Part shown: piece after piece, positions 1 to 64,000 of the stretch
How the letters are laid out: each line of letters starts with the position of its first letter
Position numbering within the stretch: position 1 is the stretch's first letter
Source: Candidatus Micrarchaeota archaeon
GTDB lineage: Archaea; Micrarchaeota; Micrarchaeia; Norongarragalinales; SBBD01
Direction of reading: 5' to 3'
NCBI GenBank assembly: GCA_018819225.1
Contig: JAHJQN010000004.1
Location: 273,715-337,714, forward strand
DNA: 64,000 nt
Notes under the pieces: model-generated
What the model saw: only the letters and a program-made list of their open reading frames with translations
Databases searched by the model: none
What the model was told of the DNA's origin: nothing
Program-made: the position numbers and the translations under genes

Positions 1-2
1 AT

Positions 3-242
3 TGCAGTGCGAAATACCGTCGGGTTCCGTTGCAAGGCAAGTGTCGGCGTTGTGGAGGAAAAATCCTGTTGACGATCAACAAAGGAGGCATCAAGAAATA
101 TTTGGAACTCTCCAAGACCCTAACGGACACCTATCAACTTCCGCTCTACCTCAAACAACGGCTCCTCCTGATCGAGAAAGAGATTGCAAGCATTTTTGAA
201 GACGAACGTTCCAAGCAGTTTTCATTGGCGGATTATGCATGA
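3..242 (+). CDS. C-terminal fragment of an upstream gene (5' partial); contains C-x2-C ... CRRCGG zinc-ribbon-like cysteines
   Basis: Frame 3 is open from the window edge to the stop at 240-242. It overlaps the next start by 4 nt (ATGA), suggesting an operon with the phosphohexomutase. No recognisable family. Confidence 0.3.
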   Translation, partial: CSAKYRRVPLQGKCRRCGGKILLTINKGGIKKYLELSKTLTDTYQLPLYLKQRLLLIEKEIASIFEDERSKQFSLADYA

Positions 243-1471
243 ACATGTTTAGATCCCTGGACATTCGAGGCCGGTACGCCATCGAGATAACGGAAACGAA
301 TTTTACTCGTTTGGGCGCCGCCTTACCGCCCGGATTCAACCCGCTCATTGCCGGCAGCGATTATCGGCCGCATAACTCGGAATTGTTAAAGGCGTTGGCA
401 GCCGGATACGGACAACCGATCCAATATGTCGGAAACGCGCCTTCTCCGGCCATCGCGTTCCTCAGTCCACATAACGGAATGGCCCTCACGGCGTCTCATA
501 ACCCAGCGAATTACAATGGAGTCAAGTTTTTCCAGCAACAGACCTACGTATCCGAATCGTTCATGGAGGCGTTGAGATCACGGTACGGGCAAATAGCGAC
601 TCCGACCGTTCACCCGCCAAGAATCGAAAACGACATGGATCGCTTGAAAGAATACGAAAAACGATTACCCTCGTTCCAGCAAGGAATCTATGATTTGGCC
701 GGCGGCGCGGTATGCCGAATGAAACACCTCTTTCCTCACGCGTTATTCTCGGAGCCGGACCCGTTATTTGAAAAACACGATCCGGAGCCTAAGAATGAAA
801 CCTTGCAAATGCTCAAAGGGGCGACACGCTCGAAAAATCAAGTCGGGTTCGCATTCGATGGAGATGGCGATCGCGTCATGCTCGTGGATCAAGGTCACGT
901 CATCGAAGGGGATATCACGGCCGCGTTTATCGCGAAACACTTGCTGTCAAAAAATGATCGCGTCGTGCTCAGCATCGATTGCCGGCAGGAAGTCTTCGAG
1001 ATGCTGAAAAAAGAGAATCGTACGGTGATCACATCGAAGGTCGGGGATGCGAACGTACTGCGTTTGGCGCGGAAGCACCGCGCAATATTTTCCGCGGAAC
1101 GCTCTGGACATTATTCCTTCTTGACCCATGCACCGAATTCGGACGGATTGTATGCGGCCGCCCGCTTATCCGATACGAGACCCGGTGAACTCGCCACGTT
1201 CGCTCAAACGTTTCGGAATGTAACCCTCAAAAAAGAAGTGAAAGGACGTTATGATTTTCAAGCCATGAGAGAGAAATTGGAGAAGAACGTCATCGAACTG
1301 AACACGCTAGATGGTCTCAAAGCCGTTTTCGATGAGTTCACGGTTTTGATAAGAGCGTCCACCACCGAAACGAAAGTCCGCATCAACTGCGAGGCCCCAA
1401 ACGCGGAGCAAGCCAAGAAGGGAATGGCATTCGCCCTTCGCATCGTCACCGCGACGAAGAGAAAAGAATAA
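239..1471 (+). CDS. alpha-D-phosphohexomutase (phosphoglucomutase/phosphomannomutase/GlmM family)
   Basis: Active-site Ser loop TASHNP, metal-binding loop FAFDGDGDRVMLVD, 410 aa; typical PGM/PMM layout. Confidence 0.8.
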   Translation: MNMFRSLDIRGRYAIEITETNFTRLGAALPPGFNPLIAGSDYRPHNSELLKALAAGYGQPIQYVGNAPSPAIAFLSPHNGMALTASHNPANYNGVKFFQQQTYVSESFMEALRSRYGQIATPTVHPPRIENDMDRLKEYEKRLPSFQQGIYDLAGGAVCRMKHLFPHALFSEPDPLFEKHDPEPKNETLQMLKGATRSKNQVGFAFDGDGDRVMLVDQGHVIEGDITAAFIAKHLLSKNDRVVLSIDCRQEVFEMLKKENRTVITSKVGDANVLRLARKHRAIFSAERSGHYSFLTHAPNSDGLYAAARLSDTRPGELATFAQTFRNVTLKKEVKGRYDFQAMREKLEKNVIELNTLDGLKAVFDEFTVLIRASTTETKVRINCEAPNAEQAKKGMAFALRIVTATKRKE

Positions 1472-1510
1472 GAAGGCGAAAAGCCTATTCCGCGTTAGGG
1501 GTTCACCGGC

Positions 1511-1966
1511 ATGTATGCGCTACCCGTTTACGGAATACTGGACGTTTTCACCGATTTGAAGTTTGTTCTTCAAGTCATCGTTTTTTCGTACATTTTATTC
1601 TGGCTCTACATGACCTTTCGGGACGTTCAAGTGCTATTCGGACTCGGGGCCATTGTGGCGGCCTATTTTGTTCTTTTGAACCCCATTTCCACGACCGTTT
1701 TACTCGTCTTGTTCTTCGCATTCGTGCTCATGGGAATGCACTTCCAAATGTTGTTCCAATTCGGATTATTCCCCTTGCTCCGGTTCTTTGGAGTGGAAAT
1801 GGAGCATCCCGAAATGGTGGAGCAACAAAAAATGCAGAAAATTGAACAGAAGTTGATGCACGGCCAAGAACTCTCTGCCGATGAAGTGTCGTTCCTGGAA
1901 AAGAGCCAGAGAAAACAAATGGATTACCAGAAGAATATGCAGCAATACATGAGGCCGCCCACATGA
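1511..1966 (+). CDS. small membrane protein, hypothetical
   Basis: Several predicted TM segments plus a charged coiled C-terminus. First of three tightly packed small membrane ORFs; the 1963 start overlaps the 1966 stop. Confidence 0.4.
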   Translation: MYALPVYGILDVFTDLKFVLQVIVFSYILFWLYMTFRDVQVLFGLGAIVAAYFVLLNPISTTVLLVLFFAFVLMGMHFQMLFQFGLFPLLRFFGVEMEHPEMVEQQKMQKIEQKLMHGQELSADEVSFLEKSQRKQMDYQKNMQQYMRPPT

Positions 1967-2238
1967 TCCAATCAATAATCGCCGCCGGCTTTCTGGAATG
2001 GATCCAGTACTTATGGTGGTTGTGGTTGTTCATCGTGGCATGGTTCTTCTACAACTGGGCCCGAGAACATCTAGCGTTCTCGCCGATATTGACTCTCGCA
2101 GTGGCCGCCATATTGATTTTTTATTTGGTGATCGAACACCCCATTTTCGGCTCGATGACCTTGCTGGGGTGGACCTTATTATCCTCGGGAATCCTGTATT
2201 TATTGCCGTTATTCCTCCCGATGTTCAAAAAACGATGA
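1963..2238 (+). CDS. small membrane protein, hypothetical
   Basis: 91 aa, two or three hydrophobic helices, translationally coupled to its neighbours. Confidence 0.4.
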   Translation: MIQSIIAAGFLEWIQYLWWLWLFIVAWFFYNWAREHLAFSPILTLAVAAILIFYLVIEHPIFGSMTLLGWTLLSSGILYLLPLFLPMFKKR

Positions 2239-2254
2239 TATCGAAGGTGATGAT

Positions 2255-2605
2255 ATGAGTTTCAAAGAGTTCGTGAAAGCGTATAAGTACATCCACAAAA
2301 CCCGCGCGTCATGGTATCATCTGCAATGGAGATTGTTTGCGATCGTCGTCGCTGCCGCAGCCATCGGGCTCATCCACAATTACTTGTTCTTCAAGTTCAA
2401 CATCTTCTTGCCCGAGTATGGCGCCTTCCTGGGCGAACGCTTCTTTTACTGGTTCATGCTCGGCATCCTCTTCGGAATCGTGACCGTGGCCGCTGTATTC
2501 GAAGGCGAATTCATGCTCGGCGTACGTCGCGTCGCAAAAGAAGTGGAATCCGAAGCCCGGCAGGAATTCAAGAAACCGATTCGAAAACGCCGACAACGCA
2601 GGTAA
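2255..2605 (+). CDS. small membrane protein, hypothetical
   Basis: 116 aa, two TM helices, basic C-terminal tail (KKPIRKRRQRR). Confidence 0.4.
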   Translation: MSFKEFVKAYKYIHKTRASWYHLQWRLFAIVVAAAAIGLIHNYLFFKFNIFLPEYGAFLGERFFYWFMLGILFGIVTVAAVFEGEFMLGVRRVAKEVESEARQEFKKPIRKRRQRR

Positions 2606-2700
2606 CGCGTTTTTAAAGAGCGAATCGCATAATAGGTTCAGAGAGGAGTGACCTCAAACCGCTGGTTCTTGCAAAAGAACCGGAAGGAGGAGATGCCCAT

Positions 2701-3864
2701 ATGGCCGTACAGTTTGAACTCGACGACGACAAGTTACTAGTCAAAGACCTCATTTCCGTGCAAGCCCTTGACCGCGGATACTTTGGAACCGATTTTCAAG
2801 GTAAAAAAAATTTGCTCGAACTCATTCCAGAGGAAGCCTTGTACCTGATGGACGTACGCAATGCGATCTGCCTGAAAAAAAAGCGAAAAATTTCATTTAA
2901 CCAAGTCGCCCGAAGACACAACAAGGAAAAGAAGTTTCTGGCACGATACTTTTGTTACAAGGATTGGCGCGATCGCGGCATCATTGCCCGACGAATTGAT
3001 CGCACGGACACCGAATACGGAAGAAGTCCCGTGGTCAAGTACCCATCGAAAGAATTCCTTCCACTACGCATCCACGCCAAGGCGATGTTCTTCTCCGACG
3101 ATCTCATGGCCATCATTGATGACGAAACCGAAGGTCAGCGGGTCTATGAAGAACGATGGTTCGGACAATACGGAACCTATAAAGCCAAAAAGCACGGCCG
3201 ATTTTTGAAACTGGATGCGTACGAAACCTTGTTTCTCATCAAGCACGCCGGATTGAAAACCAATGTCAGTGAAACGCAATTGATTCGAGCCTGCCAAAAA
3301 CGACGAAAAGACTTTCTCGCGCTCTATGAAGTGTTTGAAGACTGGCGTCTGCGTTCATTCGTACTCAAAACGGGTTTCAAGTTCGGAACGCATTTTCGCC
3401 TATATTTTCCGGGCGCATCCCCGAAACTAGGCAATGAAGAGTGGATGCATAGCAAGCACGTCATTCACGTGTTCCCTCGCGAAAATAAGATGTTAATTAG
3501 CGAATGGGCCCGCGCCATACGGGTGGCACACGGCGTCAAAAAAACGTTTATTCTCGCGATACCGGGGGTGAAAACTGAAAAACCAGCGGAAGTCGATTTC
3601 TTGTTGTACCACCGCAAGAAAGGCGGCCTCATCGAAAACCCAAAACAGGATTCCCCGAAATTTGTTATGCTTGCTTTGAGCGAAGAAGAAGAAATTGGAG
3701 GAGAAGAATTGGCGCAAGCCATTGAAAAATCTAAGGGAATGGGGTTGGATCTCATGCTCGCGATCTGCGACCGAGAAACCGCCATAACCTACTATCGAGT
3801 GAAGCGCGTCGAGCTCCCGAAAAGCAAGTACGAGTACTATGAGATTGAATGGAAGCAACCCTAA
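2701..3864 (+). CDS. endA: tRNA-splicing endonuclease, three-unit (epsilon2-like) fused form
   Basis: Two segments align to the M. jannaschii EndA catalytic domain: YFCYKDWRDRGIIA, and LYEVFEDWRLRSFVLKTGFKFGTHFRLYFPG...HSKHVIHVFP...WARAIRVAHGVKKTFILAIP with Tyr/His/Lys catalytic positions. A third C-terminal unit has LAICDRETAITYYRVKRV. Preceded by a GGAGGAG RBS. Confidence 0.75.
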   Translation: MAVQFELDDDKLLVKDLISVQALDRGYFGTDFQGKKNLLELIPEEALYLMDVRNAICLKKKRKISFNQVARRHNKEKKFLARYFCYKDWRDRGIIARRIDRTDTEYGRSPVVKYPSKEFLPLRIHAKAMFFSDDLMAIIDDETEGQRVYEERWFGQYGTYKAKKHGRFLKLDAYETLFLIKHAGLKTNVSETQLIRACQKRRKDFLALYEVFEDWRLRSFVLKTGFKFGTHFRLYFPGASPKLGNEEWMHSKHVIHVFPRENKMLISEWARAIRVAHGVKKTFILAIPGVKTEKPAEVDFLLYHRKKGGLIENPKQDSPKFVMLALSEEEEIGGEELAQAIEKSKGMGLDLMLAICDRETAITYYRVKRVELPKSKYEYYEIEWKQP

Positions 3865-3880
3865 TCCGAACGCATCCGAC

Positions 3881-4741
3881 TTACATGCGTCTCGAGATGT
3901 AAAACCCTCCGATCAAAATGATGAGGACGCCTACGGCTTGCTCGACGGAAAGCCATTCATTGAACCAAACCATTGAAAAGAACGCCGTTATAACGGGGGC
4001 TAACATGAGGAACGTCGATGAAAGAGTCGCCCCCGCGGTTTCAATGGATTTGAGGATGAAAAAAGAGGAAAGGAACACGAAAAATCCTAACAGAACGATC
4101 CATTCGAATGCCTCGAACGGAAACGCCCATTGATTCCAAAGAATCGCTGCGAGTAACAGAAAAAGGGTGCCGAAGAGAACGCGACCCGCAATGATGAGTT
4201 GAATGGAGACGCGCTCATTCAATCGTTTAACATACACGTTCGTAAAACCCACGATTCCCCCGGAAATGACGACGAGTATATCGCCGAAATTCGGAATAAA
4301 GAATTGACCATTCGTGGAAACCAAGAACATGCCGATCACCATGACACCAAAAACAATCGCAAACGCTTTCGGAAGACGCTCTTTCAAGAAAAGATATCCG
4401 AACCAAGCGGTAAAGATGGCCACGAAAGCCTGTGAGAGACCTAAACTGACGGTAGAGGTCAACGTTAAGGCGTAGAGTTGGAGAAGAATCGTAATCCCCC
4501 CTGCAAGAATTCCAACCAGGATCAAATCCCGCCAGTCCGTTAACGTGAGACGGTGCACCGACGCATTCATCAAGAAGAGAGGAATCGATAGAATGGAGGC
4601 CACCAATGCCATGTACAACGAGATCGAAAAAAAGTCTGCTCCCGTTCGAAGAGCAAACCGCTGAATAATAAACGAAAAACCGAGGAAAAAAGAAGCCAGA
4701 AAGAGGTAAAATAATGTGCGGGAATTCACGAAAAATTTCAC
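3881..4741 (-). CDS. DMT-superfamily (EamA-like) transporter
   Basis: 286 aa, about 10 TM helices in two repeated halves, typical EamA topology. Confidence 0.55.
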   Translation of the reverse strand: MKFFVNSRTLFYLFLASFFLGFSFIIQRFALRTGADFFSISLYMALVASILSIPLFLMNASVHRLTLTDWRDLILVGILAGGITILLQLYALTLTSTVSLGLSQAFVAIFTAWFGYLFLKERLPKAFAIVFGVMVIGMFLVSTNGQFFIPNFGDILVVISGGIVGFTNVYVKRLNERVSIQLIIAGRVLFGTLFLLLAAILWNQWAFPFEAFEWIVLLGFFVFLSSFFILKSIETAGATLSSTFLMLAPVITAFFSMVWFNEWLSVEQAVGVLIILIGGFYISRRM

Positions 4742-4753
4742 CTCCCGAATGAA

Positions 4754-6109
4754 TTATTTCTCGTGACGCAAAGCGTTCATATGGTTCACGCGTTTTTGAA
4801 CGAGCGCCGTAGTTCCAATGTCTTTCCGATGCGTGACCGGACCCTTGATACGTCGCACGGCTTCCTCCGCAATGCGTTCCGCATCTTCCAGCTTATCGGC
4901 AATGCCCACGCACGCGATGGCCCGAGAGGCGCCCATGCGCAACTGAAGGGCATCCGAACCATCCAAGGATTCCACGGAACCCAAATAGACTTTCAGCTTC
5001 CCGCCCAATTCGTTCTCGTATGCACGAAGACTCGAAATATCGATGATTTCCCCTTTTTTGGGCTTCAACGGATACCCTTCCGGAACCGCGTACTTGCATA
5101 CCGTCGCTTTCTGCGCAAACTCAAGCTTTACGTCACGCAAACGCTCGTGCACGATCGCATCCATCACTTCCACAAAATCCGATTTAATTAATGGAAGAAT
5201 ATTCATCACTTCCGGATCGCCGAAACGGACGTTGTACTCGATGAGCTTCACCCCTTCCACGGTCAACATGAACCCCCCGTACATAATGCCCTTGAACCGA
5301 ATCCCCGTCTCCTTGAAAATGGCTTCAGCCACCTCCTGCGTAATTCGTTTAGCGGTTTCCAAATCCGATGCTGAAACAAAAGGCAGCAAGTGGTTTTGCA
5401 TGCTGTATGAACCCATACCGCCCGTATTCGGTCCCGTATCATCTTCAAACGCCCGCTTGTGATCCTGGGCAATCGGAGAGGGAATAACGGTCTTGCCGTC
5501 CGTAAAGAATTGAACGCTAAACTCTTCACCCTCCAGTTTCTCCTCTAAAACCACTTTCGAACCCTGATCCAACAATTGTTGACAATACGTTTTGGCATCC
5601 TCGACGCCTTTCAAGTGATCGCCCAAAACCTTCACGCCCTTTCCACCCGTCAACCCGTCGGGTTTGACCACGAACTTTCCAAGGTCGATCAAATAATCTT
5701 CCACGCCGTCCATTGAATCAAACACGTGATACTCGAGGCTGCCTTCAATGTCGTATTTTTTTAATAGGTTTCGCATGAATGACTTGCTGCTTTCTAAACG
5801 AGCATTCGTTTTTAACGGACCCGCACACGGAACGCCCACTTCATTCAATGCGTCTACCACACCCGCAGCCAGGGGCGCTTCCGGACTAATCACAGCCAGA
5901 TCCGGCGTCACTTCCCGAGCGAATCGTTGAATGGCTTCCAGGTCATTGGCGCGTCCCACGACATGATTTTTTGAACGGGCAATCACCGACGGATTCGCAT
6001 GGGAAAGGTAACTGAATAGAGCCGTATTTTTACATCGGGAAATGGCTTCAGCCAAACAGTCCGCCCGAGCCGTACTGCCTAACGCAATCAATAACACGTT
6101 CCTCGTCAT
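4754..6109 (-). CDS. purD: phosphoribosylamine--glycine ligase
   Basis: ATP-grasp protein with [23 protein letters not shown], which matches E. coli PurD [23 protein letters not shown]. The likely start is [12 protein letters not shown] at 6109; the ORF track extends to 6124. Confidence 0.9.
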   Translation of the reverse strand: [451 protein letters not shown]

Positions 6110-6138
6110 TCCAAATCCCCTCAACCCAAATCAACGAC

Positions 6139-6456
6139 TCAACTGAAAATGCTTCCAAAACCCGCTGCAGCCGATCCTTCATCGGAATCCAGTTTCATCA
6201 ACACCGTCTCGCGATCGCTTCCATCCAATACCTTGAGAGATTCAATAGGCTTCAATGCCTCCAACAATTTTTTTTCCCTCGCTCCATCATCGCATTGAAA
6301 AACCAGTACGTAATTGCCGCCCTTCAAACCCAGACGATTGCTTTCTCGAAGCGTATACCCCACGCGACTGAACGAGTCAGCCCCATACGGATTCTCCTCG
6401 AGCAATTTCTTCAGGCTCTTGTAATCCGATCCTTCAACCAGGAAGACCCGCTTCAT
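6139..6456 (-). CDS. hypothetical protein (105 aa)
   Basis: ORF adjacent to purD; no family recognised. Confidence 0.35.
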   Translation of the reverse strand: MKRVFLVEGSDYKSLKKLLEENPYGADSFSRVGYTLRESNRLGLKGGNYVLVFQCDDGAREKKLLEALKPIESLKVLDGSDRETVLMKLDSDEGSAAAGFGSIFS

Positions 6457-6465
6457 AGTCCGTCA

Positions 6466-7416
6466 TCACGCTCGCTTCGATCTAACAACGCGCTTGACCT
6501 TCACCAAACCCTTCTCCTGCAACATGACATGGTAAACGTGCAACACCGCAAGAATAACGGAGAGGGTATACAAGGGGCCGGTGATCATCCCAAAACCTTG
6601 TTGTAACAAGACGCCGATTCCCGCCATTCCCACCGTTGACATGAAAACTCGAATACCCCAAAACAGTGCATTAGGAATAAGCAATACGAGGGCAATGAGC
6701 ACATAAACGGTTAGGCTGGCGCCCACGATTCGCGCGAACACCCCTAGTACCCGGCCCTGCGTCAACTTCCACGATACGGATAGTGCTTCGGAAACAGAGA
6801 GATCTTCATGCGCAAATGCGTACATGGAGAGACTCAAACGAACCGACATATAGTAAACAATAAGGAGGTACACGAACATCAACATGAAGCCCAAAAATAG
6901 GGTGAATAGGTTCCAGCTCCCCATACCAATTCCTAACAACATCGCGGACACAACGCCGAGCAATAAATACGTCTTGTCCCGCCAGCAAAAAACGGCTTGT
7001 AAAAAGGCAACGATGCCGACAAAAATAAATGAGAGGACTTTCCGCGGAGTCACATGAATGGCCGACAATTGTTTCTTTCGAAGACCGTACGTCATAATAT
7101 ACAAGGAAAGGTACGAAATGGCGAAATAATACAATAAGCCGATTAATACTCCAACGAAAAGAATGCCGAAAATGACTCCCACGAGTCCCGCCATATTAGA
7201 ACCCGTAAAGAAATGCGTCCAATACGAGATATCCGAGAATAGCGCGACATGAATACCGATCGCAGCAGCAAACGCGAGAACGGCTCCGAACACCAAGCCG
7301 AACAAAAGAATTTGAGCCAGAATCAACGCCAAATAATACTTCCAGACCTCGATATCACGAATCCACGAAAACCCGAAACGGACGCTGTCCATCACATCCT
7401 GCAAGAAATCTCCCAT
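6466..7416 (-). CDS. polytopic membrane protein, hypothetical
   Basis: 316 aa, at least 8 hydrophobic helices. Confidence 0.5.
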   Translation of the reverse strand: MGDFLQDVMDSVRFGFSWIRDIEVWKYYLALILAQILLFGLVFGAVLAFAAAIGIHVALFSDISYWTHFFTGSNMAGLVGVIFGILFVGVLIGLLYYFAISYLSLYIMTYGLRKKQLSAIHVTPRKVLSFIFVGIVAFLQAVFCWRDKTYLLLGVVSAMLLGIGMGSWNLFTLFLGFMLMFVYLLIVYYMSVRLSLSMYAFAHEDLSVSEALSVSWKLTQGRVLGVFARIVGASLTVYVLIALVLLIPNALFWGIRVFMSTVGMAGIGVLLQQGFGMITGPLYTLSVILAVLHVYHVMLQEKGLVKVKRVVRSKRA

Positions 7417-7422
7417 AAACCC

Positions 7423-8523
7423 TCACCACCAATACGCGAGTTTTTTCAACCCCGTGATTTCAGACGTCCCCCTTCCCGCGTAATGACGCCCCCTAAACTC
7501 GACGCGCGCTTCATTCGGGAACGCCGCATAATCGATATCGGCCGAGCGCACCTTCAAAGGACTTAACAACGTGACGCCCTTAATTAATCTTTTCTTGGGT
7601 GCATGCAAAGCCGTCGCTTGAATGCGCAAATGACCATCCGGAGTCGAAGCCGAAATATGAGGTTTTCGTCGCACGTGACTCTCAGTACTCGTCGCATCGC
7701 CAAACAAGTGAAAGGCCCCGCTCATCAAATCCACGACGTAGACTTGATAATTAATGGGTATCCGCGTCTTCTGCAGTTCAACAAAAAACTTCATGAGACC
7801 CACAAACTTCGGATTCCCCTTACCCAACGTCGGTACGCAATAGAAAATGTTCCAGTTCCATCCCGCCGAAAACAAGGGCAACGCAATATGAACCATTTCC
7901 GTGTACGCAAACGGCGACTCCAACCACTTTCCATTAATGCATTCCAATTCCGGGGGCAGGCGAACCGAGTTCGGTTGTCCTTCAATATCTAAACGCATGC
8001 GGGCCTTCAACGGATATAATACCCAACTGGCGAGCACCTGATTAAACACCGTAAACACGCACCGATAATTCCCGATTTTGCGACGAATCCGAGAGAAATC
8101 GTATTGAAACACCAGATCCGCCTTCTTTCGCTTGACCACGAACCGAACCTTCGACTGCAACGCATTGAATCGCCATCGCAGTTCCCGCTCGGAATCGGAA
8201 ACGAGCGCTTCCCGGGGATAGAACCGGGATTTGCACGAACCCTCTCCAAACAACCACGTCTTTTTCCCGCTGCGAAGCTCATGAAATAAATAATTTTGGT
8301 GTTCATCAAACGCCAGACCAATAAACGATTGAAGAACCTCTGCTCCAAAATAGCCGTACAACCAACCTCGCTCGAAAGCCGTTGACGAACCCTGAAACAG
8401 TTTTTCCTTTGAAAAAAAGGAAGAGAACACGGCATGCTTGGGATCGTGCGGAGGCACGCGCCGCACCCCCCGCTTACGCCCATCAAAATAAAATTCGAAA
8501 ATGTCTTGATTGCTTCCCTTCAT
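7423..8523 (-). CDS. hypothetical protein (366 aa)
   Basis: Long ORF whose stop overlaps the ELP3 start by 4 nt; no motif recognised. Confidence 0.45.
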   Translation of the reverse strand: MKGSNQDIFEFYFDGRKRGVRRVPPHDPKHAVFSSFFSKEKLFQGSSTAFERGWLYGYFGAEVLQSFIGLAFDEHQNYLFHELRSGKKTWLFGEGSCKSRFYPREALVSDSERELRWRFNALQSKVRFVVKRKKADLVFQYDFSRIRRKIGNYRCVFTVFNQVLASWVLYPLKARMRLDIEGQPNSVRLPPELECINGKWLESPFAYTEMVHIALPLFSAGWNWNIFYCVPTLGKGNPKFVGLMKFFVELQKTRIPINYQVYVVDLMSGAFHLFGDATSTESHVRRKPHISASTPDGHLRIQATALHAPKKRLIKGVTLLSPLKVRSADIDYAAFPNEARVEFRGRHYAGRGTSEITGLKKLAYWW

Positions 8524-10121
8524 GCTAATCGCTTCCCCATGTACACGCCGTCGCGAGCATACCCCCGAGAACGGTAATACTCGCGAACGCCCACCCCCGA
8601 AATCACCAGCATTTTGCGCGCATCGAATTCCTCTCGGGCCGTACGTTCCGCTTCGGCCAGAAGTCGCGAGCCCAATCCATCGTGTTGAACGCGAGAAAAA
8701 TGAGAGGAACGCTCACGGCTACCGATGCGCAACGGCTCTCCGTACACGTGCAATTCACGAATCCCTACGGTATTCTCCGTAATCTCCGGACGGAAAGGAG
8801 CTGCCGGAACGCGCAACCGAAGAAAACCAAGCAGCGCATCCGCAGAGCCATCCTCAAAACTCAAAAAAACTTCGCGCCCACCGGAAGCCGCATAATCGCG
8901 GCGAACCAGTTTGGCATGAAGAGAATTGACGTCGACATTCTCCTTTAACATCTTCAAGCCCGCTTCCCGGCAGCGAATACATCGGCAGGAAACGCCTTTC
9001 TGTTTCAAGTTTTGGAATATGAGCTCCCGCAAATTACTTTTTTTTACGCCATCCACAATCAAGTTCGCCGGAATGTCTCGGTTCACGCGCATGATACGGC
9101 AGTATTCCGGAACAAACCGCTTGCCTTCCGCAATGACTTCCGCCGCTTCTTCCGAAGTGTACGGGGTATACGCCCCCTTACGCCACAATTCATATAAAGG
9201 AGTTTGAGGCATGACGAGCGTCGGATAAATTTTAAGCATATCCGGTTGAAACCGTTCATCGTCAAACAATTGTTTCGCATCCGAAAGATCTTGGCGACGA
9301 TCCGCAAATAATCCGGGCATCATATGAAAACAAATCTTCAAAAACGAATCCTTGAGTCGAGCCGTTGCATCCACGACCGCCTGCAAATCATGACCCCGGC
9401 CACTTTTCTTCAATACCTCATCCGACAGCGATTGGACTCCCATTTCGATACGCGTCGCACCAAAATCAAGCAGGGAAGAAACTTGCTCCGGGGCACAATG
9501 ATCGGGACGCGTCTCAAAGGTTAACCCCACGAGGCGGTGTTCCGCGTTTTCATTCACGGTTTGAGCATGCTCAATCGATGGCGACTGCGAGGTATTCAGG
9601 GCGTTATACATGCCTAAGACAAACTGACGCTGGTAATCGTCAGGAAGCGCGTTAAACGTCCCCCCTTGCACAATCAACTCGCATTTCTCGGTGTGGTGAC
9701 CCAATAAAGAAAACTGGTGCAACCGCGCCGAAACCATTTGGTACGCATCATAATTATTTTGAGCGGCTCGTCGAGCCGCCGGTTCCTTGCCCGTATAACT
9801 TTTCGGCGAATTAAACGCCGGTCCGCCGGGACAATAAATGCAACGACCCGGACACGGCATCGGAGCCGTCATAATCGCGATATTGCTTATCCCGGAAAGC
9901 GCCCGAACATGCTTGGATTTCAATGTTTTTTGAAGTTCCGCAGGCAAGCGTCCTTCCCGCTCTTGAATCCATTCCACGACCTGCGGATTCTTGATCACTT
10001 GAGGAAGCTGGTGCTTACTTGCCAACCGGTTTTTCAATTGCTGGACCTGTCGGGGACTCAGGAGAGGATTGCGCTTGAGCTCCGAATATAAGTCTTGCAT
10101 GAAGACGTCTTTGGCGTTCAC
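8520..10121 (-). CDS. elp3: ELP3-family radical-SAM / GNAT acetyltransferase (tRNA U34 carboxymethyluridine synthase homologue)
   Basis: Radical-SAM cysteine cluster (PCPGRCIYCPGGP) plus a C-terminal GNAT fold (QHDGLGSRLLAEAER...GYARDGVYMGK); 533 aa. Confidence 0.85.
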   Translation of the reverse strand: MNAKDVFMQDLYSELKRNPLLSPRQVQQLKNRLASKHQLPQVIKNPQVVEWIQEREGRLPAELQKTLKSKHVRALSGISNIAIMTAPMPCPGRCIYCPGGPAFNSPKSYTGKEPAARRAAQNNYDAYQMVSARLHQFSLLGHHTEKCELIVQGGTFNALPDDYQRQFVLGMYNALNTSQSPSIEHAQTVNENAEHRLVGLTFETRPDHCAPEQVSSLLDFGATRIEMGVQSLSDEVLKKSGRGHDLQAVVDATARLKDSFLKICFHMMPGLFADRRQDLSDAKQLFDDERFQPDMLKIYPTLVMPQTPLYELWRKGAYTPYTSEEAAEVIAEGKRFVPEYCRIMRVNRDIPANLIVDGVKKSNLRELIFQNLKQKGVSCRCIRCREAGLKMLKENVDVNSLHAKLVRRDYAASGGREVFLSFEDGSADALLGFLRLRVPAAPFRPEITENTVGIRELHVYGEPLRIGSRERSSHFSRVQHDGLGSRLLAEAERTAREEFDARKMLVISGVGVREYYRSRGYARDGVYMGKRLA

Positions 10122-10161
10122 AGATAACTCCCATTAAGCCCGTTGACTCGACGCAAGACAT

Positions 10162-10533
10162 TTAACGCGGATGAATGAAAATGCCTGCCGCGATAAAAAT
10201 TACTCCAATGACGAGATTAACGAGCGCGCCTTGCATGTACGCATTATTGACTTTGGCAATGCTTTGCCCTACTAACGAGCGCGCTTGCTGGCTCGTCGCC
10301 GCAATCTCGGAGGGAGTAAGCCCTTGCATGGCCGCTAACTCTTCCTGCTGGTTCAGGGTTTCCTCCAAACCCATCATGGCTACCTCGCTCTGCGCCGTGC
10401 TGACCATCAGCTGATTCACTTGAGCGAGAGCGAGTACGAGACCTCCGACTCCAAAAAGAATCAGGGCATATGAAAGCGCTTTCTTATTCATTTCCAACCA
10501 CCTACTAGAAGCATATCGTAAGAAATAGAGCAA
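10162..10533 (-). CDS. small membrane protein, hypothetical
   Basis: N- and C-terminal hydrophobic helices. Confidence 0.35.
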   Translation of the reverse strand: MLYFLRYASSRWLEMNKKALSYALILFGVGGLVLALAQVNQLMVSTAQSEVAMMGLEETLNQQEELAAMQGLTPSEIAATSQQARSLVGQSIAKVNNAYMQGALVNLVIGVIFIAAGIFIHPR

Positions 10534-10579
10534 GAACAGGTTTAAAACGGCTCCGGAAACCCTTAACCATAAGTCCGGT

Positions 10580-13423
10580 TTACTCCATGTTTAAGTCGGG
10601 GAAGAAGGAATTCGGGGGTTCCGGAGGTTCCTCGATGATTTGAGACGGTCGCGTCGAAACATAAACCGCAATGACAACAATGAGGAGGATACCCAACAAC
10701 CAAATGTATGCATTGGAAGATGCTTTCGAGCTGCGTATGCGATTCAAAGCCACTTGAATTTTCTCTTTCGCACGTTCCCAAATCGATTGAGCTTCAACGG
10801 TTTTCCCTTGCTCTTCCAACTGTTGAGCTTGCAAAATCAATTGCTCAATCTCCTGCGTATCCTCGTTATTTTCATTCAATTCTTGAACCGCTTTCTTCAC
10901 GTCTTGATCATCCACTAAAGAAAACGGCATCCATTCCGTGGGCGTTACATACGGCGTCGGATGGATCAGTTGAGAACGGGGAGTCGGAGAACCCGCCATA
11001 GGAGGGCCGGTATAGTCTCCCGAATTTCCTCCGTTATAACTACCCCCGTTCGCATAGGGGGGCGGGCACTCCCCACAATCCGATTTACACGTACGACACG
11101 TTTCGCCCGCATCGGAATTGCATATTCCATCTCCACACGATGGTACGGGAGTCGGAGTCGCAGAACACGTACCCGTACAACACACTCCAAAACTGCAGAA
11201 CCCGCTTGAATCTGCAATGCATGAATCGTAATTGGCGCAATCGACAAGGCAGGTACCCCCTACGTCTTCACAAGAAGTCGGCAAGACCGGATCACCCAAA
11301 CCCGTAGGAACATAATCCAAATCCGATGTAAGCAACAAACGATCCAACCAGGTTCCATCCTCCCGGTTTCGAATCGTCAACGTATGCTCGCCAGCGGCCA
11401 ATGAAAATAACAAGGGATCAATGTCCGGATCGCGACTATTAGCAAGATCCCATACGTAAATCGTTCCATCCGCGGAAGGCGTGTCCCACGTGTACTCGGT
11501 CTGATCGTCCATGGTCACGTAAAAGCTGTTGGAAGCAGTGGAAGGCGATTTAACGCGTCCCCACAAATAAAAGTCTCCGAACCCCGGTATATAGAAATCG
11601 TACGAAATGGTTCCCACGTAATTGCCTTGATCTTCGGGAACAACCGCGTAATGCTCATTTGAAGACATCACATGTTCAACAATGTCCCAAACGCCGTCCG
11701 TTGAATCAAAATCTTCTCCTTCAATCCAAAGGAAAACATCGTCCCCGGACGGCGGTGGAGTCGGGGTAATTGTCGGAATCGGACAATCACCGGTACAACA
11801 AACACCTGAATCACAAAAACCATCCGTATCCAAGGTGCATAAATCATGATTCGAACATGCATCCAAACACTGACCGCCGATAGCCTCGCACGAATCCATG
11901 GGAGGCGGAGTCGGCGTCACCGTCGGAACCGTGCACGCTCCCACGCAGCATAAGCCCGAATCACAAAAGCCGTCTGGCTGCCAATTGCAATCATCGAAAT
12001 CATTGCAATTCAACAAACAACTTCCGCCAAAATCCCCGCACGGAACCTCCGCTCCGCTTCCTTCACAATACTCGAACGCCCCAATGTCCACTCGGCCATC
12101 ACACGAAGAAGGATAAGACGGATCGCCGGAATCGCGGGCGGGACTGTTAGGTAAAATATGGAAATCATCCGTCGACGCATCCACGAACAACGGATCCCCA
12201 CTCACGGAATGAGAATCGCGACCCGTAGCCATATACTCTTCCAACGTATTGTAATCCGTTCCCGCCACATGAATAAGCGCACCCGGAGTATCACGATAGT
12301 ATAAGTTGTAATCACTATCCAAATCATTGGTGCCATAATGACTATAATAAGCGGGCTGAGAACCACTGTAAAAAATATTATTTCGTTGCAGAAGTGTGGC
12401 GCCCGAACGTTGATAACTCTTCACCGCGGATAAATCATCCGTATAAATCGTATTACCCGTCATCACCAACGATTTCTGCCAAATAATTATTCCGAGACCG
12501 GTTGCATGACACACATTATCCACGAAATTGTCGGTCCAAGTCGGTTGGCTCACCGAAGCCGCTGAATGCGAATAGCATACTTGTGCATAAATCGTATTAT
12601 TACGCACCGTATTATCATGCGCAAGACTCATCACAGCGATTTCATTACTCCGAAACACATTCGCATTCAAATCATTATCAGTCGAATACTCCGGCCCACT
12701 GTGCCGTAAGCTGACGGACCACGACAAATCTCCGTCATTCGGAGGTAAATACGTCTGAGTAAACGAATTATTGAAAAACGTATTGAAATGCACACCCCCC
12801 AACTGAAGAATCTGCCCATTACTCCTCAGGAGCTTAACATCGTTAAATTGAAACGTATTATGATCACTTTTACTCATGAAAAAGATCATGTTGTTACCGG
12901 CCGGCGGATTCGAATCCTCTAAATAAAACGAATTACCGGAAATAAAATTCTCATCCGAACCGTCTTTTGAATTATACGCGTCTCCTAACACCAAACCCCC
13001 TGAAACCGCATTATTGATGAATCGATTACGGTCCGAATCGTATATTTCGATCGTGCCAAGAATATTTGATTTCAGCAGGCTATCATCGGTATACTGAAAT
13101 AACACACCTCCCTTTCCAGATCCTTTAATCAATTCCAGGTTCTGCACCGTCACATTCACTTGATGTTGACTTTTGATTCCATTCCCACTCACAAACGTAA
13201 TCCGCCTATGGTTTCCTTCCAAGATCACGTGATCCGCGTCGATTGTAATGCCGCCGGATGAAGACACCAAGTCAGATTCAAGCACATACAAGTGATTTGG
13301 AATGGAAATCGTATAGGGAACCGAGGTAATGCAAGTGGTGCCAGGATCGTTGCAGTTGTATGCAGAAGTCCAAGATACAAACAAGAGGAGGGATACGCCC
13401 CAAAATACACTTTGACGATTCAT
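10580..13423 (-). CDS. large secreted/surface protein: N-terminal beta-helix-like repeats, four 8-Cys modules, a ~150 aa shared domain, coiled coil and C-terminal TM anchor
   Basis: Signal peptide (MNRQSVFWGVSLLLFVSWTSA). Asn/Gly-rich repeats resemble a right-handed beta-helix. Modules CGDFGGSCLLNCNDFDDCNWQPDGFCDSGLCCVGAC, SCEAIGGQCLDACSNHDLCTLDTDGFCDSGVCCTGDC and SCEDVGGTCLVDCANYDSCIADSSGFCSFGVCCTGTC. The domain FLWIEGEDFDS...LLLTSDLDYVPTGLGDP is shared with the 58381-60468 protein. Pro/Thr linkers and a C-terminal TM segment. Confidence 0.7.
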   Translation of the reverse strand: MNRQSVFWGVSLLLFVSWTSAYNCNDPGTTCITSVPYTISIPNHLYVLESDLVSSSGGITIDADHVILEGNHRRITFVSGNGIKSQHQVNVTVQNLELIKGSGKGGVLFQYTDDSLLKSNILGTIEIYDSDRNRFINNAVSGGLVLGDAYNSKDGSDENFISGNSFYLEDSNPPAGNNMIFFMSKSDHNTFQFNDVKLLRSNGQILQLGGVHFNTFFNNSFTQTYLPPNDGDLSWSVSLRHSGPEYSTDNDLNANVFRSNEIAVMSLAHDNTVRNNTIYAQVCYSHSAASVSQPTWTDNFVDNVCHATGLGIIIWQKSLVMTGNTIYTDDLSAVKSYQRSGATLLQRNNIFYSGSQPAYYSHYGTNDLDSDYNLYYRDTPGALIHVAGTDYNTLEEYMATGRDSHSVSGDPLFVDASTDDFHILPNSPARDSGDPSYPSSCDGRVDIGAFEYCEGSGAEVPCGDFGGSCLLNCNDFDDCNWQPDGFCDSGLCCVGACTVPTVTPTPPPMDSCEAIGGQCLDACSNHDLCTLDTDGFCDSGVCCTGDCPIPTITPTPPPSGDDVFLWIEGEDFDSTDGVWDIVEHVMSSNEHYAVVPEDQGNYVGTISYDFYIPGFGDFYLWGRVKSPSTASNSFYVTMDDQTEYTWDTPSADGTIYVWDLANSRDPDIDPLLFSLAAGEHTLTIRNREDGTWLDRLLLTSDLDYVPTGLGDPVLPTSCEDVGGTCLVDCANYDSCIADSSGFCSFGVCCTGTCSATPTPVPSCGDGICNSDAGETCRTCKSDCGECPPPYANGGSYNGGNSGDYTGPPMAGSPTPRSQLIHPTPYVTPTEWMPFSLVDDQDVKKAVQELNENNEDTQEIEQLILQAQQLEEQGKTVEAQSIWERAKEKIQVALNRIRSSKASSNAYIWLLGILLIVVIAVYVSTRPSQIIEEPPEPPNSFFPDLNME

Positions 13424-13560
13424 GAATAAAATTTACCCGACGTGAGTATAAAAACGAAACGTATCAAGAACCTCATGCGGCGTGTTGGATTAGAGCCATT
13501 CAAGCAAACCTTTTCTTTTAAAAGAAAAGCCTTACCAAAAGAATATCGCAGTTCATAAGC

Positions 13561-13659
13561 GCCTCCGTAGCTCAGGGGTAGAGCGCCTGTCTTGTAGGGA
13601 TGGTTAGAAACGCGTTCCAAGAAAACAGGAGGTCGCGAGTTCAATTCTCGCCGGAGGCT
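13561..13659 (+). tRNA. tRNA-Thr(TGT) with 27-nt canonical (37/38) intron
   Basis: Hand fold: acceptor GCCTCCG/CGGAGGC, D arm GCTC-AGGGGTA-GAGC, anticodon stem CCTGT/ACAGG with loop CTTGTA|intron|A, T arm GCGAG-TTCAATT-CTCGC, discriminator T. Intron about 13597-13623. Confidence 0.8.
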
Positions 13660-13891
13660 TCCGGAAATAATTATTTTCTGTTTTTCTTTCTGGAACATGA
13701 CCTCGCCAGTTTGAGTGTGACCTTCGCCGGTTTGGCTCCAACCGTAATTGACTTGAATTCGACGCGTTGAATGAGAATTTCGTGTGCAACGCGTTTCCGC
13801 ACTGCGGGTACGCGACATCCTTTTCAATCGAACGCCATTTCCGCACAGGACTAAAAAACGGCTTTTGGGTTCGATGAGGGAAACCAGAAAC

Positions 13892-14713
13892 CTATGCCGT
13901 GTTCTGCACGCACGCGTAGTCCGCCTTGACTTCCTCAGGGGAGAGAGCGCGGCTATAGAGCACGACCTGGTCCACGTCGCCGATGTCAAATCCATCGAAC
14001 AGCACGTTGAACGGATAGTTCTCGTTGTGGTCGGGAATCCAGTCCGTTCCAGGGTATGCTTGCGTGGCATCTTGCATGCCGTCCAAGTATAAGGAAACGG
14101 TGTCGGCGTCAAAGTCATAGGTTAAGGCAATATGGTGCCATTGGTTGATTGAAATGACGGTATTTCCAACGAGAGCTGTTCCCGTCACTCCAACGATTGC
14201 GCCAGCGAGTTTCCCATCAACTGATCCGAGGATATACTCGTCCACGAGGGCGACAAAGCTTGCGCTCCCGCCGGCATGTGGTGCCAAGGGATGAATCCAT
14301 GCCTCTATTGTAAATGATCGTTCGTTGAGGTAGAGCGATTCGTCTCGAGGAACGTCCACTGAAGCGTAGTCGAATCCTGCCCCGGTTTCAAGGTGTATTC
14401 CGTTGCCGGATATCCCTGGAACCCAATAGGGGTTCGGCGCGTTCCCATGGACGGTCATCACGCCGTCGCTTCCGCCTGTCGAATCCTTGGCCGTCGCACC
14501 GACTCCTTCGTCGAACTTCCACCAGTGAGCCGGCCTTTCCCCCATATACGTCGGAAGGCACGTGAGGCTATTGAACACGCCGAGATTGCTTTCAATGCCC
14601 TGCTTTCCGGCAAAGAGCGTGCTCCTGAGAATGATAAACGTCAGGGCGACAATAAGCAGAACGCCTGCCACAAGCAGAACGTACTCAAAGGCACCCTGCC
14701 CGCGTTTCAGCAT
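13892..14713 (-). CDS. archaeal type IV pilin-like protein with LamG/concanavalin-like domain
   Basis: N-terminus KRGQGAFEYVLLVAGVLLIVAL is a class III (prepilin-type) signal. Downstream is a LamG-like jelly-roll pattern (TIEAWIHP...WHHIALTYD...LYLDG). Confidence 0.55.
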   Translation of the reverse strand: MLKRGQGAFEYVLLVAGVLLIVALTFIILRSTLFAGKQGIESNLGVFNSLTCLPTYMGERPAHWWKFDEGVGATAKDSTGGSDGVMTVHGNAPNPYWVPGISGNGIHLETGAGFDYASVDVPRDESLYLNERSFTIEAWIHPLAPHAGGSASFVALVDEYILGSVDGKLAGAIVGVTGTALVGNTVISINQWHHIALTYDFDADTVSLYLDGMQDATQAYPGTDWIPDHNENYPFNVLFDGFDIGDVDQVVLYSRALSPEEVKADYACVQNTA

Positions 14714-14863
14714 GCATTCGGTAATGGGTCAGACGCTTTTTATACTTAATCTCGCCAGTATGAGCTTTGTCAAGGAGAAAACCATCGAAAAAACAATAGA
14801 AAGAGTCAGATCCCGTGAAAGGGAGGCGGCTCATGTGAGCCGCCTAGAAAAAAGAAAAAAAGG

Positions 14864-16675
14864 TTATTTCTTCTTGCCGCTCTGCTGACTGTAATAGTAG
14901 TATCCCACTATGGCCACGAGAATCACAACGACAATGATCCAAATCGCGTAGTCAGGTCCAGCAGCTGCTGCCGGAGCAGCCGCCACCCCACCCGTTGAAG
15001 CGGGGCGTTGCGTCGGAATGGCCGTCGGCTTTACCCCATCATCTGCAGGAGTGGTTGCCGCTTTCGTCGAAGGCGCTTGGAACTCCTCCAATACGCTTTC
15101 ATCAACGCCCTTGCGGACCGTTACATCCGCTTTGAATTCCTGGTTCGCAGCCAAATTGACATCCCACACGGCGATCAGACTACCTTCTTCCACATGCGAA
15201 GGAGCCGGACTCAATGAAATGACTCCGCTCACGTAGTCCGCGTAATCGAAAGGCAATCGGAACGAAACCGTTCCACGGAAAGCGCTCGTGGGCTTGTACG
15301 ACAAGGTGAACGTGGCACGCGAGGCGCCAAACGATCCCTTAACGGATGCACCAGAGCCAATGGTCTTTGTCGACGAACTCAATTCAGGTTCTTCCTCGTC
15401 TTCAGGTTGAACCGAAGGAGCCGATGTCGGAACAGGCGTGGACGTCGAAGTCGAGCAGTCCGGATCCGTTCTTCGGGCGCGTACACATAACTCGTTGCAA
15501 CTTCCGTCGTCAGCACAAGAGGTGGAAAGACCCAAGCAATAGCCTGACGGACAATATGATCCAACCGGACATTGGGTATCCAACGTGCAAGTAACTCCGG
15601 AAGATCCTCCGGTAGGCGTCGGGGTTCCAGAAGACGTGCAGTTGCCAACCGTCATGATGGTTGCGTTGATCGCAAGAATGTGTTCAGAGTACACGGAGAT
15701 GTTGGCTTGACCCGTAGAAATACCGGTACCGTTAATGATCACGGCCGTCGTACCATTTCCAGAATAAACGGTAGCCACGTTCGTGTCATTGGAAGCCCAG
15801 TAAAACTCACCCGTCGTATTCGTATTACCTTGCGCGTCCAATCCATACGCCCCAATCGGCGTCGGAATCGAACAGCCCCCGATATTGAAATACGCTTGCG
15901 TGTTGTTAACGTATACCAAGGTAATATTGCCTGCAGTAACCGTTACAACCGTCGAGTTGGTCGCAGACGCGTTATCCGCATGGAACACCGTAATCAATGC
16001 CTGCCCCACCAACGTCCCGTTGACGGTCACCTCCAGCGAATTGTTACCAGCAGTCACTTCAGAAACCGTGGATGCGTTCGAAGACCAGTCCAAATTAGTC
16101 GTGCTGTTGACGTTACCATACTGGTCCAAAACAGATGCTAAAATGCGGCTGGAATTCCCTGCGGTAACATTTAACGCGGTAACGTTAACGTTTATGGAGT
16201 ACGCGTTGCCTGCCGTGGCCGTATACGTACCGGTACCACTATCCACGAGATCCGTACTCGGGGTGTCCGTCATGTTATAGGTATAAGCGGCAAGCGTGTG
16301 CAAACCGGTGGTCGTGTTAATAGTAATACCAGCAATCTCCAGCGACACATTCGTGTCTGCTGCAAAACTGGTGTTGGCGAAGTTGTAGGTCACGTTTTGG
16401 CCGCTTACGGCTACCGTACCCGAGCTGGGGATGGTAATTGTTGAAATTACGCTGGCACCGGAGACGGTATAACCAGTCGGGAATTCGACGGTAATGTTAG
16501 ACATATTCAAATGCGCGGTAGGTACGTCAAGCGTAATGTTGAACGCGACATCGCTCGTTCCAACAACCGTGGAGTTGGGGGTCACGTTCACGGCAGTCAA
16601 GGCTGCAGCCGAAGAAAATGAGGCGAGGGTGACTAGCATTAACGAAAACAAAAACACTTTGAACAATGGATTCAT
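14864..16675 (-). CDS. surface glycoprotein candidate (repeated Ig-like beta domains, many N-x-S/T sequons, C-terminal TM anchor)
   Basis: Signal peptide and Thr/Asn/Val-rich repeats with at least 30 NxT/NxS sequons. Cys-rich knot near residue 360, Pro/Thr linker, and a C-terminal WIIVVVILVAIVGYYYY + KKK anchor. Confidence 0.6.
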   Translation of the reverse strand: MNPLFKVFLFSLMLVTLASFSSAAALTAVNVTPNSTVVGTSDVAFNITLDVPTAHLNMSNITVEFPTGYTVSGASVISTITIPSSGTVAVSGQNVTYNFANTSFAADTNVSLEIAGITINTTTGLHTLAAYTYNMTDTPSTDLVDSGTGTYTATAGNAYSINVNVTALNVTAGNSSRILASVLDQYGNVNSTTNLDWSSNASTVSEVTAGNNSLEVTVNGTLVGQALITVFHADNASATNSTVVTVTAGNITLVYVNNTQAYFNIGGCSIPTPIGAYGLDAQGNTNTTGEFYWASNDTNVATVYSGNGTTAVIINGTGISTGQANISVYSEHILAINATIMTVGNCTSSGTPTPTGGSSGVTCTLDTQCPVGSYCPSGYCLGLSTSCADDGSCNELCVRARRTDPDCSTSTSTPVPTSAPSVQPEDEEEPELSSSTKTIGSGASVKGSFGASRATFTLSYKPTSAFRGTVSFRLPFDYADYVSGVISLSPAPSHVEEGSLIAVWDVNLAANQEFKADVTVRKGVDESVLEEFQAPSTKAATTPADDGVKPTAIPTQRPASTGGVAAAPAAAAGPDYAIWIIVVVILVAIVGYYYYSQQSGKKK

Positions 16676-16850
16676 AGTATAACATCACCTACGGATTGTT
16701 AGAGTGAGAAAGTGTCAAGGCCTATAAAAGCATTTGCATTGCAAATAGCAGGACGTGTAGCCTCCAACATCCCCGTCGAATAACCCATTCCATTAAACGC
16801 AATAGATTAAAATAGAGGTTAAATAGAAGAAGTTAAGAAGGTGATTACGA

Positions 16851-17081
16851 ATGGCGCGAATGATTATTCACGAGGCAAAAGGTCCCGTGGAACTCAGAGT
16901 AGGGAATGAAAGCAAGTGGATTTGTAAATGCGGTTTGTCCAAAAACACGCCGTACTGTGACGGATCGCATAAAAAGACGGCCGATGAACCCGAAGGAAAA
17001 GTATTCAAATACGCTGAGGATGGGACGAGGAAAGAAGTCTGGCAGGAAGGGAGTAACCGAAAAGCTATTGCAAGTGCTTGA
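16851..17081 (+). CDS. CDGSH iron-sulfur domain protein
   Basis: [16 protein letters not shown] matches the C-x-C-x2-S-x3-P-x-CDGSH signature. Confidence 0.7.
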
Positions 17082-17796
17082 CCTTCGGGAATTCTTTCAC
17101 GCCCACTTCTCGGTCAATAACGAAAGGAACCATGTCGCCCACTTGGCATTGCTCCATGATCGGGGAAACGAATTCCTTCTCCTTTTCGCTTCGCGTGACG
17201 TCGAATCCGGAAGCCAACGGTGAAAGCGAAGGCAGTACGATCAGCGTTTGATCGCGGTACTTCCCGCGCAGCAAGCACTTGAACTTGTGCGCCACGCCTA
17301 TTTCATCGCGTATGCTGACCGCGGGATGCACGTGACCGATGACCAGCGTGTGAAACGGTTTCCAGCGCCTGAAGCCCGGGTAATCGCTCAAAAGCCGGTG
17401 CCCGTGAACGAACAAATATCCGGATTCTTGATACGCGTCCACAAGCCTCATTTCCTGATCGCGAAGAATCTTTCCAAGAAACGCATCGTGATTTCCGCGG
17501 ACGAAAATCGTTTGAACGCGCTTGGACTTCAGAAACCGGAGCAACGACAACACTTCTTCCCACTCCTGTTGATGCGGACGCGAAAAATGGTGTTTCACGT
17601 CCCCATTGATCAGAACGCGCTTCGCATGCGTCGCGCGAAGCATATCGCGCAAAGCAACTTCCACTTCAGCATATTGAGAAACCGGGACGTGGATGCCTTG
17701 CGCTTGCAGTACCGCCTCGTATCCAAACTGCAGATCCGAAATCGCGAGCAGATCCATCTCCTCAAAAAAGACGCCCGCCTGTTGGAGAACCCGCAT
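17065..17796 (-). CDS. metallophosphoesterase (calcineurin-like)
   Basis: Motifs D-x-H...GDVKHH...GNHD...GHVH. Confidence 0.7.
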
Positions 17797-18180
17797 TCAG
17801 TGATCCACCTCCTTCACCAAAGCGCGCACGCGTTTCTCGAGTTCGTCGCGCGTTTGCCGATAGCTATCCAGACGGCCATACGGACAACCCACATCCCATT
17901 CCGCAACGTGGGAACCCTTCACTTCAAACCTCGCGCCGCCCATGACAATGACGTTATACGCGGCCGAAAGCAGGTGTGGAGTCAACCGGCGCGGGACGTG
18001 GGCACGAACATCCAACCCCCGTTCCTTCATCACGACAACCACTTCCGGTTTAATGGAGGAAGAGGGATCCATGCCCGCGCTCTCCGCACGCGAATGCCGA
18101 GCCCATTGATTGAAAAATGCCTCGGCCATCGGACTCCGAATCCCGTTATGCGAGCAAACGAATAAGACGATGCGTTTCTT
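17797..18180 (-). CDS. low-molecular-weight protein-tyrosine phosphatase / ArsC-like
   Basis: CSHNGIRSPMAEA is the P-loop C-x5-R(S/T) of the LMW-PTP/ArsC family. The start is probably MKKRIV. Confidence 0.65.
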   Translation of the reverse strand, partial: KKRIVLFVCSHNGIRSPMAEAFFNQWARHSRAESAGMDPSSSIKPEVVVVMKERGLDVRAHVPRRLTPHLLSAAYNVIVMGGARFEVKGSHVAEWDVGCPYGRLDSYRQTRDELEKRVRALVKEVDH

Positions 18181-20957
18181 CATCCCGTCCACCTCGGCCG
18201 TTTTCGGGGAAGGCGACGGCTCGGCTTCAACGGATTAAAGGGTTCCGGCGCCTCTTTTTTTCGCTCGGGTTCCAAATTCACGGGAGCCTCAGGCACGGAT
18301 TTACCCAATCGTTTGAGAACCAAAGAATGCAGGCGTTCAAGTATGGCGCGCCGATCCGCCAAGAGCACGACGTCGGAAATACCTTGCGTAATAAGCAATT
18401 GAGCAAACGGAGACGGAAGATCGTAAGGCTTCAGAATCGAAAGCTGCAATTCATTTTTGCGCAAGCGTTCCTGGATGACGCGCGCGTTGCGCAAATCCAT
18501 GTGGTCCTCCAAGATCTCGCGAAACGTTTCCTTCACGACCGGAAAATTCGCGAGACGGGACGAAATACCGAACAATACGTGCGCGCTCATCTGCATTTTG
18601 CCCACGGAACGCTTTCGCCCCATATAATTACGAAGAATCATGAACGAACGGACGGCCACATGCCGGAATTTTCGCCGCAATGTTTCCGTGCGTTGAATCG
18701 CCTCCATGGCCTCCTCATCCAAATGAAGCCGCGCAAACATAAACAGTTGTTTCTTGATATCCACGTGCACGGCCCGCGTACACGTGAGCACGAATCCGTT
18801 GTCATTAAAGGAGATGAGCACGTTGCGGTTGATTTCGTGCGAAATGCGCTTCGCAAGAATCTTGCTCAACACTTCGTTGACGCGCCTCCCGAACAACGCG
18901 TGAAAGATAAAATGCCTTCGCCCCTCGGACTGGAACTCCTCCACAATCAAGCGCTCGTCCGAATGAAATCCGTGAAAGCCCAAGAGCTTGAAAAACCCCA
19001 TTTGCTCCGCAAAATAATGGTAAATGGCTAGCGCCGCATTTTCATTGCACGAGCATTCCTTTCGAATATAGGCGAGCACCTCTGGTTGCCCCTTGTTTTG
19101 CATCGCCAACGCCAAGTTCCCCCGGAAACGGCCGATCGCGGACGCCAAATCAAACGAAAGCGGAAGCATTTCCGAAAACCATTGGGGAATCGTCGGTCGC
19201 ATCCCTCCCGCCTTGGAAACGTAACACTGCATGCCCCTCGCATACTCGAATTGATACGTCTTCCCGCCCAGAACAAAACGGTCTCCTTTCTTCAAACGCT
19301 CCAGAAAATCCTCTTCAATATTTCCAATATGCATGCCCGCCGGATGCAAATTCACGCGAACGGAAACCTCGTCGGGAATCGTTCCGATGTTGGTGCAATA
19401 AATGATGCGAACGAGTTTCCCGCGCTTTCCAAACGCGTTCTTCTCCTCGTCAAACCAAATTTTGCCATACACGCGATATTTTTCCAGCTGACCGAAACCC
19501 CCCGATAGAAATCTCAATACATTCAAGAAATCGTCGCGGGAAAGATTCCGATAACAATAACTTTGTTTCACGAGCTGAAACGCCTCTTCCACGTCCCACG
19601 GCTTCTCGATCGCCAACCCGACCACGTGCTGCGCCAATACATCCAACGCGTTCTGCGGAATCTGCACGCGGTCTATATGCCCTTTTTTCGCCTCGGAAAG
19701 CATCACACCCATTTCCACGACGTCATCCCGATCCAACGCGATGAGCTTGCTTTCCGAGACCTTGTAAATATCGTGACCGCTTCGACCCGTCCGTTGGAGC
19801 GCTCGCGCAACGCTCTTCGGCGAACCCACCTGCACCACCAAATCAATATACCCGATATCAATGCCCAACTCGAGCGACGTCGAACACACGACCGCTTTTA
19901 ACTCGCCGTTCTTCAAACGATTTTCCACTTTCTGCCGCTCCGAACGCGACAACGAGGAATGGTGCGCCTCCAAGCCCTCCCCGTACGTCCCCGGAAAATA
20001 GTTTTTCAAATGATGCACGATGCGCTCCGTTCCCGCCCGCGTGTTCGTGAAAATCAACGTCGTGCGATGCGATCGAATCAATTCATCCAGAATTTTATAC
20101 GAACGTTTTTGAAGCTGGTCTTGCGTCACGTACACGAGATCCGGAGACGGAGAAAGGAGTTCAATATCCATTTTTTTGGAGAATTGGGCGTTCACGATCG
20201 TGCAATCCCGACTACGACCGTCCTGGTAACCCACGAGAAATTCAGCGACGTCTTCGAGAGGGGCTATCGTCGCGCTTAAACCGATGCGTGAAAACGTTTT
20301 TTTATTCAAGCGCTGCAATCGCTCGATGCTCAACGACAAGTGAACGCCGCGCTTGGAATTGCATAGCTCATGGATCTCATCCACCACCATCCATTGAACG
20401 GCCTGAAAATTCTCGATGAATTTCGGGGACGCGAGAATGATGGCGAGCGACTCCGGGGTCGTAATCAAAATGTGAGGCGGTTTTTTAGCCATGCGCGCGC
20501 GCTCCGCCGGCGGGGTATCTCCCGAACGCATCGCCACGCGAACCCCGTGCGTTTTGCCCGTGGCTTGCTGGAAAGCCGCTTCCATTTCCTTCAACGGCGC
20601 ACTCAAGTTTTTCTCGATGTCGGCAGCCAAGGCGCGCAACGGCGAAACGTATACGCAGTACACGCGATCCTCCAACTTCTTTTTCTCCGCCAGTTGCACC
20701 AACTCGTTGAGAATGCTCAAGAAGGCCGTGAACGTTTTCCCGCTTCCCGTTGGCGCCGATATCAACGCGTTCTGGCGGTCGTGGATCAACGTTACGCCGT
20801 ACTGTTGAGGCAGCGTGATTTCCTTGAATTGGGAAAACCACTGGGCGACCGTAGGATGGAGCAGCTGCAAAAGCTCTTTTCGGGTAGACGCGTGATGGGC
20901 TTCCGTCAACAATTCGAATGACAACTCCTCCCGCGAAAAGCGGAAGCCAGATATCAT
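18180..20957 (-). CDS. lhr: Lhr-like ATP-dependent helicase (superfamily 2)
   Basis: Walker A APTGSGKTFTAF, DEIHEL box, HRTTLIFTNTR, QRTGRSGH; 925 aa with the long C-terminal Lhr-core extension. Confidence 0.85.
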   Translation of the reverse strand: MISGFRFSREELSFELLTEAHHASTRKELLQLLHPTVAQWFSQFKEITLPQQYGVTLIHDRQNALISAPTGSGKTFTAFLSILNELVQLAEKKKLEDRVYCVYVSPLRALAADIEKNLSAPLKEMEAAFQQATGKTHGVRVAMRSGDTPPAERARMAKKPPHILITTPESLAIILASPKFIENFQAVQWMVVDEIHELCNSKRGVHLSLSIERLQRLNKKTFSRIGLSATIAPLEDVAEFLVGYQDGRSRDCTIVNAQFSKKMDIELLSPSPDLVYVTQDQLQKRSYKILDELIRSHRTTLIFTNTRAGTERIVHHLKNYFPGTYGEGLEAHHSSLSRSERQKVENRLKNGELKAVVCSTSLELGIDIGYIDLVVQVGSPKSVARALQRTGRSGHDIYKVSESKLIALDRDDVVEMGVMLSEAKKGHIDRVQIPQNALDVLAQHVVGLAIEKPWDVEEAFQLVKQSYCYRNLSRDDFLNVLRFLSGGFGQLEKYRVYGKIWFDEEKNAFGKRGKLVRIIYCTNIGTIPDEVSVRVNLHPAGMHIGNIEEDFLERLKKGDRFVLGGKTYQFEYARGMQCYVSKAGGMRPTIPQWFSEMLPLSFDLASAIGRFRGNLALAMQNKGQPEVLAYIRKECSCNENAALAIYHYFAEQMGFFKLLGFHGFHSDERLIVEEFQSEGRRHFIFHALFGRRVNEVLSKILAKRISHEINRNVLISFNDNGFVLTCTRAVHVDIKKQLFMFARLHLDEEAMEAIQRTETLRRKFRHVAVRSFMILRNYMGRKRSVGKMQMSAHVLFGISSRLANFPVVKETFREILEDHMDLRNARVIQERLRKNELQLSILKPYDLPSPFAQLLITQGISDVVLLADRRAILERLHSLVLKRLGKSVPEAPVNLEPERKKEAPEPFNPLKPSRRLPRKRPRWTG

Positions 20958-21002
20958 GCTTATGAATAGATAAAAGCGTTGCGTTGAATACCCCGGTTTC
21001 TA

Positions 21003-22574
21003 TTAAGGAGTTCCGCGGAATTGCGAAGGACGGAAGGGACGGTCGGAGGAATCCGTCGGTTCCGAAGGTCCCATGGTCTTAGGAGCCGACGAGGGCGGTT
21101 TCTTGGCCGGATGCGCATCCGTGGCCTTTTGGATAAGCTTCGGCATCAGGATCTCGGAATAGAATTTCTGCATAAACAAGTTGACGTCTTCAATGCGATG
21201 AATATTCTTCTCCACCAAATAACCGAGCAGTTGAGAGCGCTGTTTCATCTCGTTATTGATTTCAGGAATGGACAGGCCCACCATCTTCGACAATTTTTCT
21301 TTGGCTTGCGAAGGCAGCGACGTCTCCTGCACGCGGAACGTATCCAAATTGAAATCAAAAATCTCGTTCACCGTGACATTGCCTTCCAAGCGCGACAATT
21401 CCGCCACCTGCGTAATTCGGCGAATGAGTCCTTCCTTCTTGCTATTAATGCGGTGCTGCACCACCACGATATCGACCAACGGAATCAAGTCCGGAGACAC
21501 TTCCATGGGATAGCCTTTCAAGCGCTTCACGGAATCCTTCGCGTCCTCGGCATGCAACGTAGTGAGCATGCCGCGATGACCCACATTCATGGCCGTAAAC
21601 AACGGCAACGCCTCTTTTCCGCGCACTTCCCCGACAATGATGCGGTCCGGACGCATGCGAAGCGAGTTTCGAACCAATGATTCCAAATCCATTTCCTCCG
21701 TCGTCCGCGTCGGAATCCAGTTCTGCATTCCATATAAATTCAATTCCCGCGTATCTTCCATGCTGACGATTCGCTCGGAAGGCGGAATGAAACTGCTTAA
21801 TGCATTCAACGTCGTTGTTTTCCCGCTCGCCGTCGCCCCGACAATCATGATGTTCAACGGATGCAAGCGTAATCCATCAATGCATACCCAAAGAAACGAG
21901 GCCAAATCAACGGAAAACGTGTGGTTCTTGATTAAGTCCACAATACTGAAAGGCTGCACGCGAAACTTTCGAATGGTTACGGAAACGTGTTTCGTGGCCG
22001 GCGGATGCAGAATATTGGCCCGGCTGCCGTCCGGCAACCGCAAATCCTCATACACTCGCCCGCCTTGCGACGTCATTTGTTGCAAGAAAAACTCGAATTG
22101 ACGTTCACTCGAAAACTCCAAGTTCGTTTTGCAAATGCCCAGCGTTCGATGAAAAACGTAAATTTCAATCGCGTTATTGATCATGATTTCTTCGAGATCC
22201 CCGTCTTCGAATAACGGTTGAACCACCAGGAAACCGAACAACCGATCCATGATCTGATACGCCAAGACTTTTTGCTGCAAGGGATCTGACACCAGTTTGG
22301 AGACCAAGAGCTCCAGGCTTTCGAGCACGTGCCGACGCTCCTCCACTTCCAAGGGCTTTCCAATCTTCGTTTCATCGATCGTCGCCAGAAATTCTCGGAA
22401 AAACGATTCCTCCGATTCGGCGCGGTATTGCTGCAAAAAAGCCTCGAGGGCCGTTTTACGCCCGACCATGGAAGCAAATGACATGATCAACTGCTCTTGC
22501 TCCGCATTCAGGTCCGGCTGTTTCACGATATATTTAGAAAACGGATAATCCACTTCCACAGTCGCATTGAACAT
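21003..22574 (-). CDS. archaeal type IV pilus / archaellum assembly ATPase (FlaI/PilB/TadA family)
   Basis: Walker A GATASGKTTTLNAL and the secretion-ATPase Asp and His boxes. The probable true start is MFNATVEVDY at 22574; the ORF track extends to 22691. Confidence 0.8.
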   Translation of the reverse strand: MFNATVEVDYPFSKYIVKQPDLNAEQEQLIMSFASMVGRKTALEAFLQQYRAESEESFFREFLATIDETKIGKPLEVEERRHVLESLELLVSKLVSDPLQQKVLAYQIMDRLFGFLVVQPLFEDGDLEEIMINNAIEIYVFHRTLGICKTNLEFSSERQFEFFLQQMTSQGGRVYEDLRLPDGSRANILHPPATKHVSVTIRKFRVQPFSIVDLIKNHTFSVDLASFLWVCIDGLRLHPLNIMIVGATASGKTTTLNALSSFIPPSERIVSMEDTRELNLYGMQNWIPTRTTEEMDLESLVRNSLRMRPDRIIVGEVRGKEALPLFTAMNVGHRGMLTTLHAEDAKDSVKRLKGYPMEVSPDLIPLVDIVVVQHRINSKKEGLIRRITQVAELSRLEGNVTVNEIFDFNLDTFRVQETSLPSQAKEKLSKMVGLSIPEINNEMKQRSQLLGYLVEKNIHRIEDVNLFMQKFYSEILMPKLIQKATDAHPAKKPPSSAPKTMGPSEPTDSSDRPFRPSQFRGTP

Positions 22575-22625
22575 GTGTAACTCATTCCGGCAGTCTATAA
22601 AAAGCTTACCTGCTTTAAACGATCG

Positions 22626-23018
22626 GTGGTTCGCATGCCCGGTATGACGGCAAAAGAAGCTTATCTGGAAGGACGCATTATTGGTTTGCATAACCTGATT
22701 AACGTGTTAAAAGAATCCGTGGATTCCGATGACAAAGTCGAAATGACGACCATCGTCAAATCCATGGTCAACCACATCGCGGACGAAATGGATGAAATCA
22801 TCAAGGAAATGCATAACGTTCATTCGGAAGCCGGAACGGAAGTCCCTCCCATGCTCCAAGACGTTCAGAAGAAAGCAGCAGTCATTCGAAGGGAGGCACC
22901 CGAAATCGAAGAAAATCCAGAAGAGGCGCCCCAGCAAGTCAAGAAGCACGTCAACCAATCGGACGACTTGATGAACAGCCTCATGGAGCTCCGAAAGAAA
23001 ACCGCGGGAAGAAGTTAA
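22626..23018 (+). CDS. acidic hypothetical protein (130 aa)
   Basis: ORF only. Confidence 0.35.
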   Translation: MVRMPGMTAKEAYLEGRIIGLHNLINVLKESVDSDDKVEMTTIVKSMVNHIADEMDEIIKEMHNVHSEAGTEVPPMLQDVQKKAAVIRREAPEIEENPEEAPQQVKKHVNQSDDLMNSLMELRKKTAGRS

Positions 23019-23059
23019 GCCCATTCGAAGGCCTTAAAAACGTCCAACCCGCTAATTTT

Positions 23060-23310
23060 GAATGCAGTCTCCAAGCTGGCCGGGGAGCTAGAGGTTCCCT
23101 ATCATCGCCAATCCTCTTTACGGCGAGCGGTGGTTGGAGCGAGGAAAAGACGTCAACGTGCAGTCCGGTCAACGCCGTCGATGTCTCGCCTCATGTTATG
23201 TTTTTGAGTACGAATGGGCCAGGCCGGAAGGAGCAACCCTAAGCACTGAAGAGCATGCTCATGAGAACCGAGGCGGAGGCAATGATTGGAGTCCCTGCAT
23301 GCGGACGTTT
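23060..23310 (+). ncRNA. candidate signal recognition particle RNA (7S/SRP RNA)
   Basis: GGGCCAGGCCGGAAGGAGCAACCC (23213-23240) matches the domain IV/helix 8 consensus (CAGGNCCGGAAGGNAGCA with a GGAA tetraloop). The 5' TGCAGTCTCCAAGC can pair with the 3' TTGGAGTCCCTGCA. TATA-like ccttaaaaa lies about 25 nt upstream and a T7 run follows directly. Confidence 0.5.
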
Positions 23311-23314
23311 TTTT
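23308..23314 (+). terminator. oligo-T terminator after the SRP RNA candidate
   Basis: TTTTTTT directly after the predicted 3' helix. Confidence 0.4.
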
Positions 23315-23356
23315 CAAAGCCCAACGTGCTCGGAGGCTGCACTCTTTACACTCGCG

Positions 23357-24145
23357 TCAACCGAACTCCACCGTTCCCGGCAGCAGACGCGAAATCTCGT
23401 CCTGCACTCCCGGAATATGTTCCGCATCCAACTTTTTGGCAATCGTTAACGATGCGGAATGCTTGCTCCGTGAACCCGGCACCAATAACACGTTTTTCGT
23501 CGAAGCGGGAACGGAATGCGATTCTGGAAACACTACAAAACGGCGGTCATCGCGAACGAGTCGTATCTTGAGCGGCACGTGCCGATGAAAATTCTTTTTA
23601 CCGTAAATCATGAATCCACCTTTCGCCACAAATTCACCGTGCGAATACTTGCTGACTTGCTGGGGATTCGCGGAAAAAACGTCTGCGATGGCGTGCTGGG
23701 CTTTCCATGCGCTCGAGAAACAAGCCGCAAACTGGGCCGCCTCATTTTTTTCTTCCTCGCTCGCGTGTTGGCCTTCTTTCAACACGACGGCCGAAGCCCC
23801 GTGAACATCCGCGTGAAAGAACAGGTCTTGAGCATCCATGTGTTTGGCGACTAATAGCTCGTTTTGCTTCGCGTCACGACCGGCCAAACACCGTTTTCCC
23901 CCGCTCGTGATAAAATGATGGAATTTCTCGAACCACATGCGTTCCCGAGAAACTTTAATGGTTACCCTCTTCTCCGATTTCGCGTATTTCAAACGGTTTT
24001 CTTGACTCCGGATTTTTTTCCGCGTGACCTCTAGAGCTTTCACCAATCCCTCGCGCTTTTTCTTCAGTTTTTTTGCCTGCTCGTAGTACTTCGCCGCGTT
24101 TTCTTCCAGCGACTTCGAGGCATCGAGAATGATTTCCAGAGACAT
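23357..24145 (-). CDS. NFACT-R (DUF814) domain protein, Rqc2/Tae2-like C-terminal module with N-terminal coiled coil
   Basis: GRDAKQNELL ... FFHADVHGASAVVL resembles the NFACT-R core (GRNAkeND..., WFHa..pGSHV). Confidence 0.5.
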   Translation of the reverse strand: MSLEIILDASKSLEENAAKYYEQAKKLKKKREGLVKALEVTRKKIRSQENRLKYAKSEKRVTIKVSRERMWFEKFHHFITSGGKRCLAGRDAKQNELLVAKHMDAQDLFFHADVHGASAVVLKEGQHASEEEKNEAAQFAACFSSAWKAQHAIADVFSANPQQVSKYSHGEFVAKGGFMIYGKKNFHRHVPLKIRLVRDDRRFVVFPESHSVPASTKNVLLVPGSRSKHSASLTIAKKLDAEHIPGVQDEISRLLPGTVEFG

Positions 24146-24191
24146 GAAGTCATAACGTAAACAACGCTTTTAAAGCATGAAATCCTAGTCA

Positions 24192-24809
24192 GTGCTCATG
24201 GACTTTGACCTCATGAAGGAACTGTTCCCGATCAAGAAGCCCGTGCACAAACTGAAGTGGGGGATTCCGGAAGCGCGGTTTACGGCTCCCATTGACGACG
24301 CTGAAAAAATCGTGTCCACGATTAGAAAACAAGCCATTTTCTCCGGCGGCGGGGAATTCCTGGAAGAAATCCATTTCAAGGATTACGGGAACAACATTTA
24401 CGCGTACTATATTCTGAGGACGGACAAGCGCTCGCAAGAGGAAACCGTGCATTTTGACGGCTATATGCTGCAGGAAAAAGATCGCATTGGAGTCGATGTC
24501 ACGGATGCCGGAAAAGTTTCGAGAGACCTCGACAATCTAGGATACGTATACGCCTTCAATCGGGAAATAGAAGTATGGAGCTTCCGAAGTCTGACGCGCG
24601 TCATCGCCGTGTTCAGCGTCACGGGACTCGGCGATTTTGTCGAAGTCGCTTTACCCGAAACCAAGATCGCGAAACAACGGGATAAAGACTCAACGTGGGG
24701 GGAAAAATTTTTTGCGCGCTTGAAAATCGATCCGAAAGACATTATTCCGACGGACTTGATTACGCTGCAGCTGGTTTCGATGCAACAGCCGCAGGAACCG
24801 AAGGCTTAG
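24192..24809 (+). CDS. CYTH (triphosphate tunnel metalloenzyme) domain protein
   Basis: Acidic/basic beta-strand pattern ending in FRSLTRVIAVFSVTGLGDFVEVALPE, which resembles the CYTH C-terminal motif. Confidence 0.45.
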   Translation: MLMDFDLMKELFPIKKPVHKLKWGIPEARFTAPIDDAEKIVSTIRKQAIFSGGGEFLEEIHFKDYGNNIYAYYILRTDKRSQEETVHFDGYMLQEKDRIGVDVTDAGKVSRDLDNLGYVYAFNREIEVWSFRSLTRVIAVFSVTGLGDFVEVALPETKIAKQRDKDSTWGEKFFARLKIDPKDIIPTDLITLQLVSMQQPQEPKA

Positions 24810-25242
24810 AAGACACGGGAGCAATAGACGTTAATTCTTTAGCCGTCTTTTCAATGAACTTGCGGCCAGCCGGAGACAACACCCGGCCCGCTTTCTCTTT
24901 TTTGATGAGGCCCGCTTTCTCCAATTGTTGAAGCGCTAAACGGATGCCTTTACCACCGGCTTTCACGTGATGACTCTTAGAAACGACGTGCACTTGTCTG
25001 CCACCGAACTTGTGGCGCAAACGTTGAACGCCCACCGCCTTCGAATTCAAGGAAATCGTTCTCAACAAAGCGGCGCAACGCATGAACCAATAGTTTTCTT
25101 GTTGAGGAACGCGTTCGGTATGTGCACTGCTTTTGACGTTCAACACCCAAACCGGCGCCTGGATTTCGGGAACGCTTTTCAGCGCCTCCGCTAACTTGGC
25201 CACCAGTTCCGTGGGCGAAACCGCGAGTGCATTCATTACCAT
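24760..25242 (-). CDS. rps19e: 30S ribosomal protein S19e
   Basis: MVMNALAVSPTELVAKLAEAL...ENYWFMRCAALLR...LRHKFGGRQ aligns with archaeal eS19. The true start is 25242; the upstream extension in the ORF track is spurious. Confidence 0.8.
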   Translation of the reverse strand: MVMNALAVSPTELVAKLAEALKSVPEIQAPVWVLNVKSSAHTERVPQQENYWFMRCAALLRTISLNSKAVGVQRLRHKFGGRQVHVVSKSHHVKAGGKGIRLALQQLEKAGLIKKEKAGRVLSPAGRKFIEKTAKELTSIAPVSSKPSVPAAVASKPAAA

Positions 25243-25249
25243 AGACGGA

Positions 25250-25576
25250 TCAACTCGATCGTTCTTTCCTGCGCAATAGGCGTTCAGCTTTCTCTCGCAT
25301 GAACGGAAAAGAAGCGGGATGGTTACAGGAAAGACAAGTATATAAAACCCTTCGTTGGCTCGAAGAAACCCGCGTTTTATACGTGGTTCCGGACACCCAA
25401 ACCACGCCGCATTTCTTGCAGAAATCCTTGCTGCCCAAAGAAAAACGGTGGCGCATGGCGATCTTGCGGGCAAGGGAAACGTAGCGCTTGGAAAGAACGG
25501 GATCCGGTTCCAACAGGTCTTTCGCTAGCGATAGCAGCTTACGACAGCGTTCTCTTGCAATGGCATTCAGATTCAT
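25250..25576 (-). CDS. rnp4: RNase P protein subunit Rpp21 (Rnp4)
   Basis: N-terminal helices (IARERCRKLLSLA...RYVSLARKIAMRHR) and a C-terminal zinc ribbon CKKCGVVWV...YTCLSCNH. Confidence 0.6.
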   Translation of the reverse strand: MNLNAIARERCRKLLSLAKDLLEPDPVLSKRYVSLARKIAMRHRFSLGSKDFCKKCGVVWVSGTTYKTRVSSSQRRVLYTCLSCNHPASFPFMREKAERLLRRKERSS

Positions 25577-25596
25577 TTTCTAAACCAGATTAAAGA

Positions 25597-26217
25597 TCAT
25601 ATGGATACGGAACGCAACAATCCGTTTCTTCCGAATAATGTGCGTAAGCGAGATAGATCCGCTCGATTCGTTTTGACCAAACGCAACAGATTTCGATTGC
25701 GGATATTCCGAGAGGATTCCAGAGAAACAGAGATACCGGCTCGTTCGAATAAGGGGGTAGCCTTCTTCAAAATCCGTTCAATTTCGGGATCGCCTTTTCG
25801 CACCAATAATCGAACATCGCCCTCGCGTGCAACGACTCGCAACATCTCCAACGTTGACTGGCCAAAAGGGATAAATCGATTGTAATAACCCACGGAATTC
25901 GTCGAATATACGTGGTGAAATTGTTGATCTCTAAATGGGAGGGACTCTGCTTTCGCGCGAACACTTCGTTTACGGGCCATGGGCGTCGGATGAGGGGAAT
26001 ACGCTCGTTTACCCAGAATCGGATCCGCTCCATAAACGCGAGGTCCCCAGTTTAACGTGGTTCCCGCATGTCCGGCGCCCACATCCAAAAAACGCTTTTC
26101 AGAAGAGAAATCATGTTTTCGAAAACCCAGCGCCCGGAAACCCATATTCCATCCAGAAGTTAACAATACCGTTCGTTCAATGACACCGCGTTCATGATTC
26201 GGCCGAATTTTTGGCAT
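25597..26217 (-). CDS. class I SAM-dependent methyltransferase
   Basis: Motif I LDVGAGHAGTT. Confidence 0.5.
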   Translation of the reverse strand: MPKIRPNHERGVIERTVLLTSGWNMGFRALGFRKHDFSSEKRFLDVGAGHAGTTLNWGPRVYGADPILGKRAYSPHPTPMARKRSVRAKAESLPFRDQQFHHVYSTNSVGYYNRFIPFGQSTLEMLRVVAREGDVRLLVRKGDPEIERILKKATPLFERAGISVSLESSRNIRNRNLLRLVKTNRADLSRLRTLFGRNGLLRSVSI

Positions 26218-26255
26218 AGCGCAGCATATGATTGCACTAAATTTAAAGAGGTGCG

Positions 26256-27821
26256 CTAATGACGGAAATGCCGTTCTCCCGTAAAAACCATGGCCATGCC
26301 GTGCTCGTCGGCAGCGGCGATCACTTCCGGATCTCGCTTGCTGCCGCCCGGTTGAACGATCGCGGTAATGCCGACTTGAGCGGCAAAATCAACGGTGTCT
26401 CGGAACGGGAAAAACGCTTCCGAAGCCATGACCGAGCCCTTGACGCTCAAGTTCGCGCGTTTCGATTTCTCGATCGCTATCTGGCACGCATCCACACGTG
26501 ATTGTTGACCCGTACCACACGCGATCAAACGGTCACCCGTTGCAAAAATCACGCAATTGCTTTTAGGCACTTTCACCAGACGCCACGCAAACTCTAACGC
26601 CTCCCATTCTCCACCCGTAGGCTGGCGTTTCGTCGGGATCATTAAATGGTCTCGTTTGAATGATTGGCCGGAATCCGGAGACTGTACTAAAACGCCGCCC
26701 ACCACGTCGCGAATACCGTCCTTCTCATACAAGTTCTCGTTCAGCAGGCGAGGGACCTCCAACACGCGAAGATTCCTTTTCTGTTTCAGGACTTGAAGCG
26801 CATCGGTCTCAAACCCGGGAGCCAGAACGATTTCCATGAACGTTTTAATGAGCTCTTCCGCGCACGGCTTGTCCAACTTTTGATTAAAGATGGCAATGCC
26901 GCCGTAAGACGATAAGGTATCGGCTTCGTGCGCTTTCCGGTACGCATCAAGCAACGTCGCGCCCTTTGCAGCGCCCGTCGGACTCGCGTGCTTGAAAACC
27001 GCTGCGAACGCCTTGGATTCGTCACGGAAGTCATGGGCCAGTTCAAGAGCCGCCTGGGCATCCAGCACATTGTTGTACGAAAGCTGTTTTCCGTGCAGCT
27101 GGTTCATGTCCTTGAAGCTCAGCACGGAATCCGTATAACGGTACAACGCCGCTTTCTGGTGCGGATTCTCGCCATAACGCAAATCCTGAATTTTCTTTAA
27201 GGAAAGGAATAGGCGCTCGGGATAACCTTCTGCTGAATCCAATTCAGAGAAATAATTCTGAATAGCCGCATCGTATTCGGTCATAAGTGAAAAAGCGTCG
27301 GCCGCCAGTTGTCTTCGAAACGCCTCATCATCCTGACCTTGTTCCAATGCGTCCAATACGGAAACGTATTGATCGGGCGAGGTAACGACCAGAACGTCCT
27401 TGAAGTTTTTAGCTGCCGAACGAACGAGTGTCGGACCCCCAATATCGATGAGCTCCAGCGCTTCATCCAGCGACTTCTTTTTTTCCATGGCCTCAAAAAA
27501 CGGGTAAAAGTTGACGCAAATCAAATCAATCGCGCTCTTGCCTGCTTGCTTGACGTGATCGGGATCCGAACGCTTGAAAAGAATTCCTGAAAGGACAGCG
27601 GGATGCATGGACTTGACACGTCCGTTCAGCATTTCCGGAGATCCCGTAAAGTCGCTGACCTCCCGAACGGGAATACGGTTATCCCGAAGTAAGCGAGCCG
27701 TTTGTCCGGTGGAAAGCAATTCGTAGCCCAGTTTATGAAGACCGGTAGCGAAATCCGCGATTCCCCGCTTGTCAAAAACGCTTACCAGCGCTCTAGGAGC
27801 CATGTTTTTTGGAAAACCCAC
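26256..27821 (-). CDS. purH: bifunctional AICAR formyltransferase / IMP cyclohydrolase
   Basis: Full-length PurH: MGS-like N-terminus ([35 protein letters not shown]) plus the AICARFT domain. Confidence 0.9.
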
Positions 27822-27975
27822 AGCGAATGCAATAGAAACATTTATATATTACTAATGCGAATGTGTCATGACAGTGTCGTGACAATAACATGATGCTTTC
27901 GCGACAATCTCGCGAGACCATCGGTTTGCGTCATGACAAAAGGGTTGAGCGAATCAAAGTATTTAAACGTGATGT

Positions 27976-28404
27976 TTGGTGGACGAAAAAAGCGAATTCG
28001 AGGTCACGCAGGAAGAATTCCGGCGCTTCCGGGAACACATGAGGGACCCGCTAGTGCTCGGAGCCTTGATGCACAAGCTCTCGGAAGAACGCGCGTCATC
28101 AAATCTCGTACTCAAAGAAATTAACGCTAAACTCGACCGACTTCTTTCGCTTGAGGAGCGTCTTATCCAAATGGAGACGCGCATGAGTCGTGCGCCGACG
28201 GAAGAGGCGCCGTTGGCGGAAATCGATGAAGACATCGTGAAATTCGTTGCGAGAAAGAAGCGCGTGTGCGCCGATCAAGTGCAGAAACAGTTTGGCTACC
28301 GGGGATCGAATGCGGCGTCCAGTCGATTGAATCGCATGGTCCGCGAAGGCCGTTTAAAAAAAATGCAGGTGGGACGAAAAGTCTTCTTCATGACCTTACA
28401 CTAA
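27976..28404 (+). CDS. putative winged-helix DNA-binding protein
   Basis: Possible C-terminal wHTH (VKFVARKKRVCADQVQKQFGY...RLNRMVREGRLKK). Confidence 0.35.
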   Translation: MVDEKSEFEVTQEEFRRFREHMRDPLVLGALMHKLSEERASSNLVLKEINAKLDRLLSLEERLIQMETRMSRAPTEEAPLAEIDEDIVKFVARKKRVCADQVQKQFGYRGSNAASSRLNRMVREGRLKKMQVGRKVFFMTLH

Positions 28405-28491
28405 TAGATAGCCATTGGCTTTGATCTTCTTGATGTGATAAGCCGACGGTTCAACCCACACGTGGGGGGCTTCGGCCCCCCACACCCCTCT

Positions 28492-29256
28492 TTACGATCG
28501 CTTTCTATGTTTTTTCAACTCCGCTTTTTCTGCCGTCATCATCAAGCGATACGGGCCGTGCGTCCACTCGGCGGTTTCGAGCACCCGAAACCCTTTTTCC
28601 TTTGCGACCGAACGAAAAACGCGTTGCTGCTCTTGAACGTTTCGGGCTTTCTGGTGGATGCTGAACACGACGCGGTTCACGTTCCGATCCAGCGCGTCCT
28701 GAAAAACATGACTCAGTAAATGCTCCCGCCACTGCCAGTACTTGGATGCCGTGCCCCGGGTCAGCGCGCTGGCATGCTTCTTGATGAAGCTGCCCTCCAG
28801 GTCATGAACCCAAAGGTAGTCAGGGCTTCGTTCGTTTTTCCAAAAGGGTTTCAATAAACGCTTCAGCCAATCCGACGCACGCATCATGCGCATGTCCCGC
28901 ACTTGCACCGTGCCCACCGAGCCGCGCAAGAATCCTCCCGGGGCGCTCGTACGAATCTCCAAAGCACTTGAGGCGAAGGGATACGCGTGTTCGAGCTGGG
29001 GGTAAAATGCAAGCACGCGATTACGGAAGCTGTGTTCTTTCCGACGATTCGTGTCCGTCGGATTCGCGTGTAAATCGAAGTAGAAAAGAGGGAAGGTTCC
29101 GGCTGCTTCTGCAATCAACCCGCGGCCGACTTGTTTCAGTGGCTGAACGGACCAACCACCCGGGGTGATTACCGTTCCTTTCTTCCAGAGATCCTTCACA
29201 AAATGAGTGACGGAGGCGCGAATCCATTCCTCGTTATTGAGCATGTCTTCAAGCAT
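28492..29256 (-). CDS. hypothetical protein (254 aa)
   Basis: ORF only. Confidence 0.4.
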   Translation of the reverse strand: MLEDMLNNEEWIRASVTHFVKDLWKKGTVITPGGWSVQPLKQVGRGLIAEAAGTFPLFYFDLHANPTDTNRRKEHSFRNRVLAFYPQLEHAYPFASSALEIRTSAPGGFLRGSVGTVQVRDMRMMRASDWLKRLLKPFWKNERSPDYLWVHDLEGSFIKKHASALTRGTASKYWQWREHLLSHVFQDALDRNVNRVVFSIHQKARNVQEQQRVFRSVAKEKGFRVLETAEWTHGPYRLMMTAEKAELKKHRKRS

Positions 29257-29391
29257 GGATTTGCGCGATTATTAAGCCGCGTGGGTGCAGGATAAGCAGG
29301 CCACCCCAAACCTTTTTATTGCCACTAATAGTGTATGATTGGCTTCCTAGACCCCAGATATTGTGGGTTCGGGAATGGAGGATGGCAACGC

Positions 29392-29847
29392 ATGAAATGC
29401 CCGTATTGCGGACACGCGGACAGCAGCGTACTGGATTCCCGGGACGCCGAAGATTTCGAGATCACGCGTCGGAGAAGAGAATGCAGCAAGTGCGGCAAGC
29501 GGTTTACGACTTACGAGCGCGTCGAAATGGTGAACTTGCTCGTGCACAAGAAGGATGGGAAAAGCCAGCAATTTGAGCGAAATAAACTGGAAGGGGGTAT
29601 TGTGCGGGCGTGCGAAAAACGGCCCGTCACCCGAGAACGCATCGGGCAATTGGTGGACGAAATCGAACGCGAGCTACGGCGCAAGAAAAGCACGGAAATC
29701 GCGAGCAAGGAAATCGGGGAAATCGTGATGCGCAAGCTCAAAACAATCGACAAGGTCGCGTATATTCGATTTGCCTCCGTCTACCGGGAATTTGCGGACG
29801 TCGAGGACTTTGAAGACGAATTGCATAAACTCTTGAAGAGGAAATGA
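29392..29847 (+). CDS. nrdR: transcriptional repressor NrdR (zinc ribbon + ATP-cone)
   Basis: MKCPYCG...RRRECSKCGKRFTTYERVE zinc ribbon followed by an ATP-cone. 4-nt gap to nrdJ. The start is 29392; the ORF track starts upstream. Confidence 0.8.
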   Translation: MKCPYCGHADSSVLDSRDAEDFEITRRRRECSKCGKRFTTYERVEMVNLLVHKKDGKSQQFERNKLEGGIVRACEKRPVTRERIGQLVDEIERELRRKKSTEIASKEIGEIVMRKLKTIDKVAYIRFASVYREFADVEDFEDELHKLLKRK

Positions 29848-29851
29848 ACGC

Positions 29852-32026
29852 GTGAAATCCATTCAACGCATCAGGAAACGCGACGGCAGCATCGTTCCAT
29901 TCAATAACCAACGCATTGAAAACGTCATTTTTAATGCGGCGCAATCCGTGGGCGGCAAGGACCGGAAGATGGCCGAAAAACTGGCGGGAAAAGTCGTGGA
30001 AGAGTTGGTCAAGCGTTTCGATGAAACGCGTATTCCCGCCGTGGAAGACGTTCAAGATACCGTTGAAAAAATTCTGATCGAAAACGGGCACGCCGCCACC
30101 GCGAAAGCATTCATATTATACCGCGAGAAACGACGCGAAATGCGTCAAACGAAAATGGAGGTGGCAGGCAAGCCGTTCAAGAGCCCGATCAGCGTCAACG
30201 CCATGCACATTCTCAAGGAACGCTATTTGTTGAAGGATGCGGAGGGGACGGTAATGGAAACGCCCGACGAGATGTTTCAACGCGTCGCGCGAGATGTATC
30301 GCAAGCGGATGCGTATTACGGTGCGAATGAAAGCCAGCGAAAACAAACCGAGGAGCGTTTTTACATGCTCATGCAGCGCTTAGTGTTCCTCCCAAGTACG
30401 CCGACGTTGATGAACGCGGGGACGTCACAACGCATGTTGAGTACGTGCTCCGTGATCCCCGTCGAGGATTCCATGGACAGCATATTCAGCGCCTTGAAAG
30501 CCGGGGCGCTAACGCATCAAGCCGGGGGCGGCACCGGATATGCATTCTCTCGTATTCGTCCGAAGAAGGACCGCGTGCGGGGCAAGCACGGGGTAGCGAG
30601 CGGACCCGTATCATTCTTACACGTGTTCGACGCCAGTTCGGACGCGATTCGGCAAGGAGGAAAACGTCGAAGCGCCAACATGGGCGTGTTACGAGTCGAC
30701 CACCCCGATATTCTGGAATTCATTTCCATCAAACACAACGGAAATCAATTGCAGAGCTTCAATTTATCCGTCGGATTAACGGACGCGTTCATGAATGCTT
30801 TAAAGAAGAAAACGGAGTACGCCCTCGTTAACCCACGAAACCAAAAAGAAGCGGGGAAGATGAATGCGGAAGAAGTGTGGCAGCACTTGGTGAGCGAAGC
30901 ATGGCTGACGGGAGATCCCGGCGTCATATTCTTGGATGAGATCAATCGAACGAACCCGACGCCTGCGCTGGGACGCATTGAAGCCACGAACCCGTGCGGG
31001 GAAGCGCCGCTTTTGGCCTACGAGCCGTGTCCTTTGGGCAGCATCCGCGTCTCGTCCTTTGTGGATCAGAAAGAATTGAATTGGAAGGAATTGAAAAAAG
31101 CCGTTCATGATGCGATTCACTTTTTAGATAATGTGATTGATCGGACGCAATACCCCTTGCCGCAAATGGGTGCGATGACGCGAGGCAACCGAAAAATTGG
31201 GTTAGGCATCATGGGATTCGGCGATCTCCTGTACATGATGCGCATACCCTACAATTCAACAGAAGGGATCGCATTCGCCGAAAAACTGATGGCATTCATT
31301 TCCATGGAAGCGGACGCGGCATCTGAAAAACTGGCCGTAAAACGCGGCGCATTTCCGAACTGGCGTAAAAGCGTTTATTCAGCGAAGGGAAGAAAGCTGA
31401 GAAACGCGACGCGTACCTGCATTGCGCCGACGAGAACCATCGGAATGATTGCGGATTGCTCTCCGGGAATCGAACCCGTTTACGCGTTAAGTTACGAGAA
31501 GCACGTACTGGAAGGAGATCGATTGCGATACGCGAACCCGCTTTTCGAGGAAGCCGTTCAAGAAAAAGGGCATGATCTCCCGAACGTCTTAAAACAAATT
31601 TCGGCTACCGGAAGCTCCAAAGGAGTGCGCGGTTTGTCCCCTGCATTGAAACGCGTGTTCGTTACGGCACGGGGTATCGCACCGGAATGGCACGTACGCA
31701 TGCAGGCCGCGTTCCAGAAGCATACGGACCTCGGCGTATCAAAAACCATCCACTTCGCTCATTCCGCTACCCCGAATGAGGTAGGGAAGGCGATGCGTCT
31801 CGCATACGAATTGGATTGCAAGGGCATTGCCGTCCATCGAAACCAAAATCGGCTGGATCAAGTGCTTCAAACGGGTTCCGACGAGGAACCGGTAATGGAA
31901 AGAACGGAAGATAAGGAAATCAGCGAAGAAAAACGAGAACCGTGTCCGAACTGTCGGAATGTTATAGTTTACAGGGGGAATTGTGCCACCTGCAATAAAT
32001 GCGGGGCGGTATTCTGCGTATCGTGA
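29852..32026 (+). CDS. nrdJ: class II (adenosylcobalamin-dependent) ribonucleotide reductase
   Basis: N-terminal ATP-cone, RNR catalytic core (NPCGE, active-site Cys/Glu pattern), C-terminal zinc ribbon CPNCRN...CATCNKCG; 724 aa. Confidence 0.85.
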   Translation: MKSIQRIRKRDGSIVPFNNQRIENVIFNAAQSVGGKDRKMAEKLAGKVVEELVKRFDETRIPAVEDVQDTVEKILIENGHAATAKAFILYREKRREMRQTKMEVAGKPFKSPISVNAMHILKERYLLKDAEGTVMETPDEMFQRVARDVSQADAYYGANESQRKQTEERFYMLMQRLVFLPSTPTLMNAGTSQRMLSTCSVIPVEDSMDSIFSALKAGALTHQAGGGTGYAFSRIRPKKDRVRGKHGVASGPVSFLHVFDASSDAIRQGGKRRSANMGVLRVDHPDILEFISIKHNGNQLQSFNLSVGLTDAFMNALKKKTEYALVNPRNQKEAGKMNAEEVWQHLVSEAWLTGDPGVIFLDEINRTNPTPALGRIEATNPCGEAPLLAYEPCPLGSIRVSSFVDQKELNWKELKKAVHDAIHFLDNVIDRTQYPLPQMGAMTRGNRKIGLGIMGFGDLLYMMRIPYNSTEGIAFAEKLMAFISMEADAASEKLAVKRGAFPNWRKSVYSAKGRKLRNATRTCIAPTRTIGMIADCSPGIEPVYALSYEKHVLEGDRLRYANPLFEEAVQEKGHDLPNVLKQISATGSSKGVRGLSPALKRVFVTARGIAPEWHVRMQAAFQKHTDLGVSKTIHFAHSATPNEVGKAMRLAYELDCKGIAVHRNQNRLDQVLQTGSDEEPVMERTEDKEISEEKREPCPNCRNVIVYRGNCATCNKCGAVFCVS

Positions 32027-32032
32027 GAGCGA

Positions 32033-32422
32033 ATGAAATTTTACTTTTTGGTACTCGCCGTTCTTTTGATAGGATGCATTCAACCGCCTCCACCCGAATC
32101 AACCGAAGAATGGATTGCTGTGACCATCGTGATCGATAACGGAACGCTATCGAAAACGGTTATGGATGAAGTGATACCGGGAACGACGGCGTTGGAAGCG
32201 TTCCAGAAAGTGGCGATTCTGCATACGAGAGACTATGGAAACTTGGGAGCGTATATTGATGGAGTCGATGGATTGATGGAGAATGCGGGCGGGAACGGAA
32301 AGTTCTGGCAATATTACGCGGATGGGGAGTACGCGAAAATCGGGGTTTCGCAGTACCCGATTCGCGAGCCGGTGACACTGGTACTCAAGTACGAGTCCCA
32401 ACAAACGCAGGAATTCGAATAA
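32033..32422 (+). CDS. DUF4430-like (BtuG/transcobalamin-like) lipoprotein
   Basis: Lipobox-like LLIGC. The C-terminal FWQYYADGEYAKIGVSQYPIREPVTLVLKYE resembles the DUF4430 signature. Confidence 0.45.
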   Translation: MKFYFLVLAVLLIGCIQPPPPESTEEWIAVTIVIDNGTLSKTVMDEVIPGTTALEAFQKVAILHTRDYGNLGAYIDGVDGLMENAGGNGKFWQYYADGEYAKIGVSQYPIREPVTLVLKYESQQTQEFE

Positions 32423-32423
32423 A

Positions 32424-33077
32424 CTAGTTTAACCAGTTCAACGCAGCTGCCCATGCTCCGCGTTCGGACAGCACGCGACTGGGGCCGTAACTCAATACCA
32501 ATGCATCGCCGTTCTGGGCGGAAATGGAGTCCAGAAGCGATTTCGCTAACGGATCGCCCGACGATTCACGCGTACCCGGAAAGAACAGCCGGTTCTTCTC
32601 AACGACTAAAACGGTTGCGCCCAACGCGCCTTCACGGATTGCGGCATCGCGTTCCTCCAAACCCCGTTTAACCACCGACGCGGCTCCGGAAACCATCAAA
32701 CCATAAGCCGGCAAATGAAACGTCAACGGGCTTTTCGGTGCATCTCCCATCCAACGCAATTTTTTCATCATCCGATACCAATACGATGACCCTTTTGGAG
32801 TCAAACGGCAACCGGCCTTAGTCATACGTACAAAGCCCTCGCGGGAAAGAATGCCGAGCAGAGTCCGCATGGATCCTTCCCCGACTCCCAGACGTTCACT
32901 CAAACGTTTTCTACCCAATGATTCAAGAGAAATGAGTCTCAGAGCACGTAAAAGATCGACGCCCACGAAAGCGGGGCGCGGGCCATACGCGCTCGGAACC
33001 GCCTTTTTGATGAGAGAAGAGAGCATGAAGGGGTTGGATGGAAAAAGGAATATAAAGATGTTGGATGATACATCCAA
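32424..33077 (-). CDS. HTH-domain protein, hypothetical
   Basis: LRALRLISLESLGRKRLSERLGVGEGSMRTLLGILSREGFV looks like a wHTH; the C-terminal domain is unassigned. Confidence 0.35.
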   Translation of the reverse strand: MDVSSNIFIFLFPSNPFMLSSLIKKAVPSAYGPRPAFVGVDLLRALRLISLESLGRKRLSERLGVGEGSMRTLLGILSREGFVRMTKAGCRLTPKGSSYWYRMMKKLRWMGDAPKSPLTFHLPAYGLMVSGAASVVKRGLEERDAAIREGALGATVLVVEKNRLFFPGTRESSGDPLAKSLLDSISAQNGDALVLSYGPSRVLSERGAWAAALNWLN

Positions 33078-33089
33078 CCCGAGATTCTC

Positions 33090-34667
33090 ATGGATTGGAA
33101 AAGTTTCGGCGCAGTCTTTGTCGCGCTTTTTTCGCTGGCTTCAGCCGGCGCCTTGGAGAATGCAACCGAATGGCTTTCCATTCACCAGAACCCGGACGGA
33201 AGCTGGGGAAACTTCAATTGTTGGGAGCCGCTTTGCACGCCGTGGGCTTCGCATGCGCATCAGAACACGTACGGAAACACGAGCAATTTTTCCTCTGCAC
33301 TCGTCTGGATGATCAGCGATCTGGAAAACGGGGAATCGTGGAGCTGGGCCGAAGCGGATATCCCGGGAGCGGAATTGTACGCGATTGCGCGGTCCGGTAA
33401 TTTCTCGGACTTGAATCTCACGAACGTTTCAACTCGATTAAGGGGCATGCAAGCGGATAACGGGGGTTTCTCGGGCTGGTGGACGGAAAACGGAACGATT
33501 GCAGATAGCGTGGACACCGTGTTTGCACTACGAGGGCTCATGGCCGCCAACGAAATCAATGAAAGCAACGTCTCTTCCGCCACACAGTTTTTGCTTTCTC
33601 TTCAAAACGGGGACGGGAGCTTCAACCATTCTCTTGAAATCGCGGAAACCAACCTGAGTTCCCTGGGTCCTGACCGCGCGACCACCACCGCTCTCTCCGT
33701 AATCGCATTATTGGAAAGTGGTTTGAACGCCTCGGATTCATCCATCCAAAACGCGTCCCGATTCTTAAAGGAAGAAGCGCGTGCGTGTTTCGGGGAAAAC
33801 GGTCACGGCTACACCGCTTCATGGAGCGCGCAAGCGCTTTATTCAATAGGAGAAGAGGAATACGCGGAAGCCATCCTGCGATATTTAACGACGCTTCAGA
33901 ACGTGGATGGAGGGTTCCGCGACAGCTACCGGACCGGAAACGAGTCCAATGCGCTGGATACCGGACTAGCCATTTTGGCGCTGACTCAAAATCATTCATC
34001 GAACGGGTCCGTTTGTTTCCCGTTAGAGACGCCGATCCTTTCGTTCATTCAAACGCTTTACCCGGGAGAGCAGCAAAACATCTCCGTAAACGTTTCTGAA
34101 ATCCCGCTTTCGATCACGGGAAATATAACGACGCCGGAAAATGCGACGCACAACCTTTCCTTCACGTTCAATGCCAACCGTTCGCAATATACTGCCTTAT
34201 TCAATGAAACAAACGGAACCGGAAATTACGTTCTCGACGTGCGAGTAGATTATATTGGCAATACATTCGAACTCGAGGGGACATTTCAAGTGGAAATGCA
34301 GCCGACTCCCACGCCCGAACCGCCTCCCGTGCCCACGAATCCGCCAGTGTACAACACCGGGTATTATAGCAACCCGTACTTGACGCCGACGAGCACACCG
34401 ACGCCAACCAATACTCCAACACCTACCCCTCGAATCCCGTTCGTTTCCATTGTGAATGAGACGACAACCCCTATTCCGTCCGCAACTTGGGCTCCGACCA
34501 ACAAACCGACTTCGAGTCCCTCACCATCCATCGATCCGTCACCCACACTTCAACAGACCACGGGTTTAGTCGGTGCAGGATACGATTGGGGATACGGACT
34601 CGTGTTCATGGCAATGATTTTATTAATCGCTGGCATCTTTCTGGTACGCAAGCAGGTGAATCCGTGA
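33090..34667 (+). CDS. surface glycoprotein with prenyltransferase/terpene-cyclase-like alpha/alpha-toroid repeats and C-terminal TM anchor
   Basis: Signal peptide and repeats of the form Q..(N/D)GS(W/F) (NPDGSWGNF, QADNGGFSGWW, LQNGDGSF, LQNVDGGF). At least 25 N-glycosylation sequons, a Pro/Thr linker and a C-terminal TM + K anchor. Confidence 0.55.
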   Translation: MDWKSFGAVFVALFSLASAGALENATEWLSIHQNPDGSWGNFNCWEPLCTPWASHAHQNTYGNTSNFSSALVWMISDLENGESWSWAEADIPGAELYAIARSGNFSDLNLTNVSTRLRGMQADNGGFSGWWTENGTIADSVDTVFALRGLMAANEINESNVSSATQFLLSLQNGDGSFNHSLEIAETNLSSLGPDRATTTALSVIALLESGLNASDSSIQNASRFLKEEARACFGENGHGYTASWSAQALYSIGEEEYAEAILRYLTTLQNVDGGFRDSYRTGNESNALDTGLAILALTQNHSSNGSVCFPLETPILSFIQTLYPGEQQNISVNVSEIPLSITGNITTPENATHNLSFTFNANRSQYTALFNETNGTGNYVLDVRVDYIGNTFELEGTFQVEMQPTPTPEPPPVPTNPPVYNTGYYSNPYLTPTSTPTPTNTPTPTPRIPFVSIVNETTTPIPSATWAPTNKPTSSPSPSIDPSPTLQQTTGLVGAGYDWGYGLVFMAMILLIAGIFLVRKQVNP

Positions 34668-35209
34668 ACTCCATTTCCAGTATAATCAAATTCATCATCG
34701 GCATCGTGTTCACGATGTTGTTTCGATTGCTGCACATGCCGCTGCCGAACCTGGAACCCATCATGGGTACCACGATTCCGTTCGCGCGGAAAATGGGTAA
34801 GTACGCCGGAATGACGTTTGCGTTCCTCGCATTGGTTTCCTTCGACTTCATTACCGGACGAATCGGAGCATGGACCGTTTACACGGGAATCGCTTATTCC
34901 GCCGTCGGTTATTTCGCTGCCGGTTATTTTGCTAAAAGAAAATTGAAGCTCAAGAACACGATTCCGTTTGCCGTGGGAGCGACATTGTTCTATGATGCTT
35001 TGACCGCGGTACTGTTCGGATGGCAGTTCGGTCAACCGCTGAGTATTACGATGATGGGCCAAATACCGTTTACGCTTTACCACCTGCTCGGGAACATCGC
35101 GGCCGTTGGGATTTTGACACCCCTCATCAACTCGGCGATTGTCGAAAACAAGGCGTTGGATGCCGTTTTAGATCGCTGGATTCAAGGAGTTAAAACCGCA
35201 GTCTCGTAA
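34664..35209 (+). CDS. membrane protein (possibly ECF S-component-like)
   Basis: Five or six TM helices. The start is a putative GTG overlapping the upstream stop; the ORF track's 34487 start overlaps the previous gene. Confidence 0.35.
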   Translation: MNSISSIIKFIIGIVFTMLFRLLHMPLPNLEPIMGTTIPFARKMGKYAGMTFAFLALVSFDFITGRIGAWTVYTGIAYSAVGYFAAGYFAKRKLKLKNTIPFAVGATLFYDALTAVLFGWQFGQPLSITMMGQIPFTLYHLLGNIAAVGILTPLINSAIVENKALDAVLDRWIQGVKTAVS

Positions 35210-35239
35210 GGCTTAAATACTTAGAAAAGTAATATTCCG

Positions 35240-35506
35240 TTGAGGAGGCCTATGTTTAAAATAAAGTCAATGACCCTAGAAGTACTCAAACCAAGCGAGT
35301 TGCAAACCATCGAATTGCTGAGAGCACTCGAAAAGGTTCCGAATGCGACACGAGTGGAAATCTCGTTAACCGATTTCGAGCGCAACACGGAAACCTTGAA
35401 AGTGATCGTGGAAGGGCAAGGCGTCAATCCGGACAAGCTCGCAAAAGTCATTCATGATTACGGCGGGGTTGTCCAGAACATCCAGCACGTGCTGGGAGAA
35501 CGGTAA
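35240..35506 (+). CDS. DUF211-like small archaeal protein
   Basis: 88 aa, with the family pattern (LEVLKP...VEISLTDFERNTETLKVIVEGQGVNPDKLAKVIHDYGGVV). Confidence 0.45.
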   Translation: MRRPMFKIKSMTLEVLKPSELQTIELLRALEKVPNATRVEISLTDFERNTETLKVIVEGQGVNPDKLAKVIHDYGGVVQNIQHVLGER

Positions 35507-35512
35507 CGAGAA

Positions 35513-36064
35513 ATGCTCGAACGCATCCAACGTTTTTTCTCCCATGCTAGATACATCACGCTCGGAATGATGGATGGAGGGCTGGCCACGTTAAGTGTCG
35601 TAACCGCAGCGTATTTTACCAGTATTGAGAGCACGACGGCGTTGATACGCGTTCTGTTAGGAGTAGCCATTGGAATCTCTGCATCCAATTTCTCAGGAGC
35701 TTATTTAGCGGAACAAGCAGAAATCAACAAGGATCGAAGGAAAATCGAGCGGTCCATGGGTTTGAAATCCGGGCATTTACAGCATACGCTATTAGGCTAT
35801 CAACTGAGAAAGAAAGTCATTATTCGGGCACTCACCAATAGCGGGGCCGCGTTTCTCGGAGTACTGATCAGCATTCTCCCCTTATTGTTTTTCCCGTATT
35901 ATTCCGGAATCTTTGGCTCGATTCTCGTTTCCATGGGCCTATTGTTTTTACTAGGAGTCTATTTAGGCCACTACAACAAGACGGACTTGTTCTTGAACGG
36001 AGTGAAAGTATTGTTGATCGCATTACTTGTACTCGTGGTCAACGTACTGATTTCGTACGTTTAA
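35513..36064 (+). CDS. VIT1/CCC1-family membrane protein
   Basis: GMMDGGLATLSVVTAAYFT...ISASNFSGAYLAEQAE matches the VIT-family N-terminal motif (DG.vs..s...G.....ls.a.GEY.S..sQ). Confidence 0.55.
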   Translation: MLERIQRFFSHARYITLGMMDGGLATLSVVTAAYFTSIESTTALIRVLLGVAIGISASNFSGAYLAEQAEINKDRRKIERSMGLKSGHLQHTLLGYQLRKKVIIRALTNSGAAFLGVLISILPLLFFPYYSGIFGSILVSMGLLFLLGVYLGHYNKTDLFLNGVKVLLIALLVLVVNVLISYV

Positions 36065-36065
36065 A

Positions 36066-36536
36066 TTACTCTCTCATATTGATGACCAAATCCGCCGTGT
36101 TCTTGAGCGCGGACGAAAAATCGGGCTCCGTTCCCACGACAATGGTTTCTTTGCCGTGCTTTTTCGCAATCGTCAGAAGAGGCTTGTAATCCGAATCGCG
36201 GGAAACCACGACAATCACCTCGATATTGGGATTAAACACGGATTCCGTGGCATGAACCGCCAACGCCACGTCAACGTCCGAAGGAACGATAATCACTTCA
36301 TATCCTTGATTGGTGACGGCTTCAATGAGTTTGTCGGAAGCGTATTGATCCAAGAACACTTTCGCGACTTTAATGGTGCCGTGCTTCTGCAACCTCTTCC
36401 GCACTTTACCGAGATCAATACCCAACTCCTTGCGAATCATGTTCGGGCCATCCACAAAACACGCCAAGCCTTTCTCGCGCTTGGCTTTCGCTACCATCGA
36501 CTTGAACTGGTCTAACACATTCGGCATCAAAACCAC
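36066..36536 (-). CDS. NYN/LabA-like nuclease-domain protein
   Basis: FVDGPN...VFLD...VPSDVDVALAVHA...VVVSRDSDYKPL...VVG matches the NYN pattern. Confidence 0.6.
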   Translation of the reverse strand: MVLMPNVLDQFKSMVAKAKREKGLACFVDGPNMIRKELGIDLGKVRKRLQKHGTIKVAKVFLDQYASDKLIEAVTNQGYEVIIVPSDVDVALAVHATESVFNPNIEVIVVVSRDSDYKPLLTIAKKHGKETIVVGTEPDFSSALKNTADLVINMRE

Positions 36537-36678
36537 CTATCAAAATAATCAAAGGGAATAAAGGCCATGTTACCAGCGAACTATTTAAGTGCTTCGGCCA
36601 TCCATGAAAAGGGATTCATCCTTTCAGGAAAAGGGTTAAATACGGCGCAAGCGTAATGCGGGAAGAGGGAAACGCGTT

Positions 36679-37431
36679 ATGGAGAAAACCACCAGCGGCA
36701 TATATGGACTCGACCCCTTATTGGGCGGCGGATTGCCTACGCGGCGAACCATCCTCGTGTCCGGAGCATGCGGAACCGGTAAAAGCATTTTTTCCATGCA
36801 ATTTCTGTACCGCGGCGTACTCGAAACCGAAGAACCAGGCGTATTCGTGAGCTTCGATGAAATGCCGGATAAGATTCGCGCCGACATGCTCAACTTCAAG
36901 TGGAATCTGAAGGAATTGGAAGACAATGAGCTGTTGGCGATTGTGGATGCGACGTCGGCGCGAGCCGGTGTCCCCAGCGAAGAAGAACATGCGATTCTAC
37001 CCGGCCAACTCGAACTCGACAAATTGTTGGTCGACATATTGGGTGTTGCGCGGTCCATTGGCGCCAAACGATTGGTGATTGACTCGATTCCCGCCATGGC
37101 CGCTCAATTAGATACCGAGGCCGCGATCCGTAAAGCGATTCTGAAAATCTCATACATTCTGTCGCGATCGGGACTCACGAGCATCATTACCTCCGAAATT
37201 CCGGAGCAAACGTTGGGTAGCGGCACCTCCATGCAGTTCTCAAAATACTCCGTGGAGGAATACGTGGCGGATGGCGTGATCCTGCTCAACTTTTTAGGAG
37301 TGGGAAGCGGGGCCACGCGCACGCTTTACATCCGAAAAATGAGGGGCTCCGCGCACAGTATGGAAATCCATCCCATGGAAATCTCGGATAAAGGCATTAC
37401 CGTCAAGAAAGTAGAGGATGTCTTCAAATAA
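36679..37431 (+). CDS. KaiC/RecA-superfamily ATPase (single KaiC domain)
   Basis: GIYGLDPLLGGGLP...ILVSGACGTGKSIF Walker A; 250 aa. Confidence 0.75.
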   Translation: MEKTTSGIYGLDPLLGGGLPTRRTILVSGACGTGKSIFSMQFLYRGVLETEEPGVFVSFDEMPDKIRADMLNFKWNLKELEDNELLAIVDATSARAGVPSEEEHAILPGQLELDKLLVDILGVARSIGAKRLVIDSIPAMAAQLDTEAAIRKAILKISYILSRSGLTSIITSEIPEQTLGSGTSMQFSKYSVEEYVADGVILLNFLGVGSGATRTLYIRKMRGSAHSMEIHPMEISDKGITVKKVEDVFK

Positions 37432-37451
37432 TCGTTTTCCTGAAACGGATT

Positions 37452-38183
37452 CTAGGAAGGACAAGCGGCCATCAATTTCTCGGTTAAATACGCGATGGGT
37501 TCCGTTTCCATTTGCAGCAATAGCGACTCCTGCAACTTATGATCAATGAATACCATGACGCGGTATTGATCGTCATGACAGAAGAACATCGCCGATTGAC
37601 CTAAGCTGAACGGAGAAGGAACGTACTCGCTGTATAACGAGACGTAGTACGGCCGGGCATCCAAAACACCTTCGCGGCGATAAAACGTGGATGCCGGTTT
37701 GTGTTCATACCGCAATTGCATTCCAAATTTCGCGGCCTGATTAATATCCGTTCCTCCAACGGCGATTGAAACCGTCACGTCATGCTCGACTCCAAACTCG
37801 CGCGCATTATTCAAGCGGTCCGCATCCCACATGTCCATGGAAAAGGGAGCGTAATCTACCGTGAACGGCGGGAGGGCCTCGTTGCCAATATCCTCGAGTT
37901 CGGCCGTGATCGTGAAAAGGATCTCGCTGACATTGTACGTGGGCACGGGAGTCGGCGTACTCGTAATATACGCTTGCTCGGTAGGAGTCACGTTCGGGGC
38001 ATCCGTTGGAATCCATGTGGGTTCTTCCGTGGGTTCCGGAACCTCGGAAGGAGTAGGCTCAGGAGTGGATGCGGGAGTCACGGTTAACGCGGGCGTTGAA
38101 GTCGGTACCGGTTCCGGAGGCGCCTGAGTGCAACCCATGATCAGAAAAGCGATAAGTAATAGTGATACGAGCACTTGTTTCAT
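37452..38183 (-). CDS. secreted lipoprotein-like hypothetical protein
   Basis: Signal + LIMGC lipobox-like motif, Pro/Thr-rich linker. Confidence 0.45.
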   Translation of the reverse strand: MKQVLVSLLLIAFLIMGCTQAPPEPVPTSTPALTVTPASTPEPTPSEVPEPTEEPTWIPTDAPNVTPTEQAYITSTPTPVPTYNVSEILFTITAELEDIGNEALPPFTVDYAPFSMDMWDADRLNNAREFGVEHDVTVSIAVGGTDINQAAKFGMQLRYEHKPASTFYRREGVLDARPYYVSLYSEYVPSPFSLGQSAMFFCHDDQYRVMVFIDHKLQESLLLQMETEPIAYLTEKLMAACPS

Positions 38184-38295
38184 TGAAATCCCTCCAATAT
38201 AGTGGATGGTGCGACACTATTAAAAACAATCGTATGCGCCGAGACGTTTTTTCAAGAGATAACATTTATTATCGCGAACGCGCACAAACGATACA

Positions 38296-39093
38296 ATGAG
38301 CACGCGAAACACTAGGAGAAAAAGAAAAGCAGAGGCGAAACGAAAACTCGAAGAAAAAACGGACGAGATTCTGCGAGTGTTTGCCCGAACGAAGATGGTG
38401 AAGGCGCCGCCCTCCAATCCCGAGTTATTGCGAGGTCATATTCACAGCGGGCTTCATAGAAAACGCCCCCTTCATCTCGTGGTGTTTTGGGGAGGATCGC
38501 GACAAGGAAGAAGGAAAACAGCAGGGGGATCTGAAGGGCACGCTTTAAGGACACTACACCAGTTTCGCGAGCTAATCCATAAAAAAGGGTTAGAAACGGA
38601 AGTGCAGTTACTATTAATGGATACCTATTCACGACACGTCAATAAACGTCCAGACAGCGAAATTCAAGCCTATGAGAAAAGCATGCGGCGCGTAGTTCGC
38701 GATAGCCGGTATGCCGGAGTGTCCATTGGAAAAACAAGCGATCACGTCAATTTCGTTCCATTTCCAGAAAAGGCGCGAACGCCTTCTCAGTACAAGTGGG
38801 CGCGAAGAGCTGAAGAAATTCACAGAAGAATCATGAAAAATCCAGGCGTACTTGAAACCTTGCAGAAATTAGCTACATCGCATGGGGGAAGCACCCATGC
38901 ATTATCCGATTATATCCGAAGACATGCCTATGAGGATCCCATGCTCGCGCGACGTTTTCCGAGATCCGTATTCCTTTCATTCGGTCATGACCAGGCTCAA
39001 CGAGCGATCTCAAACTTGCCAACGGGTTTTCTTTATTACCGAAAGGAGGCGGGAAAAATCGGGATTCGAGGCGTTCCATGGTTCAGGGAATGA
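38296..39093 (+). CDS. hypothetical protein with basic N-terminus
   Basis: ORF only. Confidence 0.4.
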   Translation: MSTRNTRRKRKAEAKRKLEEKTDEILRVFARTKMVKAPPSNPELLRGHIHSGLHRKRPLHLVVFWGGSRQGRRKTAGGSEGHALRTLHQFRELIHKKGLETEVQLLLMDTYSRHVNKRPDSEIQAYEKSMRRVVRDSRYAGVSIGKTSDHVNFVPFPEKARTPSQYKWARRAEEIHRRIMKNPGVLETLQKLATSHGGSTHALSDYIRRHAYEDPMLARRFPRSVFLSFGHDQAQRAISNLPTGFLYYRKEAGKIGIRGVPWFRE

Positions 39094-39095
39094 AA

Positions 39096-39216
39096 AGCGG
39101 GGGACGAGAATCGAACTCGTCTAATCCGCTCGCTGCAAAAACCCCCATTCTAAGATAAAATGGATATCGAACGGGTTTTACTGCAGGCGGATGCATAACC
39201 AATCTGCCACCCCCGC
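39096..39216 (-). tRNA. tRNA-Cys(GCA) with ~49-nt canonical intron
   Basis: Minus-strand fold: GCGGGGG acceptor, anticodon stem TCCGC/GCGGA with loop CTGCAG|intron|A, T arm ACGAG-TTCGATT-CTCGT, 3' CCCCCGC, discriminator T. The exons resemble M. jannaschii tRNA-Cys. Confidence 0.7.
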
Positions 39217-39251
39217 ATACGCTTAGTAAAAGGAAAGGAATGCATTTAAAG

Positions 39252-40094
39252 TTAGTTGCGTCCGCGACCCCGCTTTCGTTTCCTTCCCGCGATGCCACGA
39301 ATCAAAGAAATAAGGTAATCACCCAACTCAAGGTACTCTTTGCGACTCGCCATCATTTGTTTGCGTCGGAACAAGTACACGTACAGCAAACCAGCCAGCA
39401 CGCCGTAAATGTGAACGAATAAGTCCGTGGGCACGGATTCCTCACGCGACTTCCCTTCCTGCGTCGTCTCCAGTTTTTTATCGGTTTGATGCAGGCTCGA
39501 ATTCAATTGCTGAACGTGCATCTGCAATTCCGCCGATCGATTGTATTGGGATGCGTTGAGCGCCGTGGCATATTGATTTCGGAGTCGCTGTTGGTCGCTC
39601 TGCAAACGCCCGGCGTACCAGTCATCCACGTAGGTTGCTCCGGGAATCACAATGAAACTTAACAGGAACGGAATGGCCAACAGCACCACCAAGGCTTGTT
39701 TGGGTTTTAACGCGAGCGCAGCACCCAACAGACCGGATATGCCGGCGCTGGCGCCAATTAATGCGATAAACGGATTCGTCAGCGCGAAAATGAAGGACGC
39801 CAGGATACCCGAGAAAAGGAATACGGAGACCACGTGCGGCCAGGCCACCGCCATTTCAAAAACAAGCGCGAACAAGATCAAAGGAATTAAGTTCCCGATA
39901 AAATGCAGAATGCCGACGTGCACGAACAAGTGCGTGACATAGGAATAGGGGTTGAGGTTCGTCAACGCGTATTCGTACAACGAAGAAGATGGGATGTACG
40001 TGGTTTCTTGGGACAAAAGGACATAGACGATAATCAATGAAAGCGCCAAAATAAGGGTTCCCCAAGGAAAACGCTTGAATTCAACGAACGGCAT
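39252..40094 (-). CDS. rhomboid-family intramembrane serine protease
   Basis: GASAGISGLLGAA (GxSG) and a downstream His in a TM helix; six or seven TM segments. Confidence 0.75.
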   Translation of the reverse strand: MPFVEFKRFPWGTLILALSLIIVYVLLSQETTYIPSSSLYEYALTNLNPYSYVTHLFVHVGILHFIGNLIPLILFALVFEMAVAWPHVVSVFLFSGILASFIFALTNPFIALIGASAGISGLLGAALALKPKQALVVLLAIPFLLSFIVIPGATYVDDWYAGRLQSDQQRLRNQYATALNASQYNRSAELQMHVQQLNSSLHQTDKKLETTQEGKSREESVPTDLFVHIYGVLAGLLYVYLFRRKQMMASRKEYLELGDYLISLIRGIAGRKRKRGRGRN

Positions 40095-40284
40095 GCTCCT
40101 TTTTCACACGATCAGCATATAAAGCTATATTCGTTCGGAAAACCCCGAATATTAGCGCTTGAACAATACAGATGAATCTAAAATCATATAAAAACAATAC
40201 AATTGTCTTAATAATTAGGAAAAGGTATTTATTTGCGAATATTTTTATCCGTATCGACTAATACGTTTAAATAGAGAAGGGGGT

Positions 40285-41754
40285 TTGCCGATGGAAATGA
40301 AAACAGTCCAGCAGTATAAAGATCGGGATAGTACATCGCTAGAAGTGCTTCGAAAAGCCCGCCATCTTGAAGTGAAAGTCATCGACTTCAAGTTTACGGA
40401 TTTGCTGGGAAAATGGCATCATAAAAGCGTGCCCGTACGCGAACTCACCACCGACGTTTTTGAAGAAGGCGTGGGATTTGACGGCAGCAGCATCCGCGGC
40501 TTTCAAAACATTCACGAAAGCGACATGCTGCTCATGCCCGACACGAAAGGAACGTTCATGGACCCGTTCACCCAACAACCCACGCTCAGCATCCTATGCG
40601 ATGTAGCCGAACCCGGAAGAACGAAAGACCGTTATGCGAAAGATCCACGCCACACGGCCCAAAAAGCGGAAGCGTACCTGAAGCGAACCGGTATAGCCGA
40701 CACGAGTTATTGGGGTCCTGAAATCGAATTCTTTATCTTCGATAATATCAGTTACCACAACAACAACATGGAAGCGGGTTACCGAATCGGAATCGGCGAA
40801 AGCCACGAAACGGGCGGTACGAGCAGTCTCGGCCACAAGATCCGGCCCAAAGAAGGCTATTTTCCAGTCCCTCCATCCGACACGCACATGGACGTGCGAA
40901 CCGACATGATCCTCGAAATGGAAAAAATCGGTATTGAAGTGGAAACGCATCACCACGAAGTCGCGCCGTGCCAAGCCGAAATCGACATGCGGTACGGCAA
41001 ACTCACGGAAATGGCGGACAAGTCCATGAAATACAAGTATATCGTAAAAAATGTCGCCGCCCGACACGGAAAAACCGCGACGTTCATGCCGAAACCCATG
41101 TTTGGAGACAACGGAAGCGGCATGCACACTCACGTCAGCTTGTGGAAAAACGATGCGACCTTGTTTTACGACGAACAAGGCTATGCGGAACTCAGCGAGC
41201 TCGGCTTGTACGCCACCGGAGGCATTCTCCGGCATATAAACTCTTTGCTGGCGTTCTGCGCACCCACCACGAATTCGTACAAGCGATTGGTCCCTGGATA
41301 TGAAGCGCCCGTAAATATCGCGTACGCTCAACGCAACCGCTCTTCCGCCATCCGCATCCCCGTGTATGCGTTCGGCCCGCAAAACGCGAAAAGCAAACGC
41401 ATCGAGTTCCGGTGCCCGGATCCCTCCAGCAACCCATACTTCGCGTTCTCCGCCATCCTCATGGCCGCCATTGACGGTGTCAAAAAGAAAATAAATCCCG
41501 TCAGCGAAGGATTCGGTCCGTGGGACACGAACATTTACAGTCTCCCGACCGCCGAACGCCATAAGATAAAAAACGTTCCGGGCTCCCTCGACGCCGCGCT
41601 AGACGAACTGGAGAACGATCAACAATACCTGTTGGAAGGCGGCGTGTTTTCAAAAGAATTACTGCAGGTTTGGACGGAAGTGAAACGCCAGGAAGCAGAA
41701 AGCGCGCGCATCCGACCCAGCCCGTACGAATTCCACTTGTATTACGACGTGTAA
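40285..41754 (+). CDS. glnA: glutamine synthetase type I
   Basis: Full-length GS: beta-grasp N-domain plus catalytic domain motifs (MPKPMFGDNGSGMHTH, NPYFAFSAILMAAIDG). Long AT-rich promoter region upstream. Confidence 0.9.
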   Translation: MPMEMKTVQQYKDRDSTSLEVLRKARHLEVKVIDFKFTDLLGKWHHKSVPVRELTTDVFEEGVGFDGSSIRGFQNIHESDMLLMPDTKGTFMDPFTQQPTLSILCDVAEPGRTKDRYAKDPRHTAQKAEAYLKRTGIADTSYWGPEIEFFIFDNISYHNNNMEAGYRIGIGESHETGGTSSLGHKIRPKEGYFPVPPSDTHMDVRTDMILEMEKIGIEVETHHHEVAPCQAEIDMRYGKLTEMADKSMKYKYIVKNVAARHGKTATFMPKPMFGDNGSGMHTHVSLWKNDATLFYDEQGYAELSELGLYATGGILRHINSLLAFCAPTTNSYKRLVPGYEAPVNIAYAQRNRSSAIRIPVYAFGPQNAKSKRIEFRCPDPSSNPYFAFSAILMAAIDGVKKKINPVSEGFGPWDTNIYSLPTAERHKIKNVPGSLDAALDELENDQQYLLEGGVFSKELLQVWTEVKRQEAESARIRPSPYEFHLYYDV

Positions 41755-41866
41755 TACACGACACCAACGCTTTGGAACCCGCCATCAAAAGGGCGGGTTT
41801 CCTATTTCTCAAGCCCAAAGCGGTCCAAACGCTTTATATTCCTTAAACTTCCTTTGTTTTTCAGAT

Positions 41867-42003
41867 GGCGTGGGTCGTCTAGTCTGGTCTAGGATTGGGG
41901 ACTGTGGTTTTTGCGCCGTAAAGCAAAAGCAGAAATCCCCCGACCTGAGCTCCTCTCCTTTAAACGAAAGAAGAGGGCAGGAATTCAAATCTCAGCCCAC
42001 GCC
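41867..42003 (+). tRNA. tRNA-His(GTG) with encoded G-1 and two introns (37/38 and 53/54)
   Basis: G-1 + GCGTGGG acceptor pairing with CCCACGC, discriminator C73. Anticodon stem GGGGA/TCCCC with loop CTGTGG|27-nt intron|A. T stem CTGAG|34-nt intron|TTCAAAT-CTCAG. Lies immediately 5' of hisS. Confidence 0.65.
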
Positions 42004-42029
42004 CTCATACCCTTAAAAGGCGAACGACC

Positions 42030-43346
42030 ATGGAAGAAAAAATGCTTTCAGCACCCAGAGGAACACGCGACTTTCTCCCCGATGAAAAACGCGTGCGCGA
42101 CCTAGTCGTAACCAGTATTCGAAAACAATTCGAGCGATTCGGATTCGAGCCCCTTGAAACGCCGGCCATCGAACGGTTCGACGTACTGGCCAACAAGTTC
42201 GCGGGCGGGGAAGAAATCTTGAAAGAAGTGTTCCAATTCCAAGATCAAGGCGCCAGAGCGCTCGGACTCCGATACGATTTTACGGTGCCGATGTGTCGCG
42301 TCGTGGCGGACAATCCGCGCATGCCCATGCCCTTCAAACGGTATCAAATGGGACCCGTATGGCGCGACGGCCCGCTGAAAGCCGGCCGCTACCGAGAATT
42401 CACGCAATGCGACGCGGATATTTCTGGCAGCAAATACATGATCGCGGACGCGGAAATCATTGCGCTAACCAAACAAATATTGAACACGTGGTTCAACCAG
42501 AAATTCGCGATCCGATTAAGCAACCGGAAAATTCTGTCCAGCCTGCTGGAAAGTTCCGGCATCCCCAAAGAAAAAACCAATACGGTCATGCTTTCCCTCG
42601 ATAAACTCGAGAAAATCGGCCTATCCAATGTCATCAAGGAACTAAAGGAAAACGGGATACCCGTCAATACCTCGGAAAAAATCGTGGCGCTGACTTCCCT
42701 GAAAGGAACGAATGAAACCATTCTAAGCGAATTGGGAAAAAACGCGAAAACGGAGCAAGGAAAAGAAGGCGTTCGCGAATTGAAGGAAGTCATGGAACTC
42801 GCAAAACAACTGGGAGCCGGTGACGTCATTCAAATAGATCCCTCCCTCGCCCGCGGACTCAACTACTACACGAGTACCATCTTCGAAGCCTTTCTCAACG
42901 AAGGACCCGTTACATCTTCCGTTGCAGCGGGCGGGCGTTATGACGACATCATCCAAAAGTTTACCGGAAAGCAATCCGTTCCCGCCGTCGGCATTTCATT
43001 CGGGCTCGACGTGATCTGTGAAATCATCAAACAAACGCCATCCCTACCTGTTTCCGAGAAAACGAAGGTATTCATCATCCCCATCTCCAAAGAACCCGAC
43101 AGCAAAGCCCTCGCATTCTCGCTTGAAATCGCTCGAACGCTTCGAACGCTTGAAGTCAACACCGCCATCGACCTCATGCAACGCAGCCCCAGCAAGAACC
43201 TGGATTACGCGAGCCGCAAAGGATTCAAGTACGCCTTACTCATCGGAGAAAAAGAAGCGGCCCAACAGAAAGTCACCGTCAAAGAATTGGCGACCGGAAA
43301 AGAAGAACTGCTTCCCGTCAAAGACGCGTTGCGCCATTTGAATTAA
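42030..43346 (+). CDS. hisS: histidine--tRNA ligase
   Basis: Class II aaRS motifs (FRYDFTVPMCR, GGRYD), HisRS-specific region, C-terminal anticodon-binding domain. Confidence 0.9.
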   Translation: MEEKMLSAPRGTRDFLPDEKRVRDLVVTSIRKQFERFGFEPLETPAIERFDVLANKFAGGEEILKEVFQFQDQGARALGLRYDFTVPMCRVVADNPRMPMPFKRYQMGPVWRDGPLKAGRYREFTQCDADISGSKYMIADAEIIALTKQILNTWFNQKFAIRLSNRKILSSLLESSGIPKEKTNTVMLSLDKLEKIGLSNVIKELKENGIPVNTSEKIVALTSLKGTNETILSELGKNAKTEQGKEGVRELKEVMELAKQLGAGDVIQIDPSLARGLNYYTSTIFEAFLNEGPVTSSVAAGGRYDDIIQKFTGKQSVPAVGISFGLDVICEIIKQTPSLPVSEKTKVFIIPISKEPDSKALAFSLEIARTLRTLEVNTAIDLMQRSPSKNLDYASRKGFKYALLIGEKEAAQQKVTVKELATGKEELLPVKDALRHLN

Positions 43347-43354
43347 ACGGTAGT

Positions 43355-44272
43355 CTATTCCGAAGGCCACAAGCACAATCGCAGCACGAGATTCAAGCTC
43401 TCAAAACCTCCGCGAGGATTTCGGGAATTACTGGAATCCAGTGCTCCCACAATAATCTTAAACGGGCTGCGGAGCACGAGCAATTGATTACTATCAATCT
43501 TCGCGCAATCAAACGCTTCTAAAGGAGGCCCGCTACCCGTTTCCAGGAACGGCGCATACTCCAGACCCGTTCCTTCGCCCGGGCGGTAAAGATACATGAA
43601 ATCGCTCGCATAACCCAGATCATTCGCTATGTACGCCGGCGGAATGGCGACATCCAAAATGGCAGCGCCCGCTATTTCCGTTGAACGGGTGACCTCGGAC
43701 ATATAGTGATATCCAGAAAACGTGAACGGCTTCATGATCTCTTTCATGGAACAGCGCAACGCGGTTCGCCCGCGTTGATTTGAATGGCCGTAATGATCAT
43801 CCAAGAAAGTGCCGGTTGCCGAATCAGTGGTAAAGGACTCGTCTAGTATGATTCCACCCACAATCGGAGAAACGTCTTTTTTCAACAAATCGGCTACGGT
43901 AATCAAGTTCGAGTAATCGGTCAAGGAAGGGCAATCAAACGTATCAATGCTGCTTCCATCAGATAATGTAAAACGATCAAACCGATCGTTATTCGATGCA
44001 AGAGTTTTACAGTAACGTTCCGAGTTTGCGCCACCCAAGTCCGCGCAGTACGTCTCAACGTCCCCTAACGTGTTCACGTCAATGAAATACAAGGCTTTCG
44101 CGGTGCTTTGAAGATAGTTCATGAAATACGCGCTGCGCAACGCCCGATCCTGCGAAACCGTGTACGAGTTTAAGGTCACGAAGATCATGGCCACGCTGAA
44201 CACGACGACCATGAGGAACAGGATCCCGTCAAAGAACGACGCTTGGGCTTTTCTGGAACGCATCATCTCCAC
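43355..44272 (-). CDS. pilin-like protein with class III signal peptide
   Basis: N-terminus RKAQASFFDGILFLMVVVFSV resembles archaeal prepilin signals (Q-x-S-x-[ED]). Last gene of a three-gene overlapping operon. Confidence 0.45.
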   Translation of the reverse strand: MEMMRSRKAQASFFDGILFLMVVVFSVAMIFVTLNSYTVSQDRALRSAYFMNYLQSTAKALYFIDVNTLGDVETYCADLGGANSERYCKTLASNNDRFDRFTLSDGSSIDTFDCPSLTDYSNLITVADLLKKDVSPIVGGIILDESFTTDSATGTFLDDHYGHSNQRGRTALRCSMKEIMKPFTFSGYHYMSEVTRSTEIAGAAILDVAIPPAYIANDLGYASDFMYLYRPGEGTGLEYAPFLETGSGPPLEAFDCAKIDSNQLLVLRSPFKIIVGALDSSNSRNPRGGFESLNLVLRLCLWPSE

Positions 44273-44793
44273 CCGGCCACGCTAATGAACGCCAGACCGC
44301 GCTTTCCGTCACCGCAATCCGTTGCCATTGGAAAACTCATGATCACCGTGTTCTCATCCCCAAATTCGATATCTCCGCTTCCCACGGAATCCATATCCTC
44401 ATGACGAGTGAAACTGGAACAAACGCGGGCTGGATAACTACCGAGAGCCGGATTAACCGCAAAGAATTGGTTCACATTCACGGGGCCGCAAAACGGCTTC
44501 AAAATCATCGTGAAATTAAGCTGTCTTTTTAACGCGATCTCTTTCACCAGCGAGCATTTCAAATCGAAGTCGCTCGCCAGATCAGGAACGCGGCTCATAT
44601 AACCTTTCTCCGTTGCCACGTATGAAACCTGGAGCACGTCGTCCCGCAAATCAATGTATTCGTTGCGCGCATTAATCTGGCTTTGAATAAAACCAATGGA
44701 GATCAAGAAAATGAATATTCCGGCGATGATCGGAAATAGGCTCGGAATGTCGTCACCAATTGGGCCAATAAATCCTTTCTTATGCATACTCAA
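44263..44793 (-). CDS. pilin-like protein, putative
   Basis: N-terminal hydrophobic helix after a basic stretch; overlaps both neighbours. Confidence 0.4.
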   Translation of the reverse strand: MSMHKKGFIGPIGDDIPSLFPIIAGIFIFLISIGFIQSQINARNEYIDLRDDVLQVSYVATEKGYMSRVPDLASDFDLKCSLVKEIALKRQLNFTMILKPFCGPVNVNQFFAVNPALGSYPARVCSSFTRHEDMDSVGSGDIEFGDENTVIMSFPMATDCGDGKRGLAFISVAGWR

Positions 44794-44796
44794 TCC

Positions 44797-45513
44797 CTAT
44801 GGAATGGGAGTCGGGAAGCCGCAAATGCCGATAGCGTTGATCGCGTTATCGGTAACCAGATTAATACAGGTATTCACGTTGTCATTAGCGCAATCCTGAA
44901 TCCATAAATGCCGTTCTTGCGCGGGACCCGGAGGGATATACTTGTTCGCGCACTTAATGATAATCAAATACTTTGAACGGGAATTTAGATCGCGATCCGA
45001 TGGACTTAAATGAAGGCTCGTGCGAACAGGAGGCGTCGAAATATCATCCAATAATCGATGCGGATTATTTTCAAAATGAATCATGTAATTCTGGAACGGG
45101 ATACTGGAACCGCGTTCGCAGGTGCGTTCTCCCACGGGAGAGGCATTCACGATTAGCTTGCCGTCCCCCCGAACCGTCTCATAATTGGCTCCCGAGTCAT
45201 GAAATAAGGTTATGTCTACTAGATATCTCGTACGGTCATCCCGGCCGAGTTCAAGGGCCAAAGGGAATGCGAAAGCGCGCTGTTCATCCTCCGCAGGAGA
45301 CTCGAGAACCTGTTCGATTCGGCCGACAATCGCACTCGTAATCACTTGGGTTTGATCCGAGCAAATCTGGCGCTTCGCGTTCACTTGAAACATGAACACG
45401 ATGGCGGATAGCGCGATAATAAAGAAGATCATGCCGAACTTGGTCAGCATCCAAAGCTCGATCTGACCTTTACTGGATTGGATTGGCATACGTTGGAATA
45501 AAGAAAAGGGCAT
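44797..45513 (-). CDS. pilin-like protein with class III signal peptide
   Basis: SKGQIELWMLTKFGMIFFIIAL is a Q-x-E-containing prepilin-like N-terminus. Confidence 0.45.
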   Translation of the reverse strand: MPFSLFQRMPIQSSKGQIELWMLTKFGMIFFIIALSAIVFMFQVNAKRQICSDQTQVITSAIVGRIEQVLESPAEDEQRAFAFPLALELGRDDRTRYLVDITLFHDSGANYETVRGDGKLIVNASPVGERTCERGSSIPFQNYMIHFENNPHRLLDDISTPPVRTSLHLSPSDRDLNSRSKYLIIIKCANKYIPPGPAQERHLWIQDCANDNVNTCINLVTDNAINAIGICGFPTPIP

Positions 45514-45537
45514 TTAAATGCCTGCGCTTCATTCTTT

Positions 45538-46122
45538 TTGGTTCCAATGGAGTTGTTAGCCTCGTTCATCAAATCGTTCGTGCTCTTGTTCGCCATCATG
45601 GACCCATTCTCGTGCATCCCCATCTTCGTTTCCTTGACCTCCAAGTTCAAAGAAGTCGAACGGAGGAAAAGCGCTAACGAAGCCATTCTCGTCGCGGCCC
45701 TCTTGATTGCAGTCTTCGCCTTGTTCGGGACCTCGCTGCTGGACTTGCTCGCTATTCGCATGAGCGACTTCATGGTCGCCGGCGGACTCGTCATCGGCCT
45801 TCTGGGACTGCAGCTCATGTTCGCCGATGAGACGCCTAAAAAGGCCTCGAACTACCAGCTTGCGGCCGTGATCATTGCGACACCCATGCTCACCGGTCCC
45901 GGAGTCATCAGTACGGTCATCGTGCTCACCGTTTCCGAGGGCTTGCTGGTGACGCTGGCAGCTGCTTTCGCTTCTCTGGCTCTCGCTTGGATTATCCTGC
46001 GGAAATCATACGCGTTCATGCAATTACTCGGGAAGGAATTCATCAGCGTTTTCTCGCGTATCATGGGATTGTTGATCGTGGCTTTGGCCATCGGTTTTAT
46101 CCGGAAAGGATTAGGAGCATAA
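45538..46122 (+). CDS. MarC/UPF0056-family membrane protein
   Basis: FVLLFAIMDPFSCIPIFVSLT is a MarC-family N-terminal motif; six TM helices. Confidence 0.7.
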   Translation: MVPMELLASFIKSFVLLFAIMDPFSCIPIFVSLTSKFKEVERRKSANEAILVAALLIAVFALFGTSLLDLLAIRMSDFMVAGGLVIGLLGLQLMFADETPKKASNYQLAAVIIATPMLTGPGVISTVIVLTVSEGLLVTLAAAFASLALAWIILRKSYAFMQLLGKEFISVFSRIMGLLIVALAIGFIRKGLGA

Positions 46123-46275
46123 CGTGCATGCGCCGGAAAGGAATCCAACCAGGAAAGCGGTCAGGGGACGCGTAACGGCAAGCTCGTTAACTGCATATCA
46201 CGTTGCATCCCATGGAAACAGGTATTTGGACGAGGAGCAATGGGTCCATGAGCAAATGACGTTCCCGAACGCGGA

Positions 46276-47412
46276 TTACGGTAGGAAGTCCTGGTTCTTG
46301 ATTTTTTCAGGCAAATACGTGCTGCTGATATACTGCAAGTTCTTGCTGCTCAACGCCTGGATTTCCGCCTTGATCTTCTTATCCAAGAACTTGTCAATTT
46401 CTTTCTGCCACGGTTTCGCCTTGAACCAATCGTAATTCCGCATTTCCTGCGCCCGCTTGATGTCCACGTCCTTCGCGCGAATCGTGACATTCCGCAAATT
46501 ATAATGTTCGATATCCGATATACTCATACCCAAGAACTTCATTTCACGCGATCCCAAGCGTTCGCTCTCGTGCGCCAACGCCATGCTCCCATACTTCATC
46601 GTGCTGTAAATATACCACCCGTACGGGTCCGCGTCCGTCAAACAATAGATGGGGAGCTTCAATTCCGTACTCAAACGTTGAAGCAATCGACGCGTTCCGC
46701 GAGCCGCTTGACCCGCGGTAGTCATCAACAAACACTTGTTGCGCTTCCAGTACTCGTCTTCATTCAACCGATCGAAAATCGCGTTTTTCTCGGCCACGAG
46801 CACATACTCCAAATCGTAATCAACGAACTCGATCTGCTCCACAATGCTGGGAATCGCCAACCCGCCACTTCCCAACTGGTCCAACTTAATCACGGAAGCC
46901 TTTTCTTTCACGAAGTCGCGAATCGTCATGGTTCCCGCCATACGCCCCTTGGGTTCTGCACGCAAATGCAGACGCTCACGGAACGTGTCCAAGGCGACCT
47001 CGAAATCCACGATCGCCAAGTCACTTTCCTTTTGTTCATCAATGGTTTCTTCCTTCGTTCCAGCAATCGTCCGCTTCTTGGCATAATACAAGTCTCGAAG
47101 CGTCGCCGTCAAATTATTGTCCAGCAAATCCTTTTTCACATACGAGGCGACGAGCATGGTCTGCATGAACCGACGCGCATGGGAGACATTGAACAAAAAC
47201 CGTTTGGCGACTTTGCTTCCCAAAACGATTTTCTTCTCCTTCTCGTCAAATGCCACGTTGCTCGAACCGCGAACCGGAATATCGATATGCGGATTATCGT
47301 TCCGATCAATTTCCTTAATGAGTTCGTGCGCGAATTTCTCGATGCGCATCTGAATCTCTTCCCGATCCTTCCGACGCTTGTCCGCCTGCGATGTTGGTTT
47401 GTCCTTCGCCAT
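46276..47412 (-). CDS. top6A: DNA topoisomerase VI subunit A
   Basis: Spo11/Top6A winged-helix and Toprim (VLVAEKNAIFDRL, CLTDADPYGWYI). Confidence 0.9.
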   Translation of the reverse strand: MAKDKPTSQADKRRKDREEIQMRIEKFAHELIKEIDRNDNPHIDIPVRGSSNVAFDEKEKKIVLGSKVAKRFLFNVSHARRFMQTMLVASYVKKDLLDNNLTATLRDLYYAKKRTIAGTKEETIDEQKESDLAIVDFEVALDTFRERLHLRAEPKGRMAGTMTIRDFVKEKASVIKLDQLGSGGLAIPSIVEQIEFVDYDLEYVLVAEKNAIFDRLNEDEYWKRNKCLLMTTAGQAARGTRRLLQRLSTELKLPIYCLTDADPYGWYIYSTMKYGSMALAHESERLGSREMKFLGMSISDIEHYNLRNVTIRAKDVDIKRAQEMRNYDWFKAKPWQKEIDKFLDKKIKAEIQALSSKNLQYISSTYLPEKIKNQDFLP

Positions 47413-47422
47413 ACCCTATCAC

Positions 47423-49159
47423 TTATTTCGACTCCTCTTCCAATTCCTTGGAAGCCGCTTTCTCCATCTGCTCCAGTTCTTCCTCGGCGTCCTCCACCTT
47501 ATCCGCTTTTTCCTCCATCGCCGTCCGCACTTCCGCAATCTTTTGAAGCTTGTTCTTCAATACGGATTGTTCTTTTCCGGTGAGCTCGCCCAGCGCTTGC
47601 GCCACTTCCCCGATATAACGGAAGAACAATTGGCGGCGGCGCTCCTGGTCTTCAATGCGCTGCATGGAATGAAGATAATGCGAAATGTCTCGCGCGCACT
47701 CCATCAGAGCCGCTCGAATCTCAGTGACAATCTCCTCTTCCGCGGAAATCGCGAGCTTTCCCGCACCGGTATACGGAACGTATACGCTCACGAAATTCAC
47801 AAAAATCGTGACCGGCTTTTCCTCCCAATCCTTCAAATCATACCGCGCCCAATCAATCGTTTTTGCGGCCTCCGAAATCGCGCACGAGCCCGCGTCAAAC
47901 AACAACGGAACGCGATTCGAAAAACGAAGCAGTTCTCCGCCCGGTTGATTCCCTTTAACGGCCCCCGCATTTCCTCCGTAAGCAATCCCGGCCTCCACCA
48001 GAAACGGAATCCCTCCACGAAACACGCGAGGCCTGCGTGCCACGACTTTCAACGCTTCCGGCTTTAAAAGGTTCTTCAGACTCTTTTCCAACTGGAGCTC
48101 GCCAATCGGTATCAGTGTGCTCGTTTCGGGAGAAATCCATTTTACGGTCTGAATGGCTTGCACGATTCGCTCCGCTTCATGCCACTTCAAGGAACCCGGA
48201 GAACGATTGAAGTCCACGAAATTGTGGGGCGGCTCCGTATTCTCCTTGGGATTCAACTTCGCATTCACGAGCGCGTCCAACTCTTTCACCTTATCGTTAC
48301 TCACGCGAGAAAATTCGGTGACCAAAAATGAAGAAATTTTTCGCGCTTTGGAAATAGCCGCCATGTCCATGATGTCCGACGTCGTCAATCCCAGCGGATG
48401 CGGCAACGTCGGTTTGGGTTTCGGCGGAATTTGAGTAATGGCTCGGGGAAACACGACGATCTCCTTCGTCGGCTCGATCAGCGACAGCTGCACATGCGGG
48501 TTCGCGAGCGCCGTACGCCGCAAATACTCATACACACCGTACTCCGAACGATTGTAAGTCACTTCCGCGAACTCGGCGGCAATGCGCACGCCCCTAAAAT
48601 TCTGAGAAAATTCTTTTCCGTTCGTGATCACCGGCTCGTTCGTTTTCACGTCTATGGCCACGTCCGCCTCAAACGCCTTGTAATTGCCGATACCCGTTTT
48701 AATGTGCGTGGGCTTGCCCGTCGTAATCTGAGAAAAAAGGGTCGCATACGCCGCCCCGATTCCCTGCTGACCCCTCTGCTGGCGTCGCTGGCTAAACTTC
48801 GTACCGGATAACAGTTTCCCGAACGCCTGACCGATCTTGCTTTTCGGAACTCCGGTCCCGTTATCTTGAGTAATAATCTTGATGTGCGAATTCAACTGCT
48901 GTACTTCCACGGAAATTTCGGGAGGAATATTCGCATCCTCCGCGGAATCAATGGAGTTCGTCACGTATTCATGAACGATCGTGGTCAACGAACGCACTTT
49001 ACCGCTGTAACCCAACATCTGCCGATTCTTCTTAAAGAATTCCGCGACGGAATACTCCTTAAAGTCCTTCGCCATGACGCGCTCCGTATCATCAAACGAC
49101 GATTCTTTTGCCGAATCCGCGGTCTGACCAGTTTCAATGGGTTTCGGTTTTTCCGTCAT
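47423..49159 (-). CDS. top6B: DNA topoisomerase VI subunit B
   Basis: GHKL ATPase (Bergerat) fold: ITQDNGTGVP ATP-lid plus transducer domain; 578 aa. Confidence 0.9.
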   Translation of the reverse strand: MTEKPKPIETGQTADSAKESSFDDTERVMAKDFKEYSVAEFFKKNRQMLGYSGKVRSLTTIVHEYVTNSIDSAEDANIPPEISVEVQQLNSHIKIITQDNGTGVPKSKIGQAFGKLLSGTKFSQRRQQRGQQGIGAAYATLFSQITTGKPTHIKTGIGNYKAFEADVAIDVKTNEPVITNGKEFSQNFRGVRIAAEFAEVTYNRSEYGVYEYLRRTALANPHVQLSLIEPTKEIVVFPRAITQIPPKPKPTLPHPLGLTTSDIMDMAAISKARKISSFLVTEFSRVSNDKVKELDALVNAKLNPKENTEPPHNFVDFNRSPGSLKWHEAERIVQAIQTVKWISPETSTLIPIGELQLEKSLKNLLKPEALKVVARRPRVFRGGIPFLVEAGIAYGGNAGAVKGNQPGGELLRFSNRVPLLFDAGSCAISEAAKTIDWARYDLKDWEEKPVTIFVNFVSVYVPYTGAGKLAISAEEEIVTEIRAALMECARDISHYLHSMQRIEDQERRRQLFFRYIGEVAQALGELTGKEQSVLKNKLQKIAEVRTAMEEKADKVEDAEEELEQMEKAASKELEEESK

Positions 49160-49668
49160 TTCAAACTCAGCCTTTTCTCGCGGTTCCGCTTCTCCAGGTA
49201 CGCGAAAACCGTTGAGTGGGTTGCTCCTTCCAATAACCGCAGAATCCCTTCCTTCGCGTCCTGCAGATCCTCGAATTCCCCGAGTATCGCGACATCCTCA
49301 TCCGAAATCGCGATGAATGCACCGCTCAATTCTTCGATCGTGCGTTTGGCTTTTCCCTGAACGCCAATAATCCGGCCCTTGTAACGCGTAATCGCTTTTT
49401 CATTACGCACAAGCAGCTTGAGATTAAGCACTTCGATGAAAAAATTATCGTTGAAAAGTTTAAAAGCTTTCTGCGGCGGAAACCCCCAATTCATGGCTTG
49501 CAATACTTGTTTCGCCGCCCACACATCTCCCGGCTCGCCATCCAATTGCAGTCCATCCGAAGACCAGGACATGGAAACGCGGCCCTGTTGCTCCAACTTG
49601 CGCTGCCAAATGCCATCGTTCTTCTTCAATTCCTTGGACGCGAAAGGGATAACCGAAATGAAATCCAT
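49156..49668 (-). CDS. KH-domain RNA-binding protein (Dim2/Pno1-like)
   Basis: KH GxxG-type loop (GRIIGVQGKAKRTIEELSG). Overlaps the top6B start by 4 nt. Confidence 0.55.
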   Translation of the reverse strand: MDFISVIPFASKELKKNDGIWQRKLEQQGRVSMSWSSDGLQLDGEPGDVWAAKQVLQAMNWGFPPQKAFKLFNDNFFIEVLNLKLLVRNEKAITRYKGRIIGVQGKAKRTIEELSGAFIAISDEDVAILGEFEDLQDAKEGILRLLEGATHSTVFAYLEKRNREKRLSLK

Positions 49669-49793
49669 AAGCCGTGCGACCCTCTAAAAAAGGGAAACGT
49701 TCCAAACAAAGGTATTGATAGACCTCGAACAAAAGAATGAGACGTTGCATGTTTATATAGGAAACGCTTGTGCACCCCCGGTGATTATCCTCC

Positions 49794-51023
49794 ATGCGAT
49801 TTGAACCCGAACACTTCATCGTCGAAGAAATTATTCCAACCGGAGACGTGCTCAAAATAAACGAAGCGTTTACGAAAAAAGATGAGGACGACCTCAAACC
49901 CGCCTACTACTTCACGCAATTCATCCTCCAAAAACGACTATGGACGACCGCACACGCCATTCGGGAGGTTGCGCGCCGCCTGCACCTGTCCCAAAAACGC
50001 TTGAATTACGCAGGCAACAAAGACCGAAACGCCGTAACGACCCAACGCTGTTCCGCTTTCGCCGTGGAACCCGAGCGCATCATGAACCTAAGAATAAAAG
50101 ATATCACGATTCTCGGCGCATGGAAAACAAAAGAAAAAGTGGCTTTAGGGGAGGTCATGGGCAACCGGTTCACTATCCGAGTGCCCAGCAAAACCTACGA
50201 CGCGAAAACGATTCAAGAAAAAGCGCGCGCCGCCTCCATGACGATCCCAAACCTATTTGGACCCCAACGATTCGGAAGCGTTCGCAACATCACACACGAA
50301 ATTGGAAAACGACTGGTGCAGGAAAAATATGCGGAAGCGATCACCCATTATCTCACCGCCCACGATGAACAGGAACATCACGCGGAAGCGCGACACGCTC
50401 GAAAGCGGTTAAAGGAAACCATGGATTACACGGAAGCGCTCCGCACCTTCCCGCAGCACCTGCGAATCGAGCGCACGCTCATCGCCCATCTCGCGAAACA
50501 ACCGAACGATCATTTGGGCGCGTTCCGAAAACTGCACCGCAGCATGCAACTCCTCTTTGTCCACGCATACCAAAGCCACTTGTTTAATCAAGTGACTGAA
50601 CGACGAAAAAGGGCAGGCCATTTACTCCACGCGAACATCGGGGACGCGTATGCGTCATTAAACGAAAACGGTTTTCCAAACCTCGAAACCATGCATCGAA
50701 TAGAGGATGCAGAACAAAGAGAAATGGCGCAAGAAAAGGTGAATGAACGCAAGGCCGTGCTCTTGGGACGCCTCATCGGATACGAAAGCGATCTCGGAGA
50801 AGCCGAACAGAATCTCCTCGCCGAAGAAGGGATTTCGCTTCAACAATTCCACCTGCGCAGCTTGCCTGAACTCAGCCCGAAAGGTGGCTGGAGACCCTTG
50901 TTCCTATTCCTGAACGATTTCCAGGCGAATGAAGAGAATGACTGGTCAGTACTTCGATTTTCCTTACCTGCCGGAAGTTATGCAACCGTCGCCCTACACG
51001 CACTCGGAATCGCGCCCGAATAG
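49794..51023 (+). CDS. truD: tRNA pseudouridine(13) synthase TruD
   Basis: NYAGNKDRNAVTTQ matches the TruD catalytic-Asp motif (G.KD..A.T.Q); 409 aa. Confidence 0.75.
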   Translation: MRFEPEHFIVEEIIPTGDVLKINEAFTKKDEDDLKPAYYFTQFILQKRLWTTAHAIREVARRLHLSQKRLNYAGNKDRNAVTTQRCSAFAVEPERIMNLRIKDITILGAWKTKEKVALGEVMGNRFTIRVPSKTYDAKTIQEKARAASMTIPNLFGPQRFGSVRNITHEIGKRLVQEKYAEAITHYLTAHDEQEHHAEARHARKRLKETMDYTEALRTFPQHLRIERTLIAHLAKQPNDHLGAFRKLHRSMQLLFVHAYQSHLFNQVTERRKRAGHLLHANIGDAYASLNENGFPNLETMHRIEDAEQREMAQEKVNERKAVLLGRLIGYESDLGEAEQNLLAEEGISLQQFHLRSLPELSPKGGWRPLFLFLNDFQANEENDWSVLRFSLPAGSYATVALHALGIAPE

Positions 51024-51064
51024 CAAGCCATTTAAAGATAAATGAATCGAATAATTCGAGCCAA

Positions 51065-51179
51065 GGGCTCGTAGCTCAGCCGGCAGAGCGATCGGCTCTT
51101 AACCGATAGGTCGAGGGTTCGAAACCCGTTTTATTCCCGTGAAAAATAAAGCGCTTATGCGAAACTCCCTCCGAGCCCG
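51065..51179 (+). tRNA. tRNA-Lys(CTT) with ~42-nt intron in the T-loop region (non-canonical position ~59-61)
   Basis: GGGCTCG acceptor, anticodon stem ATCGG/CCGAT with loop CTCTTAA, T stem GAGGG + TTCGAAA, then 42 nt before CCCTC-CGAGCCC-G. CGAAAC is repeated at both junctions, so the exact splice sites are ambiguous. Confidence 0.6.
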
Positions 51180-51181
51180 CT

Positions 51182-53101
51182 CTATTTTTTGAATAACCGG
51201 CGCACGCGATACGAGGCGCGCTGCTTATTCAATGTTTCCAAACGGGACTTGATTTCCGTCAACTTCCGCTCGTTCGCCAACATCTTGGAACGATAAACGT
51301 CTTGCGACACTTGACGCTTCAACAAACGGTACTTGAGATCCTGCTTTTCATTTTCCATACGAACGCGTTCGGCCTCCAAAAGTGCGGGTTCCTTCGCACG
51401 CTTCCGGTACGAACGCACGCTTTTCAGGAAACCATACCCCAGCAAGCCCGCGACCGCCAATAGCGCCCCATAAACAATATACGCATTCGGACGAGGAGGA
51501 ATATAGACCGTATACAAAAAGGCTTCCTCTCCCGGAATTAATCGCGCCACGAACACTCCGGATTCGTTTAAGGCATTCGATAAACGGATGGCGTACGTCC
51601 CATTCACGGGAGGAAAAATCTCGCAAATGAAGTTGGAATGCGTACCGTCAAATGGGGGGCGGCAAATGCACGTGGACGGTCCCTTGCAAGGTAAATTGAA
51701 TGCCAGACGAGACTCGCTATCCGTGAACACGAACACCCGCGTCTTGCGCGTCGAGTCAATGACCTCGGGAGAAAAATAGTACTCCAGGACGAGAATGGAG
51801 TTAATGATTTCTTCCAGTTCAGGAATAATGGTGGGCCGCACCTCCTTTTTCACCGCCGTATTAGGAGGCAACGGCGTCGCATCCCACGTCGCAGAAGGAA
51901 GAGTGTACGTCGAAGGGGCTGGAAGCGCTCCAGGATAGAACGCGGGATCTTCCGAAGGAGGCAAGGGAGCTACCGTGATGCCCGGTTGTCCCGTTAAACA
52001 TCCTCTGCCTCCAGAGGTCCACTGCCATTCCAAACCAACGCGTTCGCAGGAATACCCGATTCCCCCGCAATTAATGAACTGGCACGAATTACCCGAATTG
52101 CACGTCCACTCCCGGTAATTGCATGAAGAAGAAACGGATACCGCCGCGCAACCCAAACATTCTCCGGCAATTTTAAGCTGTTGCGAAGTACACGAATCCT
52201 GACACGCCCCCGGTACCTGCGAACAACCTTTAACGGGATCGCAAACCGCACTGCAACAACCCGGCGACCGACACCGATCGGATTCCAACGAACAACCCGC
52301 CTTGCCCTCCGTAAACGCATAATGCCATGACCCTCCCCCTACCGAAACGCACGCGTTGCCAGGACACACGGGCTGACCCGCACATTGAGAACCATCCAAA
52401 CTCCATTCAAATTGAGCGCTCGTTCCATTAAACGTGCACGCGAACAACCCGCTCCCACAAACCCCTTGATCGCAATACGTTTCCAAAGTACACGGGGATA
52501 CGGTTGCCACGCATTCACCGCCTTGGCACGTTCCATGCGTGGAAAGATTCTGAGCGCCGCAAACGTCGTTACAAACCGTTCCATTCGCCAACGGTTCGCA
52601 TAACCACGTTTGATTCGAACAAACATAAGACGTATTGATTCCGCAAGCCCCGCATTCGGACGGGTAACCACTGCAGCCGCCGCTACAACAAAACGCGTCC
52701 TCTCCGCACGAGAAACCGGTTTGATCATTGCCGCAAGATACATCGACGGTAGCTACCCCGCATTCCAACGAAACCGCCGGAGCCTCCAGCGATGCATTCG
52801 CAAGAAATTCGCCGGACGCGTTATAGGTGCAATTCGCGTAAAAGAGTTCCGACGTATACCCGCAGCTTTCTTCCGAACGAATGAGCTCGTAAACATCCGG
52901 CAAACCTTCATTCGCGCAATCCATTTCTATTGAAATGGAACCGCACACGTGAGACACGTTAATCGACAAGGAAATCGTCGTCTGCACGTCTCCCGAGTAC
53001 TCGGAGGGAACCAACGCACAAGCTGGAGGCAACTGAATGGGAGGTGCTGCCAACGCGTTCACGGCCCAAAGGATGAGCAGAACACTAAACAGTAACCGCA
53101 T
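51182..53101 (-). CDS. Cys-rich surface protein with TM anchor and cytoplasmic coiled-coil tail
   Basis: Signal peptide, about 60 Cys in the ectodomain (many CxxC/CGxxxC), a TM near residue 540 and a basic coiled-coil C-terminus. Confidence 0.55.
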   Translation of the reverse strand: MRLLFSVLLILWAVNALAAPPIQLPPACALVPSEYSGDVQTTISLSINVSHVCGSISIEMDCANEGLPDVYELIRSEESCGYTSELFYANCTYNASGEFLANASLEAPAVSLECGVATVDVSCGNDQTGFSCGEDAFCCSGGCSGYPSECGACGINTSYVCSNQTWLCEPLANGTVCNDVCGAQNLSTHGTCQGGECVATVSPCTLETYCDQGVCGSGLFACTFNGTSAQFEWSLDGSQCAGQPVCPGNACVSVGGGSWHYAFTEGKAGCSLESDRCRSPGCCSAVCDPVKGCSQVPGACQDSCTSQQLKIAGECLGCAAVSVSSSCNYREWTCNSGNSCQFINCGGIGYSCERVGLEWQWTSGGRGCLTGQPGITVAPLPPSEDPAFYPGALPAPSTYTLPSATWDATPLPPNTAVKKEVRPTIIPELEEIINSILVLEYYFSPEVIDSTRKTRVFVFTDSESRLAFNLPCKGPSTCICRPPFDGTHSNFICEIFPPVNGTYAIRLSNALNESGVFVARLIPGEEAFLYTVYIPPRPNAYIVYGALLAVAGLLGYGFLKSVRSYRKRAKEPALLEAERVRMENEKQDLKYRLLKRQVSQDVYRSKMLANERKLTEIKSRLETLNKQRASYRVRRLFKK

Positions 53102-53161
53102 GAGGATACAGACGAGTCCCAGAGAATAAAAGTGTTGTGGAAAAGAGTGAACAGAAGGGAT

Positions 53162-53488
53162 TCAGATGCGCAGCAGGCCCTTTTTAACTAATTGCTCCAC
53201 TTGCGGCCGCGTATACCGGTACGCAATATCCGCTTTCTCGTCCGATTCAACGACCCACGGGGTAATCAGCACGATGTCTCCGGAACGCATCCAGAGCTTC
53301 ATGCGAATGCGTCCAGGAATGCGGCACAAGCGTTCCTTGCCGTCTTCACAATTAACAAATAAACGAGAACCCCCCACCAATTCCCGCACGACTCCGAACA
53401 GTTCACCCTCGCGGGGCAGACGCAACCGGAAAGGCTGGTCGCCACGGTTTTGTTTCTTCTTGTGTCGCGGCTTTCGGTAAAATCCCAT
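53162..53488 (-). CDS. eif1a: translation initiation factor aIF-1A
   Basis: S1-like OB fold; GELFGVVRELVGGSRLFVNCEDGKERLCRIPGRIR is close to the archaeal/eukaryotic IF1A consensus. Confidence 0.9.
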   Translation of the reverse strand: MGFYRKPRHKKKQNRGDQPFRLRLPREGELFGVVRELVGGSRLFVNCEDGKERLCRIPGRIRMKLWMRSGDIVLITPWVVESDEKADIAYRYTRPQVEQLVKKGLLRI

Positions 53489-53492
53489 GGGA

Positions 53493-53897
53493 TCACACTA
53501 ATACGGGCGATCGCGCACCACACGCCTCGCAAATCAATATTTTCGCGCTTCGCCCATGCGACTCGATCGACGTATCCGGCTTATGGCATTCATGACAGAT
53601 CACGTGCGTCTGGGCGTACAAACCGATTTTTTCATTAATCAAGCGGTCACTGACCTTGGTTTGCAACAGCAAACGCCCGCCTTCCATGACCCCCGGAACG
53701 GCCAGTTCCCGAAACAAGAACTTCGCCAGGTCTGCGGGCTTGCGACGAAGCGTTTGGCAAATCGCGTCAAAATTACGGATTAACGTCTTATTGCCTTCAA
53801 TGAATGCGTCCGCGATAGGCACTTCAAAACGTTCGCCGGAAGACTTCTTCTCGGGAAGGGACGCGTAAACCTCTGTCAACATGTTTTCGTAGTTCAT
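53493..53897 (-). CDS. eif2b: translation initiation factor aIF-2 beta subunit
   Basis: MNYENMLTEVY...YVICHECHKPDT...CEACGA zinc ribbon. The true start is 53897; the upstream extension in the ORF track is spurious. Confidence 0.85.
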   Translation of the reverse strand: MNYENMLTEVYASLPEKKSSGERFEVPIADAFIEGNKTLIRNFDAICQTLRRKPADLAKFLFRELAVPGVMEGGRLLLQTKVSDRLINEKIGLYAQTHVICHECHKPDTSIESHGRSAKILICEACGARSPVLV

Positions 53898-54292
53898 GAA
53901 ATGGAAACCACTCGCTCTCCAGAAACGGAGAAGTAGGAAGTATACTACCGTTTCCCTCATTTTTAAGGCTTTCTTCCCGGCGCACGACTCACCAATCGCT
54001 TGGAAGTTAGACGCTTGATGGGGGAAGGCGCGTACGCTTTTTCGGGCTTTCGCAGCAACTGCATGAGCACGTAAGCGAACTGCAGCGATATTCCTGCAGC
54101 AACAAGTAATTTCGCCCAAAAGAATACCGTGCTTTCATCCGGATATTTCTGCAGGACGCCCGCAAGAAATAATAGAACGCCGCCCACGATCGCTGCGGCG
54201 CCCGTTCGACCCAACAGAAATTTGGTGACCATAACCGAATATTCAAATACCGGTGCCTAATAATGCTTGGGGGAACGCATGAAAAGAGGTGC

Positions 54293-54667
54293 ATGGGAAT
54301 GAAGAAGAAAACGCTTTCACCCGAACAACATCGCATCCTAATGGAAAAAGGCACCGAGCCCCCTTTTTCCGGTAGGCTGCTGAACCACAAGGAAAAAGGG
54401 GTTTACGAGTGCGCGAACTGCGGTAGTTCGTTGTTCTCCTCCGAAACCAAGTTCGATTCGGGGAGTGGATGGCCGAGTTTTCATGATGTCATCAATAATA
54501 AAAAAGTAGTACTAAAAACGGATGCGAGTCTTGGAATGAAGAGAGTGGAAGTATCGTGCAAGCAATGCGGAGGTCATTTGGGGCACGTGTTTGATGACGG
54601 CCCGCAACCCACGGGAAAACGCTATTGCATTAATTCGCTGGCGCTCGAGTTCAAGAAAAACCGTTGA
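54293..54667 (+). CDS. msrB: peptide-methionine (R)-S-oxide reductase MsrB
   Basis: CANCGSSLFSS...GWPSFHD...CKQCGGHLGHVFDDGP contains both CxxC pairs and the catalytic region. The start is probably Met at 54293 or 54299. Confidence 0.85.
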   Translation: MGMKKKTLSPEQHRILMEKGTEPPFSGRLLNHKEKGVYECANCGSSLFSSETKFDSGSGWPSFHDVINNKKVVLKTDASLGMKRVEVSCKQCGGHLGHVFDDGPQPTGKRYCINSLALEFKKNR

Positions 54668-54886
54668 CTAGCTTTTTCTTGTTGTCTTCAAGTATTGCGT
54701 CCGAAAAACGAAGGCCACGAGCATGATTCCGGAAGCCAGCCCTAATGGAAACGTCCCAGACGAATTTCCTCGCAAGGAGGAATCAATAGCCGAGACCCCG
54801 AAAACGACTCCCGCAATCAGATACGGATAAGGGGAATAGAGGAATCGGTTGAAGGCGTCTTTTTTCTGAACTCGTCTCTTTTTCAT
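54668..54886 (-). CDS. small membrane protein, hypothetical
   Basis: 72 aa with two hydrophobic helices; weak. Confidence 0.3.
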   Translation of the reverse strand: MKKRRVQKKDAFNRFLYSPYPYLIAGVVFGVSAIDSSLRGNSSGTFPLGLASGIMLVAFVFRTQYLKTTRKS

Positions 54887-54916
54887 AATAAAAGTTAGTT
54901 GACGGTTTATAAAAAG

Positions 54917-54932
54917 ATAGTGCAGGGGGAGT
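54917..54932. repeat. att-like copy 0 of tRNA-Leu 3' end
   Basis: ATAGTGCAGGGGGAGT on the plus strand. Its reverse complement CTCCCCCTGCACTAT matches the tRNA-Leu acceptor 3' strand + discriminator. Confidence 0.5.
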
Positions 54933-55017
54933 AAGCGCAGCCGTGGGCTTGAAGCAGACCATCGGAATCCTTGTCCGAAGAAACATTTAAATATTTATCA
55001 GTTGATATATTTATCGG

Positions 55018-55311
55018 TTGATTAATATGGAAAATATCTTCGTTTCGTTCAAGCCCCGGAATTTGGACCGCTATCCCCGGCTGGATACCGTACTCATGGT
55101 GGAAAAGGAACTCTTCAAGCACCGTAGCGACAAGACGATTACGGAAATCTGGAGAGGACTTCCAAGGAAAGTCCTGTGGACGACGTACACCACCATTCTT
55201 GATTACTTGGAATATTCGGGCAAGATCCACATCGAGAAGGACAAAACGATTACGTGGCTCTGGAACCCCCAGCTATTGGAGCGAATAAAACGAGAGGGCA
55301 TCGAAGCATGA
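55018..55311 (+). CDS. small winged-helix-like protein (putative antitoxin/regulator), cassette 1
   Basis: 97 aa; paralogous to 57186-57461 (DTVLMVEKELF...ILDYLEYSGKI vs KTVIMVEEVLA...ILEYLEASNKI). ATGA overlap with the downstream gene. Confidence 0.45.
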   Translation: MINMENIFVSFKPRNLDRYPRLDTVLMVEKELFKHRSDKTITEIWRGLPRKVLWTTYTTILDYLEYSGKIHIEKDKTITWLWNPQLLERIKREGIEA

Positions 55312-55658
55312 ACGATTCCCGCACTATCCGCGTGCGCTTTGTAGACAGGAAGCTATACGAGACATACCTCAAGTTGAAGGCGGGAAAAACGGAAGAAAAG
55401 AGACTGGCGGAATACTTGGAACGAGCCATCCAAGACCTCAAGAAGGACCCGTTTTGCGGCATCCAAATCCCCCGTAGACTATGGCCGAAGGATTACGTGC
55501 GAAAATACGGCATCAACAACTTGCGGAAGTACGATTTGCCGAACGGCTGGCGATTAGTTTACACGCTGGTCGGCAACCAAATCGAGATTGTTTCCATCCT
55601 CTTGGAATGGTTCAAGCATAAAGAGTACGAAAAACGCTTTCATTACAAGGTAAGATAA
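55308..55658 (+). CDS. RelE/ParE/YoeB-superfamily toxin-like protein, cassette 1
   Basis: 117 aa. KKDPFCGIQIP...WRLVYTLVGNQIEIVSILLEWFKHKEYEKRFHY fits the RelE/YoeB pattern (conserved G, WR..Y, C-terminal H.Y). Paralogous to 56833-57189. Confidence 0.45.
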   Translation: MNDSRTIRVRFVDRKLYETYLKLKAGKTEEKRLAEYLERAIQDLKKDPFCGIQIPRRLWPKDYVRKYGINNLRKYDLPNGWRLVYTLVGNQIEIVSILLEWFKHKEYEKRFHYKVR

Positions 55659-55670
55659 CCATTTTCACGT

Positions 55671-55688
55671 CTGAGTGCAGGGGGAGGG
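55671..55688. repeat. att-like copy 1 of tRNA-Leu 3' end
   Basis: CTGAGTGCAGGGGGAGGG; 18 of 19 nt match the tRNA-Leu 3' end including part of the T stem. Confidence 0.55.
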
Positions 55689-55782
55689 CAGCGAGCCTAT
55701 GGCTCTGTGCAGACCGGCTTGTCGTGTATTCGTAGTCATATTTGTAGAAACCTTTATATATTTGTAGTCACCTAAGGATCGT

Positions 55783-56724
55783 ATGCATATCGAGATTCGC
55801 ACGATCGGCAGGAAAAAGAAATTCTACCTTGCTCATTCGTACCGCCGGCAAGGGAAAGTAGTTAAACTGCGGGTTTATCTGGGGTCTGGCCTTTCCTCAG
55901 ACGAATTGGCTGCAAGGAAGGTCCGTGCTGAAGAGCGTCTCAGTTTTCGGATTTCGGCAATAGGCTCAATCCGAGATCCGTTTCAAACGGCTCTCTCCGC
56001 CAGCGAACTGCGGGAACTTGAAACACTCGAAACCAGGGGGGAAATCGCAGTAAGGTACCTGTCGGAAGAGGACTGGCGCAAATTCACCGAAGCGTTCGCA
56101 TTCGACACCAACGCCATCGAAGGCTCTTCGGTTCTTGCAAACGAAGTCGGCGACATTCTGGAAAGGGACAAGTGGCCGGACAAACCGAAAGAAGACATTT
56201 CCGAGACTTACGGGGTTGCCAAGGCAATCGAATTCATACGAAAGACCAAAGACCCCGTTTCCATTCCCCTCGTACTCGAACTCCACCGGCTGGTCTTCCG
56301 GAATTCGAAACCGTTTGCTGGAAGGCTGCGCGGTCGAGGTGTCGAAGTGGTAATCGGCGACGGGAGAGGCAACGTCATCCACCGCGGCGCGCCTTCCACG
56401 CAGGTGCGTAGCCTACTGGGCAAGCTAGTCAAATGGTACGGTGAGAACAAGAAAAAATATCCTCCACTGGTACTGGCCGCCGTGGTGCATAACCAGTTCG
56501 AGAACATCCACCCGTTCCAGGACGGCAACGGCCGAGTCGGAAGGCTGCTATTGAACAACATCCTCCTCAAGCACGGCCTTCCCCCGCTAAACATCGAGCT
56601 CCGCAACCGGCAGGAATACTACGCCGCCCTGCAGGAATACGAGCGCAGCCAGAACATCCGGCCGACAATCGAGCTGATGCTTAAGGAATACCGCGCCCTC
56701 AAGCGGCTGCTCAAGAAAAGGTGA
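55783..56724 (+). CDS. fic: Fic-domain protein (AMPylase/Doc-Fic family) with internal inhibitory helix motif
   Basis: Fic signature HPFQDGNGRVGRLL (HxFx[DE]GNGRxxR) and upstream TNAIEG ([ST]xxxE[GN] inhibitory motif); 313 aa. Confidence 0.8.
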   Translation: MHIEIRTIGRKKKFYLAHSYRRQGKVVKLRVYLGSGLSSDELAARKVRAEERLSFRISAIGSIRDPFQTALSASELRELETLETRGEIAVRYLSEEDWRKFTEAFAFDTNAIEGSSVLANEVGDILERDKWPDKPKEDISETYGVAKAIEFIRKTKDPVSIPLVLELHRLVFRNSKPFAGRLRGRGVEVVIGDGRGNVIHRGAPSTQVRSLLGKLVKWYGENKKKYPPLVLAAVVHNQFENIHPFQDGNGRVGRLLLNNILLKHGLPPLNIELRNRQEYYAALQEYERSQNIRPTIELMLKEYRALKRLLKKR

Positions 56725-56773
56725 CTACAAACCCGCAAGCGTAGTCACCCAATGCGCAAACCCCTGGAACTCA

Positions 56774-56799
56774 CAGCCCAAGGCTGAGTGCAGGGGAAG
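56774..56799. repeat. att-like copy 2 of tRNA-Leu 3' end
   Basis: CAGCCCAAGGCTGAGTGCAGGGGAAG vs tRNA-flank CAGCCCAGGGCTGAGTGCAGGGAGAG (24 of 26). Confidence 0.6.
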
Positions 56800-56832
56800 T
56801 AGCTCAAGCCAACGTCTTGCTGCAGTCTCTGA

Positions 56833-57189
56833 TCACTTGCGTTTGTAACCGAACCGCTTATCGTATGTCCCGTGAGGACTGATTTCAAGGACGAAGGCAA
56901 CAATTTCAACTTCTGTTCCCCCTTCGGTCAGCGAATACAGCATTCTCCAGAATTGAGGGAGTTCTACGCGGAACAGGTTCTTGATCCCGTACTTCCGCTT
57001 GTACTCGTCAGGAATCTTATCTTTAGAGATGGGCTCTCCATAATGAATGTTGGCCTTGATCAGCTCGACTTTTTTATTGATTGCGTTCAGGATGCTCCTG
57101 TCGCGTTTTGACTTGGGTGCTCGCTCATTCAAATACCGGTACACTTTCTCAGCTTCCGGCGAGAGAACGACTCGGACGGTCTTGTTCAT
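56833..57189 (-). CDS. RelE/ParE/YoeB-superfamily toxin-like protein, cassette 3
   Basis: 118 aa. YGEPISKDKIP...WRMLYSLTEGGTEVEIVAFVLEISPHGTYDKRFGY; paralogue of 55308-55658. Confidence 0.45.
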   Translation of the reverse strand: MNKTVRVVLSPEAEKVYRYLNERAPKSKRDRSILNAINKKVELIKANIHYGEPISKDKIPDEYKRKYGIKNLFRVELPQFWRMLYSLTEGGTEVEIVAFVLEISPHGTYDKRFGYKRK

Positions 57190-57461
57190 AGCTCAAGGCC
57201 TCTGGCAATGGCTTTCCTGAGAGCAGGATTGTCATTGGCGATCCATGAAATACCTTTCAGGGAAACAGCGATCTTGTTGCTGGCCTCCAAATATTCTAAA
57301 ATAACCATCAAGGTATAGTGGTTGACCTGCTTCGGAAGCATTCTTTTCAGTTCGGCAATTGTAATGACGCTCTTCTTCATGTTTGCCAAAACCTCTTCCA
57401 CCATGATGACGGTTTTCAAGTTCGGCGCATGCGCAAATTCCACGTTATACATAGTCATCAC
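57186..57461 (-). CDS. small winged-helix-like protein (putative antitoxin/regulator), cassette 3
   Basis: 91 aa; ATGA overlap with the downstream toxin-like gene; paralogue of 55018-55311. Confidence 0.45.
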   Translation of the reverse strand: MMTMYNVEFAHAPNLKTVIMVEEVLANMKKSVITIAELKRMLPKQVNHYTLMVILEYLEASNKIAVSLKGISWIANDNPALRKAIARGLEL

Positions 57462-57621
57462 TTTATTTTACAAATTCATAACCTATTTGTATTTATTAGT
57501 ATATTTAAGCCTTTCGGTACCTCGTTTTAACTAATCAAAGGAAATAGGTAGAAGCGTACAGCCTATAGGGGAAGTCACCGTAGACGATTCTACAGCTGGG
57601 CACTTCCAGCCCAGGGCTGAG

Positions 57622-57766
57622 TGCAGGGAGAGGGATTTGAACCCTCGAAGCTTCTACAGCACAGGATTTCCTAAAACCCTTTCTTTTCTCGTCGAGGTCT
57701 TTTCTTTACAAAAAGAAAAGAGGTCGCTTAAGTCCCGCCCCTTTGACCGAACTTGGGTACCCCTGC
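57622..57766 (-). tRNA. tRNA-Leu(TAA) with ~59-nt canonical intron
   Basis: Minus-strand fold: GCAGGGG acceptor, D arm CCC-AAGTTCGGTCAAA-GGG, anticodon stem CGGGA/TCCTG with loop CTTAAG|intron|A, long variable arm GCT-GTAGA-AGC, T arm GAGGG-TTCAAAT-CCCTC, 3' TCCCTGC-A. The exons resemble archaeal tRNA-Leu. The intron forms a long perfect hairpin. Confidence 0.7.
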
Positions 57767-57848
57767 GTAAACCTTTTTTTAATGAAAGCTTAAAAGCGTC
57801 ATGGATACGCCTAGATGAATGAACTCATAGGCGTTAATGCGCCGCGGA

Positions 57849-58013
57849 TTACTTGCCTCCGCCCTTGGCTTCCTTTCGGCGCGCGCGCTTGGGTCGCAAA
57901 TGAGGATAATTGCACTTGCGGCACTTCACCGTCCCTTTCGGATTGCGCGTCTTGCATTTCAAGCAAACGACGACCGATAGAAACGCTTTGTCAGCTAAAG
58001 GAAACTTGCCCAT
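57849..58013 (-). CDS. rpl40e: 50S ribosomal protein L40e (54 aa; absent from the ORF track)
   Basis: Translation MGKFPLADKAFLSVVVCLKCKTRNPKGTVKCRKCNYPHLRPKRARRKEAKGGGK has the eL40 C4 zinc-ribbon pattern (C-x2-C...ARNP...C-RKCG...LRPK). Confidence 0.7.
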   Translation of the reverse strand: MGKFPLADKAFLSVVVCLKCKTRNPKGTVKCRKCNYPHLRPKRARRKEAKGGGK

Positions 58014-58134
58014 ACTGGTTCACGAAAACTTCTGTAAAAGAAGAGAATACTGGTATGGCTACCAACGTTTTTAAAGGCTATTTTGTCCTAAGAAAGAGGT
58101 AGCTGCTTCTTTACCCCGATGGTTGATTTGACAT

Positions 58135-58295
58135 GCCTCCGTAGCTCAGTAGTAGAGACGGAACCTTTTCTTTTTTAATAGAAAAGCTTCACCAAAAGAA
58201 GAAGCGAATAAAAGCGCCTCCGTAGCTCAGTAGTAGAGCGCGAACCTTTTCTTTAATAAAGAAAAGCTTCACCAAAAGAAAGCGCGTATTCCCAT
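58135..58295 (+). repeat. two tandem ~80-nt units, each = tRNA-Thr 5' half (positions 1-25) + promoter-like spacer, preceding the intact tRNA-Thr(GGT)
   Basis: GCCTCCGTAGCTCAGTAGTAGAG(A/C)(C)G at 58135 and 58216. Each is followed by GAACCTTTTCTTT(TT)AATA(A)AGAAAAGCTTCACCAAAAGAA, which is homologous to the region upstream of tRNA-Thr(TGT) at 13507-13545. Confidence 0.6.
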
Positions 58296-58367
58296 GCCTC
58301 CGTAGCTCAGTAGTAGAGCGCTTCCTTGGTAAGGAAGAGGTCGCGGGTGCGATTCCCGCCGGAGGCT
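58296..58367 (+). tRNA. tRNA-Thr(GGT), intronless
   Basis: GCCTCCG-TA-GCTC-AGTAGTA-GAGC-G-CTTCC-TTGGTAA-GGAAG-AGGTC-GCGGG-TGCGATT-CCCGC-CGGAGGC-T. Confidence 0.85.
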
Positions 58368-58380
58368 TGAATTCTTTTTT

Positions 58381-60468
58381 TTAATTTCGTATCTTCTTGT
58401 GAATGACGCGTTTACGTTTGTCGTGGAAGAACCAAGCACTCGCTACAGCCACTGAAAAGAGTAGAATAAGCCAGACGCTGTTAGAGAAAAGACCTCGTTC
58501 CTCTTGACGACGTCGATATTCTTGTTCAGCCGCAAGATACCCTGACTCTCCCCGCAAAACGGTTTGTTTCGGAATCCCCACCATCAATGGACTGCCACCA
58601 GGAGGCCAGCGAGTCGGAACCGGTGAAGGAGTGACCGTGGATTCGGGCTCGCCCATTCCAGAAGGAACGTACTCCAGATCATTCGTTATCAACAGCTTGT
58701 CTAATTGCATTCCATCCTCACGGTTGCGAACCGTCAACGTATGGAAACCAGCGGAAAGATCAAACGCAAGAGGATCCAAAGGAGGAGAACGGCTGTTCGC
58801 GACATCCCACCGCCACACGTTGCCGCCCGCCGTATCCCAAATATATTCTGCACCGCCATCCATGCGAATGAACACGCTGTCTGCTGCCGTGTGAGGAGAC
58901 AATTCACGACCCCAAACGCGATATTCTCCTGAAACGGGAACCTCGAAAGAATAGGTCAAGAGGTCGGCGTCGCCGCCTGCATTGAACGGAACGAGCACGA
59001 ATTCGCCATTGGAAGCGTCTTCATCCACATCAATGACCCACGCTCCGAGCAAGGACGAAAAGTGTTCGGCCTCCACCCAATAATAGGAGTATCCCGGAAC
59101 AGCCGTAGGAGAACATGAACCCAAACAACATACGCCGGACCCGCAATACCCTTCATCCTCCAAGAAACAATCATCGTAGAAACCGCAGTTGGCGCGACAC
59201 GACCCACCCAATGCTTCGCAAGGAACGGGTGTCGGCGTGCTCGTGCACGATCCGATACAGCAGATTCCAGTCGAACAATAACCCTCGGCATCCCAAACGC
59301 ATTCATTGAATTGACTACAATCCTCTAAACATTGTCCGCCCAAATCCTCCTCGCAATAAATATCCGAGCCGCCGCCTTCAAAAGTCAGCGTGGCCTGGAT
59401 GAGATTGAAGGAATCGAACGATCCTTGTCCGGAAAACACGAGCCAAACCGTTTCTCCATTCGCGCTGATCCACTTGCTCGGAAAATTGTAAAAGAATGAA
59501 GGCTCGTAATCCCAAGAATCAAAAATGGCTACGGTATACCAGGGCCCCCAAGGATTCGGTGCCTCAAAAATAGACATGCCGCTACCTGAAACCCCGCCGT
59601 TGTCTCCCACGTGGTGATCGCCGACCAATAAGTACCTCCCCGAAGGAGAATGATACGTGACAACCGGAGGTGCCCAACCCACATTCTCTTTAATGAAAAC
59701 GGGTTGTCGGAGAGTCAAGTCATTCGTCCATTGGTTTAAACCAGTCGAGAATTCATACTGATCCCGATCCCAAATGAAATCTTTAGGAACGCGCATTAAA
59801 TCCACTTCCCCGGGAACCTGAACCTTGAGACCGGTAGCATCCTTCAACCGCGTCGCGTACATATACACGAATCCATCCGGCGACGCCGCATCCTCCCCGT
59901 ACTGCGAGATGCTGGGTAAAATCAATTCGTTTTCTTCAGTGAACATCCAATTGTTTTGAAGTTCCCAAGTTGCCCCATGATCGTACGAACGCGCCAGCCT
60001 CGCATTATCGTAATTCATATTATTGGAACCCGGACTGACCCACATGTATAATACGCCATCAATGGAAACGATCCCGTAAGACTTGCCGGTAAACGTAGCG
60101 GGATTTTCTGCAGCACACGAAGCAGGAGGCGCATGTTCTGGATTTTCGCAACTGCCGTCCCCCAACGCATGGCACCCCCATAAATTGACGGGCACGAAAT
60201 CGACGGCATCCCCTTCAATGCGAGTTAAACCCAAACTAGCGCGACAAAGGGTATTGGATCCTTCAAAACCGCCTCCGTCACCCCAACTCGTGTATTGATG
60301 ACCGTCATCCGCCCAAGTCATCGGAAAATTATCGCTTCCTGAAGCGGCATTGAAATAGGTCGCAGGATTAAACGAGATGTCGGTAATGACGGTGCTTGAC
60401 GGATACGCCACGTTCAGCGAAAGAAAACATATGAAAAAAACAAGAAAGGTACGGAATGCCCCTCGCAT
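58381..60468 (-). CDS. large secreted/surface protein: N-terminal glycoside-hydrolase-like/beta-propeller-like region, two 8-Cys modules, shared ~150 aa domain, C-terminal TM anchor
   Basis: Signal peptide. Modules CEEDLGGQCLEDCSQFNECVWDAEGYCSTGICCIGSC and PCEALGGSCRANCGFYDDCFLEDEGYCGSGVCCLGSC. The domain YYWVEAEHFSS...LLITNDLEYVPSGMGEP is paralogous to 10580-13423. C-terminal TM. Confidence 0.7.
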   Translation of the reverse strand: MRGAFRTFLVFFICFLSLNVAYPSSTVITDISFNPATYFNAASGSDNFPMTWADDGHQYTSWGDGGGFEGSNTLCRASLGLTRIEGDAVDFVPVNLWGCHALGDGSCENPEHAPPASCAAENPATFTGKSYGIVSIDGVLYMWVSPGSNNMNYDNARLARSYDHGATWELQNNWMFTEENELILPSISQYGEDAASPDGFVYMYATRLKDATGLKVQVPGEVDLMRVPKDFIWDRDQYEFSTGLNQWTNDLTLRQPVFIKENVGWAPPVVTYHSPSGRYLLVGDHHVGDNGGVSGSGMSIFEAPNPWGPWYTVAIFDSWDYEPSFFYNFPSKWISANGETVWLVFSGQGSFDSFNLIQATLTFEGGGSDIYCEEDLGGQCLEDCSQFNECVWDAEGYCSTGICCIGSCTSTPTPVPCEALGGSCRANCGFYDDCFLEDEGYCGSGVCCLGSCSPTAVPGYSYYWVEAEHFSSLLGAWVIDVDEDASNGEFVLVPFNAGGDADLLTYSFEVPVSGEYRVWGRELSPHTAADSVFIRMDGGAEYIWDTAGGNVWRWDVANSRSPPLDPLAFDLSAGFHTLTVRNREDGMQLDKLLITNDLEYVPSGMGEPESTVTPSPVPTRWPPGGSPLMVGIPKQTVLRGESGYLAAEQEYRRRQEERGLFSNSVWLILLFSVAVASAWFFHDKRKRVIHKKIRN

Positions 60469-60510
60469 GGAACCACCTATTTCTTACTAGTCTTCCTCGG
60501 TTTTAATAAG

Positions 60511-60556
60511 TGCGGGCTTTGCACCTTTTGGGCGAGCCACGCCGGAGGCTTACGGA
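60511..60556. repeat. direct repeat A containing a tRNA-Thr 3'-end-like core (CGCCGGAGGCTTACGGAAA)
   Basis: GTGCGGGCTTTGCACCTTTTGGGCGAGCCACGCCGGAGGCTTACGG; 42 of 46 nt identical to repeat B. The core matches the tRNA-Thr(TGT) 3' end + flank (CGCCGGAGGCTTCCGGAAA). Confidence 0.55.
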
Positions 60557-60580
60557 AAAGCATGACAAAAAGGCGATCGA

Positions 60581-60823
60581 TTAGGAATAAATATTCTGAC
60601 GGTGCCCCGCGTCATGCAAGCGAACGGCGTTCTTGCTTAAAGAGTAAATGATCCGGTAGTCGCCGACCCGCAAGCTAAAGAAATTCGACAGGCGCCCGTG
60701 AAGCCGTTTGCCCGCGCGAGGAAATTGGCCAAGAAGCGTAACTTCACGGAGCAGCCGCACCCGAATATTGCGAGGCAACTTGCGGAAAGACTTTTGGAAG
60801 TGATTGGAATAAAGCACTTCCAT
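60581..60823 (-). CDS. relE: type II toxin RelE/ParE family
   Basis: 80 aa. LGQFPRAGKRLHGRLSNFFSLRVGDYRIIYSL...HRQNIY is a classic RelE/ParE signature (G..L.G.....LRvGdYRiiY...HR...Y). Confidence 0.8.
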   Translation of the reverse strand: MEVLYSNHFQKSFRKLPRNIRVRLLREVTLLGQFPRAGKRLHGRLSNFFSLRVGDYRIIYSLSKNAVRLHDAGHRQNIYS

Positions 60824-60828
60824 GCGAA

Positions 60829-61023
60829 TTACACCTTCAGATTAACAATGGAATGAAATCGGCCATCCGAAAAATCCTTCTCAGATGAACGAATTCCTTT
60901 TAGTAGTTTCTTGTCTGCGAGGACTTCCAGCGTTTCCTGCAAAGATTCGAAAGCATCCCTGGCTTCTTCAAAGCTCTTCTTCGCTGCGTTCAATTCCTTC
61001 CGAATAGATGAACCGACGTACAT
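60829..61023 (-). CDS. putative cognate antitoxin (RelB/Phd-like)
   Basis: 64 aa, located 5 nt upstream of relE. The C-terminus ETLEVLADKKLLKGIRSSEKDFSDGRFHS resembles antitoxin C-termini. Confidence 0.5.
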   Translation of the reverse strand: MYVGSSIRKELNAAKKSFEEARDAFESLQETLEVLADKKLLKGIRSSEKDFSDGRFHSIVNLKV

Positions 61024-61101
61024 TCTAAGTCCCTTACAACAGCAGTAAAACGAGCTTTATAATACTTGCTAGACACGAGCGCCATTGGATTTGTCTCGAG
61101 G

Positions 61102-61147
61102 TACGGGCTTTGCACCTTTTGGCCGAGTCCCTCCGGAGGCTTCCGGA
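61102..61147. repeat. direct repeat B containing a tRNA-Thr 3'-end-like core (CTCCGGAGGCTTCCGGA)
   Basis: GTACGGGCTTTGCACCTTTTGGCCGAGTCCCTCCGGAGGCTTCCGG. Confidence 0.55.
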
Positions 61148-61223
61148 TTTTTAGATTTCAACGGCAGCATACCCTTCCGAAAGGAATATATATGGACTTA
61201 GTTCATATTGATATGGTGATAAC

Positions 61224-61454
61224 ATGGTGCATGCATTAGTCAATATTTCGGAAGAAGCAAACCGCGTGTTGAACGTGATTAAAGCGAAAAAGAATTTGCG
61301 AACCAAATCAGAGGCGATTGAGGAGATGGCGCGAGAGTACGAGCAAGAACTCTTGGAACCCGAACTTCGACCGGAATACGTGGAACGCATTCGGAAAATC
61401 GGCAAGCAAAAAACGATTACAGTGAAGGACTTCGAAAAAGAGTTTCTGAGCTGA
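61224..61454 (+). CDS. putative antitoxin
   Basis: 76 aa, 7 nt upstream of a RelE-like ORF. Confidence 0.4.
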   Translation: MVHALVNISEEANRVLNVIKAKKNLRTKSEAIEEMAREYEQELLEPELRPEYVERIRKIGKQKTITVKDFEKEFLS

Positions 61455-61461
61455 TGGCGGC

Positions 61462-61728
61462 ATGTATGGTCTCGAAGTGTCTCCGGAAGCGTATGCCCGG
61501 TTCAAAAAGATGCGAAAAAAGAACCGCTGGCTACTCGAAGTCATTGGCAAGAAGGTCCGGCATATACGCGAGCGCCCCCATCATTTCAAACCGCTTCATT
61601 TCCCCCTTCATAACAAACGACGGGTCCATATTGCGGGATCGTTTGTACTCGTCTATGAAATCAGGGAAAAAGACAAAACCGTTGTCATCATAGACTTCGA
61701 CCACCACGATAACGTTTACATGAAATGA
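61462..61728 (+). CDS. type II toxin RelE/ParE family
   Basis: 88 aa. RPHHFKPLHFPLHNKRRVHIAGSFVLVYEIREKDKTVVIIDFDHHDNVY fits the RelE pattern. Confidence 0.65.
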   Translation: MYGLEVSPEAYARFKKMRKKNRWLLEVIGKKVRHIRERPHHFKPLHFPLHNKRRVHIAGSFVLVYEIREKDKTVVIIDFDHHDNVYMK

Positions 61729-61775
61729 CGGAATCGGTTTAAGCGAACGAATGGATGGGGGTATATCGTTTGAAT

Positions 61776-61794
61776 GAGTCCGGCCGGAGGCTCT
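61776..61794. repeat. direct repeat C (GAGTCCGGCCGGAGGCTCT), partial tRNA-Thr 3'-end-like core
   Basis: Shares GAGTCC..CCGGAGGCT with repeat B. Confidence 0.4.
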
Positions 61795-61848
61795 GAACGT
61801 TCCGCATTTTTTTTATTCTTGGTTCAATGGGGATTGCGAAAACCGCGG

Positions 61849-62913
61849 TCATACCCACTTTTGTTTCCGGAAATAAAACAGCATGACGAATGATATCGCG
61901 ATCATGAACATCCAGAGAATCGGATAGGCTAACGGCCAATCCAACTCGGGCATGAAACGAAAATTCATGCCGTACACTCCGACAATGAACGTCAGCGGAA
62001 TAAAGAGAGTGGCAATAACGGTTAAGGTCTTCATGACCTCGTTCATCCGATTGCTGATGCTGGACATGTAGAGGTCCATCATCCCGGATAAAAGATCGCG
62101 GTACGAATCGATGGAATCAATGGCGTGGATGATGTGGTCGTAAACGTCCCGCAAGAACACGGCGGTCTGGTTCTTGATCAGCTTCGATTCGTTCCGCTGG
62201 AGTCCGCTGATGACTTCCCTCAATGGCCACACGCCCTTCCGCAAGAACACCAAATCCGTTTTCATGGCGTGAATGGAATGCAGCGTGGACTGGGACGGGT
62301 TCGCCACCAGTTCTCCCTCCAATTGCTCTATGCGTTCCCCCAATTCCTCCAGAATGACAAAATAATGGTCGACGACGGAATCGATCAACGTATAAAAAAG
62401 GTAATCGGCGCCCATCCTCCGAATCCGTCCTTTTCCCTTGCGAAGACGTTCGCGAAGCGGATCAAAAACGTCTCCGGGTTTTTCCTGAAAAGAAATCACG
62501 TACTGCTTTCCAAGAATCACGCTGACTTGTTCGGACTCCACCCTCTTTTTTTCCCGATCAAAATAGAGCATTTTCATGACTAAAAAAAGGTGGTCCCCGA
62601 AATCCTCGAGCTTGGGGCGTTGATCAGTATGGACGATATCCTCGATGAGCATCGGATGAAAACCCAAACGATCTCCCAGTTTCTGGATCCCTTGCGAATC
62701 GTGCACGCCGTCCACGTTAATCCACGTAATCGAGGGCGCGTCTTTGATCGGAAAACACGCATCAAACGAGTCCGGTTTAAGTTCTTTCACGTCATCCGAA
62801 GTAAAATTAAAAAGCGTGATTTCCACGCGATCCGTTTTCTTTTCGCCCACGAATACTGCCGTACCCGGACTCAACCCCGCTTTCTTTGAAGCCCTTTTGA
62901 AATACCGCGACAT
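61849..62913 (-). CDS. corA: CorA magnesium/cobalt transporter
   Basis: C-terminal YGMNF (GMN motif) followed by two TM helices; cytoplasmic N-domain; 354 aa. Confidence 0.85.
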   Translation of the reverse strand: MSRYFKRASKKAGLSPGTAVFVGEKKTDRVEITLFNFTSDDVKELKPDSFDACFPIKDAPSITWINVDGVHDSQGIQKLGDRLGFHPMLIEDIVHTDQRPKLEDFGDHLFLVMKMLYFDREKKRVESEQVSVILGKQYVISFQEKPGDVFDPLRERLRKGKGRIRRMGADYLFYTLIDSVVDHYFVILEELGERIEQLEGELVANPSQSTLHSIHAMKTDLVFLRKGVWPLREVISGLQRNESKLIKNQTAVFLRDVYDHIIHAIDSIDSYRDLLSGMMDLYMSSISNRMNEVMKTLTVIATLFIPLTFIVGVYGMNFRFMPELDWPLAYPILWMFMIAISFVMLFYFRKQKWV

Positions 62914-63353
62914 CTCCCACTACCCCGTTAAAGAAGATGGCTAAACCCATTAAAAACCCCTCTTGACTGAAGCTAATCATTCCCGAACGGGAATAAGAAC
63001 TTGTTCAACATTAAGTTAAATAATTGGATCGAACTCAATGGCGTCATGGCCAAGAAAAACCTGAAGGAAAGGATTTCCCATCCAAAATTTCCGACGCTCG
63101 AACAACGAAAGCGATTCGCCTCGGGGGACATTCACGCTATGGGAATCAGAAAAATACGGTACGGGGTTCTTCCACCGAGATTAAGGGAAAGGGTGAATGA
63201 GCACCTCATCGAAACCCGACTCACGTGAATAGCTTCGGATGCTCCAGCCGACAAGAGACAAGAAGAGTAAGAGGCGCACGAAACCCTCTAGAGCGGAATC
63301 AACCCAAGTCTTAAAAGCGCTCAGGAATAGAAGGTTTTGAAAGAGGGGTCGTC

Positions 63354-64000
63354 ATGGAATTCAAGGGAAAAAAAGCATTGATTACCGGAAGCGCCGTGCG
63401 ATTCGGAAGACATGTGGCGCTCGAGCTCGCGAAACAAGGTGCGGACGTCGCCATCCACTACCGAGACAGTGAAAAGGAAGCGGAAAAAGTCGTTAATGGA
63501 ATCAAGGAAATGGGGAGGAAAAGCCAGGCGTTTCCCGCGGAGTTGACAGACGCAAAGCAAGCCGTGAAAATGGTGCGGGATGCCTCCGAGTTTTTGCACG
63601 GACTCGACATTCTTGTGAACAACGCCTCCTCGGTATACGTACATAAACACGTGACGGAAGTGCAACCGGATGAATGGAAGCGCGTGCTCGACACGGATTT
63701 GAACGGGGCGTTTTACTGCACGCATGCCGTGCTCCCCATCATGCACATGCAAAAATACGGGCGCATCATCAACATGGGAGCCGTCGGTTGCGGAATCATT
63801 CAAGCCAAACCCCTCACCACAGCATATTCCGCAGCGAAAACCGGTTTATTGATTCTAACAAAAAGCGTGGCTGCATCAGAAGTGCAAAACGGGATTACCT
63901 GCAACATGGTATCTCCCGGCATCATGGAAATCAGCGAAGAAAAACGAAACGTTCCATTGAAACGATACGCGAAATACGATGAAGTGTTGCGAGCGGTCTT
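63354..64000 (+). CDS. short-chain dehydrogenase/reductase (SDR), 3' partial (runs off window)
   Basis: Own translation from ATG 63354: MEFKGKKALITGSAVRFGRHVALELAKQGADV...LVNNAS...YSAAK (TGxxxG-like motif, NNAS, catalytic YxxxK). Not in the ORF track because it has no stop in the window. Confidence 0.65.
   Translation, partial: MEFKGKKALITGSAVRFGRHVALELAKQGADVAIHYRDSEKEAEKVVNGIKEMGRKSQAFPAELTDAKQAVKMVRDASEFLHGLDILVNNASSVYVHKHVTEVQPDEWKRVLDTDLNGAFYCTHAVLPIMHMQKYGRIINMGAVGCGIIQAKPLTTAYSAAKTGLLILTKSVAASEVQNGITCNMVSPGIMEISEEKRNVPLKRYAKYDEVLRAV

What the first reader, a model, noticed from the sequence alone, without database searches (positions are those of the whole stretch)
2701..3864. Three-unit tRNA-splicing endonuclease together with an intron-rich tRNA set that includes non-canonical positions
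Five of the six tRNAs in 64 kb carry introns. Thr(TGT), Cys and Leu have them at 37/38. tRNA-His (41867-42003) has a second intron between T stem and T loop (53/54), and tRNA-Lys(CTT) (51065-51179) has a roughly 42-nt insertion in the T-loop region. The same window encodes a 387 aa EndA with three recognisable EndA-like units: an N-terminal unit with a degenerate catalytic region, a full catalytic unit with Tyr/His/Lys positions, and a third C-terminal unit. Three-unit (epsilon2) EndA has been reported in ultrasmall ARMAN archaea and is linked to relaxed bulge-helix-loop specificity. That would explain how introns at non-canonical positions are tolerated, and it gives a lineage hint (DPANN-like).
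Basis: partly seen in the sequence, partly recalled or inferred. Interest (0 to 1): 0.65.

Follow-up and report, generated by a model that had tools for sequence, protein, structure and literature searches.

The report
Known three-unit tRNA splicing enzyme, intron-rich tRNAs
The window, from a Micrarchaeota (DPANN) archaeon, encodes a clear ortholog of the already characterised three-unit (epsilon2) tRNA-splicing endonuclease and six tRNA genes, five of them with introns (two at T-arm positions 53/54 and 59/60), so the finding is correct but re-discovers a published system.

Summary
ORF 2701-3864 (387 aa) matches the crystallised ARMAN-2 epsilon2 EndA (PDB 4FZ2/9W2K) over its full length: phmmer E=6e-125, 51.5% identity, AlphaFold model TM 0.92-0.93. 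The three units and both linkers are colinear. The catalytic triad (Y235/H250/K281), the specificity loop (G158-H165, with Y160 and K161), the bulge-binding R274/W384 and the dimer salt-bridge residues are all conserved.

The window holds six tRNA genes, and five carry introns. Thr(TGT), Cys and Leu each have one at 37/38. His has two, at 37/38 and 53/54. Lys(CTT) has a 42-nt intron that I place exactly at 59/60. All six introns sit in bulge-helix-bulge motifs with a 4/4 bp central helix, and in-silico splicing restores the cloverleaf. The Lys motif is relaxed (hBH/BHL type), the substrate class that ARMAN-2 EndA was shown to cut.

The identical protein is public as a 'Candidatus Micrarchaeota' tRNA-intron lyase. 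At least 80 Micrarchaeota species encode full-length orthologs. So this is a new member of a known kind, of low interest.

One correction: the N-terminal unit has no degenerate catalytic domain; it is an N-subdomain unit plus linker.

One side observation is unexplained: a hairpin sequence family shared by tRNA introns and the upstream regions of the tRNA-Thr genes.

The parts
2701..3864 (+). endA gene, epsilon2-type (three-unit) tRNA-splicing endonuclease, 387 aa
   Evidence: ORF. Pfam and NCBIfam EndA domains. phmmer to 4fz2_A E=6.2e-125 over residues 11-387. Identical protein in NCBI/ENA as tRNA-intron lyase, Candidatus Micrarchaeota. AF2 model TM 0.92 to 4FZ2.
2704..2991 (+). alphaN unit (aa 2-97), N-terminal-subdomain-like structural unit without catalytic residues
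   Evidence: Colinear with ARMAN-2 residues 2-97, 48% identity. hhalign of alphaN against the alpha unit: E=1.5e-6, probability 90%.
2992..3075 (+). linker 1 (aa 98-125)
   Evidence: Aligned to ARMAN-2 linker 98-125 at only 14% identity. Low pLDDT block around residues 101-110.
3076..3561 (+). alpha unit (aa 126-287), the catalytic unit with Y235, H250 and K281, pocket K227/R233 and RNA-binding R274
   Evidence: Mapped from Y236/H251/K282 of ARMAN-2. Among the 120 homologs, H250 and K281 are invariant and Y235 is Tyr in 119 (one Phe). K227, R233, S251 and R274 are invariant in A2.
3172..3195 (+). ARMAN-type specific loop (ASL), aa 158-165 GTYKAKKH, with Y160 and K161
   Evidence: Aligns to ARMAN-2 G158-H165 GTYKVSEH. 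K161 and Y160 are invariant in 120 homologs. Role in broad specificity comes from Hirata 2012 and Miyata 2025.
3562..3597 (+). linker 2 (aa 288-299)
   Evidence: Aligned to ARMAN-2 linker 289-300.
3598..3861 (+). betaC unit (aa 300-387), structural unit with L10-loop acidic residues D357/E359 and bulge-stacking W384
   Evidence: 60% identical to ARMAN-2 301-387. Weak matches to crenarchaeal beta subunit models and Sen15. D357, E359 and W384 are invariant in A2.
13561..13659 (+). tRNA-Thr(TGT) with 27-nt intron 13597-13623 at 37/38, strict hBHBh'
39096..39216 (-). tRNA-Cys(GCA) with 50-nt intron 39131-39180 at 37/38, strict hBHBh'
41867..42004 (+). tRNA-His(GTG, G-1 encoded) with two introns: 41908-41934 (27 nt, 37/38) and 41950-41983 (34 nt, 53/54)
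   Evidence: Missed by ARAGORN and Rfam on raw sequence. Called tRNA-His only after removing both introns. BHB: H CCTG/CAGG, bulges AG|C and AA|T, h 2 bp, h' 6 bp. The MFE fold reproduces H, the 3-nt bulge and h'.
51065..51179 (+). tRNA-Lys(CTT) with 42-nt intron 51124-51165 at 59/60, relaxed hBH (BHL-type) motif
   Evidence: Rfam matches only model positions 8-63. The spliced sequence is called tRNA-Lys(ctt). Only the 59/60 register gives H TTCG/CGAA 4/4, h = T stem 5 bp, h' 1 bp. The MFE fold shows h + H + a 3' 3-nt bulge, with the 5' site in an internal loop.
57622..57766 (-). tRNA-Leu(TAA) with 59-nt intron 57668-57726 at 37/38
58296..58367 (+). tRNA-Thr(GGT), the only intron-less tRNA gene of the window

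Best explanation
The window comes from a Micrarchaeota (DPANN) genome.

Gene 2701-3864 encodes an ortholog of the epsilon2-type RNA-splicing endonuclease first described in ARMAN-1 and ARMAN-2. One polypeptide carries three units: alphaN, a catalytic alpha unit and a structural betaC unit. By homology, two protomers form a dimer through the L10 loop (D357/E359) and the basic pocket (K227/R233), which gives two active sites (Y235/H250/K281). Each site cuts one 3-nt bulge of a bulge-helix-bulge motif, between the second and third bulge nucleotides. The lineage-specific loop G158-H165 (Y160, K161) holds the bulge backbone, so that relaxed motifs (hBH, HBh') can also be cut.

The substrates lie in the same window: six introns in five tRNA genes. 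Four are at 37/38. One is at 53/54 in tRNA-His, in a near-strict BHB. One is at 59/60 in tRNA-Lys(CTT), in a relaxed hBH motif.

What is shown here: the orthology, the conserved functional residues, the fold, the intron positions, and the BHB geometry.

What is inferred from experiments on the ARMAN-2 enzyme: dimerisation, cleavage, broad specificity, and the idea that this specificity is what allows the T-arm introns to persist.
For: - phmmer to 4fz2_A: E=6.2e-125 over 11-387.
- 51.5% identity with colinear units and linkers; Y235/H250/K281 and ASL K161 conserved.
- K161, H250 and K281 invariant in the 120 best homologs, all about 385 aa; Y235 is Tyr in 119 of them.
- R274, W384, K227, S251, D357 and E359 invariant in alignment A2.
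- AF2 model pLDDT 86.9; Foldseek TM 0.92-0.93 to 4FZ2/9W2K, against 0.5 or less for two-unit EndAs.
- Internal homology of alphaN to alpha: E=1.5e-6.
- tRNAs: spliced sequences are called as the expected tRNAs; all six introns have a 4/4 central helix and 3-nt bulges; MFE folds reproduce the motifs.
- No other tRNA loci were found.
- Relatives: tRNA-Lys genes in L039 and L031 have 59/60 introns with the same TTCG/CGAA helix, and L021 carries a T-loop intron in tRNA-Lys(TTT).
- Literature: ARMAN-2 EndA cleaves a 59/60 hBH intron in vitro, and the ASL with K161 confers this ability. [quoted passage not shown]
Against: - There are no expression, splicing or enzymatic data for this organism.
- Only 64 kb of a contig of at least 709 kb was examined, so intact second copies of tRNA-His or tRNA-Lys(CTT) elsewhere cannot be excluded.
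- The ASL region (161-165) has pLDDT below 50 in the model, so its conformation is not predicted.
- betaC similarity to other EndA units is weak at the sequence level (hhalign E=2.5e-3) and rests mainly on the match to 4FZ2.
- The outer helix of the His 53/54 motif is only 2 bp and is not in the MFE fold.
Confidence: 0.93

Rival explanations
1. The protein is an ordinary two-unit (alpha'2-like) EndA, and the extra N- or C-terminal sequence is non-homologous linker or extension rather than a true third unit.
For: Pfam reports only two significant domain families, one N-terminal and one catalytic; the C-terminal match is weak (Sen15 E=0.085; beta-subunit models E about 1e-3). betaC against the alpha C-subdomain gives hhalign probability of only 12%.
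Against: The alignment to the crystallised three-unit enzyme is full-length, with betaC 60% identical. The model has TM 0.92-0.93 to 4FZ2/9W2K but only 0.50-0.53 to alpha'2 EndAs. The order of units (structural N unit, catalytic unit, structural C unit) is permuted relative to alpha'2. alphaN is homologous to the alpha N-subdomain.
Confidence: 0.02
2. The interrupted tRNA-His and tRNA-Lys(CTT) loci are decaying pseudogenes or insertion-disrupted genes, and the inserts are not spliced introns.
For: Neither ARAGORN nor the Rfam tRNA model recognises them as complete genes on the raw sequence. The rest of the genome was not available to check for intact copies.
Against: Removing the inserts at the BHB-defined sites restores perfect cloverleafs with canonical T loops. 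Each insert is bounded by a 4/4 bp helix and 3-nt bulges in the exact register needed. The exons carry no disabling mismatches. TATA-like boxes lie about 35 nt upstream. The same 59/60 architecture occurs in tRNA-Lys of other Micrarchaeota and in experimentally spliced ARMAN-2 pre-tRNA-Cys.
Confidence: 0.04
3. The co-occurrence is real but not causal: the non-canonical introns here have near-canonical BHB motifs that any archaeal EndA could cut, so the epsilon2 architecture is not what permits them.
For: Five of the six introns, including His 53/54, have the central helix and both 3-nt bulges. Only the Lys 59/60 motif is clearly relaxed.
Against: The Lys 59/60 motif lacks an inner helix next to the 5' site, which makes it hBH/BHL. 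That class was barely cleaved by the alpha'2 AFU enzyme unless the ASL was grafted in. The His 53/54 outer helix is only 2 bp. ARMAN-4 and ARMAN-5, which have alpha4 EndA, have few disrupted tRNA genes (about 15% versus 56% in ARMAN-2).
Confidence: 0.1

Closest known systems
epsilon2-type RNA-splicing endonuclease of Candidatus Micrarchaeum acidiphilum ARMAN-2 (PDB 4FZ2, 9W2K; Fujishima 2011, Hirata 2012, Miyata 2025)
   Same: Same length class (387 aa). Same alphaN-linker-alpha-linker-betaC order. Same catalytic triad, ASL with Tyr-Lys, Arg/Trp bulge clamp and L10/pocket salt-bridge residues. Predicted fold TM 0.92-0.93. It accompanies a tRNA set with many introns, including at 53/54 and 59/60.
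   Different: Only 51.5% identical. Linker 1 is essentially unrelated (14%). ASL sequence is GTYKAKKH rather than GTYKVSEH. K241 and K244 of the second ARMAN-2 loop are S240 and L243 here; those lysines were not needed for activity in ARMAN-2. The host lineage within Micrarchaeota differs, and the tRNAs carrying the T-arm introns differ too (His and Lys here; Cys and Pro are the ARMAN-2 examples shown in Figure 1 of Fujishima 2011).
(alpha-beta)2 heterotetrameric EndA of Crenarchaeota and Nanoarchaeum (e.g. Aeropyrum pernix 3P1Z, P. aerophilum 2ZYZ, N. equitans 3IEY)
   Same: Broad substrate specificity for relaxed BHB motifs and non-canonical intron positions. Catalytic alpha plus structural beta elements. 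A specificity loop with a key lysine (CSL K44), analogous to ASL K161.
   Different: Separate alpha and beta polypeptides and no alphaN unit. CSL and ASL are not homologous in sequence (convergence, per Hirata 2012). TM to this model is only about 0.34 when normalised on the query.
alpha'2 homodimeric EndA of Euryarchaeota (Archaeoglobus fulgidus 1RLV/2GJW)
   Same: A homodimer of a multi-unit polypeptide, with the same catalytic chemistry and BHB recognition.
   Different: Two units in the order structural then catalytic. No ASL. Narrow specificity (strict BHB). TM about 0.5.
tRNA intron transposition or duplication, described by the authors of Fujishima 2011 for Thermoproteales (cited there as ref. 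29)
   Same: Related intron sequences occur in different tRNA genes and at different positions: the window's Leu intron, the two 59/60 introns in L031, and the introns in L021 and L009.
   Different: Seen here in Micrarchaeota. The related sequence also lies upstream of both tRNA-Thr genes. No mechanism or direction of transfer can be inferred from the present data.

Membership tests
epsilon2-type (three-unit) archaeal RNA-splicing endonuclease | A single polypeptide of about 385-390 aa with three units in the order alphaN - alpha - betaC, joined by two linkers | tested here: met
   Global alignment to 4FZ2 is colinear in all five segments. AF2 model TM 0.92-0.93 and rmsd 2.1 A to 4fz2_A/9w2k_B over the whole chain. 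alphaN is homologous to the alpha N-subdomain.
epsilon2-type (three-unit) archaeal RNA-splicing endonuclease | The catalytic triad Tyr/His/Lys is present only in the middle (alpha) unit | tested here: met
   Y235/H250/K281 align to Y236/H251/K282. H250 and K281 are invariant in 120 homologs and Y235 is Tyr in 119. No triad is present in alphaN or betaC (alignment; structure definition).
epsilon2-type (three-unit) archaeal RNA-splicing endonuclease | ARMAN-type specific loop (ASL) with the RNA-contacting Tyr-Lys (Y160, K161) | tested here: met
   Residues 158-165 are GTYKAKKH; K161 and Y160 are invariant in 120 homologs. The loop conformation is not confidently modelled (pLDDT below 50 at 161-165).
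epsilon2-type (three-unit) archaeal RNA-splicing endonuclease | L10-loop acidic residues and basic pocket for homodimer formation (D357-K228 and E359-R234 in ARMAN-2) | tested here: met
   D357, E359, K227 and R233 are present and invariant in A2. Dimer formation itself was not tested.
epsilon2-type (three-unit) archaeal RNA-splicing endonuclease | Forms an epsilon2 homodimer | not testable with these tools
   Inferred from conserved interface residues and the 4FZ2 homolog. Would need cross-linking, SEC or a structure.
epsilon2-type (three-unit) archaeal RNA-splicing endonuclease | Cleaves both strict hBHBh' and relaxed hBH/HBh' motifs (broad specificity) | not testable with these tools
   Indirect evidence only: the same window contains a relaxed hBH intron at 59/60 in tRNA-Lys(CTT), the only copy of that gene seen in the window. 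Activity has been shown only for the ARMAN-2 enzyme.
Archaeal BHB-type tRNA introns | A 4-bp central helix flanked by two 3-nt bulges on opposite strands, with cleavage after the second bulge nucleotide, whose removal restores a cloverleaf | tested here: met
   All six introns have a 4/4 helix and 3-nt bulges. Spliced products are called as Thr, Cys, His, Lys and Leu tRNAs by ARAGORN. For Lys the 5' site lies in a loop (relaxed hBH) in the MFE fold.
alpha'2 two-unit EndA | Two tandem EndA units (structural then catalytic) and no third unit | tested here: not met
   There is a third unit (betaC, residues 300-387) after the catalytic unit. TM is only about 0.5 to 1RLV/2GJW/1R11.

The most novel reading that the evidence does not exclude
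The introns of this lineage may belong to a duplicating or mobile sequence family.

The family is a T-rich/A-rich hairpin (CTTTTC..GAAAAG) followed by ..TCA.CCAAAAGAA. It occurs in:
- the window's tRNA-Leu 37/38 intron;
- two different tRNA genes of another Micrarchaeon, at 59/60 (L031, about 80% identical to each other by eye);
- a tRNA-Lys T-loop intron (L021) and a D-loop-region intron (L009);
- the window's tRNA-Thr genes, directly upstream of both, and after two truncated 5' copies of tRNA-Thr(GGT).

If this reflects intron transposition, or intron origin from tRNA flanking or promoter sequence, it would give a concrete example of how introns spread to new positions once a broad-specificity epsilon2 EndA was in place.
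Probability: 0.2. Interest if true: 0.5.

Novelty: new member of a known kind. Interest (0 to 1): 0.2.

Why it matters
The finding adds one more Micrarchaeota genome in which an epsilon2 EndA is found alongside T-arm tRNA introns. In passing, it shows that the epsilon2 architecture, its catalytic residues and its specificity loop are conserved across at least 80 Micrarchaeota species, not only in the two ARMAN lineages where it was described.

That is useful for annotation. Standard tRNA finders miss tRNA-His entirely and truncate tRNA-Lys here, and the gene is labelled only 'tRNA-intron lyase'. It does not change the understanding of tRNA splicing.

Tried and rejected
1. ARAGORN's own intron placements (Ser(tga), Gly(gcc), Ser(tga)) were rejected. 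Manual BHB-guided splicing gives Thr(TGT), Cys(GCA) and Leu(TAA).

2. Alternative registers for the Lys intron (60/61 to 63/64, which also restore a 7-nt T loop) were rejected, because only 59/60 gives a BHB.

3. Hidden tRNAs. A loose acceptor + D-arm pattern scan was uninformative: it gave a large number of hits, while shuffled sequence gave about 400-470. It was replaced by the SPLITS-like single-splice and double-splice scans, which found nothing new.

4. The idea that the truncated tRNA-Thr 5' copies plus following sequence (58135-58295) are nested introns or split-tRNA halves was rejected. No BHB joins the units in any register, and no matching 3' half was found in the window.

5. The idea that these 5' copies are att sites of a known virus got no support: there was no match in viral contigs. 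A metagenome scan showed that similar tandem 5'-end duplications occur at tRNA genes on two other metagenome contigs, which I did not assign to an organism, so they are a generic phenomenon.

6. Supplementary tables of Fujishima 2011, which list ARMAN-2 tRNAs, are not held. I could not compare intron positions tRNA by tRNA.

7. The tRNA census in the 80 related loci is noisy: intron boundaries are off by 1-2 nt and some calls are doubtful. I use it only qualitatively.
Full report
**1. Observation**

The ORF at 2701..3864 (+) is real and encodes 387 aa. Pfam finds the EndA N-terminal domain (residues 3-68, E=1e-14) and the catalytic domain (205-288, E=3e-26). NCBIfam and Pfam also give weak matches of residues 320-374 to crenarchaeal beta-subunit models and to Sen15.

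Default tRNA tools see only part of the tRNA set:
- ARAGORN without introns finds only Thr(GGT).
- Rfam at gathering threshold finds Thr(GGT), Thr(TGT) and a truncated Lys; with the E-value threshold it also finds Leu.
- ARAGORN with introns finds four genes but misplaces the introns.
- tRNA-His is missed by all of them.

Manual parsing, in-silico splicing and a BHB check give six genes:

| tRNA | Coordinates | Intron(s) |
|---|---|---|
| Thr(TGT) | 13561-13659 (+) | 27 nt, 37/38 |
| Cys(GCA) | 39096-39216 (-) | 50 nt, 37/38 |
| His(GTG, G-1 encoded) | 41867-42004 (+) | 27 nt at 37/38 and 34 nt at 53/54 |
| Lys(CTT) | 51065-51179 (+) | 42 nt, 59/60 |
| Leu(TAA) | 57622-57766 (-) | 59 nt, 37/38 |
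| Thr(GGT) | 58296-58367 (+) | none |

ARAGORN calls each spliced sequence as the expected tRNA. His needs both introns removed.

Every intron has a perfect 4-bp central helix flanked by two 3-nt bulges in the cleavage register. For Lys, only the 59/60 register gives such a motif, and it yields the canonical T loop TTCGAAT.

MFE folds reproduce the motifs:
- The His 53/54 intron forms H (CCUG/CAGG), a 3-nt bulge and a long inner helix.
- The Lys intron forms the T stem as outer helix, H (UUCG/CGAA) and the 3' bulge, but its 5' site lies in an internal loop. This is a relaxed hBH (BHL-type) motif.

I also enumerated every BHB-like motif in the window, spliced each in silico and ran ARAGORN, then did the same with pairs of motifs in the intergenic regions. 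This recovered the six loci, including His with exactly these two introns, and nothing else. 'Five of six tRNAs with introns, two at non-canonical positions' is confirmed.

**2. What the protein is**

phmmer against all PDB sequences gives 4fz2_A (also 9w2k) at E=6.2e-125 over residues 11-387. The next hits, two-unit and single-unit EndAs, are at E=1e-20 or weaker and cover only the catalytic unit. 4FZ2 is the epsilon2 EndA of Candidatus Micrarchaeum acidiphilum ARMAN-2.

A global alignment gives 51.5% identity. All five structural segments are colinear:

| Segment | Residues | Identity to ARMAN-2 |
|---|---|---|
| alphaN | 2-97 | 48% |
| linker 1 | 98-125 | 14% |
| alpha | 126-287 | 57% |
| linker 2 | 288-299 | 33% |
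| betaC | 300-387 | 60% |

Functional residues known from the ARMAN-2 work map as follows:
- Catalytic Y236/H251/K282 map to Y235/H250/K281.
- The ASL G158-H165 (GTYKVSEH) maps to GTYKAKKH, with Y160 and K161.
- The bulge clamp R275/W384 maps to R274/W384.
- K228 and S252 map to K227 and S251.
- The dimer salt bridges D357-K228 and E359-R234 map to D357/K227 and E359/R233 (roles; invariance in alignment A2).

In the 120 best database homologs, all about 379-418 aa, K161, H250 and K281 are invariant and Y235 is Tyr in 119.

An AlphaFold2 model (pLDDT 86.9) superposes on 4fz2_A and 9w2k_B with TM 0.92-0.93 and rmsd 2.1 A over the full chain. Two-unit EndAs reach only about 0.5.

Profile-profile comparison shows alphaN is homologous to the N-terminal part of the alpha unit (E=1.5e-6). 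betaC is only weakly similar to the alpha C-subdomain (E=2.5e-3). This fits the crystallographic description.

That model was revised in 2012: the N unit is an N-subdomain followed by a linker, with no catalytic domain.

**3. Origin and distribution**

The identical protein is public as 'tRNA-intron lyase [Candidatus Micrarchaeota archaeon]', on a 709,457-bp contig (ena:ERZ27247117:k141_304414).

A scan of one genome per GTDB species returned 80 full-length orthologous loci (52-79% identity) out of 579 confirmed EndA relatives. Most are labelled Micrarchaeota, Micrarchaeia, Norongarragalinales, Burarchaeum, Fermentimicrarchaeum or Anstonellaceae; a few are labelled only 'archaeon', one 'Candidatus ainarchaeum sp.' and one 'Kaiserbacteria'. 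The DPANN/Micrarchaeota lineage hint is therefore correct, and the epsilon2 type is a phylum-wide trait.

In these loci I also found other tRNA-Lys genes with T-loop introns built the same way:
- L039, Lys(CTT), 14-nt intron at 59/60;
- L031, Lys(TTT), 57-nt intron at 59/60;
- L021, Lys(TTT), T-loop intron.

This argues that the window's Lys insert is a genuine, recurrent intron and not decay.

**4. Mechanism**

By homology, the protein dimerises and presents two active sites that cut the two bulges of a BHB, leaving 2',3'-cyclic phosphate and 5'-OH ends. The ASL Tyr-Lys contacts the bulge backbone and allows relaxed motifs to be cut.

The ARMAN-2 enzyme was shown in vitro to cut a 37/38 hBHBh' intron and a 59/60 hBH intron. 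Grafting the ASL into the narrow-specificity A. fulgidus enzyme transferred this ability, in a K161-dependent manner.

The window's Lys 59/60 intron is of exactly that relaxed class, and His 53/54 has a very short outer helix. The inference that this enzyme is what lets these introns persist is reasonable, but it is untested here.

**5. Comparison with the known, and novelty**

Everything in the finding has been published for ARMAN-1 and ARMAN-2: the three-unit enzyme, broad specificity, a highly disrupted tRNA set with introns at 53/54 and 59/60, and coevolution of enzyme and introns.

This locus is a new, more distant member (51.5% identical) from another Micrarchaeota lineage. The particular tRNAs interrupted in the T arm (His and Lys) differ from the ARMAN-2 examples shown in Figure 1 of Fujishima 2011 (Cys and Pro).

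I rate it a new member of a known kind, of low interest.

**6. Things noticed outside the finding**

(a) *Tandem repeat upstream of tRNA-Thr(GGT).* A tandem repeat lies at 58131-58321 (period 80, 2.4 copies). It consists of two extra copies of the first ~26 nt of that tRNA, each followed by a ~55-nt element 'X'.
- X also lies directly upstream of tRNA-Thr(TGT). Its palindrome centre there is TTTTAAAA, at about -41, which looks TATA-like.
- The simplest reading of the repeat is therefore a duplication of promoter plus 5' end.
- No BHB links the units.
- Comparable tandem 5'-end duplications exist at tRNA genes on two other metagenome contigs, not assigned to an organism.

(b) *Similarity of X to tRNA introns.*
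- X is significantly similar to the window's Leu intron: local alignment score 34 against 12.7 +/- 2.3 for shuffles.
- X is also similar to introns in other Micrarchaeota tRNAs: two 59/60 introns in different tRNAs of L031 that closely resemble each other (about 80% by eye), a T-loop intron in L021, and a D-loop-region intron in L009.
- The L021 and L009 matches were found by an HMM that did not contain them.
- Whether this is intron mobility, a shared promoter-like palindrome or low-complexity convergence is unresolved.

(c) *Repeats and toxin-antitoxin pairs downstream of tRNA-Thr(GGT).* Three same-strand copies of a tRNA-Thr 3'-end-like motif (..CCGGAGGCTTCCGGA) lie near 60543, 61134 and 61785. 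They bracket two RelE-like toxin-antitoxin pairs (the RelE-like reading is from inspecting the translations; no family search was run). This suggests small cassettes integrated at a tRNA-Thr att site.

(d) *SRP RNA.* An archaeal SRP RNA lies at 23069-23335. It scores below Rfam's gathering threshold (80.8 vs 96.5 bits, E=2e-16) and is short, at 267 nt.

(e) *Probable mis-binned contig.* One epsilon2 EndA locus (L013) sits on a contig labelled as a Kaiserbacteria bacterium.

Noticed in passing
window 58131-58321 (copies start at 58135, 58216, 58296): 80-nt tandem repeat, 2.4 copies. It holds two truncated copies of the first ~26 nt of tRNA-Thr(GGT), each followed by a ~55-nt element X, ahead of the intact gene. 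No BHB joins the units, so they are not introns. Similar tandem 5'-end duplications occur at tRNA genes on two other metagenome contigs (L082, L083), whose organisms I did not determine.
   Followed up: partly
window 13505-13548, 58161-58205, 58241-58284, 57679-57722(-); L031 3124-3167(-) and 14985-15026(-); L021 6212-6260; L009 3452-3493: A sequence family: a T-rich/A-rich hairpin (CTTTTC..GAAAAG) followed by ..TCA.CCAAAAGAA. It is shared by the upstream regions of both tRNA-Thr genes, the tRNA-Leu 37/38 intron, and tRNA introns at 59/60 or in the D-loop region in three other Micrarchaeota genomes. In L031, two different tRNAs carry 59/60 introns that closely resemble each other (about 80% by eye). 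It may indicate intron duplication or mobility, or a promoter-like palindrome. Unexplained.
   Followed up: partly
window 60470-61850 (motif copies near 60543, 61134, 61785; small ORFs 60581-61023 (-) and 61224-61728 (+)): Three same-strand repeats ending in a tRNA-Thr 3'-end-like sequence (CCGGAGGCTTCCGGA, matching the 3' end plus downstream of Thr(TGT)). They bracket two toxin-antitoxin pairs that look RelE-like by inspection of the translations (no family search run), downstream of tRNA-Thr(GGT). This looks like small cassettes integrated at a tRNA att site.
   Followed up: partly
window 23069-23335 (+): Archaeal SRP RNA matched over the full model (1-317) in only 267 nt. Score 80.8 bits, below Rfam's gathering score of 96.5 (E=2e-16). 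Probably a shortened or divergent DPANN SRP RNA.
   Followed up: no
L013 (MFMA01000035.1, 8,963 bp): A contig labelled 'Candidatus Kaiserbacteria bacterium' encodes a full-length epsilon2 EndA 67% identical to the window's protein. This is most likely an archaeal (Micrarchaeota) contig mis-binned into a bacterial MAG.
   Followed up: no
L021 about 6090-6330 (+): A tRNA-Lys(TTT) gene with two inserts, one in the anticodon-loop region and a long (~80 nt) one in the T loop. ARAGORN misses it even with introns allowed. It shows that multi-intron tRNAs are common in epsilon2-bearing Micrarchaeota and are under-annotated.
   Followed up: partly
window 57840-58014 (-): A small ORF that I read by eye as ribosomal protein L40e (no homology search was run). 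It lies between tRNA-Leu(TAA) and the tRNA-Thr(GGT) repeat. Ordinary context, noted only to show that the repeat is intergenic.
   Followed up: no

What the first reader, a model, noticed from the sequence alone, without database searches (positions are those of the whole stretch)
10580..13423. Two paralogous giant surface proteins, each beside a tRNA-Thr gene, sharing a ~150 aa domain
ORFs 10580-13423 (947 aa) and 58381-60468 (695 aa) have different N-terminal regions. One has beta-helix-like Asn/Gly repeats and the other a glycoside-hydrolase-like or propeller-like region. Both then carry the same module set: 8-Cys modules flanking a conserved domain (FLWIEGEDFDS...YVWDLANSRDPDIDPLLFSLAAGEHTLTIRNREDGTWLDRLLLTSDLDYVPTG vs YYWVEAEHFSS...WRWDVANSRSPPLDPLAFDLSAGFHTLTVRNREDGMQLDKLLITNDLEYVPSG, about 45% identity), followed by a C-terminal TM anchor. 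Each gene sits directly next to a tRNA-Thr gene (TGT at 13561, GGT at 58296). This suggests module shuffling or duplication mediated by tRNA-Thr-associated recombination. I cannot assign the shared domain to a known family; it may be a carbohydrate-binding beta-sandwich.
Basis: seen in the sequence. Interest (0 to 1): 0.6.

Follow-up and report, generated by a model that had tools for sequence, protein, structure and literature searches.

The report
Two modular archaeal surface glycan-binding proteins
Two membrane-anchored surface proteins of a Micrarchaeota archaeon share an old duplicated block, made of small cysteine-rich modules and a sugar-binding domain of a common known fold; one of the two genes lies in a small insertion at a tRNA-Thr gene, and the overall picture is fairly ordinary.

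Summary
ORF A (10580-13423, 947 aa) and ORF B (58381-60468, 695 aa) share about 260 aa at 46% identity (E=6e-71). The block is two 8-Cys modules plus a ~150-aa domain. Both have a signal peptide and a C-terminal TM anchor, and each lies beside a tRNA-Thr gene (137 nt and 13 nt away).

B's N-terminus is a DUF4185 (GH183-type) domain. A's is probably a parallel beta-helix. Both look like modular, surface-anchored glycan-binding or glycan-cleaving proteins of a Candidatus Micrarchaeota MAG.

The duplication is old (57% nt identity) and the shared block carries no tRNA-linked mark.

Gene B is the first of three cassettes (the other two are ParE toxin-antitoxin pairs). Each cassette ends in a direct repeat of the tRNA-Thr 3' end, the usual scar of integration at a tRNA gene. 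No integrase was found. Gene A has no such mark.

The 8-Cys module has no detectable relatives.

Verdict: new members of known kinds, modest interest.

The parts
10580..13423 (-). Gene A, 947 aa. Signal peptide, parallel beta-helix-like N-terminal region, two Cys8 modules, CBM6/35-like domain, a third Cys8 module, a 6-Cys motif, an acidic helical stalk and a C-terminal TM anchor. NCBI MBU1197568.1, 'hypothetical protein', Candidatus Micrarchaeota archaeon.
12068..13318 (-). A aa ~36-452: parallel beta-helix-like region. At least 7 xNx[FIV]xxNx[FIV] (PbH1-type) repeat cores and a C-terminal cap.
   Evidence: Repeat cores. PDB 9rx2 'parallel beta-helix repeat protein' E=0.0016. DUF5123 E=0.0047. 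choice-of-anchor Q E=0.0072. All matches are weak and no structure was modelled.
11783..12040 (-). A Cys8 modules 1 and 2 (aa 462-497 and 512-547), joined by a Pro/Thr linker.
11288..11749 (-). A aa 559-712: shared CBM6/CBM35-like (GH115_C-type) beta-sandwich domain.
11066..11272 (-). A Cys8 module 3 (aa 718-753) and the 6-Cys motif CGDGICNSDAGETCRTCKSDCGEC (aa 763-786).
10649..10717 (-). A C-terminal transmembrane anchor (aa ~903-925).
   Evidence: Hydropathy.
13561..13659 (+). tRNA-Thr(TGT) with an intron of about 27 nt after the anticodon. Lies 137 nt from A's start codon, in divergent orientation.
   Evidence: Rfam 61.1 bits. Missed by ARAGORN.
13507..13560 (+). Conserved 54-nt upstream region of tRNA-Thr, containing the palindrome CTTTTCTTTTAAAAGAAAAG. 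About 80% identical to the units upstream of tRNA-Thr(GGT).
58381..60468 (-). Gene B, 695 aa. Signal peptide, DUF4185 (GH183-family) domain, two Cys8 modules, CBM6/35-like domain, linker and a C-terminal TM anchor. NCBI MBU1197620.1, 'DUF4185 domain-containing protein'.
59380..60396 (-). B aa ~25-363: DUF4185 domain.
   Evidence: Pfam PF13810 38.7 bits against a cut-off of 39.5. 274 homologues at 40-51% identity, most of those listed carrying PF13810. Invariant D46, D64 and D198.
59113..59355 (-). B Cys8 modules 1 and 2 (aa 372-408 and 417-452).
58645..59103 (-). B aa 456-608: shared CBM6/CBM35-like (GH115_C-type) beta-sandwich domain.
58414..58482 (-). B C-terminal transmembrane anchor (aa ~663-685).
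58296..58367 (+). tRNA-Thr(GGT). Its 3' end lies 13 nt from B's stop codon, in convergent orientation. Probable attachment site of the cassette array.
58131..58321 (+). Tandem repeat, period 80, 2.4 copies. The unit is the first 26 nt of tRNA-Thr(GGT) plus the 54-nt promoter-like upstream region. This leaves two orphan 5' tRNA fragments at 58135-58160 and 58216-58241.
60510..60556 (+). att-like repeat 1. A 47-nt unit that ends in a copy of the tRNA-Thr 3' end (GAGCCACGCCGGAGGCT) followed by TACGGA. Right boundary of cassette E1 (58368-60550), which holds gene B alone.
61101..61147 (+). att-like repeat 2, 87% identical to repeat 1. Right boundary of cassette E2 (60551-61141), which holds ParE toxin 60581-60823(-) and a 64-aa partner 60829-61023(-).
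61769..61792 (+). att-like repeat 3 (…GAGTCCGGCCGGAGGCT). Right boundary of cassette E3 (61142-61792), which holds a DUF2683 antitoxin 61224-61454(+) and ParE toxin 61462-61728(+). The array ends here, just before corA.

Best explanation
**What the proteins are.** A and B are two type-I membrane-anchored, extracellular, modular carbohydrate-active-type proteins of a Candidatus Micrarchaeota (DPANN) archaeon.

**Domain layout.**
- Each has a different N-terminal 'working' domain. A carries a right-handed parallel beta-helix of the kind found in polysaccharide lyases, glycosidases and depolymerases. B carries a DUF4185 domain, the family that CAZy calls GH183 (endo-D-arabinofuranases).
- Each then carries the same cassette: two small four-disulfide (8-Cys) modules on Pro/Thr linkers, followed by a CBM6/CBM35-like beta-sandwich of the Pfam GH115_C type.
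- Each ends in a stalk and a single C-terminal transmembrane helix.

**Likely mechanism (inferred).** The beta-sandwich binds a glycan and holds the N-terminal domain on its polysaccharide substrate. That substrate could be on a host or neighbouring cell envelope, or in biofilm matrix. The disulfide-rich modules and linkers act as rigid spacers.

**Origin of the shared cassette.** It arose by an old intragenomic or intra-lineage duplication and domain shuffling, as is usual for modular carbohydrate-active enzymes. tRNA-mediated recombination is not needed to explain it.

**The tRNA neighbourhood differs for the two genes.**
- Gene B is the sole gene of the first of three short cassettes inserted at the 3' end of tRNA-Thr(GGT). 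Each cassette ends in a direct repeat of the tRNA 3' end, so B was probably captured by site-specific integration.
- Gene A's position beside the promoter side of tRNA-Thr(TGT) shows no recombination scar and is most simply coincidence.

**Shown versus inferred.**
- Shown: homology, fold, domain family, repeats and topology signals.
- Inferred: glycan binding, catalysis, surface role and integration history.
For: **Paralogy.** 46% identity over 260 aa, E=6e-71. The two domains are reciprocal best hits.

**Fold of the shared domain.**
- AlphaFold2 model, mean pLDDT 95.8, pTM 0.90.
- Foldseek top hits are CBM35, CBM6 and GH115 C-terminal domains.
- A sequence profile finds CBM35 2wz8 as its best PDB hit (E=0.008), with CBM6 chains below it at E 0.16-0.29, not significant.

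**Family of the shared domain.**
- 7561 representative proteins at E<=1e-3, often with 2-6 tandem copies.
- 9 of 10 relatives pass the Pfam GH115_C gathering threshold.
- 29 of 38 isolated domains match GH115_C.
- In GH115 enzymes this domain lines the xylan-binding cleft (PMC3879575).

**B's N-terminus.**
- 274 homologues at 40-51% identity; most of those listed carry PF13810. Some are fused to dockerin, CBM60 or PA14.
- D46, D64 and D198 are invariant.
- DUF4185 is GH183, an endo-D-arabinofuranase family with a catalytic Asp pair (PMC10115798).

**A's N-terminus.** PbH1-type repeats and a parallel beta-helix cap match.

**Topology.**

**Organism.**

**Age of the duplication.** 57% nt identity and no converted tract.

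**Cassette array at tRNA-Thr(GGT).**
- Five in-register + strand copies of the 17-mer, against 0.09 expected.
- All copies are intergenic and lie at cassette boundaries.
- A shared 47-nt arm is present in repeats 1 and 2.
- The array stops before corA.
- Integration at tRNA genes typically leaves a complete and a partial tRNA copy at the two ends of the element (PMC9897764).
Against: **Weak family scores.**
- The window domains score below the GH115_C gathering threshold (13.3-18 bits against 24.1).
- B is 0.8 bit below the DUF4185 threshold.

**Untested function.**
- No ligand-binding or catalytic residue could be checked against a characterised member. No solved GH183-like structure was detectable by sequence.
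- A's beta-helix rests on weak matches and motifs only. It was not modelled.

**Weaknesses of the integration reading.**
- No integrase lies in the window or in the 7 kb beyond it.
- The cassette array is compositionally typical of the genome.
- No strain lacking the cassettes could be found.
- The integration reading therefore rests on the repeats alone.

**Residual coincidence.** Two paralogues both adjacent to tRNA-Thr genes remains an a-posteriori coincidence. From this window I estimate its chance at roughly 0.3-1%.
Confidence: 0.7

Rival explanations
1. Recombination associated with tRNA-Thr genes (integration, excision, or homologous exchange between the two tRNA-Thr loci) duplicated or shuffled the Cys8-CBM cassette. 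Under this model both genes lie next to tRNA-Thr for a single mechanistic reason.
For: - Both genes abut tRNA-Thr genes.
- The two tRNA loci share an 80%-identical 54-nt upstream region plus the tRNA 5' part.
- The tRNA-Thr(GGT) locus is visibly recombinogenic. It has an 80-bp tandem repeat on its 5' side and three att-like repeats on its 3' side.
- The att-like cores at 60542 and 61133 match the 3' end plus trailer of the other tRNA, tRNA-Thr(TGT) (CCGGAGGCTTCCGGA), with 1 and 0 mismatches.
Against: - The shared block is old: 48% aa and 57% nt identity, with no high-identity tract.
- It lies about 1.5 kb from one tRNA, on that tRNA's promoter side, and about 0.3 kb from the other, on its 3' side.
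- No tRNA fragment or att-like repeat flanks gene A.
- The 44.7 kb between the tRNAs is core housekeeping DNA.
- Relatives of the domain and of B are not near tRNAs: 0 of 18 and 0 of 3 loci.
Confidence: 0.1
2. Neither tRNA adjacency means anything. The tRNA-end repeats downstream of tRNA-Thr(GGT) are relics of local tandem duplication of the tRNA gene, like the 80-bp repeat on its 5' side, with later insertions between the copies. They are not scars of integrase-mediated capture, and gene B is native.
For: - There is no integrase in or near the window.
- The array has typical GC and tetranucleotide composition.
- The same tRNA shows plain tandem duplication on its 5' side.
- The repeats are short, 17-24 nt of tRNA-like sequence.
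Against: - The repeats lie exactly at the boundaries of self-contained units: one gene, then two complete toxin-antitoxin pairs. All are intergenic and in the same orientation.
- Two of them share a further 30-nt non-tRNA arm, as expected for the arm of an element's attachment site.
- Toxin-antitoxin pairs are typical cargo of inserted elements. This last point rests on general knowledge.
Confidence: 0.15
3. A rival on function. The two proteins are non-catalytic adhesins. Their beta-helix, beta-propeller and beta-sandwich domains serve only to attach the episymbiotic archaeon to its host's glycosylated surface.
For: - The organism is a DPANN (Micrarchaeota) archaeon. Many DPANN archaea live attached to hosts; this rests on general knowledge.
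- Gene A lies across the tRNA from other surface genes: a LamG pilin-like protein with a class III signal peptide, a 603-aa anchored protein, and further off a FlaI-type ATPase.
- No catalytic residue was verified in A.
Against: - B's domain keeps three invariant Asp residues across 22 family members. Two of them are 134 residues apart, close to the 132-residue spacing of the catalytic pair reported for Rv3707c.
- B's closest relatives are typical secreted bacterial enzymes with dockerin or CBM60.
Confidence: 0.25

Closest known systems
[quoted passage not shown]
   Same: - The N-terminal W-x-E-A-E strand is conserved in the family alignment; I recall a similar motif from CBM6/35 sequences.
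- Most relatives pass the GH115_C threshold.
- The domain occurs in multi-domain extracellular proteins, often in tandem.
   Different: - Only 12-19% identity to solved CBMs.
- The window copies fall below the Pfam threshold.
- No GH115 catalytic domain is attached.
- The family motif WGR…DSFF…REDGxxLD is not one I know to have been characterised.
- The ligand is unknown.
DUF4185 / GH183 endo-D-arabinofuranases (Al-Jourani et al. 2023, PMC10115798)
   Same: - B's N-terminal 340 aa belong to the DUF4185 family.
- Invariant Asp residues are present.
- The NCBI name is the same.
   Different: - The host is archaeal, and the protein is membrane-anchored with a Cys8-CBM tail.
- It belongs to a divergent subfamily, at the edge of the Pfam threshold.
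- Its substrate is unknown. D-arabinan is a cell-wall polymer of Mycobacteriales and is not an obvious substrate here.
Genetic elements integrated at tRNA genes, flanked by a complete and a partial tRNA copy (PMC9897764; Williams 2002 and Reiter et al. 1989, as cited there)
   Same: Direct repeats of the tRNA 3' end bound the inserted DNA immediately downstream of an intact tRNA gene. Serial repeats suggest repeated use of the site.
   Different: - The cassettes are tiny (2183, 591 and 651 bp).
- None carries an integrase.
- The tRNA-like part of the repeats is only 17-24 nt.
- The same tRNA also has tandem 5' fragments.
Integron gene-cassette arrays
   Same: An array of short cassettes, including toxin-antitoxin pairs, each ending in a conserved recombination-site-like repeat.
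   Different: - No intI gene is present.
- The repeats do not fold into attC-like hairpins: z-scores run from -0.7 to +0.45.
- Cassette orientations are mixed.
- The array is anchored on a tRNA gene.

Membership tests
Pfam PF17829 GH115_C (beta-sandwich) | Score at or above the Pfam gathering threshold (24.1 bits) | tested here: not met
   A scores 13.3 bits as a full protein and 18.0 as an isolated domain. B scores 17.9 bits. By contrast, 9 of 10 close full-length relatives pass, and 29 of 38 isolated domains match at E<=0.01. Membership is therefore transitive rather than direct.
Pfam PF17829 GH115_C (beta-sandwich) | Beta-sandwich fold superposable on the GH115 C-terminal domain | tested here: met
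   [not shown]
Pfam PF17829 GH115_C (beta-sandwich) | Located C-terminal to a GH115 catalytic TIM barrel | tested here: not met
   No GH115 catalytic domain is present in A or B.
CAZy CBM6 / CBM35 | Significant sequence similarity to family members (Pfam CBM_6 or a CAZy family profile) | tested here: not met
   Neither window protein matches CBM_6, and only 1 of 38 relatives does. A profile search against the PDB gives CBM35 2wz8 at E=0.008 and CBM6 at E=0.16-0.3.
CAZy CBM6 / CBM35 | Beta-jelly-roll fold of the family | tested here: met
   [not shown]
CAZy CBM6 / CBM35 | Demonstrated carbohydrate binding, with conserved ligand and Ca2+ site residues | not testable with these tools
DUF4185 / GH183 | Match to PF13810 at the gathering threshold (39.5 bits) | tested here: inconclusive
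   B scores 38.7 bits, E=9.3e-10, covering only aa 139-315. However, 274 homologues at 40-51% identity cover about 98% of the domain and most of those listed carry PF13810. NCBI names B a DUF4185 protein.
DUF4185 / GH183 | Catalytic Asp pair (D56/D188 in Rv3707c, PMC10115798) | tested here: inconclusive
   D46, D64 and D198 are invariant in 22 sequences. The D64-D198 spacing of 134 is close to 132. No direct alignment to a characterised enzyme was possible.
DUF4185 / GH183 | Endo-D-arabinofuranase activity | not testable with these tools
   This needs a biochemical assay.
Right-handed parallel beta-helix (PbH1 repeats), for A's N-terminus | Repeated PbH1-type coils and a beta-helix fold | tested here: inconclusive
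   At least 7 xNx[FIV]xxNx[FIV] cores lie 16-36 aa apart. The cap region matches PDB 9rx2 at E=0.0016 and DUF5123 at E=0.0047.
tRNA-targeted integrated element | Direct repeat of part of the target tRNA at the distal end of the insert | tested here: met
   The 17-mer has copies at 60534, 61125 and 61776, all on the + strand, with 1-2 mismatches. Five copies were found against 0.09 expected. The copies are in register.
tRNA-targeted integrated element | Integrase (tyrosine or serine recombinase) gene in the element | tested here: not met
   No recombinase domain occurs in any ORF scanned in the window or in the 7 kb beyond it.
tRNA-targeted integrated element | Presence/absence polymorphism, or atypical composition | tested here: not met
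   All contigs that carry corA or B show the same arrangement. GC is 0.493 against 0.504±0.013, and the tetranucleotide distance is low.
Integron | intI integrase and attC sites that fold as imperfect hairpins | tested here: not met
   No intI gene is present. The repeats fold no better than shuffled sequence.

The most novel reading that the evidence does not exclude
Two things are not excluded.

1. **The 36-aa 8-Cys unit may be a new domain family.** Its pattern is C-x6-C-x3-C-x5-C-x7-C-x4-CC-x3-C. It may be a previously undescribed four-disulfide domain confined to this archaeal lineage.
2. **The array at tRNA-Thr(GGT) may be a cassette-capture system.** The array consists of integrase-less mini-cassettes (one surface-protein gene and two toxin-antitoxin pairs). 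Each ends in a 47-nt site that mimics a tRNA-Thr 3' end plus trailer. It could be an integron-like system in DPANN archaea that uses a tRNA end as its attachment site, served by a recombinase encoded elsewhere in the genome. Such a system could move surface-protein genes between related cells.
Probability: 0.1. Interest if true: 0.6.

Novelty: new member of a known kind. Interest (0 to 1): 0.3.

Why it matters
- **Function.** DPANN archaea depend on other cells, and their surface proteins are the likely tools of that contact. These two proteins suggest that a Micrarchaeota archaeon displays bacterial-type glycan-binding and probably glycan-cleaving modules on its membrane. This gives concrete candidates for binding or cell-envelope-processing experiments.
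- **Annotation.** A 'hypothetical protein' and its shared domain can now be labelled. The domain is CBM6/35-like of the GH115_C type, in a family of thousands that the source databases mostly leave unnamed.
- **Genome dynamics.** The tRNA-Thr(GGT) cassette array is a small, clean example of gene capture at a tRNA gene in an ultrasmall archaeon.
- **Overall.** None of this overturns current understanding.

Tried and rejected
**Searches that found nothing.**
1. A word-index homology search with the 154-aa domain alone found nothing. A search with the Cys8 alignment also found nothing. The index needs shared 5-mers, and it did not return the window's own proteins either. The exhaustive HMMER search showed that the domain family is in fact large.
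2. The Cys8 module has no significant Pfam match (best is Disintegrin at E=0.0075, below threshold). It has no meaningful PDB match. It occurs in none of the 276 fetched proteins. A metagenome pattern scan gave 182 pattern matches, none confirmed.
3. A custom degenerate DNA pattern for AG.HTLT.RNREDG..LD found nothing in metagenome contigs.
4. No viral contig carries the att-like site.
5. Look-ups with corA and B returned only the same arrangement, so no empty site was found.

**Runs that were uninformative or failed.**
6. The first AlphaFold run used only 2 sequences and gave pLDDT 55, which is unusable. It was replaced by the 38-sequence run.
7. The search for related loci with the 38-sequence alignment failed because no stretch was conserved enough. 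With the 2-sequence alignment it returned only distant PVC-bacterial loci at 24-29% identity.
8. The afdb50 fold library was unavailable.

**Ideas tested and rejected.**
9. An integron reading of the cassette array is rejected. There is no intI gene and no attC-like folding.
10. The idea that the 44.7 kb between the two tRNA-Thr genes is a mobile element flanked by them is rejected. It carries aIF2-beta, TruD, PurD, PurH, RNR, topoisomerase VI, HisRS and glutamine synthetase, and the two tRNAs are different isoacceptors.
11. The idea that the orphan 5' tRNA fragments are halves of split tRNAs was considered and not pursued. No matching orphan 3' halves with anticodon arms occur in the window. 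The 3' copies are only 17-24 nt and lie at cassette boundaries.

Full report
**1. Check of the observation**

- Both ORFs exist exactly as reported: 10580-13423(-) of 947 aa (A) and 58381-60468(-) of 695 aa (B).
- BLASTP aligns A454-712 with B364-608 at 46% identity over 260 aa, E=6e-71. tblastn finds no third copy in the window.
- The aligned block is two 8-Cys modules plus a domain of about 150 aa.
- The module pattern C-x6(7)-C-x3-C-x5-C-x7-C-x4-CC-x3-C occurs three times in A (aa 462, 512, 718) and twice in B (aa 372, 417). The modules therefore flank the domain only in A.
- A also has a 6-Cys motif at aa 763-786.
- Both proteins start with a hydrophobic signal-like segment. Each ends with a single strongly hydrophobic segment followed by a short charged tail.
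- At 947 and 695 aa they are not 'giant'.
- tRNA-Thr(GGT) at 58296-58367(+) is found by ARAGORN and Rfam.
- tRNA-Thr(TGT) at 13561-13659(+) is missed by ARAGORN because it carries an intron of about 27 nt. Rfam scores it at 61.1 bits, and the alignment shows the UGU anticodon.
- A's start codon is 137 nt from the 5' end of its tRNA (divergent). B's stop codon is 13 nt from the 3' end of its tRNA (convergent).

**2. Source organism**

- Both proteins are already in NCBI. A is MBU1197568.1, 'hypothetical protein KJ765_03565'. B is MBU1197620.1, 'DUF4185 domain-containing protein'. Both are assigned to Candidatus Micrarchaeota archaeon.
- They lie on a 709,457-bp metagenomic contig.
- The window content fits an archaeon. 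It holds a FlaI-type ATPase, an Lhr-type helicase and a class III signal-peptide pilin. It also holds aIF2-beta, topoisomerase VI, a tRNA-splicing endonuclease and intron-bearing tRNAs.

**3. The shared domain**

*Size of the family.*
- An exhaustive HMMER search of 1.84 billion representative proteins, using a profile of the two copies, found 7561 proteins at E<=1e-3 and 2619 at E<=1e-10. Most of the top 150 carry 2-6 tandem copies.

*Pfam assignment.*
- The window proteins themselves reach only 13-18 bits against Pfam GH115_C, whose cut-off is 24.1.
- Nine of ten close relatives pass that cut-off.
- 29 of 38 isolated domain instances match at E<=0.01.

*Structure.*
- With a 38-sequence alignment, AlphaFold2 gives a twelve-strand all-beta model with mean pLDDT 95.8 and pTM 0.90.
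- Foldseek against the PDB is led by CBM35, CBM6 and GH115 C-terminal domains.
- A sequence profile finds CBM35 2wz8 as its best PDB hit (E=0.008); CBM6 chains follow at E 0.16-0.29, which is not significant.

*Function of the known relatives.*
- In GH115 enzymes this beta-sandwich lines the xylan-binding cleft and is required for activity (PMC3879575).

*Conclusion.*
- The domain is a divergent member of a common, already described beta-jelly-roll family.
- Named relatives are bacterial: Desulfosarcina, Desulfobacteraceae, Omnitrophota, Rhodothermaceae, Bacteroidota and PVC phyla.

**4. The N-terminal domains**

*Protein B.*
- B25-363 has 274 homologues at 40-51% identity over about 98% of its length. 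Most of those listed are annotated PF13810.
- Most are stand-alone proteins of 350-400 aa. Some are fused to dockerin, CBM60 or PA14.
- In a 22-sequence alignment D46, D64 and D198 are invariant.
- DUF4185 is CAZy GH183, a family of retaining endo-D-arabinofuranases with a catalytic Asp pair, D56/D188 in Rv3707c (PMC10115798).
- The D64-D198 spacing of 134 residues is close to the 132 of Rv3707c. I could not align B directly to a characterised enzyme.

*Protein A.*
- A36-452 has at least seven PbH1-type xNx[FIV]xxNx[FIV] cores.
- Its C-terminal cap matches a solved 'parallel beta-helix repeat protein' at E=0.0016.
- It also matches DUF5123 and choice-of-anchor Q weakly.
- This supports a beta-helix but does not prove it.

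**5. The 8-Cys module**

No relative was found by any route. The module is short, so absence of hits is weak evidence. It is still the only element of the proteins that cannot be assigned.

**6. Paralogy and its age**

- The two domains are reciprocal best hits among 338 domain instances: 145 bits and 47.7% identity, against 107 and 130 bits for the next best.
- Together with the unique Cys8 modules, this makes [Cys8-Cys8-CBM] a shared derived cassette.
- At the DNA level the cassette is 57% identical, and only 59 of 120 identical residues use the same codon. No window shows recent conversion.
- The duplication is old.

**7. The tRNA question**

*Against a common tRNA-mediated origin.*
- The geometry differs at the two loci.
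- The only DNA at 80% identity or more between the two loci is the tRNA 5' part with its 54-nt upstream region, the tRNA 3' end, and 45 nt inside the domain.
- The 44.7 kb between the tRNAs is housekeeping DNA.
- None of 18 genome loci with the domain, and none of 3 loci of B's closest relatives, has a tRNA within 4 kb.

*A real signal at B.*
- The 3'-terminal 17-mer of tRNA-Thr recurs three more times, always on the + strand and always intergenic, at 60534-60550, 61125-61141 and 61776-61792.
- In all there are five copies against 0.09 expected, and none of 100 shuffles reaches that number.
- The copies are in register with the tRNA end, at spacings of 2183, 591 and 651 bp.
- They cut the DNA between the tRNA and corA into three self-contained units:
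  - gene B alone;
  - a ParE toxin with a 64-aa partner;
  - a DUF2683 antitoxin with a ParE toxin.
- The first two repeats share a 47-nt unit at 87% identity. It includes a 19-mer found nowhere else in the window.
- Their cores (CCGGAGGCTT[AC]CGGA) match the 3' end plus trailer of the other tRNA, tRNA-Thr(TGT).
- The array stops before corA.
- This is the classical scar of insertion at a tRNA gene, which leaves one complete and one partial tRNA copy at the two ends (PMC9897764). Here it has been used serially.

*Caveats.*
- No integrase lies in the window or in the next 7 kb.
- The repeats do not fold like integron attC sites.
- The array has typical composition.
- No empty site was found.

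*Gene A.*
- No tRNA fragment or att-like repeat flanks gene A.

**8. Mechanism and verdict**

- The best-supported reading is that A and B are membrane-anchored, extracellular, modular carbohydrate-active-type proteins.
- A CBM6/35-like module on disulfide-rich spacers would target a beta-helix domain (A) or a GH183-family domain (B) to a glycan on a host envelope, a neighbouring cell or biofilm matrix.
- The cassette spread by old domain duplication and shuffling.
- B was later fixed in, or arrived through, a tRNA-Thr integration hot spot. A's position beside a tRNA is most simply chance.
- Homology, fold, family, repeats and topology signals are shown. Binding, catalysis, location and insertion history are inferred.
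- Novelty: new members of known kinds. Interest is modest at 0.3. The unassigned Cys8 module and the integrase-less cassette array are the only points that could lead to something new.

Noticed in passing
window 58131-58321: Tandem repeat of period 80, 2.4 copies, 83% matches. The unit is the first 26 nt of tRNA-Thr(GGT) plus its 54-nt promoter-like upstream region. It leaves two orphan 5' tRNA fragments (58135-58160 and 58216-58241) directly upstream of the intact gene. Origin and function are unknown; slippage, unequal crossing-over or att relics are possible.
   Followed up: partly
window 13510-13530, 58165-58186, 58245-58266, 57693-57726: AT-rich palindromes of the type CTTTTCTTT(N2-4)AAAGAAAAG lie about 41 nt upstream of both tRNA-Thr genes. 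A similar one lies downstream of the L40e-like gene. They could be TATA/BRE regions, bidirectional T-run terminators or protein-binding sites.
   Followed up: partly
window ~51065-51180 (+): tRNA-Lys(CUU) found by Rfam only as a partial match (51072-51129, 37.1 bits). Reading the sequence, the 3' strand of its T stem and acceptor stem (…CCCTCCGAGCCCG) lies about 40 nt further on. This implies an intron at a non-canonical position in the T arm. ARAGORN misses it.
   Followed up: partly
window 2701-3864 (+): A 387-aa tRNA-splicing endonuclease with two N-terminal and two catalytic domain matches, i.e. a fused multi-unit EndA. This fits the canonical and non-canonical tRNA introns seen in the window. 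From memory, a multi-unit EndA with broad specificity has been described for ARMAN archaea.
   Followed up: no
window 55018-57461: Two paralogous two-gene toxin-antitoxin-like pairs (55018-55311 with 55254-55658, and 57186-57461 with 56833-57189). The toxins share the motif YxRKYGIxNL…RxxY. The pairs flank a Fic/DOC gene (55783-56724). With the two ParE cassettes, this makes the surroundings of tRNA-Thr(GGT) rich in toxin-antitoxin genes.
   Followed up: partly
window 13892-22691: Genes for surface and pilus components lie on the other side of tRNA-Thr(TGT) from gene A. They are a class III signal-peptide protein with a LamG domain (13892-14713), a 603-aa Thr/Asn-rich protein with a different Cys-rich segment and a C-terminal anchor (14864-16675), and a FlaI-type ATPase (21003-22691).
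   Followed up: partly
window 13420-14118 (-): A 232-aa ORF overlaps tRNA-Thr(TGT) and the intergenic region. It is almost certainly spurious.
   Followed up: no
L024 2046-3647 (beyond the window end, about window 67300-68900): Adjacent JAB/MPN-domain and UQ_con (ubiquitin-conjugating E2-like) genes with small neighbouring ORFs. This may be a ubiquitin-like modification system in this archaeon.
   Followed up: no
window 10580-13423: Gene A is compositionally atypical. Its GC3 is 0.479 against 0.585±0.054 for 33 genes, its beta-helix part has GC 0.442, and its tetranucleotide distance is 0.288 against 0.177±0.026. The tRNA-linked cassette array that contains B is not atypical overall, although B's GC3 (0.514) is about 1.3 sd low.
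   Followed up: partly
L022/L023 4001-5725: One of B's closest relatives, a DUF4185-CBM60-dockerin protein, lies between the ribosomal protein S7 gene and the EF-G gene in a bacterium that has a fused rpoB-rpoC gene (2332 aa). This is an unusual insertion into the str operon.
   Followed up: no

What the first reader, a model, noticed from the sequence alone, without database searches (positions are those of the whole stretch)
11050..11300. Recurrent 8-cysteine mini-domain (~37 aa) in extracellular proteins
Five instances across two proteins fit C-x-(D/E/A)-x-G-G-x-C-x3-C-x5-C-x4-5-G-(F/Y)-C-x2-G-x-C-C-x-G-x-C, for example SCEAIGGQCLDACSNHDLCTLDTDGFCDSGVCCTGDC and PCEALGGSCRANCGFYDDCFLEDEGYCGSGVCCLGSC. 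Several are followed by Pro/Thr linkers. The spacing is strict, which argues for a disulfide-knotted module. I do not recognise it as EGF, a defensin or a known archaeal domain. The other Cys-rich surface protein (51182-53101) uses a different spacing.
Basis: seen in the sequence. Interest (0 to 1): 0.5.

Follow-up and report, generated by a model that had tools for sequence, protein, structure and literature searches.

The report
New eight-cysteine archaeal surface mini-domain
Two cell-surface enzyme-like proteins of a tiny symbiotic archaeon carry five copies of a 37-residue, eight-cysteine mini-domain that matches no described family, occurs in only about a dozen protein clusters among 1.8 billion searched, and most likely serves as a small binding or spacer bead next to sugar-degrading domains.

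Summary
Five copies of an eight-Cys module sit in two minus-strand ORFs (10580-13423 and 58381-60468), with spacing C-x6/7-C-x3-C-x5-C-x7-C-x4-CC-x3-C. Shuffled controls gave zero matches. All 13 invariant residues use differing synonymous codons, so conservation acts on the protein.

Pfam, NCBIfam and PDB sequence searches found no family. A profile search of 1.84 billion representative proteins found 12 proteins. Eight come from this one Candidatus Micrarchaeota genome, three from other archaea, and one from an uncultured bacterium.

The module always lies in secreted, mostly membrane-anchored, multidomain proteins. It usually follows polysaccharide-lyase, hydrolase or esterase-like domains and is often flanked by Pro/Thr linkers. 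It is strongly acidic.

My best reading is a new disulfide-stabilised accessory module, probably binding a glycan target like a carbohydrate-binding module. A rigid spacer is the main rival. Disulfide connectivity and ligand are undetermined. Novelty and interest are moderate.

The parts
10580..13423 (-). ORF1, 947 aa (= MBU1197568.1, hypothetical protein KJ765_03565, Candidatus Micrarchaeota archaeon). Order: signal peptide, right-handed beta-helix-like domain, module 1, PT linker, module 2, PT linker, beta-sandwich, module 3, PT linker, CGDGIC motif, low-complexity region, acidic helix, transmembrane anchor.
11933..12040 (-). Module copy 1 of ORF1 (aa 462-497): CGDFGGSCLLNCNDFDDCNWQPDGFCDSGLCCVGAC
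   Evidence: 71.1 bits
11783..11890 (-). Module copy 2 of ORF1 (aa 512-547): CEAIGGQCLDACSNHDLCTLDTDGFCDSGVCCTGDC
   Evidence: 70.0 bits
11165..11272 (-). Module copy 3 of ORF1 (aa 718-753): CEDVGGTCLVDCANYDSCIADSSGFCSFGVCCTGTC. This is the only copy inside the coordinates of the finding.
   Evidence: 68.1 bits
11891..11932 (-). Pro/Thr linker between modules 1 and 2 (TVPTVTPTPPPMDS)
11747..11782 (-). Pro/Thr linker after module 2 (PIPTITPTPPPS)
11288..11740 (-). Beta-sandwich-like domain of ORF1 (aa ~562-712), shared with ORF2. It has a weak GH115_C-like Pfam match and is part of the shuffled cassette.
11066..11137 (-). Different 6-Cys motif CGDGICNSDAGETCRTCKSDCGEC just after module 3. It is not part of the 8-Cys family.
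12068..13360 (-). N-terminal beta-helix-like domain of ORF1 (aa ~22-452). All matches are weak: DUF5123, choice-of-anchor Q, and PDB 9rx2 parallel beta-helix repeat protein.
10667..10723 (-). C-terminal transmembrane anchor of ORF1 (aa 901-919)
58381..60468 (-). ORF2, 695 aa (= MBU1197620.1, DUF4185 domain-containing protein, same genome). Order: signal peptide, DUF4185-like domain, module 1, PT linker, module 2, beta-sandwich, PT region, GGSPLM motif, transmembrane anchor.
59245..59355 (-). Module copy 1 of ORF2 (aa 372-408): CEEDLGGQCLEDCSQFNECVWDAEGYCSTGICCIGSC. It has one extra residue in loop 1.
   Evidence: 72.2 bits
59113..59220 (-). Module copy 2 of ORF2 (aa 417-452): CEALGGSCRANCGFYDDCFLEDEGYCGSGVCCLGSC
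   Evidence: 69.3 bits
58645..59097 (-). Beta-sandwich-like domain of ORF2 (aa ~458-608), with a weak GH115_C-like match (E=0.0029). The [module-module-sandwich] block aligns in the same order with ORF1 aa 454-712 at 46% identity.
59374..60399 (-). DUF4185-like N-terminal domain of ORF2 (38.7 bits; Pfam cut-off 39.5)
58423..58479 (-). C-terminal transmembrane anchor of ORF2 (aa ~664-682), followed by a basic KRKR tail
   Evidence: read directly from the sequence. The hydrophobicity scan found no segment above its threshold in this protein.

Best explanation
This is a previously unclassified extracellular mini-domain. It is 36-37 residues from first to last Cys and has eight invariant cysteines, presumably forming four disulfides. 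Five glycines are invariant among the window's five copies. The spacing is C-x6/7-C-x3-C-x5-C-x7-C-x4-CC-x3-C. It is predicted to fold as a short N-terminal helix packed on a three-stranded antiparallel sheet.

It behaves as a mobile, non-catalytic accessory module. It is strung singly or in tandem, often on Pro/Thr linkers, between polysaccharide-lyase, glycosidase or esterase-like domains and the C-terminal membrane anchor. Its host proteins are secreted surface proteins of a Candidatus Micrarchaeota (DPANN) archaeon and a handful of relatives.

Shown: the module is real and under purifying selection. It is shuffled as a cassette between proteins with unrelated N-terminal domains. It is extremely narrowly distributed. 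It belongs to no family in Pfam, NCBIfam or the PDB.

Inferred: the cysteines form disulfides. The module acts as a compact, stable target-binding unit analogous to small carbohydrate-binding modules (fungal CBM1, hevein/CBM18). It would tether the enzyme part to a glycan surface, such as the host cell envelope or extracellular polysaccharide, through its semi-conserved exposed aromatic residues (Y/F three residues after C3; Y/F before C5).

The stated confidence is for the whole statement including the binding role. That it is a genuine new disulfide-type domain family I hold at about 0.9.
For: Reality and selection:
- Five copies against zero expected.
- All 13 invariant columns carry synonymous codon differences.

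New family:
- No Pfam, NCBIfam or PDB sequence match.

Rarity:
- 12 proteins at E<=1e-3 among 1.84 billion representatives.
- Eight are from the same genome.
- A DNA pattern scan of 596 Gb of species-representative genomes and 241 million metagenome records returns true hits from only two sources. One is a set of contigs encoding the same-genome proteins P0004-P0009. The other is the contig of a second archaeon encoding P0012.

Fold: AF2 with 21 modules gives pLDDT 90.5.

Extracellular location: signal peptides and C-terminal anchors.

Accessory-module behaviour:
- The [module-module-beta-sandwich] cassette is 46% identical between ORF1 (beta-helix) and ORF2 (DUF4185).
- The beta-helix plus module architecture is conserved at 39% identity between Micrarchaeota P0004 and Nanoarchaeota P0003, where the module is amplified to four tandem copies.

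Partner domains act on polysaccharides:
- DUF4185, Pel9A-like and pectate-lyase beta-helix, HepII_C, PcRGLX and GH127-like, BD-FAE esterase, cohesin.
- P0006 matches heparinase II structures at E=2e-11.
- DPANN genomes are reported to encode extracellular CAZymes including PL9 (PMC8561730).

Aromatic positions: column 18 is Y/F in 16 of 21 modules and column 28 is Y/F in 12 of 21.
Against: - No binding data exist, and there is no significant similarity to any CBM family. No Chitin_bind_1 or CBM_1 Pfam hit was found.
- The conserved aromatics could simply pack on the disulfide core.
- The module is very acidic (net -4 to -8). That is odd for binding acidic polysaccharides such as pectate- or heparin-like substrates, unless Ca2+ bridges the interaction.
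- Several partner-domain assignments are weak, below the Pfam cut-offs.
- P0005 and P0007 have no recognisable enzyme domain.
Confidence: 0.42

Rival explanations
1. Purely structural spacer or stalk. The disulfide-stapled beads and presumably glycosylated Pro/Thr linkers form an extended, protease-resistant stalk. It would hold the catalytic domains away from the membrane or through the cell envelope, much as EGF-like repeats do in eukaryotic surface proteins. No ligand of its own is involved.
For: - The module generally lies between the N-terminal globular domains and the C-terminal anchor where one is present.
- In P0003 four copies are joined head to tail by 3-5 residue 'TEP' joints.
- The variable surface and invariant Cys/Gly skeleton suit a scaffold.
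- No similarity to any CBM was found.
Against: - In ORF1 the modules flank a beta-sandwich on both sides and are separated by flexible linkers. That is the layout of binding modules rather than a continuous rod.
- In P0011 one copy sits at the extreme C-terminus, after the hydrophobic segments, where it cannot be a spacer.
- Semi-conserved aromatics are unnecessary for a spacer.
Confidence: 0.3
2. Protein-protein adhesion module. It would dock the surface enzymes to a partner protein on the host cell or on the symbiont's own envelope, as dockerin-cohesin or host-attachment modules do.
For: - DPANN archaea are episymbionts that need host-contact proteins (general knowledge).
- In the bacterial member P0010 the modules sit next to a cohesin domain, and the neighbouring gene has weak cohesin/dockerin hits.
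- The expansion within one lineage is typical of host-interaction repertoires.
Against: - No partner has been identified.
- The uniform acidity and small size give little interface.
- The association is mostly with polysaccharide-acting domains rather than adhesin repeats.
Confidence: 0.1
3. Divergent homologue of a known Cys-rich family, so not really new. The candidates are hevein/CBM18 (chitin-binding), the WAP four-disulfide core, or beta-defensin/Ueq 12-1-type trans-defensin folds.
For: - Hevein is the best hhalign match (29.5% probability, 32 columns). 'C-S-x-[FY]-x-x-C...G-[FY]-C' lines up with hevein's 'C-S-Q-W-G-W-C...E-Y-C'.
- Single modules touch Defensin_beta and Defensin_beta_2 at E=0.16 and 0.57.
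- The N-terminal 'C...GGQCL..C' resembles hBD1 'CVSSGGQCLYSAC' (sequence from memory).
Against: - None of these signals is significant, and they point to three mutually incompatible families.
- The Cys framework differs from each. The CC doublet is at Cys 6-7 here, against 3-4 in hevein, 5-6 in WAP and the terminal pair in beta-defensins.
- The module is strongly anionic, whereas defensins are cationic.
Confidence: 0.1
4. The eight cysteines bind metal (Zn, Fe or Cu clusters, metallothionein-like) rather than forming disulfides. This could happen if the organism lives in anoxic groundwater.
For: - 22% Cys, with an invariant Cys set.
- An anoxic habitat is plausible for DPANN. This rests on general knowledge and was not tested here.
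Against: - There are no CxxC pairs or His ligands.
- The Cys count stays even at eight, even in the shortened variants in P0003.
- The proteins are Sec-exported and the module sits among PT linkers.
- AF2 builds a regular sheet-based mini-fold typical of disulfide-rich domains.
Confidence: 0.05

Closest known systems
[quoted passage not shown]
   Same: - Both are anionic.
- Both have a three-stranded antiparallel sheet core.
- The spacing of the first four Cys is nearly identical (C6C2C5C against C6C3C5C).
- Both have adjacent Cys in the last strand.
   Different: - It has 10 Cys against 8, and CCC against CC-x3-C.
- Sequence identity is 16%, and hhalign gives 0.5% probability.
- It is a free secreted animal toxin or antimicrobial peptide, not a module inside large archaeal surface enzymes.
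Hevein domain / CBM18 (Pfam Chitin_bind_1)
   Same: - About 40 residues, eight Cys and four disulfides, with an aromatic-bearing 'C-S-x-aromatic-x-x-C...aromatic-C' core.
- It occurs as tandem accessory modules of carbohydrate-active proteins.
- It is the best of the tested profile comparisons (29.5% probability).
   Different: - The CC doublet is at Cys 3-4, not 6-7, so at least one disulfide must differ.
- No Pfam hit for any of 21 modules.
- The predicted secondary structure differs.
- Hevein domains are eukaryotic (my own knowledge).
Fungal CBM1 and other small linker-attached CBMs of modular cellulases
   Same: - They work the same way architecturally. A ~36-residue disulfide-stabilised bead is joined by Pro/Thr-rich linkers to polysaccharide-degrading catalytic domains (my own knowledge of CBM1).
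- The layout in ORF1 and ORF2 is the same.
   Different: - CBM1 has four Cys and a different fold and motif. Hhalign gives 0.2% probability.
- No ligand is known for the module described here.
Beta-defensins (Pfam Defensin_beta) / trans-defensins
   Same: - The layout of an N-terminal short helix plus a three-stranded antiparallel sheet, and a CC doublet in the last strand.
- A 'C-x6-C-x3/4-C' start, with 'GGQCL' as in hBD1 (sequence from memory).
   Different: - Eight Cys against six.
- Strongly anionic against cationic.
- Pfam E=0.16 for one of 21 modules, and hhalign 2%.
- Trans-defensins are described only from animals (PMC11561630).
WAP four-disulfide core
   Same: Eight Cys in about 40 residues, with a 'G-x-CC-x-G-x-C' element near the C-terminus.
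   Different: - WAP has four Cys before the CC doublet and two after. This module has five before and one after.
- No Pfam WAP hit for the 8-Cys modules.

Membership tests
Beta-defensin (PF00711/PF13841) | Significant match to the family profile | tested here: not met
   One of 21 modules at E=0.16 (PF00711) and one at E=0.57 (PF13841), both below significance. Hhalign probability 2.2%.
Beta-defensin (PF00711/PF13841) | Six-Cys framework C-x6-C-x4-C-x9-C-x6-CC and cationic charge | tested here: not met
   The module has eight Cys in a C6C3C5C7C4CC3C framework. Net charge is -1 to -8, and -4 or lower in 20 of 21 modules.
Beta-defensin (PF00711/PF13841) | Defensin-like fold and C1-C5, C2-C4, C3-C6 connectivity | tested here: inconclusive
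   [not shown]
Hevein / CBM18 (PF00187) | Significant profile match, and signature C-x4,5-C-C-S-x2-G-x-C-G-x4-[FYW]-C | tested here: not met
   No PF00187 hit among 21 modules at E<=10. Hhalign gives 29.5%. The CC doublet is absent at that position.
Hevein / CBM18 (PF00187) | Hevein fold | tested here: not met
   [not shown]
Hevein / CBM18 (PF00187) | Binding of chitin or GlcNAc oligomers | not testable with these tools
   Needs a binding assay.
WAP four-disulfide core (PF00095) | Profile match and framework C-xn-C-xn-C-x5-C-x5-CC-x3-C-x3-C | tested here: not met
   No hit for the 8-Cys modules. Hhalign gives 11%. The position of the CC doublet differs.
EGF-like domains | Six-Cys EGF framework and profile match | tested here: not met
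   No EGF-family Pfam hit. The PDB profile search gives an EGF/TGF-alpha chimera only at E=0.11 over 19 residues. Hhalign gives 9%.
CS-alpha/beta (cis-) defensins | CxxxC in a helix paired with CxC in a strand | tested here: not met
   A CxxxC is present (C2-x3-C3), but there is no CxC. In the model C2 lies in a strand (E9-11) and no helix spans C2-C3.
Ueq 12-1 / SCRiP-like cnidarian peptides | Motif C6C2C5C4C6C5C6CCC with five disulfides, and sequence similarity | tested here: not met
   [not shown]
Carbohydrate-binding module in the generic CAZy sense (functional class, not a family) | Non-catalytic, independently folding module contiguous with carbohydrate-active catalytic domains | tested here: met
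   Confident autonomous fold. The module is adjacent to lyase, hydrolase or esterase-like domains in most of the 12 proteins, though several of those matches fall below Pfam cut-offs.
Carbohydrate-binding module in the generic CAZy sense (functional class, not a family) | Demonstrated carbohydrate binding | not testable with these tools
   Needs experiments: pull-down on insoluble polysaccharides, glycan arrays, ITC.

The most novel reading that the evidence does not exclude
The module is a genuinely new disulfide-rich fold, or the first prokaryotic example of a trans-defensin/Ueq 12-1-like fold. DPANN episymbionts would have invented or acquired it and expanded it as a host-surface recognition unit on their envelope-degrading enzymes. 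That would make it a new, smallest-class prokaryotic carbohydrate- or host-binding module family that helps explain how these archaea attach to and feed on their hosts.
Probability: 0.12. Interest if true: 0.7.

Novelty: new variant of a known kind. Interest (0 to 1): 0.38.

Why it matters
Small disulfide-rich extracellular modules are common in eukaryotes. To my knowledge they are rarely described in archaea.

One reduced genome, assembled as a 709-kb contig, carries at least 11 copies of such a module in 8 surface proteins. Most of these have polysaccharide lyase- or hydrolase-like domains. This suggests the module matters for how a DPANN symbiont's surface enzymes meet their target, which may be the host envelope or environmental glycans.

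If it binds a defined glycan, it would found a new CBM-type family. At 37 residues it would also give a very small, stable binding scaffold.

If it is only a spacer, it is a tidy but ordinary case of lineage-specific domain invention and shuffling.

Either way it deserves a domain-family entry, so that these 'hypothetical proteins' are annotated consistently.

Tried and rejected
Searches that returned nothing or failed:
- The search for homologous proteins returned nothing with the 5-copy alignment, the 19-copy alignment and the 255-aa cassette. Its word index is unsuited to such short or rare sequences.
- My first fixed pattern used the wrong C4-C5 spacing and hit nothing.
- The corrected pattern in genome contigs and metagenome contigs returned 120 loci. 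All but 7 were TG/GC-rich low-complexity noise when scored with the HMM.
- AFDB fold libraries were unavailable, and BFVD gave only noise.
- PDB sequence searches with the beta-sandwich, ORF2, P0007 and P0012 gave nothing useful.
- Literature searches for Cys-rich DPANN surface modules found nothing relevant.

Models:
- The first AF2 run, with only 5 sequences, was poor (pLDDT 63.7) and was not used.

Ideas considered and rejected:
- A recent DNA repeat: rejected because DNA identity is 56-65% and synonymous differences occur at every invariant residue.
- A cationic antimicrobial defensin: rejected because the net charge is negative in all 21 modules, -4 or lower in 20 of them.
- A CS-alpha/beta defensin: rejected because there is no CxC.
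- A zinc-ribbon or Fe-S motif: rejected because there is no CxxC.
Full report
**Observation.** The 947-aa ORF at 10580..13423(-) and the 695-aa ORF at 58381..60468(-) carry three and two copies of an eight-Cys module. A six-frame regular-expression scan finds exactly these five copies and nothing else in the window. They lie at 11933-12040, 11783-11890, 11165-11272, 59245-59355 and 59113-59220.

A back-translated DNA pattern hits the same five sites, against zero in 100 dinucleotide shuffles. That pattern also fixes the true spacing as C1-x6/7-C2-x3-C3-x5-C4-x7-C5-x4-C6C7-x3-C8. Residue shuffles of all six frames and of the three Cys-rich proteins gave zero matches.

The copies are 40-47% identical in protein and 56-65% in DNA. 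Each of the 13 invariant residues (8 Cys, 5 Gly) is encoded by differing synonymous codons. These are therefore old duplicates held by selection on the protein.

One copy has an extra residue in loop 1. The 46-Cys protein at 51182-53101 indeed does not match.

**Source and context.** The window is archaeal. It encodes topoisomerase VI B, TruD, a class III signal-peptide protein and an Lhr-type helicase.

Both ORFs are found verbatim on a 709,457-bp ENA contig. In GenBank they appear as MBU1197568.1 (hypothetical protein KJ765_03565) and MBU1197620.1 (DUF4185 domain-containing protein) of 'Candidatus Micrarchaeota archaeon'.

Both proteins start with a signal-peptide-like hydrophobic segment and end with a transmembrane segment. 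The bulk of each protein, including the modules, is therefore predicted to be extracellular.

**Known-family tests.**
- The five window copies give no Pfam hit at E<=10.
- Across 21 family members the best Pfam hits are Disintegrin and Defensin_beta at E=0.16, in two and one members.
- NCBIfam gives nothing relevant.
- A profile search of all PDB sequences gives only chance-level hits.

**Distribution.** A profile of the five copies was scored against 1.84 billion representative proteins. It found 12 proteins at E<=1e-3, including the two window ORFs.

- Six others (P0004 to P0009) come from the same genome. Four of them are recorded on the same 709-kb contig, and five carry KJ765 locus tags.
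- This one small genome therefore carries at least 11 copies in 8 proteins.
- Three of those proteins (P0009, P0008, P0004) are adjacent paralogous beta-helix genes (loci L086, L084, L117).
- The remaining members are a Nanoarchaeota protein with five copies (P0003) and an unclassified archaeon (P0012).
- P0011 lies on a contig whose neighbours, ThiN and Nre, look archaeal.
- P0010 is a protein of an uncultured 'bacterium', next to a cohesin/dockerin-like gene.

An exact-spacing DNA scan of species-representative genomes and JGI metagenomes returned 120 loci. HMM scoring shows that only 7 are real, and they come from two sources. Six are contigs encoding the same-genome proteins P0004-P0009, and one is the P0012 archaeon. 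The rest are low-complexity TG/GC repeats. The family is real but extremely narrow.

**Structure.** AlphaFold2 with five sequences was poor (pLDDT 63.7). With 21 aligned modules it gave a confident model: pLDDT 90.5, helix 2-5, strands 9-11, 20-22 and 32-36, and a helical turn at 14-16.

- Foldseek against the PDB found nothing.
[quoted passage not shown] It is anionic and has the motif C6C2C5C4C6C5C6CCC (PMC5450702).
- The first four Cys spacings and the adjacent Cys in the last strand resemble the module. Profile comparison shows no sequence relationship (0.5%).

They gave hevein 29.5%, WAP 11%, EGF 9%, beta-defensin 2% and CBM1 0.2%. None is significant, and they point in different directions.

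AFDB libraries were not available, and BFVD gave noise.

**Architecture.** ORF1 and ORF2 have unrelated N-terminal domains. ORF1 has a right-handed beta-helix-like domain, supported only by weak matches: DUF5123, choice-of-anchor Q and PDB 9rx2. ORF2 has a DUF4185-like domain (38.7 bits).

Both share a cassette in the same order: [module - PT linker - module - beta-sandwich]. It is 46% identical over 260 residues. The sandwich is weakly GH115_C-like. This indicates that the cassette was shuffled as a unit.

P0004 (Micrarchaeota) and P0003 (Nanoarchaeota) align at 39% identity over 595 residues. The module sits in the same place in both, directly after the end of the beta-helix domain, and is amplified to four tandem copies in P0003.

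Partner domains across the family:
- Pel9A-like and pectate-lyase beta-helices.
- Heparinase II. P0006 hits HepII_C, and PDB heparinase II at 2e-11.
- PcRGLX and GH127-like domains.
- A BD-FAE esterase.
- Cohesin.

Extracellular CAZymes, including PL9, have been noted in DPANN genomes (PMC8561730).

The modules are uniformly acidic, with net charge -4 to -8 in 20 of 21. They carry semi-conserved aromatics at alignment columns 18 (Y/F in 16 of 21) and 28 (Y/F in 12 of 21).

**Interpretation.** Shown:
- It is a genuine, selected, autonomous mini-domain.
- It is new to the domain databases.
- It is mobile between surface proteins.
- It is restricted to a few DPANN-type genomes.

Inferred:
- Four disulfides form. 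The Cys count is always eight, the location is extracellular, and the fold is a sheet-based mini-fold.
- The role is accessory and non-catalytic.

I favour a CBM-like target-binding role, for four reasons. The module is associated with polysaccharide-acting domains. It has a beads-on-PT-linker layout. It occurs in tandem copies. It carries aromatic positions.

A pure spacer or stalk role is nearly as plausible. Protein-protein adhesion, distant membership of the hevein, defensin or WAP families, and metal binding are less likely. A cationic antimicrobial defensin function is contradicted by the charge.

**Verdict.** It is a new variant of a known kind of element, the small disulfide-rich extracellular accessory module. 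Interest is moderate and function is unproven.

Noticed in passing
window 10667-10930(-) (ORF1 aa ~830-919) and 58381-58600(-) (ORF2 aa ~620-695); also P0003, P0004, P0006-P0009: The module-bearing proteins share two conserved C-terminal anchor types. Type A is an acidic helix 'EL..NG.DT.EI...EA.S.W.RAK...RS.KAS' followed by a transmembrane segment (ORF1, P0007, P0009). Type B is a 'GGSPLM(A/V)' motif, then 'GYL.AEQ', then a transmembrane segment and a basic KRKR tail (ORF2, P0004, P0006, P0008). P0003 shares the type B transmembrane region with P0004. These could be lineage-specific sorting or anchoring signals. I did not recognise either as a known archaeal sorting signal.
   Followed up: partly
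window 11066-11137(-): A second, different 6-Cys motif, CGDGICNSDAGETCRTCKSDCGEC, follows module 3 of ORF1. A similar motif occurs in P0009 (YCGDGICQNSESCSTCKPDCGLC). It has no Pfam match.
   Followed up: partly
P0006 aa ~805-845, P0008 aa ~515-553, P0009 aa ~583-622 (same genome, outside the window): A 6-Cys relative, 'TC.(E/D)QGG..C..(D/E)E.CP..QW......D..CCAVECEG', sits directly N-terminal of the 8-Cys module. It shares the 'C...GG..C' start and 'CC-x3-C' end, so it may be a simpler homologue. Pfam gives nothing significant.
   Followed up: partly
window 51182-53101(-): A 639-aa surface protein with 46 Cys. It has a signal peptide, a transmembrane segment and a long basic coiled-coil-like cytoplasmic tail. 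It has no Pfam or NCBIfam match and no copy of the 8-Cys module.
   Followed up: partly
window 14864-16675(-) and 13892-14713(-): A 603-aa secreted, C-terminally anchored protein is extremely rich in N-x-S/T sequons and has no Pfam match. It may be an S-layer or heavily glycosylated surface protein. Next to it is a 273-aa protein with a class III (pilin-type) signal peptide fused to a LamG/ConA-like domain.
   Followed up: no
window 58296-58367(+); L001 741-1888: A tRNA-Thr(GGT) gene lies 14 bases from the 3' end of ORF2. Between ORF2's start and the CorA gene lie small ParE-toxin and DUF2683 genes, which may be toxin-antitoxin pairs. A Fic/DOC gene is at 55783-56724.
   Followed up: no
Ga0180009_10000107, 27-47 kb (loci L086, L084, L117): Three adjacent paralogous beta-helix genes (P0009, P0008, P0004) each end with one 8-Cys module. 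This is a local tandem expansion of module-bearing surface enzymes in the same organism.
   Followed up: partly
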